63,369 nucleotides of DNA, filler included, from Candidatus Tectimicrobiota bacterium (GCA_016193065.1; 7 parts of 7 records of this genome joined end to end with filler, not necessarily neighbours in it), one strand, 5' to 3'; positions 1-63,369 are shown, counted from the whole stretch's first letter. Notes: generated by a model not told the origin, from the sequence alone. Made by a program: numbers and translations.

Positions 1-89
1 CCGACTTCCTTTTCCCCTTTGAGGCCACCTCGGTGCTGATCTTCGTGGCCCTGTTGGGAGTGGTGATCTTGGCCAAAAAGAAACTCTAG
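1..89 (+). CDS. nuoJ: NADH-quinone oxidoreductase subunit J, 3' end (partial)
   Basis: Frame 3 reads [28 protein letters not shown], the typical NuoJ C-terminus; it matches the end of the paralog at 9274-9783 and precedes nuoK. Confidence 0.9.
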
Positions 90-100
90 GCCGCAGTGAC

Positions 101-415
101 GTGGAGGCATCTGTGGTTCCTCTCAGCCATTACTTGATCGTCAGCGCCGCCCTCTTCGCCATCGGTGTGGCGGGCGTACTGGTGCGCCGCAACGCCATCA
201 TCATCTTCCTGAGCATCGAGATCATGCTCAATGCGGTGAACCTGACTTTTGTGGCCTTCTCGCGCTTTCTCGATTCTCTGAGCGGCCAGATCATCGTCTT
301 CTTCGTCATGACCGTGGCGGCCGCCGAAGCCGCCGTAGGGCTGGCCATCATCGTGTCCATTTACCGGAACCGGGAATCCGTGGACGTGGACCGCGTCAAC
401 TTGCTGAAGGGGTAG
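101..415 (+). CDS. nuoK: NADH-quinone oxidoreductase subunit K (copy 1)
   Basis: [11 protein letters not shown] and [11 protein letters not shown] motifs, 104 aa. Confidence 0.97.
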
Positions 416-439
416 CGGATGAAGAAAGCGTGCAGGGCT

Positions 440-648
440 TAGCATTCAGCACTCAGCTATCAGCCTGAGAATTGGAGGATCAAGGAATTTAACCTCAATC
501 CGAAATTCCCCATCGGGGTCATTCAGCGTTGGCCCGCGGGTGTCAGGCCCTGCGGGCCACCGGCGCGGATCAAGCAGGTTGGTTTTCTTCGGATAAGGTT
601 TAACCTACCGAGCTGACGGTTGAACGCTGATCGCTGACAGCTGAAAGC
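440..648. repeat. Inverted arrays of ~7-bp TCAGCNN / GCTGANN repeats flanking an intergenic insert
   Basis: agcattcagcactcagctatcagc (~441-464) is complementary to gctgatcgctgacagctgaaagc (~626-648); a similar motif occurs at ~8255-8272. Confidence 0.6.
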
Positions 649-700
649 TTGCGGTAGGAAGTAGACGATGGAGTCGTTCGAGTGATGGAGTGGCAGACGA

Positions 701-2560
701 ATGCTTGACTATGTAGGCTGGGTGCCCCTGCTGACCTTCCTCGGGGTGGTCGTCAACGGCTTGTTCGGCAAGTTGCTGGGCAAGAGGGCCGTGACCTGGG
801 TCGGCTGCGGCGTGGTAGGGCTCTCCTTCCTTCTCTCCTTAGGGATCTTGCAGACCTTGCTCTCGCTGCCTGTGGAGTCGCGTCACTTTGAGAAGATCCT
901 CTACACCTGGGTGGCGGCCGGAGATTTCCGCGCCGTGGTCGGCTTCCAGGTGGATCCGCTGTCGGCGGTGATGATCCTGGTGGTCACCGGGGTCGGGTTC
1001 CTCATTCATGTCTATTCCGTGGGCTACATGCGCGAGGACGGCGGCTACGCCCGCTACTTCGCCTACCTGAACCTGTTCACGTTCTCCATGCTGATCCTGG
1101 TCCTGGCCAACAACTTCCTGCTCATGTTCGTGGGCTGGGAAGCCGTGGGGCTCTGCTCTTATTTGCTGATCGGCTTCTGGTTCGAGAGGAAGTCGGCCTC
1201 CGATGCGGCCAAGAAGGCTTTCATCGTGAACCGGGTGGGGGATTTCGCCTTCCTGATCGGCCTTTTTCTGATCTTCGTTCACTTTAAGACGCTGGATTTT
1301 ACCGAGGTCTTCGGCTCCGCTCCCCGGGTTCTCGGCGAGGGGACCGTGCTGGCCACGGCGATTACCCTCCTCTTGTTCGCCGGGGCCACGGGGAAATCCG
1401 CCCAGCTCCCCCTGTACGTGTGGCTCCCGGATGCCATGGAGGGTCCCACGCCGGTAAGCGCTTTGATCCACGCGGCCACGATGGTCACGGCGGGGGTTTA
1501 CATGGTCGCCCGGACCAGCGCCCTTTACCTTCTGGCTCCTGTCTCGATGACCGTGGTGGCCACGGTGGGAGCCCTGACGGCTCTGTTTGCGGCCACCATC
1601 GCCCTGGCCCAGAACGACATCAAGCGGGTTCTGGCCTATTCGACCATCAGCCAGCTCGGTTACATGTTTCTCGCTGTGGGGGTAGGGGCCTTTGCGGCGG
1701 GAATCTTCCATCTGATGACCCATGCGTTTTTTAAAGCTCTCATGTTCCTGGCTGCCGGCAGCGTGATCCATGCCCTGGGGGGAGAGCAGGATATGCGTCA
1801 GATGGGAAAGCTCAAAGAGAAGCTGCCGGTCACCTACTGGACGAACCTCATGGGGGTCCTGGCGATTGCGGGAATTCCGGGCTTTTCGGGCTTTTTCAGC
1901 AAGGATGAGATCCTCTGGAAGGCGTACAGCAGCCCCTACGGCGGCTTGGGGTTCTGGCTCATCGGGGCCGTCACCGCGGGCCTCACGGCTTTTTACATGG
2001 GCAGGCACCTGTTCATGATCTTTCACGGGGAAAGCCGTGTCGATTCCCACCGGGCAGCCCACCTGCACGAGTCTCCAGCGACGATCGCTGTTCCGCTGAT
2101 GTTTCTCGCCATACTGTCTGTCGTCGGAGGATATCTGGGCGTTCCTGCCGTCCTGGGAGGCGGCCAGCCCTTTGAGGCCTTTCTGGCTCCGGTTTTCGGA
2201 GCGGAGGGCGCTCACAACTTGGGAGGAGGGGCCCATTCGGCCGGCCCGGAGTTACTGCTCATGGGAATTTCCGTTCTCCTGGCCCTGGGCGGGATCGGGG
2301 TTGCCTATCGGTTCTACGTAAAAAATCCCCGGATTCCTGTTCTCCTGGCGGGGCGCTGGCCGCGGACCTATCGGGTCTTGCTCAACAAGTATTATGTGGA
2401 TGAGCTTTATGGATTCCTGATCGTGAAGCCGCTGGTGCTGGGCTCCCGGTGGCTGTTCGAGGCCCTGGATACTTTCGTCATTGAGGGGACGGTAAACGGC
2501 GTGGCCCATCTCCTGGAAGCCGGCGGCATGGCCCTGCGCCGCCTGCAATCAGGGTATGCG
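701..2560 (+). CDS. nuoL: NADH-quinone oxidoreductase subunit L (copy 1); last TM helix and stop lost at a deletion junction
   Basis: [32 protein letters not shown] and [10 protein letters not shown] motifs; homology ends at RRLQSGY, after which the ORF runs out of frame over nuoM to 3073. Confidence 0.93.
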
Positions 2561-4076
2561 AGTGCAGTGGATCCGCTGGGGCGCGCTGCTCGTCTCGCTG
2601 CTGGATTTCGTCCTGTCCCTGAAGCTCTACACGGACTTCAACCCCGCGACCCCGGCCCTGCAGTTTGTGGAGAAGGTCCCGTGGATTCCGCGCTGGGGGG
2701 TGTCCTACAGCGTGGGGGTGGACGGGATCAGCCTGTTTCTCATCCTGCTCACGACCTTGCTCAGCAGCGTGGCCATCCTGTCTTCCTGGAAAGCGATCAC
2801 GGAAAGGGTGAAGGAGTACATGGCCTCCATGCTGCTCCTGGAGACCGGCATGCTGGGGGTCTTTGTGGCCGCCGACCTCTTCCTGTTTTACGTGTTCTGG
2901 GAGGTCATGCTGGTGCCCATGTATTTCCTCATCGGGATCTGGGGGGGACCCCGCCGGATTTATGCCGCGGTGAAATTCTTCCTGTACACGATGGTGGGCA
3001 GCCTGCTCATGCTGGTGGCCATCCTGGTGCTCTTTTTTCTCAACTACGAGGTCACCGGCCGGTACACGTTTGACTTGTGGGATCTCTATCAACTGGAGCT
3101 TCCCCTCCATCTCCAGGTCTGGCTCTTTCTGGCCTTTGCCTTGAGCTTTGCCATCAAGGTGCCCATGTTTCCCTTCCACACCTGGTTGCCCGATGCCCAT
3201 GTGGAGGCACCCACGGCGGGCAGCGTCATCCTGGCCGGCGTCCTGCTGAAGATGGGGACCTACGGGTTTCTGCGCTTTGCTCTCCCCCTGTTTCCCGCCG
3301 CCACCCTGCAGTTTGTCCCCTGGATCTCCTGGCTGGCCCTGATCGGGATTATTTACGGGGCGCTCATGGCCTTCGTGCAAAAGGACATCAAGTCCCTGGT
3401 GGCCTATTCCAGCGTAAGCCACCTGGGCTTTGTGATGCTGGGGATTTTTGCTCTGAACCCTGAGGGGATTCAGGGGGGGATCCTGCAGATGGTGAACCAT
3501 GGGCTCTCCACGGGTGCTCTGTTCCTCATCGTGGGGATCATCTACGAGCGCCGCCACACCCGCCTGATCGAGGAGTTCGGCGGGCTTTCCTCCCGGATCC
3601 CCCTGTTTGCCACCTTCTTCATGATCGTCACTCTTTCTTCCATTGGTTTGCCCGGTCTGAACGGGTTCGTCGGGGAGTTCCTGATCCTGGTGGGCACGTT
3701 CCGGTCGAACCCGCTCTACGGGGTCATCGGGGCCGTCGGGGTGATTCTGGCTGCCGTGTACATGCTGTGGATGTTTCAGAAGGTCATGTTCGGGAAGATC
3801 ACAAATCCGCAGAACCAAAACCTGGCGGACATGACGACCCGGGAGGTCATCACCCTGATTCCTCTGGTGGCGCTCATCTTCTTCATCGGCGTTTTCCCGA
3901 GCGTCTTCCTGGCCAAGATGGAAACCTCGGTTTCCCATCTGATCGGTCGCGTCCAGGGGGGAGGAGAATTGCGTGTCCAGAGCCCGGCGCCTCCCGAGAC
4001 GTCTGCCCCGCTTCTTTTGGACTCGCGTGACCGCTCACGGGTAAACGGTACGGGTCCGGGGGAGAATCTTCCATGA
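2556..4076 (+). CDS. nuoM: NADH-quinone oxidoreductase subunit M (copy 1); first TM helix apparently missing
   Basis: [23 protein letters not shown] and [10 protein letters not shown] motifs; N-terminus shorter than the paralog at 12138. Confidence 0.95.
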
Positions 4077-5533
4077 ACTTCGTGCTGCCGGAAATCGATC
4101 TGGGAGCCATCGCGCCTCAGCTCTGGCTCACTGCCACAGCCATCCTGGTCTTGATGGTTCAGGCGTTCGTACCGCTGGTCACGAGCCGCTCCCTGGCCCT
4201 GCTCAGCATCATCGGCAGCCTTCTCTCCCTGGTGGCCACCCTGGGCCTGTGGGGACAGGAAGCCGTTTTGTTCTCGGGGATGATTGCCCTGGACACCTTC
4301 AGCCTCTTTTTCAATGTGGTTTTCCTGCTCGGGGCCATCCTCACGGTGCTGATCTCGGTTGAGTACCTGGAGCGCGAGCAGATCGCCCACGGGGAGTATT
4401 TCGCGCTGGTGCTTTTTGCCACCGTGGGAATGATGATCATGGCCGCGGGGGTCGACCTGATTGCCATCTTCATCGGCCTGGAAATCCTCTCTCTCTCCCT
4501 CTACGTGCTGGCGGGGTTCATGCGCCAGGTCCTGCGCTCCAACGAGTCGGCCATGAAGTATTTCCTGCTGGGCGCCTTCGCCACCGGATTTTTCCTCTAC
4601 GGCATCGCCCTGTTGTATGGAGCCACCGGGAGCACGAACCTGGACCGGATCTTCTTAATCGCGGGCGAACGGGGAGGGTGGGGAAACGTGCTGGTCATGG
4701 GAGGGATGGGGCTTCTGCTCGTCGGATTTGGCTTCAAGGTGGCCTCCGTCCCCTTTCATATGTGGACTCCGGATGTTTACGAGGGGGCTCCCACTCCCAT
4801 TTCCGCCTTCATGTCGACGGCCGCCAAGGCCGGCGCCTTCGCGGCCTTCGTGCGGGTCTTCCTGTATTCACTGCCCGGGCTGGCGGCTTCCTGGGCACCG
4901 CTGCTGGCCGGCATGGCGGTCTTGTCGATGGTCGTGGGGACCCTGCTGGCCCTGGTCCAGAGGCGCAATATCAAGAGGCTGCTGGCGTATTCCAGCATTG
5001 TCCACGTGGGCTACCTTTTGCTCGGGCTTCTCTCGGGCGGGACCGAGGGCGGGGCCAGCGTCCTTTTCTACTTGCTGGCCTATACGTTCATGCAGGTGGG
5101 GGCGTTTGCCGTGGTGGTTTACCTGGGAGGCCAGGGGGAAGATGACCTGTCGCTGGCCCGCTTCTCCGGGGTGGCCGTTCGCCACCCGGTGGCCGCTTTG
5201 GCGTTTTCTCTCTTCCTCCTGTCCCTGGCCGGGATTCCGCCGACGGCGGGCTTCGTGGGCAAGTTTTATATTTTCAGCGCCGCGATCCAGGCGGGACACA
5301 TCGGGCTGGCCGTGGTGGGCGTTCTCACCAGCGTGGTCTCGCTTTATTACTATCTGGGAGTTATTGTGTTCATGTACATGCGTGATCCCGTCGACCTTCC
5401 GGAGCGGCGGCCGTCGGCGGCCTTGGTCACGGCCCTAGCCTTGGCCGTGGCCGGCACCGTGGAGATGGGGCTTTTCCCCGGCAGCCTCCTGGATCTGGCT
5501 CAGCAGTCCGTGGCGAGTCTTCTGGGCTCCTGA
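4073..5533 (+). CDS. nuoN: NADH-quinone oxidoreductase subunit N
   Basis: [23 protein letters not shown] and [16 protein letters not shown] motifs. Confidence 0.96.
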
Positions 5534-5594
5534 GGGCAGACCAAAGAGGAAAACTTGCCCCCGACTTCGTTATTGAGGAGCTACTCTCATCCGC

Positions 5595-5663
5595 TCCTCG
5601 GGGTGCCCCCTTGGGCTCACGAAGCGCTTGCGACGTGAATTGTGTGGGCCGGATTGAGAGTTC
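5595..5663. repeat. Dispersed intergenic repeat (MITE/REP-like), copy 1
   Basis: cccccttgggctcacgaagcgcttgcgacgtgaattgtgtgggccggattgagagttc is near-identical to the reverse complement of 49049-49119. Confidence 0.85.
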
Positions 5664-6070
5664 TCTTCCTCGCAACCGCTTAGATCGCCTGCGGGGGCTA
5701 CCCCTCGGCCGGAGACGACTGAGGAGGCTGCCCGATCTGCCCTGAGCGCAACTGCCGGGAGCAATGGCACCCGCGAAGCGGGTACCCGACCGGGAGCGGC
5801 CAGGGATGGGAAACCGCGCAGCCTAAACTTGCTTGCAGATAGCTCAATACTTAACGTGGCGGTAGCGGAGGGGTCCCGCACCCATAGAATGGGTACCCGG
5901 CGCCCCGGAAGGGTCATTGCGGGAGGCGTGAAGCGAAGGGCGGGAGGGCAGTCCCCTGAAATGGATTCGCCAAAGCTGGGGCTGAGCAAGACGGGAAAAG
6001 GGTTGCATGGTAGAATCTCCTGTGCTAGGGTTTGCAGTCGATTTTTCGGAGGGGAAGGGGAAATGAGAGC

Positions 6071-6463
6071 GTGGAAGTATTCTTAAGGGGTTATTCCGCC
6101 CTCGGTCCTTACGTCCCGGTATTCCTTTTCATCGTGGTGGCCGTCACATTTGGCATTGTGACTCTGTTCATTGCCAAGCTGGTGCGACCCCACAGACCCT
6201 ACCCCGAAAAGCTTTCCCCTTACGAGTGCGGCGTCCCGCCTCTCATGGAAGCCCGCGAGCGCTTCTTTATCCGGTTTTACATCATCGCCATACTTTTTGT
6301 CCTGTTCGATGTGGAGGCGGCGTTTCTCTACCCTTGGGCCGTGCTCTACGGGAAGCTCGGGCTCTACGGTTTCATTGAAATGATGATCTTCATCGGCATC
6401 CTGCTGGTGGGATATTTTTACGCCTGGCGCAAGGGGGCGCTGGATTGGGTGAAGGAAGGCTAA
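6071..6463 (+). CDS. nuoA: NADH-quinone oxidoreductase subunit A
   Basis: PYECG and LFVLFDVEAAFLYPWA motifs, WRKGALDW end; GTG start at 6071 inferred. Confidence 0.95.
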   Translation: MEVFLRGYSALGPYVPVFLFIVVAVTFGIVTLFIAKLVRPHRPYPEKLSPYECGVPPLMEARERFFIRFYIIAILFVLFDVEAAFLYPWAVLYGKLGLYGFIEMMIFIGILLVGYFYAWRKGALDWVKEG

Positions 6464-6469
6464 AGGGCC

Positions 6470-7156
6470 GTGGATGAAAAAGATCGAGAAGAAAAAATCA
6501 AGGCCGCCCAAGAAGGGGCGGCAAAGCGTGCTGCAGCTCCCAAACCTGCTCAGGAAGCAGCTCCCGCCCCGGATGTAGAAACGATCCCCGTCGTGCGCCG
6601 CTTGCGGCAGTCCTTCCCCGAGGCGGTCCGTGAAGTTACCGTCCCCGGAAAAATCCCGGACGAGCTCACCGTGCTGATCTCAGCGGAAAAGATCGTTGAG
6701 GTTTGCCGGTTTCTCAAGGAGGACCCCGAGCTTTCCTTCGATTACCTGGCTGATCTGACGGGTGTCCATTATCCGGATCGGGAAGAGTGCCTGGAGGTGG
6801 TCTATCACCTCTATTCCATGAAGCGCCGGGAGCGCTTGCGGCTCAAAGTGCGGGTGCGGGAAGAGGAGGCCGTGGAATCCGTGAGCTCCGTGTGGCGAAC
6901 GGCCAACTGGCATGAGCGCGAGGCTTACGACCTGGTGGGGGTCCGCTTCCGCAATCATCCCGACCTGAGGCGCATCCTTTTGCCGGAAGAGTGGGAAGGG
7001 CACCCCCTGCGCAAGGAGTACCCTGTGGAGGGGAAAGGAGAAGGGTTGCGCTACGTGGCCCATGTCCTGCGGGATCCCGAAAGAGCCTTCCGGGAATTCG
7101 AGGAGCACCAAGCGAGCAAGAAATCACAGGAAGTTCCCCAGGAGGAGGGGGAATAA
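6470..7156 (+). CDS. nuoC: NADH-quinone oxidoreductase subunit C
   Basis: ANWHEREAYDLVGVRFRNHPDLRRILLPEEWEGHPLRKEYP motif. Confidence 0.95.
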   Translation: MDEKDREEKIKAAQEGAAKRAAAPKPAQEAAPAPDVETIPVVRRLRQSFPEAVREVTVPGKIPDELTVLISAEKIVEVCRFLKEDPELSFDYLADLTGVHYPDREECLEVVYHLYSMKRRERLRLKVRVREEEAVESVSSVWRTANWHEREAYDLVGVRFRNHPDLRRILLPEEWEGHPLRKEYPVEGKGEGLRYVAHVLRDPERAFREFEEHQASKKSQEVPQEEGE

Positions 7157-7159
7157 GCC

Positions 7160-8257
7160 GTGCTGGAAACGAGAGAGCTGATTCTCAACATGGGTCCCCA
7201 GCACCCCAGCACCCACGGGGTCTTGCGCTTGGTCTTGAAGCTCGAGGGGGAGACGATCGTGGGGACCGACGTGGTCATCGGATACCTCCACCGCGGCTCG
7301 GAAAAGATCGCCGAAAATCTCCCCTACTTCGAGTTCGTCCCCTATACGGACCGTCTGGACTATACGGCGGCCCTATCCAGCAACCTGGGTTACGTGATGG
7401 CGGTGGAGAAGATCTCCAGCATCCGCCCGCCCGAGCGGGCGGAATACGTCCGGGTGATCCTCACCGAGTTTCAGCGCATTGCGGCCCACTTGGTCTGGCT
7501 CGCGACCCACGCTTTGGACCTGGGGGCCATGTCGGTCTTCCTGTACTGCTTCCGGGAACGGGAGGCGATCCTGGATCTCTTCGAGATGGTCACGGGCGCC
7601 CGTCTCACGATCAACTTTTTCCGCATCGGCGGTGTGCCGGCCGACCTGCCGCCCCAGTTCTTCGCCCGGTCCTGGGAGTTCGTGGAAACCTTTCCCGACC
7701 GCATCAAGGAGTATGAGGCGCTGCTCACCCGCAACAAGATCTGGCTGAAACGCACCCGGAACGTGGCGGTCATCTCCGCCGAGGACGCCATCGACCTGGG
7801 GTTGACGGGTCCGAGCCTGCGGGGCAGCGGGGTTTCATTTGACGTGCGGCGGGCCGAGCCTTATTCCATCTACGAGCGTCTCCAGTTTGATATACCCATC
7901 GGGGAGAAGGGAGATGTGTTTGACAGGTACATGGTGCGGATGGAGGAGATGCGCCAGAGCCTCCGGATCATCCGGCAGTGTCTCGAACAGATTCCGGAAG
8001 GGGATCTCCTGAGCCGCGTGCCGCGCAAGCTGAAACCCGCTCCCGGAGAGGTCTATGTGCGGATCGAGGCTCCCAAAGGGGAGCTGGGCTTCTACATCGT
8101 AAGCGACGGCAGCGAGAAGCCCTATCGTCTCAAGATCCGGGGACCCTCCTTCGTCAATTTGCAGTCCCTGCCCGCCATGGTCCAGGGGGGACTGGTGGCC
8201 GACGTGGTGGCCGCCATCGGCAGCATTGATGTCGTGCTGGGTGAGGTGGATCGCTGA
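7160..8257 (+). CDS. nuoD: NADH-quinone oxidoreductase subunit D
   Basis: NMGPQHPSTHGVLRL, DRLDY and C-terminal DVVLGEVDR; no NiFe-binding cysteines. Confidence 0.96.
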   Translation: MLETRELILNMGPQHPSTHGVLRLVLKLEGETIVGTDVVIGYLHRGSEKIAENLPYFEFVPYTDRLDYTAALSSNLGYVMAVEKISSIRPPERAEYVRVILTEFQRIAAHLVWLATHALDLGAMSVFLYCFREREAILDLFEMVTGARLTINFFRIGGVPADLPPQFFARSWEFVETFPDRIKEYEALLTRNKIWLKRTRNVAVISAEDAIDLGLTGPSLRGSGVSFDVRRAEPYSIYERLQFDIPIGEKGDVFDRYMVRMEEMRQSLRIIRQCLEQIPEGDLLSRVPRKLKPAPGEVYVRIEAPKGELGFYIVSDGSEKPYRLKIRGPSFVNLQSLPAMVQGGLVADVVAAIGSIDVVLGEVDR

Positions 8258-8293
8258 GTGCTGAGGGCTGAGCGCTTTTTAAAGGATTAAGGC

Positions 8294-9261
8294 GTGCCGA
8301 CCGTTCTTGTTGAGATTGTCGTGGTCCTGGTGAAGATTGCCGTTGTTTTCGGGGCCGTTGCCCTGGTGGTGGCCTACCTGACCTATCTGGAGCGTAAAGT
8401 CATCGGCCACATGCAGCACCGCATGGGACCCATGCGCGTGGGCTGGCACGGCCTCCTGCAGCCCATCGCCGACGGCCTCAAGCTTTTTGTCAAAGAAGAC
8501 ATTATCCCCAGCCAGTCGGACCGCTGGGTGTTTTTTCTGGCCCCCGTGGTTTCCCTGGTGCCGGCCTTTATTGCGNNNNNNNNNNNNNNNNNNNNNNNNN
8601 NNNNNNNNNNNNNNNNNNNNNNNNNNNNNNNGGCGTGCTCTACATCCTGGCCGTTTCCTCCCTGGGGGTTTACGGGATCGTGATGGCCGGCTGGGCTTCC
8701 AACAGCAAGTACGCGATCCTGGGCAGCTTCCGCTCGGCGGCCCAGATGTTCAGCTATGAAATCTTCCTGGGGTTCTCCCTCATCGGCCCGCTGATGATTG
8801 CCGGCTCCCTGGATCTGGTAAAGATCGTGGAGGCCCAGTCGGAGGTTTGGGTCATCGTCTACCAGCCGGTTGCTTTTCTTCTCTTCCTGATTGCCGCCAT
8901 TGCGGAGACGAACCGGGTCCCCTTTGATCTCCCGGAGGCGGAGTCCGAGCTGGTGGCGGGCTTTCACACGGAGTACAGCGGCATGAAGTTCGCCTTCTTC
9001 TTCCTGGCCGAGTACGCGAATATGGTCATCGTGGGGGCCATGGCCAGTATCCTCTTCCTGGGAGGCTGGAGCGGCCCTGCTCTTCCCGGGGTGGTCTGGT
9101 TTTTCCTCAAGGTCATGGCGTTTATCTTTTTGTTTATCTGGTTGCGGGCCACGCTGCCGCGGCTGCGCTACGACCAGCTCATGTACATGGGCTGGAAGGT
9201 CATGTTCCCCATCGCGATCCTGAACATCGCGGTGACGGGCCTGGTGATTTACCTGCTCTAG
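8294..9261 (+). CDS. nuoH: NADH-quinone oxidoreductase subunit H (spans scaffold gap 8576-8631)
   Basis: [14 protein letters not shown] and [11 protein letters not shown] before the gap; [21 protein letters not shown] and PRLRYDQLM after it. Confidence 0.95.
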
Positions 9262-9273
9262 GAGATCGCGGAG

Positions 9274-9783
9274 ATGGAGCAGTTCTTCTTTTTTCTGTTT
9301 GCGGCCGGAGCCGTGATCTCGGCTCTCCTGGTGATCAGCCGCCGGAACGTCATGCACTGCGCCTTGTTTCTGGTCCTGACGTTTTTCTTCGTGGCGGCGA
9401 TTTTTGTCCTGCTGAAGGCCGAATTCCTGGCCGCCGTCCAGGTTCTGGTTTACGCGGGCGCCATCATGGTGCTGTTCACGTTTGTGATCTTCCTGGTTCA
9501 TATTCCCCGGACCGAGAAGATCCGCCAGACCTTCCGGCAAAAAAATCTGGCCCTGGCGCTGGGGTTGCTCCTGGGCCTGGAGGTCGCCTACATCCTGTAC
9601 GGAACCATGGCAGCTCCCGCCTCTCTCCCCGCTGCGGCTCCCGTGGGGGCAGTGGGAAACACGGAGAGCTTCGGCGTCGCCCTGTTTACCCGGTTTCTGT
9701 TCCCCTTTGAAGTGGTCTCCGTTCTTCTTCTGGCGGCCATGATCGGGGCGATTGTACTGGCCAAGAAGGAGATTGACCGATGA
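9274..9783 (+). CDS. nuoJ: NADH-quinone oxidoreductase subunit J (copy 2)
   Basis: [20 protein letters not shown] and [13 protein letters not shown] motifs. Confidence 0.95.
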
Positions 9784-10091
9784 GTGCCGAGGTGCCTCTC
9801 TCCTATTACCTGATCCTGGGGGCCCTACTGTTCATCATTGGAGCCGTTGGAGTCCTGACCCGGCGCCACGCCCTGGTCATCCTCATGTCCATCGAGCTCA
9901 TGCTGAACGCGGTGAACATCACTCTGGTGGCCTTTTCCCGTATGCAGGGCAACCTGACCGGGCAGGTCTTTTCCCTGTTCATCATCGCGGTGGCCGCCGC
10001 CGAGGCGGCCGTGGGCCTGGCCATCGTGATTGTCCTGTTCAACAGCCGGGAAACTCTCAACATTGATGAGATCAACCTGATGAAATGGTAG
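9780..10091 (+). CDS. nuoK: NADH-quinone oxidoreductase subunit K (copy 2)
   Basis: [11 protein letters not shown] and [11 protein letters not shown] motifs. Confidence 0.96.
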
Positions 10092-10108
10092 AGGCCAAGG
10101 GAGCTCTC

Positions 10109-12076
10109 ATGTCCCCCTTCATTGTCGCGCTCATTCCGCTGCTGCCCGCTCTGGCGGTTCTGGTAAACGGCCTGCTGGGATTCCGCGTCCTCAAGGAAAA
10201 GGCCCACCGGCTGGGCGTGGGGTCCGTGGCTCTCTCCTTCCTGCTGTCCCTGTGGGTGATCTGGCAGGTGGCCTTCGCGGGCGCGCGGGCCGATCTGGTT
10301 TTCTATGAGTGGGTTGTGGCCGGGAATTTCAGCGTCAGCATCGGGTTTCTGATCGATCCCCTGACCGCCGTGATGCTCTTTGTGGTCACGGGGGTCGGGC
10401 TCCTCGTCCACATTTACTCCATCGGCTACATGCACGGGGACCCGGGTTACCCCCGGTTCTTCACTTACATGAATTTGTTCATGGTGTCCATGCTCCTCCT
10501 GGTCATGGCCAACAACTACCTGCTGCTCTTCGTGGGCTGGGAAGGGGTGGGCCTGTGCTCCTACCTGCTGATCGGCTACTGGTACGAGAAAAAGTCGGCC
10601 TCCGACGCCGGCAAGAAGGCCTTCATCGTGAACCGGATCGGAGACGCGGGATTTCTGCTGGGCGTCTTCCTCGTGTTCATGACCTTCGGCTCCCTGGATT
10701 TTCGCGAAGTTTTCCCCCGGGCCGATCAGGCGGCCGTGGGCGTCTTGACGGCAATCACGCTCCTGCTGTTCGTGGGGGCCGTGGGCAAGTCGGCTCAGCT
10801 TCCCCTCCACGTGTGGCTTCCGGATGCCATGGAAGGGCCCACGCCGGTCAGCGCCTTGATCCACGCCGCCACCATGGTCACGGCGGGAGTCTACATGGTG
10901 GCCCGCAGCCACGTCCTGTTCAGCCTGGCCCCCGTCAGCCTGCAGGTGGTGGCCGCCGTGGGAGCCCTGACGGCGATTTTCTCGGCCTCCATCGGGCTCG
11001 TGCAAAACGACATCAAGCGGGTCATGGCCTATTCCACGGTGAGCCAGCTTGGCTATATGTTTTTCGGGCTCGGGGTCGGGGCCTACGCGGCGGGCATCTT
11101 CCACCTCATGACTCACGCGTTTTTCAAGGGGCTCTTGTTTCTCGGGGCCGGCAGCGTCATCCATGCCCTGGCGGGCGAGCAGGACATGCGCCGCATGGGA
11201 GGGTTGCGCTCCCATCTTCCGGTGACGGCGCCCACCCTCTATGTAGCCTCCCTGGCCCTGGCCGGCATCCCCCCGTTCGCGGGGTTCTGGAGCAAGGACG
11301 AGATCCTGGGCGCGGCGTTCAAAGAGGGACAGTATCTCCTCTGGGCCCTCGGGGTGGTGGCGGCCTTCATGACGGCCTTTTACGTGTTCCGCATGATCTA
11401 CATGACCTTCTACGGGGAGTCCCGGGTGGAGCGCGAGAGGGCTCATCACATCCATGAATCCCCGAGGGTGATGACGTGGCCCCTGATCCTGCTGGCCGCC
11501 CTGTCGACCGTCGGAGGGATCATTCCCGGCTTTCCCCCGGAAGGAGGACTCATTCACGGATTTCTGGGCCAGGTCTTCGCCTCTCACGGCGCGCCGGAGG
11601 CCCAGCACGGTCTGGAGCTTGTCGACTACGGGTTGATGGGCGTTTCCGTGGCGGTGGGGCTGGCAGGCTGGGGACTGGCCCGCTTCTTTTATATTAGCCG
11701 CCCGGAAATTCCGGGGGCTCTGGCCCGCCGGTTTTCCTTCGTTTACCGGCTCCTGCTGAATAAATACTGGGTCGACGAAATTTACGCGGCACTGGTGGTG
11801 AATCCCCTGTTGCGGTTGGGTCGGTCTTTGCGGAACTTTGATGAGCGGGTCATCGACGGGGCAGTGAACGGGGTGAGCTTTCTGACGGTTCTGTGGGGAC
11901 GGATCTCGGACCTCTTTGACCGCTTCACGGTGGACGGGGCCGTCAACGGGGCCGGCGCCGTGGTGCGGGGCGGGGCCCGCAATTTCCGGCGGTTGCAGAC
12001 CGGGTTTGCGCAAAATTATGCCCTGGCCATGCTCCTGGGAATTTTCGTGATCGCCAGCCTCTACCTGCTCTTTTAG
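10109..12076 (+). CDS. nuoL: NADH-quinone oxidoreductase subunit L (copy 2) with elongated lateral helix
   Basis: Full set of NuoL motifs; the C-terminal DGAVNG motif occurs twice, 26 aa apart. Confidence 0.96.
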   Translation: MSPFIVALIPLLPALAVLVNGLLGFRVLKEKAHRLGVGSVALSFLLSLWVIWQVAFAGARADLVFYEWVVAGNFSVSIGFLIDPLTAVMLFVVTGVGLLVHIYSIGYMHGDPGYPRFFTYMNLFMVSMLLLVMANNYLLLFVGWEGVGLCSYLLIGYWYEKKSASDAGKKAFIVNRIGDAGFLLGVFLVFMTFGSLDFREVFPRADQAAVGVLTAITLLLFVGAVGKSAQLPLHVWLPDAMEGPTPVSALIHAATMVTAGVYMVARSHVLFSLAPVSLQVVAAVGALTAIFSASIGLVQNDIKRVMAYSTVSQLGYMFFGLGVGAYAAGIFHLMTHAFFKGLLFLGAGSVIHALAGEQDMRRMGGLRSHLPVTAPTLYVASLALAGIPPFAGFWSKDEILGAAFKEGQYLLWALGVVAAFMTAFYVFRMIYMTFYGESRVERERAHHIHESPRVMTWPLILLAALSTVGGIIPGFPPEGGLIHGFLGQVFASHGAPEAQHGLELVDYGLMGVSVAVGLAGWGLARFFYISRPEIPGALARRFSFVYRLLLNKYWVDEIYAALVVNPLLRLGRSLRNFDERVIDGAVNGVSFLTVLWGRISDLFDRFTVDGAVNGAGAVVRGGARNFRRLQTGFAQNYALAMLLGIFVIASLYLLF

Positions 12077-12137
12077 TAGAGATACCCGAGGGGGTCGCCC
12101 GCAAGGGGATGGCGGCAGCAAACGCAAGGAGAAGTGC

Positions 12138-12902
12138 ATGACCAACATCTTGAACTTTCCCATTCTCTCCCTGGTCATTTTCGTGCCCCTGGTCGGGGCC
12201 CTTCTGATTATGTTCTTCTTCCATCGCCGGCAGACCACGGCCATCAAGTATTTCGCCTTCTTCGTGACGCTGCTCGATTTTGTCATCTCCCTTCCCCTGA
12301 TCATCTATTTCCAGCGGGGCACGGCGGAAATGCAGTTTGTCGAGAGTCTCCCCTGGATTCCTTCCATTGGGGCCACCTATTTTCTGGGGATTGACGGCAT
12401 CAGCGTCTTTCTCGTGCTGCTGACCACCTTCCTGTCGGCCATCTCCGTCCTGTGCTCCTTTGCCGCCATTACGGACCGGGAAAAAGAGTACTACGTCTCC
12501 CTGATGATCCTGGAGACGGGCATGCTGGGGGTGTTCAGCTCCCTGGACTTCTTCCTGTTCTACATCTTCTGGGAAATTGTCCTGGTTCCCATGTACTTCC
12601 TGATCGGGGTCTGGGGGGCCCCGGCTCGCCGCCTCTATGCGGCCATCAAGTTCTTCCGCTACACGCTTTTGGGCAGCGTGGTCATGCTCCTGGGGATCCT
12701 GGCCGTCTACTTCTATCATGCCGGCCAGACCGGGGTTTACACCTTCAACGTGCTCGAGCTCATGAAGACCTCTTATCCCTTCAGCTCGAGCTTGTTTTCT
12801 TTCCAGAACCTGGTCTGGCTCTCCTTCTTCCTGAGCTTCGCCATTAAAGTCCCCATGTTTCCCTTTCACACCTGGCTTCCCGACGCCCACACGGAGGCAC
12901 CC
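12138..12902 (+). CDS. nuoM: NADH-quinone oxidoreductase subunit M (copy 2), truncated by contig end
   Basis: [17 protein letters not shown] and [22 protein letters not shown] motifs. Confidence 0.94.
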
Positions 12903-13002
12903 NNNNNNNNNNNNNNNNNNNNNNNNNNNNNNNNNNNNNNNNNNNNTTAATTAATTAANNNNNNNNNNNNNNNNNNNNNNNNNNNNNNNNNNNNNNNNNN
13001 NN
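12903..13002. other. Artificial contig spacer
   Basis: N44-TTAATTAATTAA-N44, giving stops in all six frames. Confidence 0.97.
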
Positions 13003-13120
13003 CCCCGATTAAAACATTCGGGGGTGACGCCTTTCGGATAAATGCTCATCGCTATGTTCTGATACCCCGCCTGCCTGTGCGTACACGCAGACAGGTCAGC
13101 TTGCTGCGGGGTAGTTCATT
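13003..13120. repeat. Nested palindromic REP/MITE-like elements at contig start
   Basis: Hairpin ccccga...tcgggg (13003-13024); taccccgc...gcggggta stem enclosing the imperfect palindrome cctgcctgtgcgtacacgcagacagg. Confidence 0.65.
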
Positions 13121-13229
13121 CACCTCACTGAATTTAGTGAAACCACCTTATTGAACGGCGCCTAGCCCGTTAAGAATAATAGCGCGTGCATGCCCCACCG
13201 GCCCCCCGCTGGAGAAAGAGGTTTGTACC

Positions 13230-13451
13230 ATGCGACGCGCTTCACTTCTTTTGATGATTGCCGTGCTGCTCACCGGCTGCAGTGCGACATCGCCTTATCC
13301 TGATTTCAGCGAGGAGCAGTGGAACCGCGACTTCTACAAGTGCACGCGTGATTCTCAGAAGATCAGCTCCGGGACGGGCCCGAGCTTGTACGACCGCCAG
13401 GAAATGGCGTTTTATCGTTGCATGGTGGCTCATGGGTATGCAAAGAACTGA
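13230..13451 (+). CDS. Small lipoprotein with paired cysteines
   Basis: Lipobox LTGC, AGAGG RBS, CMxAHGY C-terminus; a paralog at 48813-48948 supports coding status. Confidence 0.8.
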   Translation: MRRASLLLMIAVLLTGCSATSPYPDFSEEQWNRDFYKCTRDSQKISSGTGPSLYDRQEMAFYRCMVAHGYAKN

Positions 13452-14186
13452 GTCGCCCGGCTCCCTCGCGTATGCTTCCTGGGAAGCTCCGCTGCCAGTC
13501 GAAGAGACCTCCAAGGGTCGGGAGATTAATTCTCCACCGGTTTCCGCCACGGTGGGGAAAAAAGCGCCCGGTACCAGCAGAACCGGCGTCTGGAAACCAT
13601 CGCTCAGGAAAGCTTGGTGCGCGAGGTATCGGTTCATATCTTCTGCGTATAACCCCAGTTTGTCGTGATATTGCCTCTCTCTCCCTTTCACTAGTTATAA
13701 TTCCTCGCACGTATCTATCTAGAGGCTAAGGGACGTCTTCAGTTTGGTCTAGTTCTTCTGTATAATGCCATCCTTCTAATGAACCAACATTTTATGTGGG
13801 GAAGAGAAAGCCGTATTACTGTAACCACCCAAAAGCCGAAATCTCATCGATCATTAGTTGGCCGAAACTGGTTCGGAAGTGGGCGCGAGACCTTGAATGC
13901 CTGCACCTTCGACGGGCTCGGGGTGAACGGATTCGGGATCGGATTCAAAGATGTTTGAGCGTGTATGCCGCATCGGGGGCCCGGGAAAGCTACTATGTTT
14001 TTAAGTCCATGGAGGGGATGGTTCCCGCGCAGGGGCCGGGCGCGAGCTTCCCGGAGAATGGTTTAGCGATTCCTGTCCATCCTTGACCGGGACAGCTCTC
14101 GCCGGCTGGAAAGACTTGGTCCTTTGGAACCCCGGGTGCTATACTAGTGAGGGTTTTAATGGTAGAAATTCGTTTGGTTTGCGGGC

Positions 14187-14918
14187 ATGAGAGGTAACAC
14201 TTCCGTGCATCGGGAAGCCGTCCGGGTGGATCTCGGGCTCCGGGACTATGAGGAGGTGCTGGATCTGCAGGAAAGGCTCGTCCGGGAGCGCTTTGCAGGC
14301 TCGATTCCCGACCTGCTCCTGACTGTCGAGCATCCCCATACCTATACTCTGGGTCGGGCCGCCAAGGAAGAGGACCTTCTTCTGAGTCCGCAAGAGTTGG
14401 ACAGGCGCGGGATCCGGACCTTCCACATTGCACGGGGCGGCCAGCTCACCTATCACGGCCCCGGCCAGATCGTCGGGTACCCGATTCTGGACCTGAGGGA
14501 ATTCGGACAGGACGTGCACCGCTACCTGCGCGCCCTGGAGGATGTGCTCATCCGCACGGTGGGCTCCTTCGGGATCAAGGGGGAACGCATTGCAGGTCGC
14601 ACGGGGGTGTGGGTTGGTGGCGCAAAAATCGCCGCCATCGGCGTGGGGATCCGGCGCTGGATCACGTTTCACGGCTTTGCCCTGAACGTGGCTCCGGACC
14701 TCTCTTATTTCCACGGGATCATCCCCTGCGGAATTGCCGGCTGCCCGGTTACTTCCATGAGCCTGGCCCTCGGCCGCCCCATCGGGAGTGCGGAAGTGCT
14801 GCCCGTGCTGGGACGCTGTTTCGCAGATACCTTCGGTATGGAAATGAGGATCGAACCCAATGACTGGTTGTGCCGATTCGCCGGTATTCCCGAGGAAGCC
14901 TCCCTGGCTGCGCGTTAG
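14187..14918 (+). CDS. lipB: Lipoyl(octanoyl) transferase
   Basis: [41 protein letters not shown] and IIPCG motifs. Confidence 0.96.
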
Positions 14919-15750
14919 GGTCCCCAGTCCGGAGGTCCTGCGCCGGATGAAAGAGGACCTGGGACGGCTGCATACGATTTGCGAGGAGGCCCGCTGCCCG
15001 AATCTGGGAGAGTGCTGGTCCCGGGGGACGGCGACGTTCCTCATCCTGAACGAGATCTGTACGAGGAGCTGCGGCTTTTGCGCGGTCAAGACGGGGAAGC
15101 CGCTCCCCCTGGATCCGACGGAGCCGGCCCGGGTCGCCGAATCCGTGCGCCGCATGAGACTGCGCTTTGCCGTGGTCACGTCCGTGAACCGGGATGATTT
15201 GCCCGACGGTGGAGCCCGAGCTTTTGCGGAGACGATCCGCAAGATCCGGGAAGTCAATCCGGGTTGCGGGGTCGAAGTGTTGATCCCTGACTTCCGGGGA
15301 TCCTGGGAGGCGCTGCGCTTGGTTCTGGAGGCCAGGCCCGATGTGCTGGGTCACAACACCGAGACCGTTCCCCGCCTGTACCGGAAAGCCCGGCCCAGCG
15401 CCAAATACGAGCGCAGCCTGGAGCTCCTCCGGCAGGTGAAACTCTTTGACCCGTCTCAAACCAGCAAATCCGGGATCATGCTCGGACTCGGTGAAACCAA
15501 GGAAGAGGTCCTGGCCGTCATGACGGACCTGCACGGGGTGGAGTGCGACGTCCTGACGGTCGGTCAATACCTGCAGCCGGCCAGGGAGAAGCTGCCGGTG
15601 GTGAGGTTTGTGCCGCCGGAGGAATTCAACGAGCTCAAGATTGCCGGGGAAGAGATGGGTTTTAAGCGAGTAGTGGCAGGCCCCCTGGTGCGAAGTTCGT
15701 ATCATGCTGAGGAGCATCTACAGGCGGCGGGTGCCTGGACCTGCAGTTGA
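14860..15750 (+). CDS. lipA: Lipoyl synthase
   Basis: [21 protein letters not shown] and VRSSY motifs. Confidence 0.97.
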
Positions 15751-15764
15751 AAGGGCGGACTTCC

Positions 15765-16748
15765 ATGGAAAAACACCTCCTGGCGGATCTCGAAAAGAAT
15801 GAGCTCGTCGATCTCTATTTTCAGATGCTCGTGATCCGGCGCCTCGAGGAAAAAGCGGCTGAGATGTACAGCCTGGGGAAAATCGGCGGCTTCCTGCACC
15901 TCTACATCGGGCAGGAAGCTGTGGCCGTAGGGGCGATTTCGGTTCTGCGGCCGGACGACTATATCATCGCCTCCTACCGGGACCACGGTCACGCCATTGC
16001 CAGAGGATGCGACCCCAAGGCGGTCATGGCCGAGCTGTTCGGTAAGCCGACCGGAGTCTCCAAAGGCAAGGGGGGCTCCATGCACATGTTCGATGCCCGG
16101 AGGAATTTCATGGGAGGCCATGCCATCGTCGGCGGCCACTTGCCCGTGGCGGCTGGAATCGGCTACGGGATCAGGTACAAGAAGGGGGACCAGGTGATTC
16201 TGTGCTTCTTCGGGGAGGGAGCCTCGAACATCGGGGCCTTTCACGAAAGCCTGAACGTGGCCGCCCTGTGGAAACTTCCCGTCGTGTTCATATGCGAGAA
16301 CAACAAATACGGCATGGGCACTCCTCTGTCGCGAGCCTCGGCCAGCCGCACGATTGCCGAAAAGGCCTGCGCTTACGACATGCCCTACGAGCAGGTGGAC
16401 GGGATGGACGTCATAACCGTCCGGGAGAACGTGGAAGAGGCGGTCAAGAGGGCTCGCCAGGATGGGACTCCGACCCTCCTCGAAGCCCTGACGTACCGGT
16501 TCCGGGGTCACTCCATGTCAGACCCCGCGCGCTATCGCACCCGCCAGGAGGTGGAGGAGCAGCGCGAACGAGACCCCATTCTCCTCTACCGCCAGAAGCT
16601 GGAGGCCGAGGGCGTTCTGGAGGGCAGCGAGATCAAAGAGCTTGATGCCAAGGCAAAGAGAATCGCCCAGGAGGCCGCCGAGTTTGCTGAAAACACCCCC
16701 GACCCTCCCTTGGAAAGCCTTTTCGAAGACGTTTACGCCAGCGAGTGA
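15765..16748 (+). CDS. pdhA: Pyruvate dehydrogenase E1 alpha
   Basis: GFLHLYIGQEA, GKGGSMH, TPP-binding GEGA...ENN and YRFRGHSMSDP motifs. Confidence 0.95.
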   Translation: MEKHLLADLEKNELVDLYFQMLVIRRLEEKAAEMYSLGKIGGFLHLYIGQEAVAVGAISVLRPDDYIIASYRDHGHAIARGCDPKAVMAELFGKPTGVSKGKGGSMHMFDARRNFMGGHAIVGGHLPVAAGIGYGIRYKKGDQVILCFFGEGASNIGAFHESLNVAALWKLPVVFICENNKYGMGTPLSRASASRTIAEKACAYDMPYEQVDGMDVITVRENVEEAVKRARQDGTPTLLEALTYRFRGHSMSDPARYRTRQEVEEQRERDPILLYRQKLEAEGVLEGSEIKELDAKAKRIAQEAAEFAENTPDPPLESLFEDVYASE

Positions 16749-16763
16749 GGGGAGAGGATCTCC

Positions 16764-17744
16764 ATGGCCGTCGTGACTTACCGTGAGGCGTTAAACCAGG
16801 CCCTGCGCGAAGAAATGGAGAGAGACCCCAACGTATTTATCGTCGGGGAAGAGGTGGGATACTACCAGGGCGCCTACAAGGTGACCCAGGGGCTCCTGGA
16901 TCAGTTCGGCGAGTGGCGGGTGCGGGATACTCCCATCGCCGAGGAAGTCATTGCGGGGATCGGGATCGGCGCGGCGCTGGTGGGCTTGCGTCCCATTGCC
17001 GAGATGATGACCTTCAACTTTTCGCTGCTGGCCCTGGATCAGATCGTGAACAATGCGGCCAAGATCCGCTACATGTCCGGAGGACAGTTCAAGGTGCCCG
17101 TGGTCTTCCGGGGGCCCGGAGGAGCCGCCCACCAGCTCGGAGCCCAGCATTCCCAGTCCTTGGAATCCTACTACGCCTACGTTCCCGGACTCAAGGTCGT
17201 CCTGCCCGCCACTCCGAAGGATGCCAAGGGGCTTCTGAAAAGCGCCATACGTGATGATGACCCGGTGGTTTTCATCGAAAGCGAAGTCCTCTATGGCACC
17301 CGTGGGGAGGTACCCGAAGGGGAATATACGATCCCGCTGGGCCAGGCTGAGGTGAAGCGGCCCGGTAAGGACGTCACCCTGATCGCCCATTCCAAGACGG
17401 TCCTGCTGGCACTGCAAGTGGCCGAATCTCTGGCTGCCGAGGGGATCGAGGCGGAAGTCGTCGATCCCCGCACTTTGCGCCCTCTGGACAGCGATCTCCT
17501 GCTGGAGTCCGTGCGCAAGACCCACCGCTGCGTCATTGTGGAGGAAGGCTGGCCGTTTTGCGGCATTGGCGCCCAGATCGCCACGACCCTTTACAGCGAA
17601 GCGTTCGACACACTGGATGCCCCTATCGAGCGGGTAACCTCCGCCGACGTTCCGATGCCTTACGCCAAGCCTCTGGAAGCCGCCGTAGTCCCGGATACCA
17701 AACGGGTGCGCGCGGCCATCGACAAGGTCCTGTACCGCCAGTGA
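16764..17744 (+). CDS. pdhB: Pyruvate dehydrogenase E1 beta
   Basis: DTPIAE, EMMTFNF and AQHSQ motifs. Confidence 0.95.
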   Translation: MAVVTYREALNQALREEMERDPNVFIVGEEVGYYQGAYKVTQGLLDQFGEWRVRDTPIAEEVIAGIGIGAALVGLRPIAEMMTFNFSLLALDQIVNNAAKIRYMSGGQFKVPVVFRGPGGAAHQLGAQHSQSLESYYAYVPGLKVVLPATPKDAKGLLKSAIRDDDPVVFIESEVLYGTRGEVPEGEYTIPLGQAEVKRPGKDVTLIAHSKTVLLALQVAESLAAEGIEAEVVDPRTLRPLDSDLLLESVRKTHRCVIVEEGWPFCGIGAQIATTLYSEAFDTLDAPIERVTSADVPMPYAKPLEAAVVPDTKRVRAAIDKVLYRQ

Positions 17745-17754
17745 GGAGATTCAC

Positions 17755-18996
17755 GTGGCTTCAAACGTCGTGATGCCGAAGCTCAGCGATACCATGGAGA
17801 GCGGAGTCATCTTGAAGTGGGTAAAGAAGGAAGGGGATGCCGTTGAGGCCGGCGACATCCTGGCGGAAGTCTCCACGGACAAGGCCGACATGGAAATGGA
17901 AGCCTACGTGAGCGGTGTCCTGCGCAAGATTCTGATCCCCGAGGGCAAGACCGCCAAGGTGGGAGAGGTGCTGGCGATTATTGGCGAGGAGGGCGAGGAG
18001 ATATCGGCGCCACTTGCCATTGCGCCTCCGGCGGAACCGCCGCAGGCGCGGAAGGAACCGGCAAAGGCTCCGCAGGGGGCAGCCGGGGCGCGAAAAGAGG
18101 TAGTCGAAAGCCCGCAGCAAGAGGCCGAGGTAGGGCCGATTAAGGCTTCTCCGCTGGCCCGCAAAATCGCCGCGGAGAAAGGGATCGATTTGAGCCGGAT
18201 TCAAGGTTCCGGTCCGGGAGGGCGGATCATCGAAAAGGACCTGGAAGGGGCTCTGGCGGCAAAGCCCGCGGCGAAGGCCCCGCCCGCCGTTGCTCAAGTT
18301 CCAGCCGGCCCTGGAGAGTACCGGGAAGAGGACATGAGCCTCATGCGCAAGACGATCGCCCGGCGCATGACGGAGAGCAAGACGACTGTCCCCCATTTCT
18401 ACCTCGCGATGGAAATTGACATGGAGGCCGCCGTTCACATCCGCAAATCCCTCAATGACCTCCACCCGGAAGCCAAGGTGAGCTTCAACGACCTGATTGT
18501 GCGGGCGGTGGCCCTGGCGCTGCGGAAGCACCCCCGGGTCAATGCTTCCTTCCGGGGCGAAAAGATCCGCTGGAACGAAGCGATTGACGTGGGTGTGGCC
18601 GTGGCGCTGGAAGACGGGCTCATCACCCCGATCATCCGGCGCTGCGATACGAAGAACCTTACCGAGATTGCCACGGAAATGCAGAGCCTGGCCGAGAAGG
18701 CGCGCCGGAAGCGCCTGAGACCGGAGGAATACCAGGGAGGAACGTTCACCATATCCAACCTGGGAATGTACGGCGTGGAGAATTTTTCGGCCATCATCAA
18801 TCCCCCGGAAGGCGCCGTCCTGGCCGTGGGCGCCATCCTGCAAAAGCCTGCCGTGTGGGAGGGAGAAGTCGTGGCTCGCCACCGCATGAAGGTCACCCTG
18901 TCCTGCGATCACCGGGTGGTGGACGGTGCGTCCGGCGCCCTTTTTCTCCAGGAGCTCAAGAAGCTCCTGGAAAACCCCGTGAGCCTACTCTTATAA
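17755..18996 (+). CDS. pdhC: Dihydrolipoamide acetyltransferase E2
   Basis: Lipoyl domain TDKA, E3-binding ASPLARKIA and catalytic DHRVVDG. Confidence 0.95.
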   Translation: MASNVVMPKLSDTMESGVILKWVKKEGDAVEAGDILAEVSTDKADMEMEAYVSGVLRKILIPEGKTAKVGEVLAIIGEEGEEISAPLAIAPPAEPPQARKEPAKAPQGAAGARKEVVESPQQEAEVGPIKASPLARKIAAEKGIDLSRIQGSGPGGRIIEKDLEGALAAKPAAKAPPAVAQVPAGPGEYREEDMSLMRKTIARRMTESKTTVPHFYLAMEIDMEAAVHIRKSLNDLHPEAKVSFNDLIVRAVALALRKHPRVNASFRGEKIRWNEAIDVGVAVALEDGLITPIIRRCDTKNLTEIATEMQSLAEKARRKRLRPEEYQGGTFTISNLGMYGVENFSAIINPPEGAVLAVGAILQKPAVWEGEVVARHRMKVTLSCDHRVVDGASGALFLQELKKLLENPVSLLL

Positions 18997-20306
<1,310 letters not shown>

Positions 20307-20406
20307 NNNNNNNNNNNNNNNNNNNNNNNNNNNNNNNNNNNNNNNNNNNNTTAATTAATTAANNNNNNNNNNNNNNNNNNNNNNNNNNNNNNNNNNNNNN
20401 NNNNNN
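20307..20406. other. Artificial contig spacer
   Basis: N44-TTAATTAATTAA-N44. Confidence 0.97.
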
Positions 20407-20407
20407 G

Positions 20408-20587
20408 GGCGACATGGTGCACCCTTACTTGCGCCGCCGGAACGGCGAGGAGGCGGTGGACTACCCCTCCGAGGAGCTGCGGGCGGTGCTGGGCAAGACC
20501 CTCGGGGTGCCCCTCTTCCAGGAGCAGGCGATGCGGATCGCCATCGTCGGCGCCGGCTTCTCCTCGATCGCGACCATGATTGACTAA
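20408..20587 (+). pseudogene. dnaE2: Error-prone DNA polymerase DnaE2 fragment
   Basis: Reads [52 protein letters not shown], then unrelated sequence and a stop; not in the ORF track. Confidence 0.85.
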
Positions 20588-20614
20588 GGGTGCGGACGAC
20601 GCGATGCTTCATGT

Positions 20615-21223
20615 GTGGGGGAGACCATTAGCAAACTCGGCGGGATGGCCGGGTCCCTCAGCCCGGTCGGCTTGATCCTCGCCTTCACCGGGGTTGCCTC
20701 CCTCGTCGCCGTCGCTGCGGCGGCGATCGTCTTGTTGCGCCCATCATTTCGACTTGAGAGTCCCTTTCTCCGGGCCATGCTCTTTCTCATCATTGTATTC
20801 GGCGGCCTCGCCGCCGTCTTGGCGGCTGTTGGTCGCGCGTTCGACCCAGGACCGGACGGCTTCTTCAGCCTGAGCACCCTCGGTTTCGTCCTCGAATCTG
20901 TGGTCTTCATCACCGCCTTTGTGATGTTGGCCGGAGTCCTTGCCAAACTGCAGATTCCAACGGCCAGTTTCCTCACTCTAATTGGTGACGTTCTTGCATT
21001 TATCGGAGCATGCGGGGTCTTCGGCGTTGTCGCGGTAGCGCTATCCCAGCTGCTCGGATCGCAGTGGTTAGGGCTCCACTTCGGGCTCTTTTCTTTTGTT
21101 TTTGTCTTCGGCGGCGCGGTTGTGGTCTTCCTCGTCGGCGCGGGGTTCCTCGGGCTCGGCGCGATCATGCACGAGTTGAGCGCGATCCGTGCCCGGATCG
21201 AGCAGCGCGAGACGAAGCCATAG
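20615..21223 (+). CDS. Hypothetical multi-pass membrane protein
   Basis: About 5 hydrophobic segments in 202 aa; family not recognised. Confidence 0.6.
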   Translation: MGETISKLGGMAGSLSPVGLILAFTGVASLVAVAAAAIVLLRPSFRLESPFLRAMLFLIIVFGGLAAVLAAVGRAFDPGPDGFFSLSTLGFVLESVVFITAFVMLAGVLAKLQIPTASFLTLIGDVLAFIGACGVFGVVAVALSQLLGSQWLGLHFGLFSFVFVFGGAVVVFLVGAGFLGLGAIMHELSAIRARIEQRETKP

Positions 21224-21249
21224 AAGTCTTCCGCCCTGATAATCCACCG

Positions 21250-21372
21250 CGGCTTGCCGGCGAGTCTCGCGATGCCGCGGTCGAGGGCCGCGACCGGGTG
21301 GCCGCGCGGATGACGCCGGCCGAGGTCGCCGAGGCCGAACGCCTGGCGGAGGAGTGGAGGGAAAGGCCGTAA
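21250..21372 (+). pseudogene. C-terminal remnant of a Sel1-repeat protein
   Basis: RDRVAARMTPAEVAEAERLAEEW resembles the capping helix of Sel1-repeat proteins; no upstream part present. Confidence 0.6.
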
Positions 21373-21478
21373 GACGAAGTTACATTTGCAGATGATATTC
21401 GGCCAGTCCACCGGGCCCCATTACCGTCACTGTACACAAAGCCGAACCGCCCGTTCCCACCGACCGCCACGGTACAGC

Positions 21479-22506
21479 TAGTGCACTGACTCAGACGGAC
21501 GGTACAGGCAGTCGATCGATTTTGGCGAGGATTGTATCGGCGGGTTTGGTCCAGACGAAGGGCTTTGGGTCATCGTTGTGGTCCTCGATGTAACGGTTGA
21601 TGGCGGCCTGGAGATCGGCGATCGAGGTGAAGATGCCGCGCTTGAGTCGTCGCCTGGAGAGGACGGAGAAGAAGGTCTCGACGGCGTTGAGCCAGGACGC
21701 GGAGGTCGGCGTGAAGTGGAGCACCCAACGCGGATGGCGCGCCAGCCAGGCGCGGACTTTGGGATGCTTGTGGGTGGCGTAGTTGTCGGCGATGGCGTGG
21801 ATGATCTTGCCGGGCGGGATGGTACGGCGCTTGTAGTCGTGGGTCATGGTGCCGCACTTGCCGGGCTTGAGCGGCAGGCCGGGCTGGGTCCGGTCGAGGG
21901 CCTGGATCTGGGACTTCTCGTCGATCGACAGGACGATCGAATGGGCCGGCGGGTGCATGTAGAGGCCGACGACATCCTCGACCTTCTCGGCGAAGGCGGG
22001 ATCGTTGGAGCGCTTGAAGGTGCGCCAGCGATGCGGCTGCAGGCGATGGGCCTCCCAGATGCGCTGCACCGCGCGCAGGGAGATGCCGACGGTCTTGGCC
22101 ATCGCGCGGCCGGTCCAGTGGGTCGCCTCGCCCGGCGGCTCAGCGCAGGTGAGCGCCAGCACTCTTGCCACAGTGGCCGCCGGCAGCGGTGGCTTGCCCG
22201 GCGGCCGGGTCTTGTCGCGCAGCAGCCCCTCGACGCCCTCTTCGGCGTAGCGCCGCTGCCATCGCCAGACGGCCGGCCGGCTCACGCCGGCGCCACGCGC
22301 CACCGCAAGTACAGGCAGGCGCTCGGCGGAGAGAAGAACGATCCGGGCGCGCTGGATGTGCTTCAGCGGCCGGCTGCGATCACCAACAACCGCGGCCAAT
22401 CGCGCGCGGTCCTCGGTTCCAACGATCACAGATACAGTCTGGGCCATGCACCCAGACTCGCACGAACCGACAAACTTGTGAATCCTATGTTTGTGTCAGT
22501 GCACTA
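21479..22506 (-). mobile_element. IS630-family insertion sequence
   Basis: Terminal inverted repeats ctagtgcactgac (21478-21490) and gtcagtgcactag (22495-22507), with TA at both ends. Confidence 0.93.
21491..22447 (-). CDS. IS630 transposase with in-frame internal deletion
   Basis: HTH, SIDEKSQIQALDR, ADNYATHK and SWLNAVE present; the segment normally following THDYKR (HGTTTLFAAL...) is absent. Confidence 0.9.
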   Translation of the reverse strand: MAQTVSVIVGTEDRARLAAVVGDRSRPLKHIQRARIVLLSAERLPVLAVARGAGVSRPAVWRWQRRYAEEGVEGLLRDKTRPPGKPPLPAATVARVLALTCAEPPGEATHWTGRAMAKTVGISLRAVQRIWEAHRLQPHRWRTFKRSNDPAFAEKVEDVVGLYMHPPAHSIVLSIDEKSQIQALDRTQPGLPLKPGKCGTMTHDYKRRTIPPGKIIHAIADNYATHKHPKVRAWLARHPRWVLHFTPTSASWLNAVETFFSVLSRRRLKRGIFTSIADLQAAINRYIEDHNDDPKPFVWTKPADTILAKIDRLPVPSV

Positions 22507-22558
22507 GGCGCGCTACGCGGCCTCCGATCGGAGAACCTCAACTACTTTGTGATACTCT

Positions 22559-23110
22559 TCACCTTGGCCACCTTGGAGCCAGCACGGCGGCCTTCGTCGC
22601 GGTGGCAAGAATAACGTCCATATCGGCCGGTCTACCGTCAGTAATCCTCGCCGGCCACGGAATGCGTAGCATGCCATCACAATTCACGGGCGAGATGGGA
22701 GTGGTTTTAGCGTGATGAAAGTGACAAGTCCATCCTTTCAACCACGTCGCCGCAGTGCTTTCACTGCAAAACAAGGCCCCAACGCAGCCCCATGGCGCGC
22801 CGATGCAACTGGACGCTGCGGACGGTTGTTCCGCCTTCCATAGGGCTTCCGCCTCCGCGACAAGTCCCGCAACATTTTGGGGGTGCATCGCACACGGTAC
22901 CAGAGCACCTTGTCCCAGAGGGTCGCCCTTGGTCTCGAAGGTCATTGTGAACGTGTTGCATCGAGACGAGGATAGCCGACCGTAACGGATCGGCACTTTC
23001 ACCTGGACCTTCTCGCCGACACGCAGACGCGATCGACGCCATGCGTCTCTCTGCCCGTTCTGCCCGTTGTCCCATAGGAGCGATCCGATAATCAAAATGC
23101 CGACGCGCAT
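22559..23110 (-). CDS. Hypothetical protein with integron-cassette-like 5' end
   Basis: AAGGAGG RBS; GTTAGAC core 16-22 nt upstream of ATG; IGSLLWD N-terminus weakly recalls GGCT/ChaC-like proteins. Confidence 0.7.
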   Translation of the reverse strand: MRVGILIIGSLLWDNGQNGQRDAWRRSRLRVGEKVQVKVPIRYGRLSSSRCNTFTMTFETKGDPLGQGALVPCAMHPQNVAGLVAEAEALWKAEQPSAASSCIGAPWGCVGALFCSESTAATWLKGWTCHFHHAKTTPISPVNCDGMLRIPWPARITDGRPADMDVILATATKAAVLAPRWPR

Positions 23111-23200
23111 CGTTTCCTCCTTGGCGTCTAACGGCGGGTGTGAGAGACATTATCACAAACACACAGTGGCCCTACTACAACCCGATCGGGGACACGACCT

Positions 23201-23458
23201 ATGGCCAAGTTCTCTTCTCCAATCTGTGCCGCAGTCGTATTGACGCTTGAATGTATTTTATTCTCTCAGCCTGCATTCTCCGAGTGGCGGTACCAGACAA
23301 GAATTATTGGAGACGAAACACGGATGGACACCGTCTCCAACCGTGATCGGCGCGGGGTCGAGATCGTGATTGTGTGTCTTAAGCACATTTCAATCCACAC
23401 TAAACGGAACGTAAGCGCTGTCTTGGCCCCACCTTTCAGGTGGGTGGCTGACGTGTGA
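23201..23458 (+). CDS. Hypothetical secreted protein, possibly truncated
   Basis: Signal-peptide-like N-terminus ending in AFS-EW. Confidence 0.35.
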   Translation: MAKFSSPICAAVVLTLECILFSQPAFSEWRYQTRIIGDETRMDTVSNRDRRGVEIVIVCLKHISIHTKRNVSAVLAPPFRWVADV

Positions 23459-23548
23459 AGGTGCTTCTCTTTTCGGAGGAGCGCTTGGGCACATGTCGGA
23501 CACTGAGCTTACGCCCATGTTGGAGGGAGAGCAGGTCCGCCGGATCGA

Positions 23549-23648
23549 NNNNNNNNNNNNNNNNNNNNNNNNNNNNNNNNNNNNNNNNNNNNTTAATTAA
23601 TTAANNNNNNNNNNNNNNNNNNNNNNNNNNNNNNNNNNNNNNNNNNNN
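23549..23648. other. Artificial contig spacer
   Basis: N44-TTAATTAATTAA-N44. Confidence 0.97.
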
Positions 23649-23900
23649 AAATTAGCGACATACAAGCGGTAACTGCATACACCCAGAGTCCGTCGGGAAG
23701 GCTATAAAGGAACCATACGGGTAATGCGGCACGTAAGGGCTCGGACGCAGCTCTTAGGTTGGAAACCTGTTCAGCACTCATCAACAATTGCGCCCAATGG
23801 GAAAGGTAAAGAGTGGTGGACCGCCATAGGAGATAGATCATACCTCCAAGAAAAATTGGAAACACAACGTGCGTTGAGTACAGGGAAGCTATCGGACACC
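23649..23900 (-). CDS. Hypothetical membrane protein (partial, start uncertain)
   Basis: GGMIYLLWR...WFLYSLPDGLWVYA; low-GC ORF running into the spacer. Confidence 0.55.
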
Positions 23901-24164
23901 ATCTCTGGGAAGCTGCTTGATACGGTGTTTCCAATGCGGACCGGATGCGACAAGATCCTTCAGCATCCAGTGTGACAGCGGAGAAGGAGACAATAATCCT
24001 ACCGTCTCTACTGAGCCGGGTCTGAAGCGGAGTCATCGTGCCCTCCGAATCCCCTCTTGGAGTTTTCTCAGGGCCGAAAAAGCGTTCAATTTGGCGGTGA
24101 TCGGATTTTACGCTTCGCTGCCTTCTGAGAGCAATCTTATTTTCCCTATGGGTGACCTGCAAAA

Positions 24165-24225
24165 CCCCCGTCCGCCTGGTTCGACACAGCTCACCACAGG
24201 CTTCGACGTGGCTCAGAGCGAACGG
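24165..24225. repeat. REP-like element (TTCGACnnnGCTCA doublet)
   Basis: ttcgacacagctcaccacaggcttcgacgtggctcag, flanked by ccgtccgc / gcgaacgg. Confidence 0.5.
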
Positions 24226-24365
24226 AGTTTAGTCCATCCTCCTCCGGCCGGCCCCCAGCGGGTAGTGCAAATGCCTCAGTTGCCATTTGCATCCAAAGCG
24301 CTTACAAGATTCCTATCGGGAGGGGTCAACCGTCCGAAGTTTGTGCGACTTCCATAGGTTGGCCT

Positions 24366-26222
24366 TTGAGGATCAAGGGGTTTCATCAGAGCTTACGCTT
24401 CAAGGCAACTGCGGGGATCGTGGTGGCCGTCGTGGCCATCATGTCGATCTTCTACAGCTTCCAGGTTTTCGCCTTCCGCAACGAACTCATCAAGAACCTG
24501 AGGGACTCCAGCACCCACTACCTGAGCGATGTCATCAAGGGGAGCCTCAAGCACGCCATGATCAACCGGGATCTGGGCGAGGCCCGCTACATCATCGAGA
24601 CGGTCGGCAAACAACGGGGTGTGGACAACATCTTCCTGGTGGACAAGCGCGGAGAGATCATGATGTCCCCGGAGATGAGGAGGGTCGGGGAAATCCTCAA
24701 CCTGAACGACTACACCTGCCAGATCTGCCACCAGTTCAGCCCCGAGGTGCGAAACAAAACCGTTATATATAAGGAAGAGAACGGCCAGCGCATCTTCCGC
24801 AACGTGAACCCCATCTTCAACGAGCCCGAGTGCTACGGCTGTCACAGCCCCCTGACCAAGGTCAATGGCGTCCTCATCACCGACTTCTCCATGGCCGACA
24901 TTGAAAAGCAGATCGCCACGAAATTCAAAGAGGTTCTCCTGTCCATGGGGTTGATGATCATCACCTCGGTGATCGTCCTAAGCTTTTTGCTGAACCGCCT
25001 GGTGATCAACCGTCTGGAAAAGCTCGTGGGTCTCACGAAGTTCTTCGGTAAGGGGGATTTCGACAAGAAAGTTACAGGGGAAGGAGAAGACGAGATCGGT
25101 GTCCTGGCCGAATCCTTCAATGAGATGGCCGGCGCCCTGAAGCGCTCCATCGAGATCCGGGACAAGAAAGAGCTTCTGGAGCGGGTGCTCGGCAACGTGC
25201 GCGAGTCCATCATCGTCATGGACCCCAACGGCACCATTCTCTTCTTCAGCCACGGGGCCGAGGAGATGCTGGGTTACGGCGCTCTGGAATTGACCGGTGA
25301 GCCGTACTCCTCCCGGGGAGAGGCGCAGGGTCAGGTCTGGAAGAGCGTCGAACGGGAGGGCTCCTTCCGGGGCGAGATCCAGCTTCTGCGCAAGAGCGGA
25401 GGAGCCTTCCCCGCCTTCGTGAACGTGAGCCATCTGCGAGACGAGCACGACCACATCCTGGCCTACGTCGACATCACCTACGACCTGACCGAGGAGAAGA
25501 GCCGGGAATCCCTGCAAAAGCAGCTCATCCACTCCGAGCGCCTGGCCGCCACGGGGCAACTCGCCGCCGGCGTCGCTCACGAGATCAACAACCCCCTGGG
25601 CAACATCCTGCTTTACTCCAAGCTGGTCCTGGAGGAGATCTCCCCTCAGGACCCTCATTACAAGAACATCAACAAGATCGTGGACAACGTGGTGCGCAGC
25701 AAGAAAATCGTCTCGGACTTGTTGGATTACACCCGCAGCAGCGACACGGACAAGAAGCCTAACGATGTGAACCGGATCGTCCAGGCCGCCAACAGCATTC
25801 TGGCCAACGAGATCCGGATTAATAATGTGGAGTGCCACCTGCGCCTGCAGTCCGATCTCCCCCCGGTCATCTGCGACCGCAGCCAGATCCAACAGGTTCT
25901 GGTCAACGTCATGCAGAACTCCATCCAGGCCTTCCAGGCCGGAGGACGGATCGAGGTGATCACCCGGGCTCCGGATCCGGACTGGGTCGTCGTGACGGTC
26001 AGGGACAACGGGCCCGGCATCCCCAAGGCCCTGCAGTCCAAGGTGTTCGAACCCTTTTACACAACCAAGGACAATGGCACGGGTCTTGGCCTCTCCATCT
26101 GTTACGGGATCATTCAGAGGCACGGGGGGCACATCTGGATCGAAAGCGGCAACGGCGAGGGAGGGACGGCGGTGGTCTTTCGACTGCCGGTGGCGGCCAG
26201 CGTGGCTGCGGCACCCGTATAG
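24366..26222 (+). CDS. Sensor histidine kinase (periplasmic sensor with two CxxCH, HAMP, PAS, HisKA, HATPase)
   Basis: CQICH and CYGCH lie between two TM helices; AHEINNPL H-box, DNGPGI and GTGLGL. Confidence 0.93.
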   Translation: MRIKGFHQSLRFKATAGIVVAVVAIMSIFYSFQVFAFRNELIKNLRDSSTHYLSDVIKGSLKHAMINRDLGEARYIIETVGKQRGVDNIFLVDKRGEIMMSPEMRRVGEILNLNDYTCQICHQFSPEVRNKTVIYKEENGQRIFRNVNPIFNEPECYGCHSPLTKVNGVLITDFSMADIEKQIATKFKEVLLSMGLMIITSVIVLSFLLNRLVINRLEKLVGLTKFFGKGDFDKKVTGEGEDEIGVLAESFNEMAGALKRSIEIRDKKELLERVLGNVRESIIVMDPNGTILFFSHGAEEMLGYGALELTGEPYSSRGEAQGQVWKSVEREGSFRGEIQLLRKSGGAFPAFVNVSHLRDEHDHILAYVDITYDLTEEKSRESLQKQLIHSERLAATGQLAAGVAHEINNPLGNILLYSKLVLEEISPQDPHYKNINKIVDNVVRSKKIVSDLLDYTRSSDTDKKPNDVNRIVQAANSILANEIRINNVECHLRLQSDLPPVICDRSQIQQVLVNVMQNSIQAFQAGGRIEVITRAPDPDWVVVTVRDNGPGIPKALQSKVFEPFYTTKDNGTGLGLSICYGIIQRHGGHIWIESGNGEGGTAVVFRLPVAASVAAAPV

Positions 26223-26234
26223 AGGGAAAAGTTC

Positions 26235-27617
26235 ATGGAACTGCCCCGCAAGCGCATCCTGATCGTGGACGACGAGGAAGACACCCGGGACGCCTGCACC
26301 CAGGCCCTCAAGAAAGAGAACTACGAGGTTGTGACCTGCAGCAACGGCTTCGAGGCCCTCGAGCGCTTCCGGACGGATGCTTTTGACATTGTCGTGGCCG
26401 ACATCAAGATGCCCAGGATGAGCGGCATCGAGCTCCTGAGATCCCTCCACAAGATCGATCCCCAACTGGCGGTCATCATGATCACGGGTTACGCCGACGT
26501 GGACACGGCAGTGGAATCCATGCGGGAGGGGGCCGTGGACTACGTCCCCAAGCCCTTCACTCCCGACGAGCTGCGGCTGGTGATCAAGAACGCACTGGAG
26601 CGCCAGCACCTCCTTCAGGAAAACCGGGCTCTCAAGGAAGCCCTGCGCCGTTCGGTGAATGCCGGGGAGATCATCGGCGAGAGCGAGCCCATCCAGAAAG
26701 TCCGCCAGCTCATCGACAAGGTGGCCGGCACCGACTCCACAGTTCTCATCCTGGGGGAAACGGGAACCGGCAAGGAGCTCGTGGCCCGCCAGATCCATCA
26801 GAAGAGCAGCCGGGGCAACAGCCAGTTGGTGGTCGTCAACTGCGCCGCGATTCCGGCCGATCTTCTGGAAAGCGAGCTTTTCGGCCACGAGAAGGGCGCC
26901 TTCACGGGGGCCCTGCGCCGCAAAAAGGGGTTCTTCGAGCTGGCCGACGGCGGCACCCTTTTCCTGGACGAGGTGGGGGACATGAGCGTCGATCTGCAGT
27001 CCAAGCTCATGCGGGCCTTGCAGGAGAGGGAGATCCAGCCCGTGGGGAGCGAGCGCAAGGTCTACGTGGACGTGCGCATCGTGGCGGCCACCAACCGGGA
27101 CCTGAAGGACGCCATCCGCCGCGGCACTTTTCGGGAAGACCTCTACTACCGCCTGAACGTCATGCCGATCGTGCTCCCTCCCCTGCGGGAGCGGCCGGGG
27201 GATATTTCCCTGCTGGCCGATTATTTTCTCGGGAAGTACAACGCCGATCTGAAAAAACGAGTGAGAGGGTTCACCCCGGGGGCCCGCGCCCTTCTGGAAA
27301 GCTACCCGTGGCCCGGAAACGTCCGTGAGCTGGAAAACGCCGTCGAGCGAGCCGTGATCCTCAACGAGGGGGAGATGATTACGGTGGACAGCTTCAGCCA
27401 GCTCAGCAGCGAAGCGGCGCCCGCCTCAGCGGCTGCAGGAGATGGGGCCAAGGAAGTGAACCGATACCCCTCTCTCAAGAAGGTCGAGCAGGACTACATC
27501 CTCGAGGTGCTGCAGGCCACCCGCTGGAACCGCAAGAAAGCTTCCGAGATCCTCGGGATCAGCACCGTGACCCTGTGGCGCAAGATTGAGGAGAGACAAA
27601 AAGACATTAAAGAATGA
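26235..27617 (+). CDS. Sigma54-dependent NtrC/AtoC-family response regulator
   Basis: Receiver domain, GETGTGKE, ELFGHEKGAFTGA, WPGNVREL and Fis-type HTH. Confidence 0.96.
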   Translation: MELPRKRILIVDDEEDTRDACTQALKKENYEVVTCSNGFEALERFRTDAFDIVVADIKMPRMSGIELLRSLHKIDPQLAVIMITGYADVDTAVESMREGAVDYVPKPFTPDELRLVIKNALERQHLLQENRALKEALRRSVNAGEIIGESEPIQKVRQLIDKVAGTDSTVLILGETGTGKELVARQIHQKSSRGNSQLVVVNCAAIPADLLESELFGHEKGAFTGALRRKKGFFELADGGTLFLDEVGDMSVDLQSKLMRALQEREIQPVGSERKVYVDVRIVAATNRDLKDAIRRGTFREDLYYRLNVMPIVLPPLRERPGDISLLADYFLGKYNADLKKRVRGFTPGARALLESYPWPGNVRELENAVERAVILNEGEMITVDSFSQLSSEAAPASAAAGDGAKEVNRYPSLKKVEQDYILEVLQATRWNRKKASEILGISTVTLWRKIEERQKDIKE

Positions 27618-27738
27618 AATGATCCCTTGCAAGAATTCGTTTCACTTTTGTTGTTCCTTCCTCTCCAAATTTCCTGAGCAACCTTCCGACCCTCAGACAC
27701 CCCAGCAAATATAAGGCATTGGCAGATTCCCTTCCCCG

Positions 27739-27754
27739 TGGCACGCAACCTGCA
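27739..27754 (+). promoter_or_regulatory. Sigma54 -24/-12 promoter of the molybdoenzyme operon
   Basis: TGGCAC-GCAAC-CTGCA with correct GG/GC spacing, 35 nt before ATG 27789 and next to a sigma54 activator gene. Confidence 0.8.
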
Positions 27755-27788
27755 CTTCTCTCCGGCAACACTCATAGAGGAAGGGCTC

Positions 27789-28220
27789 ATGAACGGATTG
27801 ATGGATCTCCTCGGGAAAAAGTTCTTCTCCAGGGGCAGCGGCGATACGGGAAGGCCGGAGGTCCGGCGCATCCTGCTCGTTCACAACGAGCAGGACCAGT
27901 GCGAGTCCCTCACGGACTTCCTGGAAGAGGAAGGCTACCGGGTCTCCCGCACCCGCCAGGGCCGCAAGGCCGTCTCCATGGTTCTCAACGGAGGAGTGGA
28001 CGCGGTCATCATCAAGGGGAAGCTGCTGGATCTTTCCGGATACGAAGTAGCTTCCATCGTGCGCCGGCTCGACCCCGAGATCCGTGTGATTCTCACTGTG
28101 GGCGACGAGTCGGAACTTTACGGTGGCGAAAGAGAGCAAGTGGATTTCTTCCCGTGCCTGCTCGAACCCTTCCAGCCGCGCCAGATTTTGCGGGCCCTGG
28201 AGGGGGGCGCACAGAAATAG
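27789..28220 (+). CDS. Single-domain atypical receiver protein
   Basis: Receiver-like pattern (ILLVHNE, DAVIIK, LSGYEV, EPF) with acidic pocket residues altered; GAGGA RBS. Confidence 0.8.
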   Translation: MNGLMDLLGKKFFSRGSGDTGRPEVRRILLVHNEQDQCESLTDFLEEEGYRVSRTRQGRKAVSMVLNGGVDAVIIKGKLLDLSGYEVASIVRRLDPEIRVILTVGDESELYGGEREQVDFFPCLLEPFQPRQILRALEGGAQK

Positions 28221-28229
28221 GAGCGGGCC

Positions 28230-28685
28230 ATGAATCGACGAGCACTGCGTCTGCAACTGAAAATCGGCGCCGTCGCCGGTGCCGCGGCCTTTCTCTTCGT
28301 GGGAGTTCCCTGGGGAATATTTTACGGGGGCTCCTTCGGCCTGCTCTCGGCGGTCAGCATCATGGGCTCCCCCTTGCCGGAGCGCAGCGTCGTCACCCTC
28401 TTCGTGATCGGCGGCATGGCCCTCGGCGTGGCCGCGGCCTGCCTCTTCTGGCTGGCCGTAGGCTCCCTGGTCGCGCTGGCCGTGGGAACCGTCACCAAGC
28501 ATCTCGTCAACAAATCCCTGGAGAGGATCGACTCGCGGGAAACTCTCGACTCTGCAGATTCCTCCGGGCCCACCCCCTTCATTATCGGGCTCAGGACTGT
28601 GCAGCACTTCTTTTCCTCTGAGGACACCCCAAGGGTTCAGAGTCCTGCGGAGACCATGAAAGGAGGAACCGGTGACCTGGCTTAA
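28230..28685 (+). CDS. Hypothetical membrane protein
   Basis: Two Gly-rich TM segments; AGGAG RBS; within the operon. Confidence 0.7.
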   Translation: MNRRALRLQLKIGAVAGAAAFLFVGVPWGIFYGGSFGLLSAVSIMGSPLPERSVVTLFVIGGMALGVAAACLFWLAVGSLVALAVGTVTKHLVNKSLERIDSRETLDSADSSGPTPFIIGLRTVQHFFSSEDTPRVQSPAETMKGGTGDLA

Positions 28686-28794
28686 ACTCTTCTTGATGTA
28701 CGGCGGAATCTTGTTTGCGGTGGCGCTGTTTGCCGCCTGGAGCTGGCACGCATCCGGCGGGCAGGGGAAGAACCTTTCTGAAAAAGGGAAGTAA
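28672..28794 (+). CDS. Small single-TM protein (40 aa)
   Basis: AAAGGAGG RBS, GTG start, MTWLKLFLMYGGILFAVALFAAWSWHASGGQGKNLSEKGK*; ends 2 nt before the next gene; below the ORF track cutoff. Confidence 0.65.
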   Translation: MTWLKLFLMYGGILFAVALFAAWSWHASGGQGKNLSEKGK

Positions 28795-28796
28795 TC

Positions 28797-29402
28797 GTGG
28801 AAGGTAACGGCTCCCGCAAGAAAGGCAAACGCTACGCCATGCTCATTGACTTGAGGCGCTGCCTGGGCTGCCACTCCTGCGCGGTGGCCTGCAAGAGTGA
28901 AAACGACGTTCCCCTGGGAGTCTACCGGACCTGGGTCAAGATCGTGGAGAAGGGGTCCTACCCCAACGTGCGCCGGGTCTTCGTCCCCAGCCTGTGCAAT
29001 AACTGCGAGCGCCCCGTGTGCCTGAGCGTGTGCCCGGTGAAAGCGACTTACCGCAGGCCTGACGGCATCGTCATGATCGACGAGCACCGCTGCATCGGCT
29101 GCAAGTACTGCATGGCCGCCTGCCCTTACGATGCCCGGCACGTGAACCCGATCAAGAAGATCGTGCAAAAGTGCTACTTCTGCTTCCACCGGGTGGACGC
29201 CGGGCTGGTTCCGGCCTGTGTGAACACCTGCCCCGGCGGGGCCCGCGTGTTCGGTGACGTGAACGACCCCGAAAGCGAGATCTCCCGCCTGATCGCCACG
29301 AACCCAGTCCAGGTCCTCAAGCCCGAGAAGGGGACCGAGCCCCGGGTCTACTACATCGGACTCGATGAGATGGCCGCCAAGGCAAAGGTAGAGGAAGCCT
29401 GA
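28797..29402 (+). CDS. Four-cluster Fe-S subunit (NrfC/PsrB/TtrB/DmsB family)
   Basis: CLGCHSCAVAC, CNNCERPVCLSVCP, CIGCKYCMAACP and KCYFC...PACVNTCP. Confidence 0.95.
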   Translation: MEGNGSRKKGKRYAMLIDLRRCLGCHSCAVACKSENDVPLGVYRTWVKIVEKGSYPNVRRVFVPSLCNNCERPVCLSVCPVKATYRRPDGIVMIDEHRCIGCKYCMAACPYDARHVNPIKKIVQKCYFCFHRVDAGLVPACVNTCPGGARVFGDVNDPESEISRLIATNPVQVLKPEKGTEPRVYYIGLDEMAAKAKVEEA

Positions 29403-29403
29403 G

Positions 29404-30303
29404 ATGATCGAAGTCCAGACGATTTACAACGTCCCTTACGGAGAGGCATTGGGGGTCCCCATCGCCGTCTACTTTTACCTCACGGGTCTCAGCGCGGGCT
29501 CCTTTATCCTGTCCACCCTGGCCTACGGTTTCGGCATGGCCAGGTACAAGCCCCTGGGGAAGATCGGCGTCGTGCTGGCAACCCTGCTCCTGGTCGTGGC
29601 CCCCGTGAACCTGATGATCGACCTGGAGCAGCCCTGGCGCTTCTGGGAGCTCTTCTACTACATCAACCTCACTTCTGCCATCTCCTGGGGCTCGTTCCTG
29701 CTCACCCTCTACCCGATCAACTGCGTGATCTACGGCACCTTCATGTTCATGGGAAAAGCCCGGCTCACGAAAATTTTTGGTCTCATCGGCATCCCGCTGG
29801 CCCTGTCGGTGCACGGCTACACGGGCTTCATCCTGGCCCTGGCCAAGGCCCGCATTTTGTGGAACACGGCCTTGATGCCTTTCATCTTTCTGGTGTCGGC
29901 CATGGTTTCCGGAATCGCCATGATGATCCTGGTGGCGATCGTCCGGGACAAATACTTCAGCGCCGAGCGCAAGATTAACATGGACCTCATCAACGGCCTG
30001 GTGGTCATGTTGATCGGATCCATCGTGGCCGATCTCACTCTGATCGGCACGGACATCCTCGTTCTTTTGAACTCCCACGACGAAGCCTACGAGGCCGCGC
30101 AACTGATCCTCACAGGGGCCTTCCGAAATATCTTCCTGGGAGGCGAGATTTTCCTGGGGGCGCTGATCCCCCTGGCTCTCTTGAGCAACCGCATCACCCG
30201 GACTCCCTTTGGCATCACGGTGGCCTCGGTCCTGGTCATGATCGGAATTTTCGCCATGCGCTACACCATGGTGATCGGCGGACAGGCGATTCCCCAACAT
30301 TGA
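29404..30303 (+). CDS. NrfD/PsrC-family membrane anchor
   Basis: IAVYFYLTGLSAG, DLEQPWRF, SAISWG and YTGFIL motifs; about 8 TM helices. Confidence 0.93.
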   Translation: MIEVQTIYNVPYGEALGVPIAVYFYLTGLSAGSFILSTLAYGFGMARYKPLGKIGVVLATLLLVVAPVNLMIDLEQPWRFWELFYYINLTSAISWGSFLLTLYPINCVIYGTFMFMGKARLTKIFGLIGIPLALSVHGYTGFILALAKARILWNTALMPFIFLVSAMVSGIAMMILVAIVRDKYFSAERKINMDLINGLVVMLIGSIVADLTLIGTDILVLLNSHDEAYEAAQLILTGAFRNIFLGGEIFLGALIPLALLSNRITRTPFGITVASVLVMIGIFAMRYTMVIGGQAIPQH

Positions 30304-30330
30304 GCTATAAACCACGCAAGGAGGAACTGA

Positions 30331-31323
30331 ATGATGGAATCGAGTACCAAGCAAGAGATCCGGCGCGCTGCCAAGAGACAGCAGGATGAGTTTGAGGCCC
30401 AGAAGATCCGGGCCGGTACACTGCGCCCGAATCTCCTCTCGGCCACCTTGTTTATCCTATGCGCCCTGGCGGGAGTGGGGGCGTTCGTCCTCACCAACAA
30501 CCCGATCCCCACCGGGATCCTGCTGGTGGCGGGCGTGTTCATCCTTCTGGCTCTGAAGGTCGCAGCTCAGTGGGAGCGGGCTATCGTCCTGCGCCTGGGG
30601 AGATTCCACCGGATGGCGGGCCCGGGACTTTTCATCATTTTTCCCTTGATCGACACGATCCCCTACTGGATTGACCTGCGGCTAACCGCTACCGGCTTCC
30701 GGGCCGAGGAAACCTTGACCAAAGACAACGTCCCCGTGGACGTGGACGCCGTCTGCTTCTGGAAAGTCGTCAACCCTGAAAAAGCGGCACTGGAAGTCAC
30801 CGACTACTACGACGTGATCAGTTGGGCATCTCAGACGGCTCTGCGGGATGTGATCGGCAAGAGCGAGCTCTCCGATATGCTCGTGGGGCGTGAGAATATC
30901 GACGAGCAGATCAAGAACCTCATTGACAAGCGCACCGACGGCTGGGGCCTTCAGGTCCTCTCCGTCGAAATCCGGGACGTGATCATCCCGGCCTCTCTCC
31001 AGGACGCCCTGTCGATCCAGGCCCAGGCAGAGAGAGAGCGTCAGGCCCGGGTTATCCTCGGACGATCGGAGACTCAGATTGCCCAGATGTTCGCCGAGGC
31101 AGCCGAATCCTACAAGGATAATCCCACGGCCCTTCACCTGCGAGCCATGAACATGCTCTACGAAGGCCTCAAGGAGAAGGGCTCCATGGTCATCGTTCCG
31201 AGCTCGGCCGTAGAGACCATGGGGCTGGGAGCTCTCATGGGAGTGACCGCTCTCAATAAGATCACCAACGGCGGCAACGATGAAAAGACGGACGGCAACG
31301 GCAGCCATCCAGCGAGTGAATAA
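30331..31323 (+). CDS. SPFH/stomatin-like (slipin) protein
   Basis: WERAIVLRLG, LTKDNVPVDVDAV, QTALRDVIG and QAQAERERQAR motifs. Confidence 0.93.
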   Translation: MMESSTKQEIRRAAKRQQDEFEAQKIRAGTLRPNLLSATLFILCALAGVGAFVLTNNPIPTGILLVAGVFILLALKVAAQWERAIVLRLGRFHRMAGPGLFIIFPLIDTIPYWIDLRLTATGFRAEETLTKDNVPVDVDAVCFWKVVNPEKAALEVTDYYDVISWASQTALRDVIGKSELSDMLVGRENIDEQIKNLIDKRTDGWGLQVLSVEIRDVIIPASLQDALSIQAQAERERQARVILGRSETQIAQMFAEAAESYKDNPTALHLRAMNMLYEGLKEKGSMVIVPSSAVETMGLGALMGVTALNKITNGGNDEKTDGNGSHPASE

Positions 31324-31325
31324 CG

Positions 31326-33584
31326 ATGATTGATCGCAGAGGGTTTATCAAAGTTGGGGTCGGCGGGGCGGGAATGCTGGCCCTGGGGGAAATGCTCCCC
31401 CTGGCCAGCCTCGGCCAGGAGCTCAAGCCCGGGGGTGAGGGGGTCTCGCGCACCACGGGCAAGTCCCGGGTGGCTATCCCCAGCACCTGCTTTCAATGCG
31501 CGGCGGGCTGCGGCATCCTGGGCTATGTGGACACGAGCTCCGGGCGGCTGGTGAAAATCGAGGGAAACCCGTTGCACCCGAACAACCGGGGCAAGCTCTG
31601 CGCCCGGGGCCAGGCCGGCACCAATCTGGTCTCCAATCCGGACCGCCTCCTGTTCCCCCTCAAGCGCGCGGGCAAGCGCGGGGAGATGCGCTGGGAGCAG
31701 ATTTCCTGGGAGCAGGCAATTCAGGAGATCTCGACAAAGCTCCAGGATCTCAAGAAGAAAGGGCAGGCGGACCGCTTCATCCTGCAGGGAAATTTCAAGG
31801 CCAAGGAGAATGCCACGCTGAACTTCGTGCGGCGCTTCCTGCACGCCTACGGAGCATCTTCGGACACGTTGGAAACTTCCCTGGGAGGCGCCAGCCGGGA
31901 AACTGCCTCGCTCCTCACCTACGGTGAAGACGTGGTGATTCCCGACATCGGCCGCAGCAAGTACATCCTCAACTTTGGAGGCAATCCTTACGAGGCCTAC
32001 CTTTTTCATCTGCCCCTCATCCAGCGCCTCAACGAGGCTCGCCTGAACGGCGCCCGTCTGGTCACCTTCGACGTGCGCATCTCGAACACCTCGGGGCGCA
32101 GCGATGAGTGGTACCCGATCACTCCGGGCTCCGACAGCTTGGTGGCCATGGCCATGGCCCGCACGATCATCGAGGAAGGACTGCACGACCGGGAGTTTTT
32201 AGAAAAGTGGACCAATTTCCCCCTGGTCCATCTGCGCCGCCACCTGGAGCCTTACACACCTGAAGCCGCCGAAAAGGTCAGCGGAGTGCCGGCAGCGGTG
32301 ATCCGGCGGCTGGCCCGCGAGTTCGCCACCACCCGGCCGGCGGTGACGCTTACGGGACGCGGGGTTTCCATGCGGCAACAGGGAACACAGAACGAGCGCT
32401 GCATCGCGCTCTTAAACGCCGTGGTGGGCAACATCGACGTGCCCGGCGGCTCCTGTTTCCCCAGGCGGGCCGAGATCCCGGACCTTTCTCCAATGCCTTC
32501 CAAAACCGGCCGGACATCCCCCTTCCGCCACAACAACCTGTTCCCGGACATTGCCCGAGGGAAGATCAAGGTCGGAGTCTACGTGGCCTACACTGCCAAC
32601 CCCGTTTACGCCTCTCCCGACTCGGGGACCATTACCGAGATCCTCAAAAATGAGAGGCTCATTCCCTACTCGATCGCAGTGGACACGTTCATGAGCGAGA
32701 CCGCGATCCTGTGCGACCTGGTGCTGCCCGACGCCACCTACCTTGAGCGCTGGGATCTGGAATCAGGCCCCAGCTTCGAGCTGGTCCCGTACGTGAGTTT
32801 GCGCCAGCCCCTTGTCGCACCTCCTCCCAAGGTAAAGCCATTTACCGAGGTGTGCCTGGAGCTGGCGCGCCAGATTCCCGGGGTCGAGCCGTTTTTCCCC
32901 TACCGGAGTTTCGAGGACTACCTGGAGAAGGTGGTGCAGAGGATCGACGGCCTGGCCCGGGCCGGCGGGTTTGAAACCCTGAAGCAAAAAGGGGTGTGGT
33001 TTGACGAGAAGGCGAAACCCCGCTTCCGGCAGTACCGGGAAAAAGGGTTCAAGACCGCCTCGCGCCGCTTCGAAGTCTACTCCGAAGCCATGCACCGCCA
33101 GGGGTTCGCGGGCTTGCCCAGCTATGAGCCCGAAAAAAACGGGCGCACGAACGGCCGCCTCATGCTCGCCACCTTCAAGGGGAACGTGCGCGGGGGCTCG
33201 CGCACCGCGCCCTGTAAATGGCTCGCCGAGATCCAGCACGACAACCCCCTGTGGCTCCATCCCCAAACGGCCGCGGCGCTGAACGTGCGCGAGGGGGATC
33301 GGGTGCACCTGAAGACGGCGAACGGCACGGTGACCCAGAAGGTGCGCATCAGCCAGGGGGTTCACCCCCAAGTGGTCGCCTGCTCGGAAGGGTTCGGCCA
33401 CTGGGGACACGGCCGCATTGCCCGGGGCAAGCGCTTCAAGAGCAGCGACCCGGACACCCGTCTGGTCTGGTGGGAGGGGCACGGCAGCGGAGTGTATCTA
33501 AATGCCATCGTCCCTAAGAAAGAAGACCCGGTGAGCCAGGAATATGCCTGGATGGAAACCGAAGTCGAAGTAGCCAAAGTCTAG
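31326..33584 (+). CDS. Tat-exported molybdopterin oxidoreductase catalytic subunit (Psr/Ttr/Arr-like clade)
   Basis: DRRGFIK Tat motif; CFQCAAGC...KLCARG Fe-S motif; DTFMSETA..DLVLPDATYLER; C-terminal dinucleotide-binding domain. Confidence 0.93.
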   Translation: MIDRRGFIKVGVGGAGMLALGEMLPLASLGQELKPGGEGVSRTTGKSRVAIPSTCFQCAAGCGILGYVDTSSGRLVKIEGNPLHPNNRGKLCARGQAGTNLVSNPDRLLFPLKRAGKRGEMRWEQISWEQAIQEISTKLQDLKKKGQADRFILQGNFKAKENATLNFVRRFLHAYGASSDTLETSLGGASRETASLLTYGEDVVIPDIGRSKYILNFGGNPYEAYLFHLPLIQRLNEARLNGARLVTFDVRISNTSGRSDEWYPITPGSDSLVAMAMARTIIEEGLHDREFLEKWTNFPLVHLRRHLEPYTPEAAEKVSGVPAAVIRRLAREFATTRPAVTLTGRGVSMRQQGTQNERCIALLNAVVGNIDVPGGSCFPRRAEIPDLSPMPSKTGRTSPFRHNNLFPDIARGKIKVGVYVAYTANPVYASPDSGTITEILKNERLIPYSIAVDTFMSETAILCDLVLPDATYLERWDLESGPSFELVPYVSLRQPLVAPPPKVKPFTEVCLELARQIPGVEPFFPYRSFEDYLEKVVQRIDGLARAGGFETLKQKGVWFDEKAKPRFRQYREKGFKTASRRFEVYSEAMHRQGFAGLPSYEPEKNGRTNGRLMLATFKGNVRGGSRTAPCKWLAEIQHDNPLWLHPQTAAALNVREGDRVHLKTANGTVTQKVRISQGVHPQVVACSEGFGHWGHGRIARGKRFKSSDPDTRLVWWEGHGSGVYLNAIVPKKEDPVSQEYAWMETEVEVAKV

Positions 33585-33594
33585 GGAGAAAAAA

Positions 33595-34161
33595 ATGAAC
33601 CTTCACATCCCTCACCGCTGGCGCGGTCCTATCCTCCTGGGAGGAGTGGCCGCGGTGGTTTTCGGCATAGTCGGTACTCTGTCCCTGATCCGCTACTCCT
33701 CCGGCAACCCCAGCTTCTGCCTGACCTGCCACGGCCAGGGACCCACCGCGCTGGCCGTCTCCAACACGGGGCATACTGCCAAGATCCCCTGCATCGGCTG
33801 CCACGGCAAGGCCAAGTTCCCCATCGCCCAGGGCTTCCCCCAGAGCTTCTCAGCAGACCCCGCGGACGTGGATAAGAAGTGCCACAGTTGCCACAAAGAA
33901 GTGGGAGATGGCGAGCCCCGGGTCATGCGAGCAAATGTACAAGGGATCAACATCCCCCACAAGCTCCACGTGAGCGGCATGGGAGTCGCCTGCGTGCAGT
34001 GTCACGTGAACATCGCCCACGACGCCAAGGCCCAGCCCACGAACCGGCCTCCCATGGCGGTCTGTTCCAGTTGCCACAATGTCCAGGAAAAATGCGATAG
34101 CTGTCACCGCAAGGAGCCCACGGCCATGGCTCCGGCAGGCTCAGGCGGATCGGCGGGGTAG
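33595..34161 (+). CDS. Membrane-anchored hexaheme cytochrome c
   Basis: N-terminal TM helix; CLTCH, CIGCH, CHSCH, CVQCH, CSSCH and CDSCH. Confidence 0.92.
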   Translation: MNLHIPHRWRGPILLGGVAAVVFGIVGTLSLIRYSSGNPSFCLTCHGQGPTALAVSNTGHTAKIPCIGCHGKAKFPIAQGFPQSFSADPADVDKKCHSCHKEVGDGEPRVMRANVQGINIPHKLHVSGMGVACVQCHVNIAHDAKAQPTNRPPMAVCSSCHNVQEKCDSCHRKEPTAMAPAGSGGSAG

Positions 34162-34269
34162 CTGAACTTGGAGCCGTAGGCATCCGGGTGCCAACGATCA
34201 TTGCCCACGTTTTCCACTACCTACGCTGAACGGAAACAATCACCGTAGCATTAATCCGGACGAAGCCAT

Positions 34270-34329
34270 CGCGCCTTCGGCATCAACTGCACGGCTCCCG
34301 GCTGCGGCTGCTGCATGCCTTCGTTAAGC
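34270..34329 (-). other. Degenerate attC-like site
   Basis: Minus strand GCTTAAC (RYYYAAC) 14 nt after a stop codon, then GGCAT[G]CAGCAGC...GCAGTTGATGCC stem with an extra base; terminal GTTRRRY missing. Confidence 0.5.
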
Positions 34330-34342
34330 ACCCACAAGCGGT

Positions 34343-34612
34343 CTATAGACCGCTGGCGAAAGTTTTTGCGAGTTTTACGACCGCGCCACTGACCTTGCCG
34401 ATCTTCTCAATCAACTCCGCCTTCTTGGAGTTCTCATCTGCCGTGGAATTTACGATTCGCAGCAGTTCAACCAGCTCGTCCCTGTCGCTCTTTGTTGGAA
34501 ACAGGGCCTTGATTTCCGCGACCGTGAGACTCGTGTAGCTGGAGAGCTCCTCGCCAAATTCCGCCTTTGTCTCTTTACTAGCAAGTTCGCCGATCTTACT
34601 TTTCTTTGGCAT
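34343..34612 (-). CDS. Hypothetical protein (89 aa)
   Basis: GGAGG RBS; helical and charged; co-oriented with the upstream lipoprotein. Confidence 0.75.
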   Translation of the reverse strand: MPKKSKIGELASKETKAEFGEELSSYTSLTVAEIKALFPTKSDRDELVELLRIVNSTADENSKKAELIEKIGKVSGAVVKLAKTFASGL

Positions 34613-34640
34613 CGCATCCTCCCCAGATTTCTTGTGAAAT

Positions 34641-35258
34641 TCAATTGGAAAGTCCGGATATCTTCTCCTTCGCCTTTTCTATCGCTTTGTCGACCGCCTT
34701 TTCCACAGAGTCTAACGAGAGCCCGGGATTGACCGCATCAAGCAGGCGGCCAATAGCCTCCCGGTGAGCCGCGTCCAGCTTTTCAAGGCTGTTGATCCAT
34801 CCGCCAACTGCTTCATGAGCAGCGATTGCATGACGGTACTCGCGAGATATGGCGTCCCGCAGATCCTTTCGGATGTTTTCGATTGGTGCGATTTCAGTTT
34901 GGTACTCAGCCACAAGGTCGCTGTAGAGCAACTGGAAATCGCGGTTTTCATCGTAATCACGGCCATACGCGGCTTTGAACGCCACTCGCCAGTGTTTCAG
35001 GTACGCCGGACCGTAATTCTTGAAGAAGAATGACTCGAAGACCGATATCTTCTGATCCACATACGCATCCACCATAGCTGTGTGGGACTGCTGGAGCGAG
35101 TTAATGATTTCAAGCTCCTTCTTGTGCGTCTGGGCAATTTGCGGAGGCACAGAAGCACAGCCGCTCGATAGAGATAGGGCGAGGGCGAGGGTTACCCAGC
35201 GAAATCTCATTACACGCACTCCTGGTATCGGCCTGGATGCCTTACGTATTGTGTTCAT
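34641..35258 (-). CDS. Hypothetical lipoprotein
   Basis: Hydrophobic signal ending SSGC; true start may be GTG/ATG near 35210. Confidence 0.75.
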   Translation of the reverse strand: MNTIRKASRPIPGVRVMRFRWVTLALALSLSSGCASVPPQIAQTHKKELEIINSLQQSHTAMVDAYVDQKISVFESFFFKNYGPAYLKHWRVAFKAAYGRDYDENRDFQLLYSDLVAEYQTEIAPIENIRKDLRDAISREYRHAIAAHEAVGGWINSLEKLDAAHREAIGRLLDAVNPGLSLDSVEKAVDKAIEKAKEKISGLSN

Positions 35259-35427
35259 CTTCTACCTTTCCCTCCAGTGACCTGTAGTTTCTGCCACTCA
35301 TCTGAACGCCTAATCGGGATAGAGGAAAGCCTCGCGGCGGGCAGCCCTCGCCCTTCTCCTAGCCTTGGCTCCACGATTACCTGGTACGTGGACTTTCAAT
35401 CACTTCGCTAGTTCTGTGCCACGCTTG

Positions 35428-35486
35428 CCCACACGCTGGAATTCACCGGCCGCCTACAGGCGGTCCGTGGAATGACAGCTTAGGGT
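35428..35486 (-). other. Degenerate attC-like site
   Basis: Minus strand CCCTAAG-CTGTCATTCCACGGACCGCCTGTAGGCGGCCGGTGAATTCCAGC-GTGTGGG directly after a TGA; ~59-bp imperfect hairpin with two extra bases; both cores mutated. Confidence 0.6.
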
Positions 35487-35851
35487 CAGGTCTCCTTGGT
35501 TTCTTTTCCTAAAAGGTATCCAGCGATAGTACCCAGCAGGCCCATCACAGGAGCAATTTGCGTATCGGTGTAACCTGCGACAACGAGAAAGACAGCGACC
35601 ATCACTATGAGGATCGTCCCGAATATTCGGAGAACAGCCTCCGTATGCTTTCCGGCGCGAATCAAGTAGGTTGCGAGCAAAATTACAAGCAGGCCAAACA
35701 CCAAGACACTCGCACTGATTGTCATGGCGTCTGTAACGGACCACCATGATGACGCAGCAGTGCCAACCGGGGCGGGAGATGAAGATGTCGACAGGCCGTC
35801 GATTATTACATTCTTCTTCTGCAGTGCCAGGTTAATCTCCTCAAGTGTCAC
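35486..35851 (-). CDS. Hypothetical 3-TM membrane protein
   Basis: QIAPVMGLLGTIAGYLLGK C-terminus; translationally coupled to the upstream gene. Confidence 0.75.
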   Translation of the reverse strand: MTLEEINLALQKKNVIIDGLSTSSSPAPVGTAASSWWSVTDAMTISASVLVFGLLVILLATYLIRAGKHTEAVLRIFGTILIVMVAVFLVVAGYTDTQIAPVMGLLGTIAGYLLGKETKET

Positions 35852-36129
35852 TTTTGCCCCCCCTTAGCCTTCTTGAGATCAGCTTCCAAGAGCTTCACTT
35901 TCTCCTCAAGAAGAGCAATCTTCTCCTTCTGCGCTATTACCAAAGCGTTCAGGCGAGATATCTCGGCATCCACCTTTTGGTTTTGCTCACCAGGAAACTG
36001 CTTCTTATGCCCTCCAGGATCCGCGTCACTGAATCGGCCGGGCATCTGCTGAGCGCCAACTGATAAGGTGAAGAGAACGAGCGTTACAGCTATAAACGCA
36101 ATGCGAAGCACGGCAATCCTCCTTTCCAT
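35848..36129 (-). CDS. Hypothetical secreted coiled-coil protein
   Basis: MERRIAVLRIAFIAVTLVLFTLSVGA signal followed by heptad repeats. Confidence 0.65.
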   Translation of the reverse strand: MERRIAVLRIAFIAVTLVLFTLSVGAQQMPGRFSDADPGGHKKQFPGEQNQKVDAEISRLNALVIAQKEKIALLEEKVKLLEADLKKAKGGQK

Positions 36130-36443
36130 GGATAGGCTGCAGCCTTTTGCAGCCCTCACGCTAGGCCCCAGATACCACAACGGACGTTGACAGACAGATG
36201 CCGGGCCCGGCAACCGATCCTCCGGGCTGCGGAGCGCTCCCGGATCGGAGTTCAGGGCATACGGGCAGATCAACTGGGCCATCCCAGCTGCCCATCCAGC
36301 AGAAAGTGTTGGGCCGATGAAATTCAGGACTTCCGAAAACCGGCATACCCTTGCCCCCCTCCAGGGACAGGAAGCCTATCCGGAGAACCACCAAAGAAAT
36401 GACCTATGAGAATGCCGGATCTTACTTCGGGGTGGCGCGGGCG

Positions 36444-36719
36444 TCAAGGAAAAATTCCCGCCCCAACAGGAACTTGGAAGGCAAGCTGCTTTAGCAGGAA
36501 GTCCCGAGGTGGATCAAAGTCTCCTCTGACCAGCCGCTCCCAGAGGTCCGGAACCGGTTCCAGGCGATCCAACGGGAAGGTCTCCAGCTTTTGCCCGTCC
36601 AGACCTTCAAAGACCACATCCGCCCGATAGAGTCCTAAGGATTTCGCGACCCGGAGAACCTCTCCAACGCCGAGATCCGCCCGGCCGTAGATCCGAACCC
36701 GCTGGTTAACCCGGGGCAT
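36444..36719 (-). pseudogene. Truncated N-terminus resembling SNF2/RapA-like helicases
   Basis: QRVRIYGRADLGVGEV SH3/Tudor-like start; ORF ends abruptly after ~90 aa. Confidence 0.45.
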
Positions 36720-36759
36720 TATTGAGTTCACTATCTCTTCCAAAGTCTCTACGTTTCGA

Positions 36760-36933
36760 TTACTCGTTGGGACCACTCAGTGCGTCAAGAAAGGCGCGGG
36801 CTCGAATCACAGAGATGCCAGCAAATGTTCCCAGACCCAGAAGGTGGTGATCGCCAGAGACGATATACGTGGCTCCGGAGACCTGAGCCGTTTCAAGGAA
36901 TTTATCGATGTTGGTGTCCAGGACAACCTTCAC
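36760..36933 (-). pseudogene. PIN-family toxin with large internal deletion
   Basis: MKVVLDTNI joined directly to DKFLETA...YIVSGDHHLL: both PIN end motifs in only 57 aa; not in the ORF track. Confidence 0.8.
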
Positions 36934-37185
36934 TTAAGCGCCCGCGTGGAGAATTTCATCTACCAGTGCCTCGCGCTCTTCCTCCGTAAGTCGGGAAAAG
37001 TCCAGTCCTCGGTCGCGGCAGATGGTCTCAATCTTTTCCCGGTTTCGATCCACCAGACGGTCGAGCCTTTCCAGGCCGCCAATAAGCTTGGCGAGTGCGA
37101 GCCGTCTGGCCGCCGGAGAAAGCTGCTCCAGGGCAATCAGAATTTGCTCCTCGTTTACCTCAATCTTCGGCATTGTCTCCTCCAT
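36934..37185 (-). CDS. Putative antitoxin
   Basis: About 80 aa with an acidic C-terminus, abutting the PIN gene. Confidence 0.65.
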   Translation of the reverse strand: MEETMPKIEVNEEQILIALEQLSPAARRLALAKLIGGLERLDRLVDRNREKIETICRDRGLDFSRLTEEEREALVDEILHAGA

Positions 37186-37259
37186 ATCTCACCGAGGGCG
37201 CTTTGACCAAGCGCCTGGAGAATAAGTCAGAAGTCAATTTGCCCTCGTCAGGAATGAGC

Positions 37260-37448
37260 CTACGGATGTACCATCCAACTGATGAATCGTAACTGTATAT
37301 CCGGCTTGCCTGGCCCGATGCCGCTTGCCGCGCATTCCGCTTGCGAAATCATATTCGGCACGCATCCCGTTATCTTTCCTTCGGGCCGCGTTAGGCGGTA
37401 CTTTAGGAAGCGCCGGGCCTTGTGGATCAAGCCTTTCCGTTCAATCAT
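37260..37448 (-). pseudogene. Probable HEPN toxin, only N-terminus left
   Basis: ATGA-coupled to the MNT gene; MIERKGLIHKARRFLK resembles a HEPN first helix, then degenerates. Confidence 0.45.
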
Positions 37449-37801
37449 GCGGCCTTACCTTCCCGGCGCACGTTGCGCCAGAAAGGGCCGTCGCCGTTCT
37501 TGAAAGTCCGTTCATGTACGGGGAGAACCGACAGGAGCACTCCGTATCGCAGGTTAAAATCGGCCAGCAGGTCGGCAATCCGGTCAATCTCTTTTGAAGG
37601 CCGGATCTCCCCCCGCAGGATCAACAAAAGGTCAACGTCTGATTCATCGTGAGCCCGACCGCGGGCCTGGGAGCCATAAAACCAGAGGTTCACAAAGTTT
37701 CCCCCATATCGTTCTTTGAGTGCATGCGCAAGCTCCCGAAGAATCTCCTTGAGAGATGGCCGGCTACTCTTCACGTGCCTGGATCTTGCCACAACAAGCA
37801 T
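37445..37801 (-). CDS. Minimal nucleotidyltransferase (MNT antitoxin)
   Basis: YGSQARG...SDVDLL motif. Confidence 0.88.
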   Translation of the reverse strand: MLVVARSRHVKSSRPSLKEILRELAHALKERYGGNFVNLWFYGSQARGRAHDESDVDLLLILRGEIRPSKEIDRIADLLADFNLRYGVLLSVLPVHERTFKNGDGPFWRNVRREGKAA

Positions 37802-37898
37802 CCCCCCCTAGTGATGATCACTTCCCAACACGATTCCCGCAGCCGTCCGTTCCCACATTCCAACGAGGAACAATCTGCGAACATAATCCTTTGAAACA

Positions 37899-37927
37899 AC
37901 TCTATTTCCTTGTCCACGCAATGTCAA
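37899..37927 (-). promoter_or_regulatory. Sigma70-type promoter heading module 1
   Basis: Minus strand TTGACA-ttgcgtggacaaggaaa-TAGAGT (17-nt spacer). Confidence 0.75.
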
Positions 37928-37959
37928 GGCTGATTACCGCGGCCCTCTGCGGAGGAACT

Positions 37960-38067
37960 ATGTGCCGCCATTTCGGTGGTCACAACGTCCAGGAGAGCTG
38001 CAAGAAATGCCACCGCAAGGAGCCCACGGCCCTGGCCCCTGCGGCATCGGGCAGTTCGGCGGGATAA
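37960..38067 (+). CDS. Possible 35-aa CxxCH mini-ORF inside repeat B
   Basis: GGAGG RBS, then MCRHFGGHNVQESCKKCHRKEPTALAPAASGSSAG*. Confidence 0.4.
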   Translation: MCRHFGGHNVQESCKKCHRKEPTALAPAASGSSAG

Positions 38068-38151
38068 CGGGAAAGGAGATGATGCCCCGGGCTCGCCGCA
38101 GCCCGCCATCGGCTACAGGCCGAGGCCATGCAGCAAGGCAGACCTCCAGCG

Positions 38152-38352
38152 CTACCCGGCCTTCTTCTTCGCGATCAGTTCGCGGACTGCCGGTACCAGA
38201 TCCACCGGGACCTCCATGACCGTGTGCGTCGTGGCCTCGTAGGCCGCCTCATCTTCGGCCACAGCCTCCTCGTCGGTCTGGCTCTCGTAGTGCTCAAGGA
38301 CGCGGCGGACCCGCTCCTCATCCCAACCAGGGGAAAACTTCGACTGTTTCAT
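38152..38352 (-). CDS. Small acidic hypothetical protein (antitoxin-like)
   Basis: GAGGAG RBS; MKQSKFSPGWDEERVRRVLEHYESQTDEEAVAEDEAA. Confidence 0.75.
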   Translation of the reverse strand: MKQSKFSPGWDEERVRRVLEHYESQTDEEAVAEDEAAYEATTHTVMEVPVDLVPAVRELIAKKKAG

Positions 38353-38499
38353 CGCTTTCTCCTCGTCGCCGCCTCCGCCCGCGCAGCCAGCCCACTGTCG
38401 TCTCACGATCTCCCTGGTCTCACGCTGGTCGGCTGCAGGCATTTAGCCGGCCATCGCAGCGCGCCGACATTACTGGCTCTAAACCTCGCGAGTTGCTGA

Positions 38500-39402
38500 T
38501 CACGGGTAGGGCCCAAGGAATCGTTCTCCGTTGAAATGGATCATGTGGTCAGGCGCGTCCGCAACCCACACCTCAGTTTCCCACACAATCTCCCCCAGGT
38601 ACTTGAGCAGCCCACGACGATCGAGGAAGGCAGTCACGAAGACCAGCCCTGCTCTGCTGCCCGAGAAGAGGGACTTCAATTCTGACAACCGCTTTGGGTT
38701 CACCGGCCCGTGGCTCGTCACGGCCTCAACCACGACAAGCCAGTTCTTGTCCGTATAGCGCACCACGACGTCTGGCATCTTGCCGTGTTCCCGAACAACG
38801 ACACTCAGTGAGCGTAAGCCGTCCTCATCGAAGTAGGCCCACTTTTTCTTTGTGTCTCCCACATATAATGGCCTCGCGCTTGGTGTAAAGCGGGGGCAGA
38901 ACTCGTCGATGATTTGGCGGACAAGCGCATTCTGCCCACCGGGCGACAGATCAATCGTCACCCCAGCAGCGAGGACGAGAGGGATACGGCGCATGCTTCG
39001 GGCCTGGGCGTAGCGCTGGGCAAGCGTCCGAATGTCCACAAGGTAGCGCCTCAGCGCGGCAACCCATTTCGTAGTTCCGAAGGTCCGGATGACTGCGAGC
39101 GCATGTGGCTCGATCTGGTAGCAATAGTTCGGGCTGTTTGTGGGTCGGTCAGGCTCATCGGGATTCGCAACAACCAATCCTGCTTGTTCAAATTGATGGA
39201 GGGTAAACCGCCGAACGGTCTCGCGTGTGTTTGGTGCCCACTTCTTTCGGTAGTGCTTCGCTGCGAACTCCATAATGGGCGTTACTCCCATCATGGGATT
39301 TGCTGCCTCCGACCAAGCCTTCGTCGGTGTGAGATCGACGAGGGCCAGCAGAGTGAGGGCGGCGCGAGCGCAAACCCAGCGTGTCAACAACCACAGCGTC
39401 AA
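38500..39402 (-). CDS. BsuBI/PstI-family type II restriction endonuclease (true N-terminus missing)
   Basis: APNTRETVRRFTLHQF, LSPGGQN, HGKMPDVV, EAVTSHGP and WETEVW motifs. Confidence 0.92.
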   Translation of the reverse strand: MTLWLLTRWVCARAALTLLALVDLTPTKAWSEAANPMMGVTPIMEFAAKHYRKKWAPNTRETVRRFTLHQFEQAGLVVANPDEPDRPTNSPNYCYQIEPHALAVIRTFGTTKWVAALRRYLVDIRTLAQRYAQARSMRRIPLVLAAGVTIDLSPGGQNALVRQIIDEFCPRFTPSARPLYVGDTKKKWAYFDEDGLRSLSVVVREHGKMPDVVVRYTDKNWLVVVEAVTSHGPVNPKRLSELKSLFSGSRAGLVFVTAFLDRRGLLKYLGEIVWETEVWVADAPDHMIHFNGERFLGPYP

Positions 39403-40897
39403 GCGCGTCCTGGCTCGGGATGTTGCCCCGGAGCTTACGCCCCAGTTCGATCAAGGCGGCCCTTGTCGGATAGCGGAGGGAGCGAAGGTCGGCGGCGTTG
39501 ACTTGAGTATGGCCGTTGAACTGGCGGAAGTACATGTCGAGAGGCGAAGAATTCAGAAAGGCAGACAGGCCCCAAGCCAGCAACCGTTCAAGCGCTGCGC
39601 CATGCTCATGGAAGTAGTTGAGGTGATTCTCAAAGCCCACGGCTTCACAGGCAACAATGCGATCATCGAAAACAGCAGCCACGACTCGACGGCGCTCCTC
39701 CTTCGCGGAAAAGCGCTTGACGAGCACATATATTCCGGAAGGGACCGTAAGTGCTGCGCTGCTGCTGTTGTAAACGATGGCATTCGCTTTCTTGGTCGTC
39801 GGCTTCGGCCACTGGACGCCGCCGCCGTCGAAGTGGGTGGGATGGATGAGCGGAACGGTGTCCGCGCCGGGCTGTGAACGCAGCCAGCGACGAGCGCGAA
39901 AGTCCACAACGCGACCGGTACTCACCTCCAGCCCTAGATCGTCCAGCGTGCAGGGGAGTCTCTCCATGGCGTCGGCGACGGCTTGACCCTCGCGATCTAG
40001 GACGAGATGTATGAACGCTTGGGCATCACCAGGCCGGACAACACGTCGAAAGGGGACGGCTCGCTCTACGACATTCTGGTCCTCAGGGGTGCGGCTCCAG
40101 GAGATTCGAACGGTGCGTTCCTGACGGACCCCCTTGACGCCGTGAAGAATCACGTTTTCCTGAAGCACGTCGTCGTCACGGAAGGGGTCGTCCCGGGATT
40201 CGAAAACGTGAACCCTCCTCAGGTTGACGTTGCTCAGGAGGTGCCTACGAAACGGTCGAAAATACGGTCCGTTGCAGAAGCTTCTTGGCGTAATGGCGAC
40301 GAGCTCTCCCTCATCGTCCAAGAGCATGACGACGAGGGCAAGAAAGGCCGTGTAAAGGTTGCTCGTTTCTACGCTGACACGGCGGAGGAGTTGACGGGGG
40401 CGGGACTCAGCCCGAAACTTCTTGTACGGCGGATTGAGGATCGCCAGATCAAAGGCCAGAGACTCGGTGGGAAAGAGGCCCTTGTCGAGAGCGCAGACAG
40501 CCGCTTCGATGAAGTCCTCTGCTCGCACCTCCCATTTGCAGGCTATGCCAACCTCGGCACACGCCCGCTCGCAGGCTGCTAATGTCTGCCGGAGTGGCGG
40601 CAGGAGGTCCTGATCTATCTCAAATGCAGTCAGAGCGACCTCCTCGGGACGATGTGTGCGCGAGCATATTTCGGCCACCCAGGCTGCTGTCAGTGCTCCA
40701 GCTCCGGCGCCAGGATCAAGGAAACGAATGCGCTTACGTCGTGGATCGGCCAGGGAGGCCATGAAGCGGGCTGTCGTGGGAGGGGTGAAGAACTGCCCGA
40801 GGGTGCTTCGGCGCTTTGGATCGAGGGCGCGGCTAACTGCTCTCCTCGCCTTCTCAGCAGATACCAGTGGGTCCAACATGTTTGCCCCTGAATTCAC
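39370..40897 (-). CDS. N6-adenine DNA methyltransferase (BsuBI/PstI, Eco57I-like); stop lost at junction with REase
   Basis: LGQFFTP, LDPGAGAG, NPPY, PRSFCNGPYF and GHTQVNA motifs; the ORF runs on out of frame to 39188. Confidence 0.92.
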
Positions 40898-40959
40898 CGG
40901 GAGGTAGCCCCATCAGCCCACCAAGAGTATAGGACGAAAGCCCCGCCTCATCTGAAACA

Positions 40960-40988
40960 ACTCTATTTCCTTGCTTATTCAATGTCAA
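40960..40988 (-). promoter_or_regulatory. Sigma70-type promoter heading module 2 (RM)
   Basis: TTGACA-ttgaataagcaaggaaa-TAGAGT. Confidence 0.75.
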
Positions 40989-41020
40989 GGCTGATTACCG
41001 CGGCCTTCCTCGGAGGAACC

Positions 41021-41128
41021 ATGTGCCGCTATTTCGGTGGTCACAACGTCCAGGAGAACTGCGAGAAGTGCCACCGCAAGGAGCCCACGGCCATGGCCCC
41101 ATCGCCTCACGCCAAATCGGCGGGCTAA
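41021..41128 (+). CDS. Possible 35-aa CxxCH mini-ORF inside repeat C
   Basis: GGAGG RBS, then MCRYFGGHNVQENCEKCHRKEPTAMAPSPHAKSAG*. Confidence 0.4.
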   Translation: MCRYFGGHNVQENCEKCHRKEPTAMAPSPHAKSAG

Positions 41129-41201
41129 TCCCGAGTTACAAAATCGAATGCCGCCTTGAGACACGACCTGGTGCCGCTGGGGTGACCTCTCCTTCCCAAT
41201 C

Positions 41202-41531
41202 TCAACGGAGGACGATGGGCCGGGCTGCGATGTTCCCACGAATTTGGAGAGTGTTTCGGTAGAGCAGTCGTTGCCCCCAGTAAATCTCAAGGTAATATGG
41301 CTCTGGTCTCAACGGAACATTCGAAAAAAAATAGTGACCAGAGACATCGGTGAATGATGGTGAGCTTCGGCCAAGCACCGGGTGAACCAGAAAAACGGTC
41401 AAGCCGGGAATTCCCCGATTGGAACCGTTTAAGACATTGCCTTGGAGGGTTTCCGCCCACACTGGCTGGGGAATGATCAGAAGGGCAAAGAAGCTAACTC
41501 CGAGGATTGCGACCAGTATTACTTTTTTCAT
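41202..41531 (-). CDS. Secreted carboxypeptidase-regulatory-like (prealbumin fold) protein
   Basis: Signal peptide; LQGNVLN...GIPGLTV...TDVSGHYFFSNVP pattern. Confidence 0.75.
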   Translation of the reverse strand: MKKVILVAILGVSFFALLIIPQPVWAETLQGNVLNGSNRGIPGLTVFLVHPVLGRSSPSFTDVSGHYFFSNVPLRPEPYYLEIYWGQRLLYRNTLQIRGNIAARPIVLR

Positions 41532-41542
41532 GGTTCACTCTG

Positions 41543-42142
41543 TTAGAATTTCCCGCTCTGGTCCAGACCAGGCAGGTTGGCGGGCGCGGATTTAATATTT
41601 TCCGCCCTCTCGTTGGGCTTTTCCGCGACTTTGGTGCCACCGTGTATCTCGCCGAGTAAAACTACCCCCTTTCGCACGTCCTGCGTAAGGATTGTTTTGA
41701 TGATCTTGGGCGGATTGTAGCCGGGCATAACAATTTCGAAAATAATCTTGTCCACGTTTGGATAGATCACCTCCTCAATCACGCCTCCTGTCGACGGTGT
41801 GGTGTCCTTCAATTTGTTAGAAACAGAAATTGTGGCGGCTGTGGGATCATCGGTCAGCAACTTGCCCGAGACTTTCAAGGGTTGTACAGCAGAAGGTTTC
41901 GAAAAATAGAGTGCAATGGTGATGAAGGTCAATCCGATAACGAAAATACCCAAAGCTGGATAGCGCGTTGTTACGTTAATCATCTTCTTAAACTCTACCT
42001 TGATAGCTTCTTCAGGGTTGGACTCTTTGAGAGTAATCGTTCCTTTGTACAGTAGGATCATTCCTCCGACGACCATAAGCAAACCACTTATACCCCCAAA
42101 AACGATAATGAGATCGAATGCCGGCATTTTGAGCCCTCCCAA
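41543..42142 (-). CDS. Hypothetical membrane protein (2 TM plus beta-rich domain)
   Basis: Low-GC ORF of 199 aa; start may be ATG 42127. Confidence 0.7.
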   Translation of the reverse strand: MGGLKMPAFDLIIVFGGISGLLMVVGGMILLYKGTITLKESNPEEAIKVEFKKMINVTTRYPALGIFVIGLTFITIALYFSKPSAVQPLKVSGKLLTDDPTAATISVSNKLKDTTPSTGGVIEEVIYPNVDKIIFEIVMPGYNPPKIIKTILTQDVRKGVVLLGEIHGGTKVAEKPNERAENIKSAPANLPGLDQSGKF

Positions 42143-42513
42143 CGTCTACCAAATGACCCTTCTCACCAAGAACGAGGAATGGAATATATATTTACCTTTC
42201 GGATCGAGACCTGTCAAATATATCAGCCAGGTTGCACACCCCCTCTTATTAGAGCTGCTCGCACATTCGAAACCTGATATTACCCCCTTGGATCAGTCCC
42301 TTGGGAACAACCTAGGCTGCTACCAGGGGCGGGGTGCTCGTTGACTTCACTAACTGCCTCGGAGGGCCAGGGGATACCGGCTCCTTTTGGGGTGTGGGGC
42401 AAAAAACTAAAGGGCCTCAACCCCCAAAACTGCGATACCTTTCTCAGGTTACTTTTGCGCGCCTGTTTAGGTCCTACACTCCAAACAAAACCAACGCTTG
42501 AATACCAATCTAT

Positions 42514-42552
42514 TGAAGCAACTCTATTTCTTTAGCCGGCCAATGTCAAGGC
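42514..42552 (-). promoter_or_regulatory. Partial repeat copy D: sigma70-type promoter heading module 3
   Basis: TTGACA-ttggccggctaaagaaa-TAGAGT (42549-42521); matches only the first 39 bp of repeats B and C. Confidence 0.75.
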
Positions 42553-42863
42553 CAGGCAGTGATGATCACGAAGCCCTCGGGCTCGCCCCCAAAACAAAAT
42601 CTTTTATTTACAAGTAGACTGCAAGACCGGTAGAATAAAAAGTCAGTTTCCCATACAAGAACAGGCCAGGCCGGGATTGCACTTATCACCCTTAACCAAG
42701 AAGGGGACAAACCTAGTGCCACATTCCTCCCTGGCAAAGCTCCAGAGGCGAATTTCCTACCTGGCTCAAGGGTCGATGTGGGCCTTCGCATCCTGGAATG
42801 CTTCCTGGGGCCCGAAAGAGATTAAGAGAAAAGGAAAACGCTAACCCAACTCGTAGGAGACAA

Positions 42864-43991
42864 ATGATGCCAGGCGTGCAACCAATCCCCCTGACTGATG
42901 AGCTCGTGCGTGAGGCCCGCGCGATGATCGGAAAGGAAGTCTCCCGAGCCAAGCCCGGCAATCAATGGAACGAAGAGGCGAGCCGAGATGCCATCCGGCA
43001 TTATGCCCACGGCATTGGCGACGACAATCCACTCTGGTGCGATCCGGCCTACGGTAAGAAAAGCGCCTATGGCTGCACAATCGCCCCGCCCACGTTCCTG
43101 CACACGGTGGACACCACGATCGTAGCTCCCGGCCTGGGGGGCATCCAGCTCATCTTTGGAGGGACCGATTGGACTTTCCACGACACGGTGCGTGGCGGCG
43201 ATGGGATTACTCCCTGTGTAAAGATTGCCGACGTAGAGGAACATCACGGGAAAAAGGTTGGCCGCTTTCTTATCCAGGTGGGAGAAATCACCTATACACG
43301 ACAGGATGGAAAGCTCATGGCTCGTGCTCTGGGACGGACGCTGCGCATCCCCCGGGTGGGGGCCGAGGGCCAGATGCGCCATGAACAGCGCCGGCAGACC
43401 TACACCGAGGAGCAACTGGAAGCAATCCGCCAGGAAGTTCTGCAGGAGAAAAGGAGAGGGTCTCAAACTCGGTTCTGGGAGGCGGTAGAGGCGGGGGAAC
43501 TGCTGACTCCGGTTGTGAAAGGCCCCCTCAACCTGATCGACATGGTCTGTTACATGGCCGGACTCGGCTATCCTACCCCGTTCAAAGCTCTGGAGCGTTC
43601 CTACCTTGACCCTTACCAGGGCGACAAAATGTTCTATCGCAATGAGCGAGGGGATCTGATCAACGCCGCCGTCGGGCACCTGGACGAAAACGTGGCCAGG
43701 GAAATCATCGGCATGCCCGGGGCCTACGACGTGGGCCACCAGCGCATAAGCTGGATGGGCCACCTCCTGACGAACTGGATGGGGGACGAGGGGTTTCTCA
43801 AGCGCCTCCAGGTGAAGATCGAGAGGCCGAACCTCTTCGGGGATACGACCTGGTGTCGCGGACGGGTCACGGGCAAGCGCCAGGAGGGCGGTGAGTGCCT
43901 GGTCGACTGCGAGCTGTGGGCGGAAAACCAGCGCCAGGAAATTACCGTCACAGGAACGGCCACCGTCCGGCTGCGCAGTCGGGAAGTATAA
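42864..43991 (+). CDS. Double hot-dog MaoC/FAS1-like acyl dehydratase
   Basis: IRHYAHGIGDDNPLW, IAPPTF, second domain NWMGDEGFL...GDTTW; AGGAG RBS. Confidence 0.85.
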   Translation: MMPGVQPIPLTDELVREARAMIGKEVSRAKPGNQWNEEASRDAIRHYAHGIGDDNPLWCDPAYGKKSAYGCTIAPPTFLHTVDTTIVAPGLGGIQLIFGGTDWTFHDTVRGGDGITPCVKIADVEEHHGKKVGRFLIQVGEITYTRQDGKLMARALGRTLRIPRVGAEGQMRHEQRRQTYTEEQLEAIRQEVLQEKRRGSQTRFWEAVEAGELLTPVVKGPLNLIDMVCYMAGLGYPTPFKALERSYLDPYQGDKMFYRNERGDLINAAVGHLDENVAREIIGMPGAYDVGHQRISWMGHLLTNWMGDEGFLKRLQVKIERPNLFGDTTWCRGRVTGKRQEGGECLVDCELWAENQRQEITVTGTATVRLRSREV

Positions 43992-44012
43992 AGGAAGGGA
44001 GGGTCCGAGGTC

Positions 44013-44873
44013 ATGAGGGACTTCCTGGCAATCGATGTGGCGACGGATCTCCGCCACGTAGGTGCTCAGCATTCGCAATGGAGCCCGATCCAAAGGGGTG
44101 GGCTCGACCGCCTCTTTGGATCGGAGGCCTTCAGCGAGGTCGTGAGTCCTGAAGTGTCTCTGCGGGAGATGGACGAGGCGGGAGTGGAAAAGACGTTCGT
44201 CATGGCAATGACCCGACGGCCGGCCCGAGAGAGAGGCGGAGTATCCTATGAACAGGTGGCGGAGCTTGTCGCCCGCCATCCGGACCGGCTCGTGGGCCGT
44301 CTGCGCCTGGATCCCCGCAGCGGCGCCATGGGTTACTGGGACCTCGCCGAAGAGCTCCGGGACATGGAGCGGGCGGTCAAGGAATTCGGCTTCCGCTCCA
44401 TGTTCTTGACTCCAGGGGAAGTCCGGCGCCCTCCCAATGACAAGGTCTACTACCCGTTTTACGCCAAGTGCGTGGAACTCGATCTCGTGGTCAGCATCCA
44501 TGTCGGTCACGACGGCGCTCTCAGGCCATCCGAGATGAGCCGGCCGCTGCATCTGGACGAGGTGGCGCTTGATTTCCCCGATCTCAAATTCATCGGATTC
44601 CACATCGGTTGGCCCTGGACCGAGGAGATGATCGCGCTGGCCGTGAAATTTCCCAACGTCTACATCGATCTCACGGCCCACGCGCCCCGACACTATCCAC
44701 CCGAGATCGTGACATATATGCGCAGCCGGGGGCAAGACAAGGTGCTGTGGGGAGCTTTCCACCCGGCCATCCCCTGGAAGCGAGCCCGGGAGGAGTTCGA
44801 CCAGATCGATCTGAAGGAGAGCGTGCGTCGCAAGATCCTGCGCGAGAACGCCCAGAAGCTGTTCAGGTTCTAA
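44013..44873 (+). CDS. Amidohydrolase_2 family protein
   Basis: YYPFYAKCVEL, DFPDLKFIGFHIGWPW and PNVYID motifs. Confidence 0.88.
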   Translation: MRDFLAIDVATDLRHVGAQHSQWSPIQRGGLDRLFGSEAFSEVVSPEVSLREMDEAGVEKTFVMAMTRRPARERGGVSYEQVAELVARHPDRLVGRLRLDPRSGAMGYWDLAEELRDMERAVKEFGFRSMFLTPGEVRRPPNDKVYYPFYAKCVELDLVVSIHVGHDGALRPSEMSRPLHLDEVALDFPDLKFIGFHIGWPWTEEMIALAVKFPNVYIDLTAHAPRHYPPEIVTYMRSRGQDKVLWGAFHPAIPWKRAREEFDQIDLKESVRRKILRENAQKLFRF

Positions 44874-44886
44874 GGAGGAATCAATC

Positions 44887-45413
44887 ATGACAACCAGCCA
44901 TGACAAGATGGACCGGCGCCGTTTTCTTATGACTTCGGGGATCCTGCTCGGCAGCGCGGCTGTAAATCCCCTGTGGCTGCACTGGGCTTCGGCGCAAGAA
45001 CTGGCCAGGCAGCAGGTGATCCGCTATGCCAGCAACCATGAGGACATCAAGTCCATGGATCCCATGGCCGAGACGAACACCGAGGAATACATGATCAGCC
45101 GGCTCATGCACGAAGGCCTGGTCGCCTTCCCGCCCGGAAACGACTTTGCACTGGATAACCTGCAGCCGGGGCTGGCGGAACGCTGGGAGACTTCTGCGGA
45201 CGGCAAGACCTGGACTTTCTTTTTGCGCTCCGGCGTCGTATTCCACAAGGGCTTTGGCGAATTGAGCGCTGAAGACGTCAAGTTCACCTACGACCGCATC
45301 CGCGATCCAAAACTCGGCTCCTCGCACCGGGGGCGCTACGCGAACATCCAGGAGGTCAGGGTCCTCGACAAACGAACCGTGCGCTTCTCCCTGGCCAGCC
45401 TGGATATCCTCTT
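44887..45413 (+). CDS. ABC transporter substrate-binding protein family 5, Tat signal (partial)
   Basis: DRRRFL; PGLAERWETSADGKTWTFFLRSGVVFH. Confidence 0.9.
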
Positions 45414-45513
45414 NNNNNNNNNNNNNNNNNNNNNNNNNNNNNNNNNNNNNNNNNNNNTTAATTAATTAANNNNNNNNNNNNNNNNNNNNNNNNNNNNNNN
45501 NNNNNNNNNNNNN
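45414..45513. other. Artificial contig spacer
   Basis: N44-TTAATTAATTAA-N44. Confidence 0.97.
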
Positions 45514-47303
45514 AGGGCCAGATGCGTGAGCGCCTGGGGAAAATTACCCAAAGCCTCGCCGCACGGCCCCGTCTCTTCCGCATAAAGGCCGAGATGGTTC
45601 GCGTAACCGAGCATCCTTTCAAACATGAGACGCGCCTCGTCCAATTTCCTCCGATCGGTCCTTCCGGCTCGCGTCAGCGCCTCCACGAGCCAGAAGGTGC
45701 ACATATTAAAAGTCCCCTCGTCTCCTTCGAGGCCGTCTACGCCTGCCTTCGCATGGTAACGGTAAACCAGGCTGTTCGAGACGAGCCCGCCCTTGGCAGG
45801 CGAGCGGTTGATGGCATCGAGAGTCTTGAGCATCCGGGGATCGGTCGGCGACACGAAGAAGACAAGGGGCATCAAGAGATTGGAAGCGTCCAGCGTTTCG
45901 CCTCCATAGTACTGAACAAAGGCCTGAGCTTTATCGCTCCAGCCCTTGTTCATGATCTCCTCGTAGATCGTATCACGGGCCTTGAGCCAGCGCTCCCGAT
46001 CGGCAGGGAAGGAGCGTTTCTCGGCCAGCCGCAACCCCCTGTCCAGCGCCACCCAGCCCATGAGTTTGGAATAAACGAAGTGCTGGGGCTCGCCTCGGAC
46101 CTCCCAGATGCCGCGGTCTTCTCTACGCCAATTATCGCAAACCCAGTTGATAAGGCGCCCGAGCTCCTTCCAGAGGCCGTAAGAAATGGGCGTCCCGTAC
46201 TTGTTATAAAGATAGACAGAATCCATGAGCGCCCCGTAGATATCGAGCTGGAGCTGGTGGTGGGCGCCGTTCCCGATCCTGACGGGCCGTGAATTTCTGT
46301 AGCCTTCAAGATGATCGAGGGTCGTCTCGGTCAGGTCATGGCGGCCGTCGATTCCGTACATGACTTGCAGCGAGCCGTCGGGATCAAGCTCGTGGCAGCG
46401 CGCCTCAAGCCAGTCGATAAACCTGGCGGCTTCCTGGGTGAAGCCGATGCGCATGAGAGCGTAGAGCGTGAAGGCTGCATCCCGGATCCACGTGTATCGG
46501 TAATCCCAATTGCGGCTCCCCCCAATGTGCTCCGGCAGGCTGCAGGTCGGCGCTGCGACAATGGCCCCGGTCTGCTCATAGGTGAGGAGCTTGAGCACCA
46601 GGGCCGAGCGGTGGACGATCTCCCGCCAGCGGCCCTGGTAGGCGCATTTCGAAAGCCAGCGGCGCCAGTAGCGCACGGTGCTCTCGAAGAGGCGTTCGGC
46701 TTCCCCCTCGCTCAGCGCCTGGCCGCAACCCGACCTGGAGGGTGTTTGCTGGAGGAGAAATATAGCCGTCTCTCCCTCATGCAGCGTAAATTCCGCGACA
46801 GCTCCTCCCAGGCCGTCTGCCTTGAGCGGAACTTTCGTCGCCAGGCCAAGGCTCAAGTCCAAGGAATCGAAGCTCACGCCCTCGGGGCAGACGCGGACCT
46901 CGTGCTTGTCCCGGGAATAGTTGAACGCCGGCCGACACTCCATGCGGAAGGGCATCGTCCCGCGCACCAGGCTCACGCGACGGATGATCTGATGTTGACC
47001 GTGCCATGGCCCCGGCTCACCGATGGGCATGTAATCGGCAATCTCCGCAACCCCCTCCGGGGACAGAAACCGGGTAATGAGAACGTTGGTATCCGGCCAG
47101 TAAAACTGCTTGCGCGTTACACTCTTGACAGTAGGCGCGATCTGAAAACGCCCATCATTCCTGTCATCCAGAATGGCCGCAAAGATGCTCGGGGAATCGA
47201 ATCGGGGAAAGCAAAGCCAGTCGATCGAGCCGTTCATACCCACGAGCGCCACCGTGTGCAGGTCCCCGATAACACCGTAGTTTTCAATTGGTTGATAGCC
47301 CAT
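45514..47303 (-). CDS. Glycoside hydrolase family 15 (glucoamylase/trehalase-like), last residues cut off
   Basis: [25 protein letters not shown] and GNFPQALTH motifs. Confidence 0.94.
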
Positions 47304-47374
47304 AACGGCCAGTCTTTATCAGAAAACCACCCTGGAGAAAAAGGGTTCCGATTTCAGAACGGGGTATAGTTACT

Positions 47375-47460
47375 CAAACGATCACCTCCTCAGCATGGCG
47401 GCCCAAGAGTTGCGCGCCGAGGATACGATTGGTCCCTTCCTCGATCAGTACTTTAACCCT
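47375..47460 (-). pseudogene. Fragment of a pyridine nucleotide-disulfide reductase dimerisation domain
   Basis: KVLIEEGTNRILGAQLLGRHAEEVI. Confidence 0.6.
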
Positions 47461-48171
47461 CTCCTCTAAAGCTCGATTTTTGGATCGTGAAGCTGCTTCC
47501 ACGGCCGCCGAAAGCCCGCTGTCGAGATTCAATGTGGCACTCGTCAAGTCTTACTTCTCCAACTCTACGCCAAGTGCGTCGCTCGTACGGTTAACATAAG
47601 AATACACTGCTGTCCCAACGTTTGTTTCAAGAATCTAACCCCGATCTGACATTAATCAGCTCAAGAAATCATTTCTGATAAGCGTTGAATCGCAGGAAAA
47701 AGCTATTAGTACCATGAATGAATAACTCACCTTTCATGAGTTTACGAACCTGCGATCCATATATCGGCAACCCTTGTAGCACGCGGTCCTGGATCACATT
47801 TGGTCGATTCTTTTTGTCAGATCGGGGCTAAGTAACGCTTTGGAAGCAAAAGGTTTTTAGACAAAAATGTCATTCTCTATCATATGGGGATCCGGGGCAA
47901 CGTCTCACGCAATACAGTGGCGCACGCGAACAGCGACCCTTCCTCGGGGATTCAACCCGGAAAACACACGATTTGCAACGGCATTGCTTCCCCGGGAGGG
48001 GGAACTCGGATCGAAGTGCAGGTTCCGATTCAACCAAGCTCTGCCGGTACCGCTCCAACGTGATGTGCTTAACTTGAGCAACATGCCCAGCAATGTAGAC
48101 GACATGAACCGAGAAGGCAGCCGAAAAGAGTCGGGATGGAACCGCCGGCAATACCGGCCAGGGGAAATGCC

Positions 48172-48745
48172 GTGAAGCGCGCCCGTTTGATGGTGGCGGA
48201 TGATCATGCTCTTCATCGTGGAGGGAATTCGAAAGTTGCTCGAATCCGAGTTCGAGCTCGTGGGAGTGGTGGGCGACGGAAGAATCCTCCTCCAGGAAGC
48301 GGAACGACTGACGCCCGACCTGATCCTGGTGGACATCTCCATGCCCGGACTCAACGGCATTGAGGCGGTTCGCCGTTTGCGGAAAACCCTTCCGAAGACG
48401 AAATTCGTCTTCCTCACCATGCATTCCGAGCCGATTTATGTCCGGGAGGCCGTGGCCATGGGAGCCGCCGGATACGTGCTCAAATCCTCGGCTCCCTCGG
48501 AACTGCTGCAGGCCCTTCGGGAAGCGCTTCAGGACCGGGTCTATCTAACTCCCCTGGTAATGAAGGAGACTACGCAGTTTCTGCTGGCCGGCCATCCGGA
48601 GACGGCAGGGGGAATTCCTTCTCTGACTCCTCGCCAGCGCGAAGTGCTTCAACTCGTCGCCGAGGGGCGCACCACCAAGGAGATTGCGGGTATCTTGAAC
48701 ATCTCGCCCCGGACCGTGCCACCCGGCCCGCAGCCGCAACCTTGA
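48172..48745 (+). pseudogene. NarL/LuxR-family response regulator; +1 frameshift near 48213, HTH truncated
   Basis: RLMVADDHAL in one frame, IVEGIRKLL...DISMP...LTPRQREVL in another; ends at SPRTV. Confidence 0.85.
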
Positions 48746-48812
48746 GACCTTCATCATGGGCTGAGGAAAAAGACCCCGCTCACGGTGCCAGAGGACTCGG
48801 ATGCCGGGCGCC

Positions 48813-48948
48813 TCATTTCCTTGCGTACCCGCGAGCGATCATGCAGCGATAAAACGCCGTTTCCTGGCGGGAGTACAAGCTCGGTCCGGCGCCGGAGCTG
48901 ATCTTCTGGGAATCACGCGTGCACTTGTAGAAGTCGCGGTTCCACTGC
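48813..48948 (-). CDS. Paralog of the small lipoprotein at 13230-13451 (3' part)
   Basis: Reads QWNRDFYKCTRDSQKISSGAGPSLYSRQETAFYRCMIARGYARK*. Confidence 0.85.
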
Positions 48949-49048
48949 NNNNNNNNNNNNNNNNNNNNNNNNNNNNNNNNNNNNNNNNNNNNTTAATTAA
49001 TTAANNNNNNNNNNNNNNNNNNNNNNNNNNNNNNNNNNNNNNNNNNNN
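48949..49048. other. Artificial contig spacer
   Basis: N44-TTAATTAATTAA-N44. Confidence 0.97.
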
Positions 49049-49119
49049 GAACTCTCAATCCGGCCGACACAACTCACGTCGCAAGCGCTTCGTGAGCCCA
49101 AGGGGGCGCTCCCGAGGAT
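49049..49119. repeat. Dispersed intergenic repeat, copy 2
   Basis: Reverse complement of 5595-5663; located at a contig edge. Confidence 0.85.
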
Positions 49120-49196
49120 CTGGGAAGAGTTGCAATTCCGCAGTGATAAACCGGGGGGAACCTCAGGGCAAGTTAATCCAAGGAATCGTGGTCAGG

Positions 49197-51602
49197 TCAG
49201 CGCAGCTCGGCGCCGAGGTTTTCCTGCAGGCGGGCCAGGATCTCTTCCTGGATGAGGCGCACCTCCTCATCTGTCAAGGTTCTGTCCGGAGCCCGGAAGG
49301 TGAGAGAAAAGGCCAGACTCCGCTTCCCTGCGGGGAGTGGTCTCCCCTGAAAAACGTCGAAGAGAATCGCTTCCTCGAGGAAATCCCCGCCTGCCTTCTT
49401 GATCTGGTCGAGGACTTCCCCTGCGCTCCTGTGAGCGTCCACGACCACCGCCAGATCCCTTAAAACCGCCGGATAGCGGGGAAGAGAGGAAAAAACGGAG
49501 AGCCGCCTCGTTTTGCCCAGGCAGGGCTCCAGATCGATTTCCCACAACGCCACGGGCTGATGGATATCGAGCTCTTCCTGAAGGGCCGGAGCGAGGAGCC
49601 CACACACTCCGATCGGGCTCCCCTCCCACCGGACGACCGCGCTGTTGGCAAGGTCCAGAAATGGCACACCTCCCCGGGCAATCTCCAGCTCCCCATCCCC
49701 CATTTCCGCTCCGAGCATCTCCACGACCCCCTTGACGTCGTAGAAGTCGTTTTGACGCTTGAGGCCCTGCCAGAGGACCCGTTCATTGCGGACGGTCAGC
49801 GCACCGGCCAGAGTTAGGGGCTCCCGGGGCAAGTGACGAGAATCCTCGGCACCCAGAAAAACCCGGCCCAGTTCGAAAATCCTCAAGTTGTAGATGCGGC
49901 GGCTCACGTTTCGGGAGACGGTCTCCAAGAGACCGGGGACAAGGGTCGTCCGCATGACCCCCTGTTCACTGCTCAGAGGATTCCGCAGGCGGACCAGAGT
50001 CCGGCGGGGATCTTCCGGCAATATCCGCAGGCGATCCAGCCACCTTTCATCGATGAAACTGTAGGTAATCACCTCCCAGAACCCGCCCGCCTCCAGGGCG
50101 TTCCGAAGCTTTTCGCCGACCGCCTCGGTGGTCGGCCGGGGGGTCACCCGCATGGGGATCCTGGGGAGCGTGGAAGGAATCCGATTATATCCGTGCAGCC
50201 GGGCGACCTCCTCGATCAGGTCGATCTCGCGGGTCAGGTCCGGGCGAAAGGTGGGAACATGAACCTGAAGCCGGTCTTCGTCCGCTTCCTGACAGGAGAG
50301 TCCCAGGCGGTGCAGATAGCCTCCCACCGTTTTCCGATCAAGTGCCGTGCCCAGGACCCGGTTGGTCCTGCCCACCCGGAGATCGATCCGGCACGGCGCA
50401 ATGGGCCGCGGGTAGACGTCCAGGATTCCAGCGCAGACTTTCCCTGCGGCGATTTCCTGCAAGAGTCCGGCGGCGCGGTGGCTGGCCCAGGAAGCCATCT
50501 CGGGATCCGCCCCGCGCTCGAAGCGGTAGGAAGCTTCCGTGGACAGGCCCAGGCTCTTGGACGTACGGCGGATCCCCGTGGGCTGGAAATAGGCGCTCTC
50601 CAGCAAAACCCTCCTCGTTTCAGAGGTCACCTCGGAGTCCTTTCCTCCCATGATCCCGGCCAGAGCCACGGGGTCGCGAGCGTCGGCAATCACCAGCATC
50701 CCCGCACGCAAGGATCTGTCCACCCCGTCCAGAGTTCTCAAAACCTCACCGCTCCGGGCTTGTCGGACGATGATCCGCTCCTCGCGCAACCGCTCCATGT
50801 CAAACGCGTGCAGAGGATGACCCGTCTCCATCAAGACGTAGTTCGTGACATCGACCACATTGTTAATGGCCCGGATTCCGCAGGCACGCAGGCGGCGCTG
50901 GAGCCACAGCGGAGAAGGCGCCACCGAAACCCCCTGAATGACTCGAGCCGTGTAGCGGGGGCAGAGATCAGGGTCTGCAATGGAGACCGAAGTGAGAGTG
51001 TCAACCGCCGGGCCCAACTCCTCCACGGCATTGGGGGGCAGACATAGGACTCCTCCGGTCAGCGCGGCAACCTCACGTGCAACTCCCACCAGGCCCAGGC
51101 CGTCAGGTCGGTTGGGGGTCAAACTCAACTCCAGGATCACATCGTTGAGGCCCGCGGCCTCAACGAGGGGAGTACCGGCGGGAATCGAAGAGTTCAGGAT
51201 CAGGATTCCGTCGGCGTCATCCGCGATGCCCAGTTCGCCGGCGGAGCACAGCATGCCCCGGGACAACACCCCACGGATTTCCTGGAGTTCCACCCTGCTT
51301 CCGCCGGCGAGGCGGGCTCCCGGTGGAGCGAAGGCAGCCTTGATCCCGGATTCCACATTCGTCGCCCCGCAGACCACTTCCACGGTCTCCCTCCCCGTGT
51401 ACACCTGGCACAGCCAGAGGTGATCGGCCGCAGGGTGTTTGGTGACCAAGCACACCTCGGCGACTACGACCTGCTCCAGCCCTTCCCCTTCCCGGGTCAG
51501 GGATTCCACTTCCAGGCCCGCCATGGTCAGGACCTCGGCCAGATCCTCCGGGGAGAGATTGAAATCAACGTATTCCCTGAGCCACTGCGTGCTGACTTTC
51601 AT
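49197..51602 (-). CDS. pheT: Phenylalanine--tRNA ligase beta subunit
   Basis: TPNRPD, NNVVDVTNYV, RFERGAD, DLIEEVAR and FDX-ACB end. Confidence 0.98.
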   Translation of the reverse strand: MKVSTQWLREYVDFNLSPEDLAEVLTMAGLEVESLTREGEGLEQVVVAEVCLVTKHPAADHLWLCQVYTGRETVEVVCGATNVESGIKAAFAPPGARLAGGSRVELQEIRGVLSRGMLCSAGELGIADDADGILILNSSIPAGTPLVEAAGLNDVILELSLTPNRPDGLGLVGVAREVAALTGGVLCLPPNAVEELGPAVDTLTSVSIADPDLCPRYTARVIQGVSVAPSPLWLQRRLRACGIRAINNVVDVTNYVLMETGHPLHAFDMERLREERIIVRQARSGEVLRTLDGVDRSLRAGMLVIADARDPVALAGIMGGKDSEVTSETRRVLLESAYFQPTGIRRTSKSLGLSTEASYRFERGADPEMASWASHRAAGLLQEIAAGKVCAGILDVYPRPIAPCRIDLRVGRTNRVLGTALDRKTVGGYLHRLGLSCQEADEDRLQVHVPTFRPDLTREIDLIEEVARLHGYNRIPSTLPRIPMRVTPRPTTEAVGEKLRNALEAGGFWEVITYSFIDERWLDRLRILPEDPRRTLVRLRNPLSSEQGVMRTTLVPGLLETVSRNVSRRIYNLRIFELGRVFLGAEDSRHLPREPLTLAGALTVRNERVLWQGLKRQNDFYDVKGVVEMLGAEMGDGELEIARGGVPFLDLANSAVVRWEGSPIGVCGLLAPALQEELDIHQPVALWEIDLEPCLGKTRRLSVFSSLPRYPAVLRDLAVVVDAHRSAGEVLDQIKKAGGDFLEEAILFDVFQGRPLPAGKRSLAFSLTFRAPDRTLTDEEVRLIQEEILARLQENLGAELR

Positions 51603-51649
51603 GGATCACTCCGACACAGTTCATCCCCAGCCGGACAGGGATTCTTTCG

Positions 51650-52610
<961 letters not shown>

Positions 52611-52619
52611 TGCTCACAA

Positions 52620-52680
52620 CGCCCGGGTACCCGCCTTGCCGGGTACCCGCTTTGCCGGGTACCCGCCTCGCGGGTGCGCG
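52620..52680. repeat. Tandem GGGTACCCGC-type palindromic repeats
   Basis: Three units of cgggtacccgcyt(t/c)gc; related copies at ~5767-5790, ~5891 and ~57910-57932. Confidence 0.75.
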
Positions 52681-52779
52681 CCGAAAAAGACGCAACAAAA
52701 AAAGTTTACGGCTTCTCCTCCCCACACGGATAGGCCGTAAACTTTCGGCTGATTCATCGGATGCCTTCCACGCCGGCGT

Positions 52780-53139
52780 TCAGGCGGCGCGGGCCTCACG
52801 GATCTTGGCCACGATCTGGCCAAATGCCTCGGGATCACGCAAGGCAAGGTCAGCCAGGATTTTCCGGTCCAACTGGATCTGGGCCTTCTTCAGGCCGGCC
52901 ATAAAGGCGCTGTACGAAAGCCCGTTCTTCCTCGCCCCCGCATTTATCCGGACAATCCACAAAGACCGCATGTCCCGCTTGCGGGTCCGGCGATCCCGGT
53001 ACGCGTACTCACCGGCCTTCATGACCGCCTCTTTCGCCTTGCGGTAGGAGCGGCTGCGGGAGCCAAAGTACCCCTTGGCCTGCTTGAGGACTTTCTTGTG
53101 TCGCCTGCGGGTCGATGGCCCCCCTTTCACCCTGGGCAT
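52780..53139 (-). CDS. rplT: 50S ribosomal protein L20
   Basis: MPRVKGG, AKGYFG and LWIVRINA motifs. Confidence 0.98.
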
Positions 53140-53159
53140 TGCATACCTCCTCTTGAAAA

Positions 53160-53354
53160 CTAACGCGAAATCAACTGCTTGACTTTCTTCTGATCAGCCT
53201 TGGAAACCAGGCCTCCCCGCCGGAGGTGGCGCTTCCGTTTGGTCGTTTTCGAGGTCAAGATGTGGCGGGTAAGTGCCTTCTTGCGTTTCACTTTTCCGGT
53301 TGCCGTCAGCTTAAATCGTTTGGCGGCCCCCTTATTCGTCTTCAACTTCGGCAC
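53160..53354 (-). CDS. rpmI: 50S ribosomal protein L35
   Basis: [17 protein letters not shown]. Confidence 0.97.
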
Positions 53355-53481
53355 GGCGTTCTTCTCCTGCCTGCCCCCTAGTGCCGTTCCAACTATCTCA
53401 GGCTACGTTTCCGGCTCACGTGGTTCGTACTTTTGCTGCCAGGCAGATCGCTCAAACCAGGCAGATCAAGTTGGAACGGCA

Positions 53482-53994
53482 CTAGGAGGACTTAGGCATT
53501 AAAATCATGGTCAGGTTGCGACCTTCCATCTTCGGTGGTTGCTCTACGACCCCGATATCCTTCACGTCTTCGATGAGGCGGGTCAAGAGGTTTTCTCCCA
53601 GGAAGCTGTGCTCCATCTCCCGGCCTCTGAACATGATGGTCACCTTGGCCTTGTTTCCTTCCTCCAGGAAGCGCTTGACATGCCGGGCCTTGAATTGGTA
53701 ATCATGTTCCTCCGTCTTGGGCCGCATTTTCACCTCTTTGACCTGCACCACCTTTTGCTTCTTCTTGGACTCCTGGAATTTCTTACTCTGCGTGTACTTG
53801 AACTTACCATAGTCCATGATTCGGCAGACAGGAGGATCCGATTCGGGCGCCACCTCCACGAGGTCCAACCCTTCCTCCTGGGCCAGAGCCAGGGCTTCCT
53901 CGATCTGGATGATCCCCTTCTGGCTGCCGTCAGAGGCGATGACTCGCACCTGTTTTTCTCGAATCATTTCGTTGATTCGCAGATTCTTCGCGAT
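53482..53994 (-). CDS. infC: Translation initiation factor IF-3 (non-canonical ATC start)
   Basis: LRINEMIR, LDLVEVAP and PPVCRIMDYGKF; the conserved RINE lies upstream of the first ATG; ATC at 53994 follows a GGGGGTGA RBS. Confidence 0.95.
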   Translation of the reverse strand: MAKNLRINEMIREKQVRVIASDGSQKGIIQIEEALALAQEEGLDLVEVAPESDPPVCRIMDYGKFKYTQSKKFQESKKKQKVVQVKEVKMRPKTEEHDYQFKARHVKRFLEEGNKAKVTIMFRGREMEHSFLGENLLTRLIEDVKDIGVVEQPPKMEGRNLTMILMPKSS

Positions 53995-54055
53995 TGCCTA
54001 TCACCCCCTTTGAAATGAATTCCCCCGCCATCGGCGCATGGGAAGAGACACAGAA

Positions 54056-55975
54056 TCAGGACTGGGGTTCCGCCTCTTTCTTGATCCGCTCGATGAGCTG
54101 CGCCACGGACATCGGGCCCAGATCTCCCTGGGCCCTCTCGCGGACCGCCACCATACCCGACTCAACCTCCCGGTTGCCGATGACCAGCATGTAGGGAACC
54201 TTGTTTTGCTGGGCCTCCCGGATCTTGTAGCCGATCTTTTCGTTCCGGAAATCCCCCCCGGCCCGCAGTCCACTCTCCCGCAAGGAAGCCAGCACCCCCT
54301 CCCCGTACGGGACGTGCGCATCCGTAATCGAGAGAACCACGGCCTGGACCGGGGCCAACCAGACCGGGAAGGCTCCTCCGTAGTGCTCGATGAGAACTCC
54401 CAGGAACCGTTCCAGGGATCCCAACAAGGCCCGGTGAATCATGATGGGACGCTGGTAGGATCCGTCACTGGCCACGTAAGAGAGATCAAAGCGCTGGGGC
54501 AGATTGAAGTCCACCTGAATCGTGCTGCACTGCCAGGTACGGCGCAGAGCGTCGCGGATCTTTATATCGATCTTGGGGCCGTAAAAGACCCCTTCCCCGG
54601 AGTCGACTTCAAACGGCAGCCCTTTTTTCTCCAGCGCGGCTCTCAAAGCCGAGGTGGCCTTCTCCCAGTCCTCGTCGGATCCCACGGACTTCTCCGGGCG
54701 GGTGCTCAGGTAGATCGCGTACTCCGAAAACCCAAAGGCCTTGAGCACCCTCACGTTGAGATCGAGGATCCTAAGAATCTCTTCTTCCAGGTGATCCGGG
54801 CGGCAGAAGATATGGGCGTCATCCTGGGTAAACCCCCGCACCCGCATGAGACCGTGGAGCACACCCGACTTCTCGTAGCGATACACGGTCCCCAGCTCGG
54901 CCCAGCGGATGGGAAGATCCCGATAGCTGCGCAGCTTCTGCTTGTACATCAAAATGTGGAAGGGACAATTCATGGGTTTGACCACGAACTTCTGCCCGTC
55001 CAGATCCATGGGAGAGAACATGTTCTCCCGGTAAAACTCCCAGTGTCCCGAACACTCCCACAGGTTCACCCGGGCCAGATGAGGGGTAAACACCATATCG
55101 TAGCCCGAGCGGTAGTGAATCTGGCGCCAAAAATCTTCCAAGGTAACCCGCAGTCTGGCCCCCTTGGGGTGCCAGAAGACCAGACCCGGCCCCGCTTCTT
55201 CCTGAATACTGTAGAGGTCCAGCTCCGGCCCCAGCTTCCGGTGATCCCGCTTGCGGGCCTCCTCGATCCGCCGCAGGTGTTCCTCCAGAAGCTGGCGGCT
55301 CTCGAAGGAGGTGCCGTAAATGCGCTGCAGCATCTTGTTGCGCTCATCGCCGCGCCAGTACGCGCCCGCGATCCCGGTCAGCTTGAAGGCAGCGATCCTC
55401 TTCGTGGAGGGAACGTGGGGCCCCCGGCACAAATCCACGAAGTCCCCCTGCTCGTAAATGCTGACCGTCCCGTCCGAAATCTCCTCCAGCATCTCCACCT
55501 TGTAATCCTCGCCCTGCCGGCGAAAGAGCTCTTTGGCTTCCTCCCGGCTCAACTCCCGACGCCGGACTTTCAAATCGGCGTTGATGATTTCCTGCATCAT
55601 CTTCTCGATGGCCTGCAGGTGCTCGGGAGTAAAACTCACCGGTGCATCGAAGTCGTAGTAGAAACCATCCTCAATCGCCGGGCCGATGGTGATTTTTGTG
55701 CCTGGATAGAGGGCCTTTACGGCCTGAGCCATGATATGGGAAGTGCTGTGGCGGAAGATCTCCCGCCCTTCCGGGCTCCCCGGATAGACCGGCTCCAGGA
55801 TTGCATCCTCCTGCAAGGGAAAGCTCAGATCCACCAGACGCCCGTTCACTCGGGCCGCCACGGGTCGCTGGCTCGTCTCCCCTTCCAAAGCAGCGAGAAC
55901 CTCCCCTACCGGCGTCCCCGCCGGCCAGGTTTTCCGCTGACTTCCCCCCACCGTGAGGTGAATCTCGTTGGCCAT
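54056..55975 (-). CDS. thrS: Threonine--tRNA ligase
   Basis: DLCRGPHV, RDHRKLG, KPMNCP and FYGPKID motifs. Confidence 0.98.
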   Translation of the reverse strand: MANEIHLTVGGSQRKTWPAGTPVGEVLAALEGETSQRPVAARVNGRLVDLSFPLQEDAILEPVYPGSPEGREIFRHSTSHIMAQAVKALYPGTKITIGPAIEDGFYYDFDAPVSFTPEHLQAIEKMMQEIINADLKVRRRELSREEAKELFRRQGEDYKVEMLEEISDGTVSIYEQGDFVDLCRGPHVPSTKRIAAFKLTGIAGAYWRGDERNKMLQRIYGTSFESRQLLEEHLRRIEEARKRDHRKLGPELDLYSIQEEAGPGLVFWHPKGARLRVTLEDFWRQIHYRSGYDMVFTPHLARVNLWECSGHWEFYRENMFSPMDLDGQKFVVKPMNCPFHILMYKQKLRSYRDLPIRWAELGTVYRYEKSGVLHGLMRVRGFTQDDAHIFCRPDHLEEEILRILDLNVRVLKAFGFSEYAIYLSTRPEKSVGSDEDWEKATSALRAALEKKGLPFEVDSGEGVFYGPKIDIKIRDALRRTWQCSTIQVDFNLPQRFDLSYVASDGSYQRPIMIHRALLGSLERFLGVLIEHYGGAFPVWLAPVQAVVLSITDAHVPYGEGVLASLRESGLRAGGDFRNEKIGYKIREAQQNKVPYMLVIGNREVESGMVAVRERAQGDLGPMSVAQLIERIKKEAEPQS

Positions 55976-56045
55976 TGACTCCCAACTAGAACCCGGGAAA
56001 AAATAAGGGCCGAACAGCTCGACCCTCCCGGGAACTCTTTGAAAA

Positions 56046-56120
56046 TGGTAGGCACGGGCGGTTTCGAACCGCCGACCTCTTGCGCGTCAAGCAAGCGCTC
56101 TCCCCCTGAGCTACGTGCCT
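56046..56120 (-). tRNA. tRNA-Val(GAC)
   Basis: AGGCACGTAGCTCAGGGGGAGAGCGCTTGCTT-GAC-GCGCAAGAGGTCGGCGGTTCGAAACCGCCCGTGCCTACCA folds as a complete cloverleaf with CCA. Confidence 0.97.
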
Positions 56121-56188
56121 TTTCCAATTTCCCGATCCATTATATAGTAAGCCTCCGGGTTCAAAGTCAAGGGGAAAAGCCTTTTCTT

Positions 56189-56617
56189 TCAGAGGCCTTT
56201 TTCCTCGATAAGCTCGGTGAGGACCCCCCCCGTGCTGCGCGGGTGCAGGAATGCGACCGAGGCCCCTTCTCCCCCTGGACGCGGGACCTGGTCGATCAAT
56301 TCCATTTCCTGGCGGCGGCACAGATCCAGGGACCGCCCGAGATCCTCCACGGCATAGGCGAGGTGATGCATCCCTTCCCCTCGTTTGCTTAAAAAACGGG
56401 CAACCCCGGAGTTCGGGTCCAGAGGCTGGATGAGTTCCAGGCGGGTTCCCCCCAAAGGGAAATAAGCAATCCGAACCCCGGCCCCCGGAAGCTCTTCCAC
56501 GTGGGACAGGGACAAACCCAGCCGAGCCTGATACCGGCCAATAGCCTCCTCAAGGTCTCGCACCACAATCCCGATGTGGTGCAACCTCTTGATTCCAATT
56601 CCTTCAGACCCAGCCAT
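56189..56617 (-). CDS. mce: Methylmalonyl-CoA epimerase (VOC family)
   Basis: HIGIVV, LELIQP, GEGMHHLAY and AFLHPRSTGGVLTEL motifs. Confidence 0.88.
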   Translation of the reverse strand: MAGSEGIGIKRLHHIGIVVRDLEEAIGRYQARLGLSLSHVEELPGAGVRIAYFPLGGTRLELIQPLDPNSGVARFLSKRGEGMHHLAYAVEDLGRSLDLCRRQEMELIDQVPRPGGEGASVAFLHPRSTGGVLTELIEEKGL

Positions 56618-56638
56618 GGCGCGAGCAACTCCCCGGAT

Positions 56639-57880
56639 TCAACTGGCTTGCTTTTCATAGACCATAATGGGCTTTTCCCGGCTGGACACCACGTCTTCGT
56701 TAATGACGCATTCCCGGATGTTGCTCTGGGAGGGGAGTTCATACATGGTTTCCAGCATGATCTCTTCCAGGATGGCCCGCAGGCCCCGCGCCCCGGTCTT
56801 TCTCTTCATCGCTTCTCGGGCAATGGCTTTCAGAGACGTTTCCGTGAAGCGGAGCTTGACTCGCTCGAACTCGAAAAACTTCTGATATTGCTTTACCAAG
56901 GCATTTTTCGGCTCGACGAGGATGCGGATCATCGCCTCTTCATCCAGATCGGTGAGCGTGGCGATCACGGGCAAGCGCCCGACAAACTCGGGGATGAGCC
57001 CGTACTTGAGCAGGTCCTCGGGCTGGACATAGCTCAGAATTTCCCCCGTGGACTGCTCTTTGGAGGACTGCAGGTCAACCCCGAAGCCCATGGCCTTGCG
57101 GCCGATCCGGTTCTCGATGATCTTTTCCAGACCCACGAAGGCTCCGCCGCAGAGAAAGAGGATGTTGGTCGTGTCGATCTGCAGGAATTCCTGGTGGGGG
57201 TGCTTACGCCCTCCCTGGGGGGGAACATTGGCGATCGTCCCTTCGATGATCTTCAACAAGGCCTGCTGCACGCCCTCGCCGGAGACGTCCCGGGTGATCG
57301 ATGGATTCTCGGACTTGCGGCTGATCTTGTCGATCTCATCAATGTACACGATGCCCCGCTCGGTTTTCTCCACGTCATAATCGGCGGCCTGCAAGAGCCG
57401 CAAGATAATGTTCTCCACGTCCTCTCCGACGTAACCGGCCTCGGTCAGCGTCGTCGCATCCACGATCGTGAAGGGGACCTCCAGGATGCGGGCCAGGGTT
57501 TGGGCCAAAAGGGTCTTTCCCGACCCCGTGGGACCGATGAGCAGAATGTTGCTCTTCTGGAGCTCCACTTCCCCCATCTCCACGTTGGCATCGATTCTCT
57601 TGTAGTGGTTGTGCACGGCGACGGACAGGATCTTCTTGGCGCGCTCCTGGCCGATCACGTAATCATCGAGAACCCTCTTGAGCTCCTTGGGCTTGAGCAG
57701 GCGGCGGAATTCGGCGCTCTTCTCCTGAGTCCACTCCTCGACCATGATGTCGTTGCACAGGTCCACGCACTCATCGCAGATGTACACCATGGGGCCCGCA
57801 ATCAACCTGCGGACCTCGTCCTGGGTCTTCCCACAAAACGAGCACTTCAAGTTCTCGCCCCCACCGCTCTTGCGCACCAT
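56639..57880 (-). CDS. clpX: ATP-dependent Clp protease ATPase ClpX
   Basis: CSFCGK zinc finger, GPTGSGKT and [16 protein letters not shown]. Confidence 0.98.
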
Positions 57881-57965
57881 ATATCGCCCCCTTCCGCAAG
57901 CCAATCGAGCCCGGGTACCCGCCTGGCGGGTGTCCGACCCGCAGGAAAGACAGAATCGAACATCC

Positions 57966-58571
57966 CTATGGCTTCGGTTTCACCTGATTGCGGGAGATAA
58001 TCACATCATCCACGATGCCGTATTCTTTCGCCTGCAGGCCCGACATGAAATAATCCCGGTCCGTATCCGCCTTGATCCGCTCCAGGGGTTGCCCGGTGTG
58101 TTTGACCATGATGTTTTCAAGGGTTTCCCGCACGCGCAGAATCTCTTTGGCCTGGATGTCGATGTCCGTCGCCTGCCCCTGCACTCCCCCCAGAGGCTGG
58201 TGGATCAAAATCCGGGCGTGGGGGAGGGCAAAACGCTTCCCTTTCGCGCCCGCAGCCAGCAGCAGGGCTCCCATGCTCGCCGCTTGTCCTACGCAGATTG
58301 TCTGGACATCGGGCCTAATATACTGGATCGTGTCGTAAATAGCCAGCCCGGAAGTCACCATGCCCCCGGGGCTGTTGACATAGAGATAGATGTCCCGATC
58401 GGGGTCCTCCGCTTCCAGGAACAGGAGCTGGGCAATAATGAGGTTCGAGATCAGATCGTCAATGGCGGAGCCGAGGAACACAATACGGTCCTTGAGGAGG
58501 CGGGAATAGATGTCGTAGGCCCGCTCTCCCCTGGGGGTTTGCTCCACTACAATGGGGACCAAGGTCGTCAT
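57966..58571 (-). CDS. clpP: Clp protease proteolytic subunit
   Basis: [18 protein letters not shown] and IHQPLGG motifs. Confidence 0.98.
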
Positions 58572-58591
58572 GGACTACTCCCGGTTAATGG

Positions 58592-59887
58592 TTAAGCTTT
58601 CTGAATCTCATCCTGAATCGTGAGTTTACCTAACAAGGCGTCCCATGTCTTCCTTCTTTTCAGGCTGTCTTTGAGTTGCTCCAGGGCTCGATTTTTGGCC
58701 AGGGCGTTGCGCACCGCTTCCACGCTTTGCCGGCTCCGGGACGCTAACTGCTCGATCTCCTTTTCTACTTCCTCATCCGAGACCGCAATTCCCTCCATCT
58801 CGGCCAGCCGCTCCAGGATCAACTCCCCTTTGACCCGGCGGGTTGCCTGCTCACGGAAGCGCCGGGACCATTCTTCCTGATCCTCCGGCGCGACCGGCAT
58901 CTGGACGCCTTTGGCTTTGAGGTTCTGCTCAAATTCGCGAGCCAGGGCCCGGGTCTCTTCTTCCACCAGAATCGCAGGCACCTCAATGGGGTTCATCTCG
59001 ATGAGCCGATCCAGGATCTCCTCCTGCAACACCGCCTGGGCCTGCCGGTCCGCCTCCCGCTGCAAGGATTCCTGCAGTTTTGCCCGCAATTCGGCCAGAG
59101 AATTAAATTCTCCTTCCACCGCCCTGGCAAACTCGTCATTGATCTCCGGGAGATGCTTCTTCTTTAACTCCTTGACCACAAGCGAGAAAACCGCCGTCTT
59201 TCCAGCCAGATCCCGATTGTGATAATCCACGGGGTAGGTGACCGACACCTCCATCGCGTCCCCTTTCCGGCTGCCCACAAGACGATTCTCAAACTCGGGC
59301 AGCAAGGTCCCTGAGCCCACGACCAAAGGGAAATTTTCCCCTTTCCCCTTTTCCATCGGCTCGCCGTCCACCTTGCCGTGAAAATCGATGACCACGTAAT
59401 CCCCCTCGCTCGTCCTACCTTCGGGAACGTCCACGAACTCAGCATGACGATCCTGAAGTCTGGCGAGGGCCTCGTCGATCTGGGCCTCTCCAATCAGCGG
59501 TTTTTTGCGGGCAAAAGATAACCCCTCGAAACCGTGCACTTCAACCCGGGGGAGAACTTCCACCTCCGCCGTGTACTGAATCGGTTTTTCAAGGTTCAGT
59601 TGAACGGGGTTCACTTTCGGCCGGCCCAGGATCGGCAAAGACCTCTCCTGCACCACCTTTTGCAAAGTCTCCGGAATAATCTTCTCGAGCACGTCCCGCT
59701 CCACCTCTTTGCGATAATACTGCTCGAGGATCTTGCGCGGGACTTTTCCCGGACGGAAGCCCGCCACCTTGGCCCTGCGCCCGAGTTCCCGGTAGGCTTC
59801 CTCCAGGCGCTCCCGTACGTCTTCCACGGGAACTTCGACGCTCAAGCGTCTCAAACAAGAGCTAACTTCCTCAACCTCAACTTTCAT
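58592..59887 (-). CDS. tig: Trigger factor
   Basis: GFRPGKVP signature and FKBP domain; tig-clpP-clpX order. Confidence 0.97.
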   Translation of the reverse strand: MKVEVEEVSSCLRRLSVEVPVEDVRERLEEAYRELGRRAKVAGFRPGKVPRKILEQYYRKEVERDVLEKIIPETLQKVVQERSLPILGRPKVNPVQLNLEKPIQYTAEVEVLPRVEVHGFEGLSFARKKPLIGEAQIDEALARLQDRHAEFVDVPEGRTSEGDYVVIDFHGKVDGEPMEKGKGENFPLVVGSGTLLPEFENRLVGSRKGDAMEVSVTYPVDYHNRDLAGKTAVFSLVVKELKKKHLPEINDEFARAVEGEFNSLAELRAKLQESLQREADRQAQAVLQEEILDRLIEMNPIEVPAILVEEETRALAREFEQNLKAKGVQMPVAPEDQEEWSRRFREQATRRVKGELILERLAEMEGIAVSDEEVEKEIEQLASRSRQSVEAVRNALAKNRALEQLKDSLKRRKTWDALLGKLTIQDEIQKA

Positions 59888-59944
59888 TCAGTCTCCCAAA
59901 GGTGCAGTGAACAAAAAAAGGGTCGGAAAACCCCGGCTGGAATT

Positions 59945-59998
59945 TGGTGCGAGAGGGGGGATTCGAACCCCCACGGTTGCCCACTGGATCCTAAGTCC
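59945..59998 (-). other. 3' half of tRNA-Leu(TAG); probable att site of an integrated element
   Basis: GGACT-TAG-GATCCAGTGGGCAACCGTGGGGGTTCGAATCCCCCCTCTCGCACCA; D-arm and 5' acceptor strand absent. Confidence 0.85.
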
Positions 59999-60127
59999 GT
60001 ACCCCCCATCCGAGTGCCCCATAGTACCACATCTATCCCCATGAAGAAAGGGAGATTAGCTCTAGACCCATTGGAGCAAATTGGGGCCGATCCGGGGTGG
60101 TTCTCGGACAATTCTCGGGCAGTTCCA

Positions 60128-60227
60128 NNNNNNNNNNNNNNNNNNNNNNNNNNNNNNNNNNNNNNNNNNNNTTAATTAATTAANNNNNNNNNNNNNNNNN
60201 NNNNNNNNNNNNNNNNNNNNNNNNNNN
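60128..60227. other. Artificial contig spacer
   Basis: N44-TTAATTAATTAA-N44. Confidence 0.97.
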
Positions 60228-60786
60228 CCTTGGTCAAAGCCTCCGGGGGCTCAGAGGATCGTTTCAGGGGGAGATCCTTTTCGGCCGGAGGGGTTGGGAT
60301 TGCCGGGGTGGAGGTGACTCCAGGGGGTTGTGCCTTTTCGGGCGCTTGTGGTTTGGTCACAGGCGGGAGAGATTCAGCCGGTGTGGGAGCCTCCGCGGGA
60401 ACGTTCAAACCCTTTGTTGGTGCAGCGGGGCTGGAGGGTAAGGGGGAGAGAAGCTTTGCAGCCAATTCAAGAGGCTGCGAGCGGAATTCTCGATCGGGAG
60501 TTTTCGGGGACATCTTGGGCTGGGAAGGGACCCCGGTTCCAAGAGAGGGTGCTGATCTGGGCCGGGAAGTTTCAGGGATTCCGGAGGGGACGGCTGGAAG
60601 TTCCACGATACGGATCCGTCCCGGGATCTTTGCCGGTTGGGGACTGGTACGAACCAGAATTAAAGAAAACAAAATCGCACCATGGAAGAGGAAGGAAAAG
60701 AGCAGGAAATACGCCCACCGGGAGGGTCTTGTTTCGACCGAGGAAGTCACGGCTTCGACCCCGTAAGATTCTGAAACTGTTTTCAT
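60228..60786 (-). CDS. Proline-rich single-TM protein, TonB-like (partial)
   Basis: SFLFHG TM motif (SxxxH) followed by a Pro-rich linker. Confidence 0.65.
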
Positions 60787-60954
60787 TCCTGGAAGAAGGG
60801 TAGCACAGGGAGGGTGTCCTCGCAATGACAATCCTGCAGCTCAGGAACCCCCGAAAGGGCGGCTGACCATGGCGAGTTCCAAACGGCATCCTTCTCTGTG
60901 AGGGCTGGAAGGAATTTCCCGAAGAAGTGATTCTTGTGAAGACACGATTCCGGT

Positions 60955-61383
60955 CTAATGAGCGCTGGATCCCTGGCTGCGGAGCTCCTGCGCTTCAAAG
61001 CTCCGAAACTTCCCCGCCGCAACCCACTGAGGCCAACGGGTCCCCCGGTGTTCGTTTTTTTCGGCAGGATCTCCCTCCAGGTAATGGCAGACCCGGCATT
61101 CCCGGGCCTGGGTATACGGGGGCCTGTCGTAGAGTCTCACGGCGGAAGAGACGTGCTGGTCGGGAAGGAAACCCTTGTGGACGTGGCAGCCCTGGCAGTA
61201 ATCGTTGATGATCCGGTTGTTCTCCGTGAACTCAAACTTGCCCTGCAAGGCCTGTTCTAATCGGGTAGTGGAACAGGAAACCAGAGCGAGAAGGAGAATT
61301 CCGGCCAGCAGGCTGTACTGCGGAACTCCCCGGAACCATCGGCTCACAGTATCCTTCCCCTTCTGCGCAAAAACTCCCCTCAC
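60955..61383 (-). CDS. Diheme cytochrome c lipoprotein
   Basis: Lipobox LVSC; CQGCH and CRVCH; start may lie downstream. Confidence 0.82.
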   Translation of the reverse strand: MRGVFAQKGKDTVSRWFRGVPQYSLLAGILLLALVSCSTTRLEQALQGKFEFTENNRIINDYCQGCHVHKGFLPDQHVSSAVRLYDRPPYTQARECRVCHYLEGDPAEKNEHRGTRWPQWVAAGKFRSFEAQELRSQGSSAH

Positions 61384-61552
61384 CTTTCTCTCTTCTCCGG
61401 TAGGAAAAAAAGGATAAGGTGAGAGCCCGTCTCGTGATGCCCGGGAGGGCTAAAGGCCCCTGGCTGCCAACTGAGATAAACGCCAGCCGAGAGTAGTGTC
61501 TAAACGCTCTAAAGTCAAGCCGAAATTGGGTTTCGGCAATATGCCGCTTGGA

Positions 61553-62357
61553 CTATTCGACTTTGGTGGGCGGCGGGCCGAATAAATGGTTCACGACTGC
61601 CTGCAAGTCTGGGAGATTCGCACCTTGTCCCGTGAGGAAGAAGACACCCACCACCAGGCTAAACACCCCGGCGATGACTCCAAGGATCATGTACACATTA
61701 CGCTTGGCAGCAGCAGAAACGAACCCGAAGGCCGAAAATGCGGCCACCAGGGAATTGGAAATGACAAGACCCAGGACAAAGGAGAGGAGCAACAAGGAGC
61801 CCGTAAGCGCGGAGGTCGCACCGGCCGCGCTGGCCAGGAGCAAGGTCTGAGTGCCGGTTTCCGCTCCAACCCCGTGGAGCATGCCGACGCCATAGGCGGT
61901 CTTGGGACCATACTGGGCATTCTCTTGGAAATGCTCGATCCTCTGTCCGGTCATCTTCCTCTTGAGCGCCTTCCAACCGCGGGCCGCCAGGGAAAACACC
62001 AGCATCCACCGGCTGCGCAAACGAAACGATTTGCCGTAGCGCCAGATCGAATAAAAGATCCACAGTCCCAGCAAGAAGCATGACCACCACACTGGCATGC
62101 CCCAGCGCATAGAGTTCGGCCAGGAAAAAGCTCTCTCTTGCCTCAAGGAAGCGTTGAGTTCTAGGCACCGCGACGGCGACAGTCTGTTCTTGGACGGAAA
62201 GGAAGCCTATATCCGCTTTTTCCCCCGCCTCTGGTTCATCGCTTTTCATCGTGGAACCCGTGATGTCGGTGATGGCGGCGATGTGATCCCAGTCGATGCC
62301 GTGCCGAAGTCCAAGCACGACTCCCAGACTGATCAGTGTCAGGATGCCGCCTTCCAA
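61553..62357 (-). CDS. HoxN/HupN/NixA (NiCoT)-like nickel/cobalt transporter; frameshifting deletion near 62080
   Basis: GLRHGIDWDHIAAI and YALGHA in one frame, GMLHGVGAET in another; directly downstream of nikR. Confidence 0.85.
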
Positions 62358-62377
62358 GTTGCCTACCTCCTAAGAAT

Positions 62378-62415
62378 CCCCTCTCCCCAGGGGGGAGAGG
62401 GCCAGGGCGAGGGGG
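62378..62415. repeat. REP-like hairpin
   Basis: ccctctccccagggggagagggccagggcgagggg. Confidence 0.65.
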
Positions 62416-62447
62416 CGCCGCTGTATACACCCACGCTATGAATTCCG

Positions 62448-62864
62448 TCAGGTCAGCCTCTTGCCCGTCGTGGTCACCACGAGCTTGCCGTGTTTGACCC
62501 CTTTGGTGCCGATCAGGCGGTCGGCGATTTTCTTGATTTCGTTTCCCTTTCCCCGCACTACGAGGACTTCGAGGCAGTTGTGCTCGTCCAGGTGGACGTG
62601 CATGGTGGACACCGTGGCTCCATGAAAATGGTGCTGCAGATCCGTCAGGGTATCCGTGAGCTCGCGGGTGTCGTGGGAGTAAACCAGGGTGATGGCTCCC
62701 ACAATTTCCCGGTCGCCCGCATCCCATTCCTGTTTGACCAGATTGTCCCGGATCAGATCCCGGATGGCTTCGCTGCGGTTCGAATAGCCTTTGCGGGAGA
62801 TCAGGCTGTCGAACTTCTTGAGGAGATCCTCCTCCAGGGAAATACCGAATCGGGTGAGGGACAT
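62448..62864 (-). CDS. nikR: Nickel-responsive regulator NikR
   Basis: RFGISL ribbon, [11 protein letters not shown] and [11 protein letters not shown] motifs. Confidence 0.96.
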
Positions 62865-62877
62865 GGGAAAACTCCGT

Positions 62878-62904
62878 GTGCTACAAATTTAAAATCCGTA
62901 GCAC
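62878..62904. promoter_or_regulatory. Putative NikR operator
   Basis: Perfect palindrome GTGCTAC-N13-GTAGCAC between nikR and a candidate TTGACA-N18-TATAAA promoter (62935-62906, minus strand). Confidence 0.8.
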
Positions 62905-63055
62905 GTTTATACGGCATGGTAGGGGAGTGTGTCAATTCTTTTTTCCTCTTTGGTTCCGGTTCCTGGAGCCGGGTGCGTTCTGGTGGCAATGAGTGCTTTT
63001 TGGTATCATCTTGAACGTCTGTTCCGCTCGTTGTTTGCCGGCTCCCGGCAAGGGA

Positions 63056-63369
63056 ATGGAGATCGGGAACCAGGTGTTTGAGCCCTCCTATCTTGCCACC
63101 CATCGCAGGGGCGAACTGGAAGGGAAGGTCCAGGCGGCCCGGGATCTGTTGCGATCCTGCCGGATTTGCCCCCGGGAGTGCGAGGTCGATCGCCTGGCCG
63201 GAGAGCGGGGGGACTGCAACACCGGCTTCCTCCCCATGATTTCCAGCTACAACGCCCACTTCGGCGAGGAGGCCTGCCTCACGGGCTTCCGGGGTTCCGG
63301 GACGATTTTTTTCACCTCCTGCAACTTGCGCTGCGTCTTCTGCCAGAACTACGAGATCAGTCACCGAAT
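63056..63369 (+). CDS. PflX-like radical SAM protein (partial)
   Basis: CRICPREC, HFGEE, GSGTIFF and CNLRCVFCQN; open to the window end, so absent from the ORF track. Confidence 0.9.
   Translation, partial: MEIGNQVFEPSYLATHRRGELEGKVQAARDLLRSCRICPRECEVDRLAGERGDCNTGFLPMISSYNAHFGEEACLTGFRGSGTIFFTSCNLRCVFCQNYEISHR

What the first reader, a model, noticed from the sequence alone, without database searches (positions are those of the whole stretch)
34075..42552. Repeat-delimited, promoter-headed cargo array anchored in the 3' end of a cytochrome c gene: candidate undescribed gene-capture system
Seen: three cargo blocks (34162-37891, 38068-40952, 41129-42513) with all genes on the minus strand. Each block is bounded on the left by a version of the last 87 bp of the hexaheme cytochrome gene (34075-34161, 37981-38067, 41042-41128) and on the right by the same 39-bp motif (37892-37930, 40953-40991, 42514-42552). 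The two internal junctions are 176-bp colinear repeats, about 85% identical by hand alignment; the outer ends carry only the half-sites. Cargo is typical island content (PIN, MNT/HEPN, BsuBI/PstI RM, lipoproteins), and no recombinase is encoded in the array. Inference: small non-autonomous units integrate serially at an att site inside a protein-coding gene, each restoring the gene's 3' end and bringing its own promoter.
Basis: partly seen in the sequence, partly recalled or inferred. Interest (0 to 1): 0.88.

Follow-up and report, generated by a model that had tools for sequence, protein, structure and literature searches.

The report
Integrase-less gene cassettes stacked behind cytochrome gene
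Three small blocks of foreign genes sit one behind the other at the end of a cytochrome gene, each joined by the same promoter-plus-gene-end repeat, which looks like a known process (serial integration at one attachment site) in an unusually minimal form and in a barely sampled groundwater bacterium.

Summary
The repeat architecture is real at the stated coordinates and is not an assembly artefact. Contigs from three separate sequencing runs bridge the junctions.

Each internal junction (J, about 182 nt) has three parts:
- a conserved minus-strand sigma-70-like promoter, TTGACA-N17-TAGAGT;
- a 27-nt linker;
- a gap-free copy of the last 110 nt of the cytochrome gene.

A 21-nt core is near-identical in all five copies examined. 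Sequence to its left falls into two classes, gene and junction. The tail to its right differs in every copy but keeps frame, length and stop.

A relative at about 87% identity has only one cassette, and its terminal repeat breaks 3 nt after the core. Another allele of the cytochrome differs only in its last 7 residues.

No recombinase was found in 56 window ORFs scanned. No circle, empty site or autonomous parent element was seen.

Best reading (confidence 0.5): Campbell-type serial integration at the core. This is the known tandem accretion of integrase-less, cis-mobilizable-like elements, here in a minimal promoter-bearing form.

"Undescribed system" is not supported. The PIN and HEPN labels were not confirmed. 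Earlier notes of this scan (unchecked) report similar integrase-less stacks on other DNA.

The parts
33595..34161 (+). Multihaem c-type cytochrome gene (188 aa), the anchor of the array. It lies downstream of a molybdopterin oxidoreductase gene (31326-33584).
   Evidence: Pfam Cytochrome_C7, Cytochrom_c3_2 and Paired_CXXCH_1. Orthologues at 71-88% identity in the protein database.
34052..34161 (+). R1: the live 3' end of the gene, homologous to R2 and R3. It contains the 21-nt core O at 34105-34125, which starts at the His codon of the last CxxCH motif, followed by a 36-nt tail.
   Evidence: Gap-free 110-nt alignment of five copies and segment identities. Core: 3 matches in the window against 0 expected.
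34162..36760 (-). Cargo C1a: five or so small ORFs of unknown function, including a 205-aa lipoprotein-like protein (34641-35258). Absent from the relative L001, which has 173 unrelated nt here. GC 0.52-0.57.
36761..37884 (-). Cargo C1b, shared with relative L001 at about 91% identity. It holds MNT-type nucleotidyltransferase 37445-37801, a truncated partner ORF 37260-37448 and an 83-aa ORF 36934-37185.
37885..37930 (-). P1: conserved promoter motif, TTGACA-N17-TAGAGT (hexamers 37927 to 37899), firing into C1.
   Evidence: 10 of 12 matches; the three P sites are the top-ranked rows of the scan.
37931..37957 (.). Linker of junction J1 (27 nt). It holds GGAGGA-N5-ATG upstream of the relic mini-ORF.
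   Evidence: Sequence read. 24-26 of 27 positions identical among the three J copies.
37958..38067 (+). R2: relic copy of the cytochrome 3' end, with core at 38011-38031. It encodes an open 35-aa frame that ends at the same stop position as the gene.
38068..40945 (-). Cargo C2: type II restriction-modification pair, with methylase 39188-40897 and BsuBI/PstI-family endonuclease within 38500-39402, plus a 96-aa ORF 38152-38442.
   Evidence: Pfam. PADLOC MTase_II 8e-164 and REase_II 1e-119.
40946..41128 (.). Junction J2: P2 (promoter hexamers 40988 to 40960, minus strand), linker 40992-41018, and R3 41019-41128 with core at 41072-41092.
41129..42506 (-). Cargo C3: 199-aa protein with hydrophobic stretches (41543-42142) and a 109-aa protein with a signal-like N-terminus and a sub-threshold CarboxypepD_reg match (41202-41531). 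GC about 0.51.
42507..42552 (-). P3: terminal promoter motif (hexamers 42549 to 42521) with no linker or gene-end copy after it.
   Evidence: linker columns only 5-6 of 27 identical.
42553..42595 (.). 43 nt unique to the window between P3 and the conserved right flank. It holds the 12-mer AGTGATGATCAC, which also lies between P1 and the MNT start (37810).

Best explanation
The locus is a fossil or slow-moving accretion array. Small circular units, each consisting of cargo plus an attP-like junction of about 180 nt, entered one after another by Campbell-type recombination.

The exchange point is a 21-nt core (CACCGCAAGGAGCCCACGGCC) that starts at the last haem-motif histidine codon of the cytochrome gene. 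Each entry has three effects:
- it gives the gene a new in-frame 12-residue tail and stop;
- it leaves a relic gene end behind;
- it brings a sigma-70-type promoter that reads into the unit's own cargo.

The recombinase, most likely a tyrosine integrase, is encoded elsewhere or has been lost, so the units are cis-mobilizable-like. The right end of the array has since been eroded by deletion, and other cargo turnover (C1a) occurs without the repeat.

Shown here: the anatomy, the core, the promoter motif, allele differences located at the core or tail, and the physical reality of the array. Inferred: the circular intermediate, the enzyme, the order of entry, and promoter activity.
For: - **Segment pattern.** The core is 18-21 of 21 identical in all five copies. 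To its left, junction copies are 47-48/53 identical to each other but 29-36/53 to gene copies. To its right, every pair is 21-25/36 identical. All copies are gap-free, in frame, and stop at the same position, and homology ends at the stop codon.
- **Junction conservation.** 125 of 147 junction positions are invariant in three copies. The junction is about the size of a tyrosine-integrase attP (size comparison recalled).
- **Half-sites.** Internal junctions are complete while the outer ends carry half-sites, as in attL-(attP-like)n-attR.
- **One-cassette relative.** L001 has about 87% flank identity and only one cassette. Its terminal repeat loses homology 3 nt after the core.
- **Tail-only allele difference.** P0007 and P0005 differ at 4 residues, all within the last 7 of 190 (P about 7e-7 if placed at random).
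- **Foreign composition.** GC of C1 and C3 is 0.51-0.57 against 0.61-0.63 in the flanks.
- **Promoters.** The three promoter motifs are the top-ranked sigma-70-like sites in 9.5 kb.
- **Physical reality.** The array is bridged by separate contigs in runs X1, X3 and X4, at a depth like the flanks.
[quoted passage not shown] 15 Dehalococcoides ssrA islands without an integration module (PMC3146451, passages).
Against: - **No recombinase.** None was found in 56 window ORFs scanned or by tblastn with the relative's two recombinases.
- **The relative's genome.** It has only an XerD-type gene and one phage-type integrase on a short contig, no resolvase-family gene, and no extra core copy.
- **No parent element.** No J-like site was found in 99 other genomes, viral contigs, plasmids or phages.
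- **No mobility signal.** No circle, excision or empty-site joint appeared in the contigs of four runs. Contigs drop rare forms, so this is weak.
- **Right end does not fit.** It has P3 but no linker, core or gene end, so an extra deletion must be assumed. The relative's right end needs another.
- **Not recent.** The junctions differ by about 12% (130/147).
- **HR could suffice.** Cytochrome alleles are block mosaics that pass the four-gamete test, so homologous recombination alone could explain the tail swap.
- **Thin sampling.** Only two array alleles could be read.
Confidence: 0.5

Rival explanations
1. Homologous recombination only. The cytochrome 3' end and the promoter motif act as portable homology. 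Cassettes loop out and re-enter by RecA-dependent crossover between the 110-180-nt repeats or are imported from other strains, and no site-specific enzyme is involved.
For: Cytochrome alleles are block mosaics with all four combinations of two blocks, so recombination inside the gene is frequent. The junction copies share identical runs of 24-26 nt. No recombinase was found anywhere.
Against: It does not explain how the first promoter-linker-gene-end joint arose. Nor does it explain why all three junction copies share exactly the same left boundary of gene homology. Conservation changes sharply at the right edge of a 21-nt core rather than fading, and the relative's breakpoint lies 3 nt from that edge.
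Confidence: 0.2
2. A dedicated cassette platform. The units are born integrase-less, each consisting of a promoter-bearing attP-like module plus any cargo. A single recombinase encoded elsewhere in the genome captures and shuffles them, as in an integron but with a different site type.
For: Three unrelated cargos share the same module of about 147 nt, and its conserved part stops near the transcription start on one side and at the core on the other. The units are only 1.4-3.9 kb. Unchecked earlier notes of this scan report similar integrase-less stacks at tRNA genes and behind msrA.
Against: No recombinase candidate is linked to the site. The junction does not fold as a hairpin (z from -1.1 to +0.7) and no integron integrase was found. 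Only two alleles are known and no movement was observed. Junction copies are 12% diverged, so any activity is old or rare.
Confidence: 0.15
3. Old tandem duplication of the segment from the gene's 3' end to the promoter. The junction is the duplication joint, and cargo inside each copy was later replaced.
For: It would explain why the left end has only the gene end and the right end only the promoter, with no recombinase needed.
Against: The 27-nt linker shows no significant similarity to the sequence right of P3 or left of R1 (p 0.12-0.98 in 2000 shuffles). Three unrelated cargos would each have to be replaced exactly between the stop codon and the promoter. The relative has one cassette followed by a complete junction.
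Confidence: 0.08
4. Assembly artefact: strain alleles of one variable locus were placed in tandem by the assembler.
For: The window comes from a metagenome that holds more than one strain. A minor variant is seen at 34047-34092.
Against: Contigs assembled separately from three runs bridge J1: X1 34105-38242, X3 37510-38244 and X4 37293-38221. X4 40364-42034 bridges J2, and X1 and X3 contigs cross the P3 end. Depth of the array is close to the flanks, 24 against 30 in X1. The relative L001 independently has cargo-junction-flank.
Confidence: 0.02

Closest known systems
Cis-mobilizable elements (CIMEs) and tandem accretion with ICEs/IMEs (Streptococcus ICESt1 family; review PMC5704250, passages read; the Pavlovic 2004 title was seen in its reference list only)
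   Same: Elements without integration or transfer genes that keep attL and attR. [quoted passage not shown] Integration into the 3' end of protein genes restores the gene.
   Different: No related autonomous element or integrase is known here. The units are far smaller (1.4-3.9 kb). Each carries the same consensus promoter in the conserved att arm. There is no evidence of a conjugative helper, and mobility was not observed.
Dehalococcoides ssrA genomic islands (PMC3146451, passages read)
   Same: Groundwater bacteria with multiple tandem islands bounded by direct repeats of a gene's 3' end. 15 of the islands lack an integration module and were proposed to be cis-mobilizable.
   Different: There the target is the tmRNA gene, the repeat is 20 bp, and many islands carry a serine-recombinase module. 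Here the target is a protein gene, the repeat is 110-180 nt, and no recombinase was found.
Tycheposons of Prochlorococcus (bioRxiv 10.1101/2020.12.28.424599, passages read)
   Same: Successive integrations at one site push older elements further into an island. Partial copies of the target gene separate the elements, and degraded remnants remain.
   Different: Tycheposons target tRNA genes and are defined by their own integrase and replication genes. None of these is present here.
Integron cassette arrays (features recalled, not taken from a paper read here)
   Same: An ordered stack of small cassettes joined by a repeated recombination site at one genomic platform, with the recombinase not inside the cassettes.
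   Different: There is no IntI gene or attI. The junction does not fold as an attC-like hairpin. The cassettes carry their own promoter, and the anchor lies inside a protein-coding gene.

Membership tests
CIME / tandem accretion array | [quoted passage not shown] | tested here: met
   R1, R2 and R3 are gap-free 110-nt homologues with a shared 21-nt core, and the gene is open to its stop.
CIME / tandem accretion array | No integration or transfer genes inside the units | tested here: met
   No recombinase, relaxase or transfer domain in any cargo ORF scanned.
CIME / tandem accretion array | Derived from, or mobilised by, a related autonomous element with an integrase of the same site specificity | tested here: inconclusive
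   None was found in the window, in the relative's genome, in 99 other genomes, or in viral contigs, plasmids and phages. The lineage is the sole genome of its phylum in the collection, so absence is weak evidence.
CIME / tandem accretion array | Excision or circularisation at the att repeats | tested here: inconclusive
   No joint between repeats in the contigs of four runs. Contigs drop rare forms, and raw reads were not available.
Integron | attC sites that fold as imperfect hairpins in single-stranded DNA | tested here: not met
   DNA folds of both strands of the junction gave z from -1.1 to +0.7 against shuffles.
Integron | intI integrase gene with attI and Pc next to the array | tested here: not met
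   No tyrosine recombinase in 56 window ORFs scanned, nor by tblastn.
IMEX (Xer-dependent elements at dif) | A 28-nt dif-like site with two inverted 11-nt arms at each junction | tested here: inconclusive
   Read by eye against a recalled proteobacterial consensus, no such site is seen. Only two 6-nt inverted pairs are conserved in J. The dif site of this phylum is unknown. The relative does encode an XerD-type enzyme.
tRNA/tmRNA-anchored island | Target is a tRNA or tmRNA gene | tested here: not met
   The only tRNA in the window is at 56046-56120. No Rfam match in 33000-43500.

The most novel reading that the evidence does not exclude
The junction is the cis-acting module of a cassette system, not a scar. 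In this reading a promoter-bearing attP-like unit of about 147 nt, joined to any cargo, forms a minimal mobile cassette. A recombinase encoded elsewhere inserts it at a 21-nt core inside the last haem-motif codon of a cytochrome gene, and each entry rewrites the protein's C-terminal tail. This would be an integron-like capture platform of a different site type and with self-expressed cassettes. It may be one instance of the integrase-less stacks that this scan has noted at tRNA genes and msrA.
Probability: 0.15. Interest if true: 0.75.

Novelty: new variant of a known kind. Interest (0 to 1): 0.45.

Why it matters
If the reading holds, gene-end accretion arrays exist in a phylum known from a single genome. 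It would also show that they can be reduced to cargo plus an attachment module of about 180 nt that carries its own promoter. That form is close to an integron cassette in logic but not in mechanism.

The locus gives a defined 21-nt candidate crossover site and a defined promoter, both testable in vitro. It also shows a respiratory cytochrome whose C-terminal tail is rewritten by each insertion.

If the cassettes are only relics, the locus is an ordinary decaying island hotspot.

Tried and rejected
- **attC-like hairpin.** Rejected: fold z from -1.1 to +0.7.
- **tRNA, tmRNA or known RNA as the target.** None near the array.
- **Duplication-joint origin of the linker.** No significant similarity.
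- **Junction-like sequence elsewhere.**
  - One expected copy in the relative's genome.
  - Of 100 genomes searched (the relative's own plus 99 others), only two chance-level hits of 27-28 nt outside it.
  - Nothing in viral contigs with two patterns, in plasmids or in phages.
  - Nothing among earlier scan windows by sequence.
- **More loci.**
  - The genome-collection scan with the oxidoreductase gave one close locus, L001, out of 50.
  - The metagenome scan with the cytochrome gave 3 loci: two are L001-type and one is unrelated at 22% identity.
  - A phylum-wide search reached only one genome.
- **Spurious ORF through the junction as a protein query.** 0 hits.
- **Runs.** No RNA holder was listed. 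In the contigs laid there was no joint between repeats, no circle and no empty site. The joints listed lie inside the restriction-modification genes at high depth and probably come from other organisms. Depth dips are not interpreted.
- **Recombinases.** None in the window. No resolvase-family gene in the relative's incomplete genome.
- **Not available or failed.**
  - No whole genome is held for the window.
  - One literature search timed out.
  - Supplementary files of the papers were not consulted.


Full report
**Observation**

- The two internal junctions, J1 (37885-38067) and J2 (40946-41128), are colinear repeats of 176-181 nt at 85% identity.
- The left end carries only the gene-end part and the right end only the 39-46-nt motif.
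- The motif occurs three times in 63 kb against 0 expected.
- A 21-nt core inside the gene-end part also occurs three times against 0 expected.

**Anatomy of the junction**

Read on the minus strand, the motif is TTGACA-N17-TAGAGT. The three copies are the top-ranked rows of the sigma-70-like scan of 33.5-43 kb, at 10 of 12 matches each. One plus-strand site outside the array, at 42607, scores the same. Each copy points into the cargo to its left.

A 27-nt linker follows, which contains GGAGGA-N5-ATG. After it comes a copy of the last 110 nt of the cytochrome gene. That copy aligns without any gap to the live gene end, and all copies keep the frame and stop at the same position. Homology ends at the stop codon on one side and near the predicted transcription start on the other.

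Five gene-end copies were compared, three from the window and two from a relative. They split into three segments:
- **Left of the core (53 nt).** The three junction copies are 47-48/53 identical to each other but only 29-36/53 identical to the two live genes.
- **Core (21 nt), CACCGCAAGGAGCCCACGGCC.** It matches at 18-21/21 between all copies.
- **Tail (36 nt).** Every pair is only 21-25/36 identical.

Over the 147 nt from the promoter to the core, 125 positions are invariant in the three junction copies. The junction does not fold as a hairpin and matches no Rfam family.

**Cargo**
- **C2** is a type II restriction-modification pair.
- **C1b** holds an MNT-type nucleotidyltransferase and a decayed partner ORF with no family hit.
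- **C1a** holds small ORFs of unknown function, one of them lipoprotein-like.
- **C3** encodes a 199-aa protein with hydrophobic stretches and a 109-aa protein with a signal-like N-terminus and a sub-threshold CarboxypepD_reg match.
- No PIN domain was found.
- GC of C1 and C3 is 0.51-0.57 against 0.61-0.63 in the flanks.

**Context**

The window is ordinary chromosome, with nuo, pdh-like, pheST, infC, tig and clpP genes. 56 window ORFs were scanned against Pfam. Of the 60 ORFs of at least 90 aa listed, 14 were not scanned. All of these are at most 228 aa except one antisense ORF.

The only mobile-element gene found is an IS630-type transposase at 21491-22447. No tyrosine or serine recombinase was found.

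**Is the array real?**

Four runs of one groundwater study hold the locus. Contigs assembled separately per run cover the critical joins:
- J1 is bridged in three runs: X1 34105-38242, X3 37510-38244 and X4 37293-38221.
- J2 is bridged in X4 (40364-42034).
- The P3 end is crossed in X1 and X3.
- Depth of the array is close to the flanks.

The best holder may be the source sample, but X3 and X4 are separate runs. The mis-assembly rival is therefore rejected. No joint between repeats was listed, so excision, circles and empty sites were not seen. Contigs cannot show rare forms.

**Other alleles**

The lineage is barely sampled: the one related genome is the only member of its phylum in the collection. 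That relative, L001, is colinear through the cytochrome gene at about 87% identity. Past the gene it has, in order:
- 173 unrelated nt;
- only C1b, at about 91% identity;
- one complete promoter-linker-gene-end junction, 137/147 identical to J1;
- the conserved right flank.

L001 lacks C1a, C2 and C3. Its terminal gene-end copy loses homology 3 nt after the core. Two metagenome contigs are of the same type.

The protein database holds ten cytochrome alleles. P0007 equals P0005 except for 4 of its last 7 residues, which is a swapped tail. The same alleles are block mosaics with all four combinations of two internal blocks, so homologous recombination is active in this population. Relic tails 2 and 3 were not seen as live gene ends among these ten.

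**Mechanism**

The pattern matches what Campbell-type integration at a core predicts. Internal junctions are complete, outer ends are half-sites, a short segment is shared by all copies, sequence on one side is class-specific, and sequence on the other is copy-specific. The anatomy corresponds to attL, attP-like internal sites and attR.

Each unit would be a tail plus cargo plus promoter, linker and left arm. It restores the gene and expresses itself.

This is the published accretion scheme for integrase-less elements (PMC5704250, passages; PMC3146451, passages). Tycheposon islands show the same stacking (bioRxiv 10.1101/2020.12.28.424599, passages).

Four things do not fit cleanly:
- the right end of the window has the promoter but no linker, core or gene end;
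- the relative's right end is also truncated;
- C1a differs between alleles without any repeat at its inner edge;
- the junction copies differ by about 12%, so the events are not recent.

Erosion by deletion is plausible, because the window has also lost an IclR-type gene that the relative keeps. It is nevertheless an added assumption.

No recombinase, parent element or extra core copy was found.

**Verdict**

The feature is real and well defined. The best reading, at confidence 0.5, is a gene-end accretion array of minimal, promoter-bearing, integrase-less cassettes. That makes it a new variant of a known kind rather than an undescribed system.

Homologous recombination alone (0.2) and a dedicated cassette platform (0.15) remain open.

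Earlier notes of this scan describe similar integrase-less stacks at tRNA genes and behind msrA. They are unchecked and count only as leads.

Noticed in passing
window 42821-42845 vs L001 11912-12832: The relative has an intact IclR-family regulator gene (306 aa) just right of the array. The window keeps only its first 180 nt or so and has lost about 740 nt.
   Followed up: partly
window 37810-37821 and 42558-42569: The near-palindromic 12-mer AGTGATGATCAC occurs exactly twice in the window. One copy lies between P1 and the MNT start and the other lies 6 nt outside P3. Expected 0.14 even with one mismatch allowed. It may be an operator or a relic, and is unexplained.
   Followed up: partly
window 37260-37448 vs L001 10791-11201: The ORF downstream of MNT is 62 aa in the window and 136 aa in the relative. 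Only about the first 15 residues are shared, and neither has a family or PDB hit. The toxin partner looks decayed in both.
   Followed up: partly
window 21491-22447 (-): IS630-type transposase (HTH plus DDE_3). Next to it is a low-GC stretch at 23-24 kb (GC 0.48), and colinearity with the relative's contig starts at 24242.
   Followed up: no
L001 9557-10129 (G001:C276:4112-4666): The relative's cytochrome gene carries one in-frame TAG and is annotated as a 117-aa fragment. This is either a pseudogene or an assembly error.
   Followed up: no
proteins P0001, P0005-P0009: Cytochrome alleles are block mosaics (blocks 25-59, 107/114, 147-176, 184-190) with all four combinations of the first two blocks. 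This shows frequent homologous recombination in the population.
   Followed up: yes
window 38376-40700: Contig depth over the restriction-modification genes is several-fold above the rest of the locus, up to 150-200, with many internal joints. Homologous genes of other organisms in the same samples are the likely cause.
   Followed up: no
window 1-63369: Cumulative GC skew rises to a maximum near 21-22 kb and falls afterwards. A replication terminus may lie about 10 kb left of the array, but no dif site was identified.
   Followed up: no
window 9806-12304, 24978-26888, 27693-29189, 54038-55978, 56501-58000: Several large ORFs (498-832 aa) have no Pfam family at E <= 0.001.
   Followed up: no
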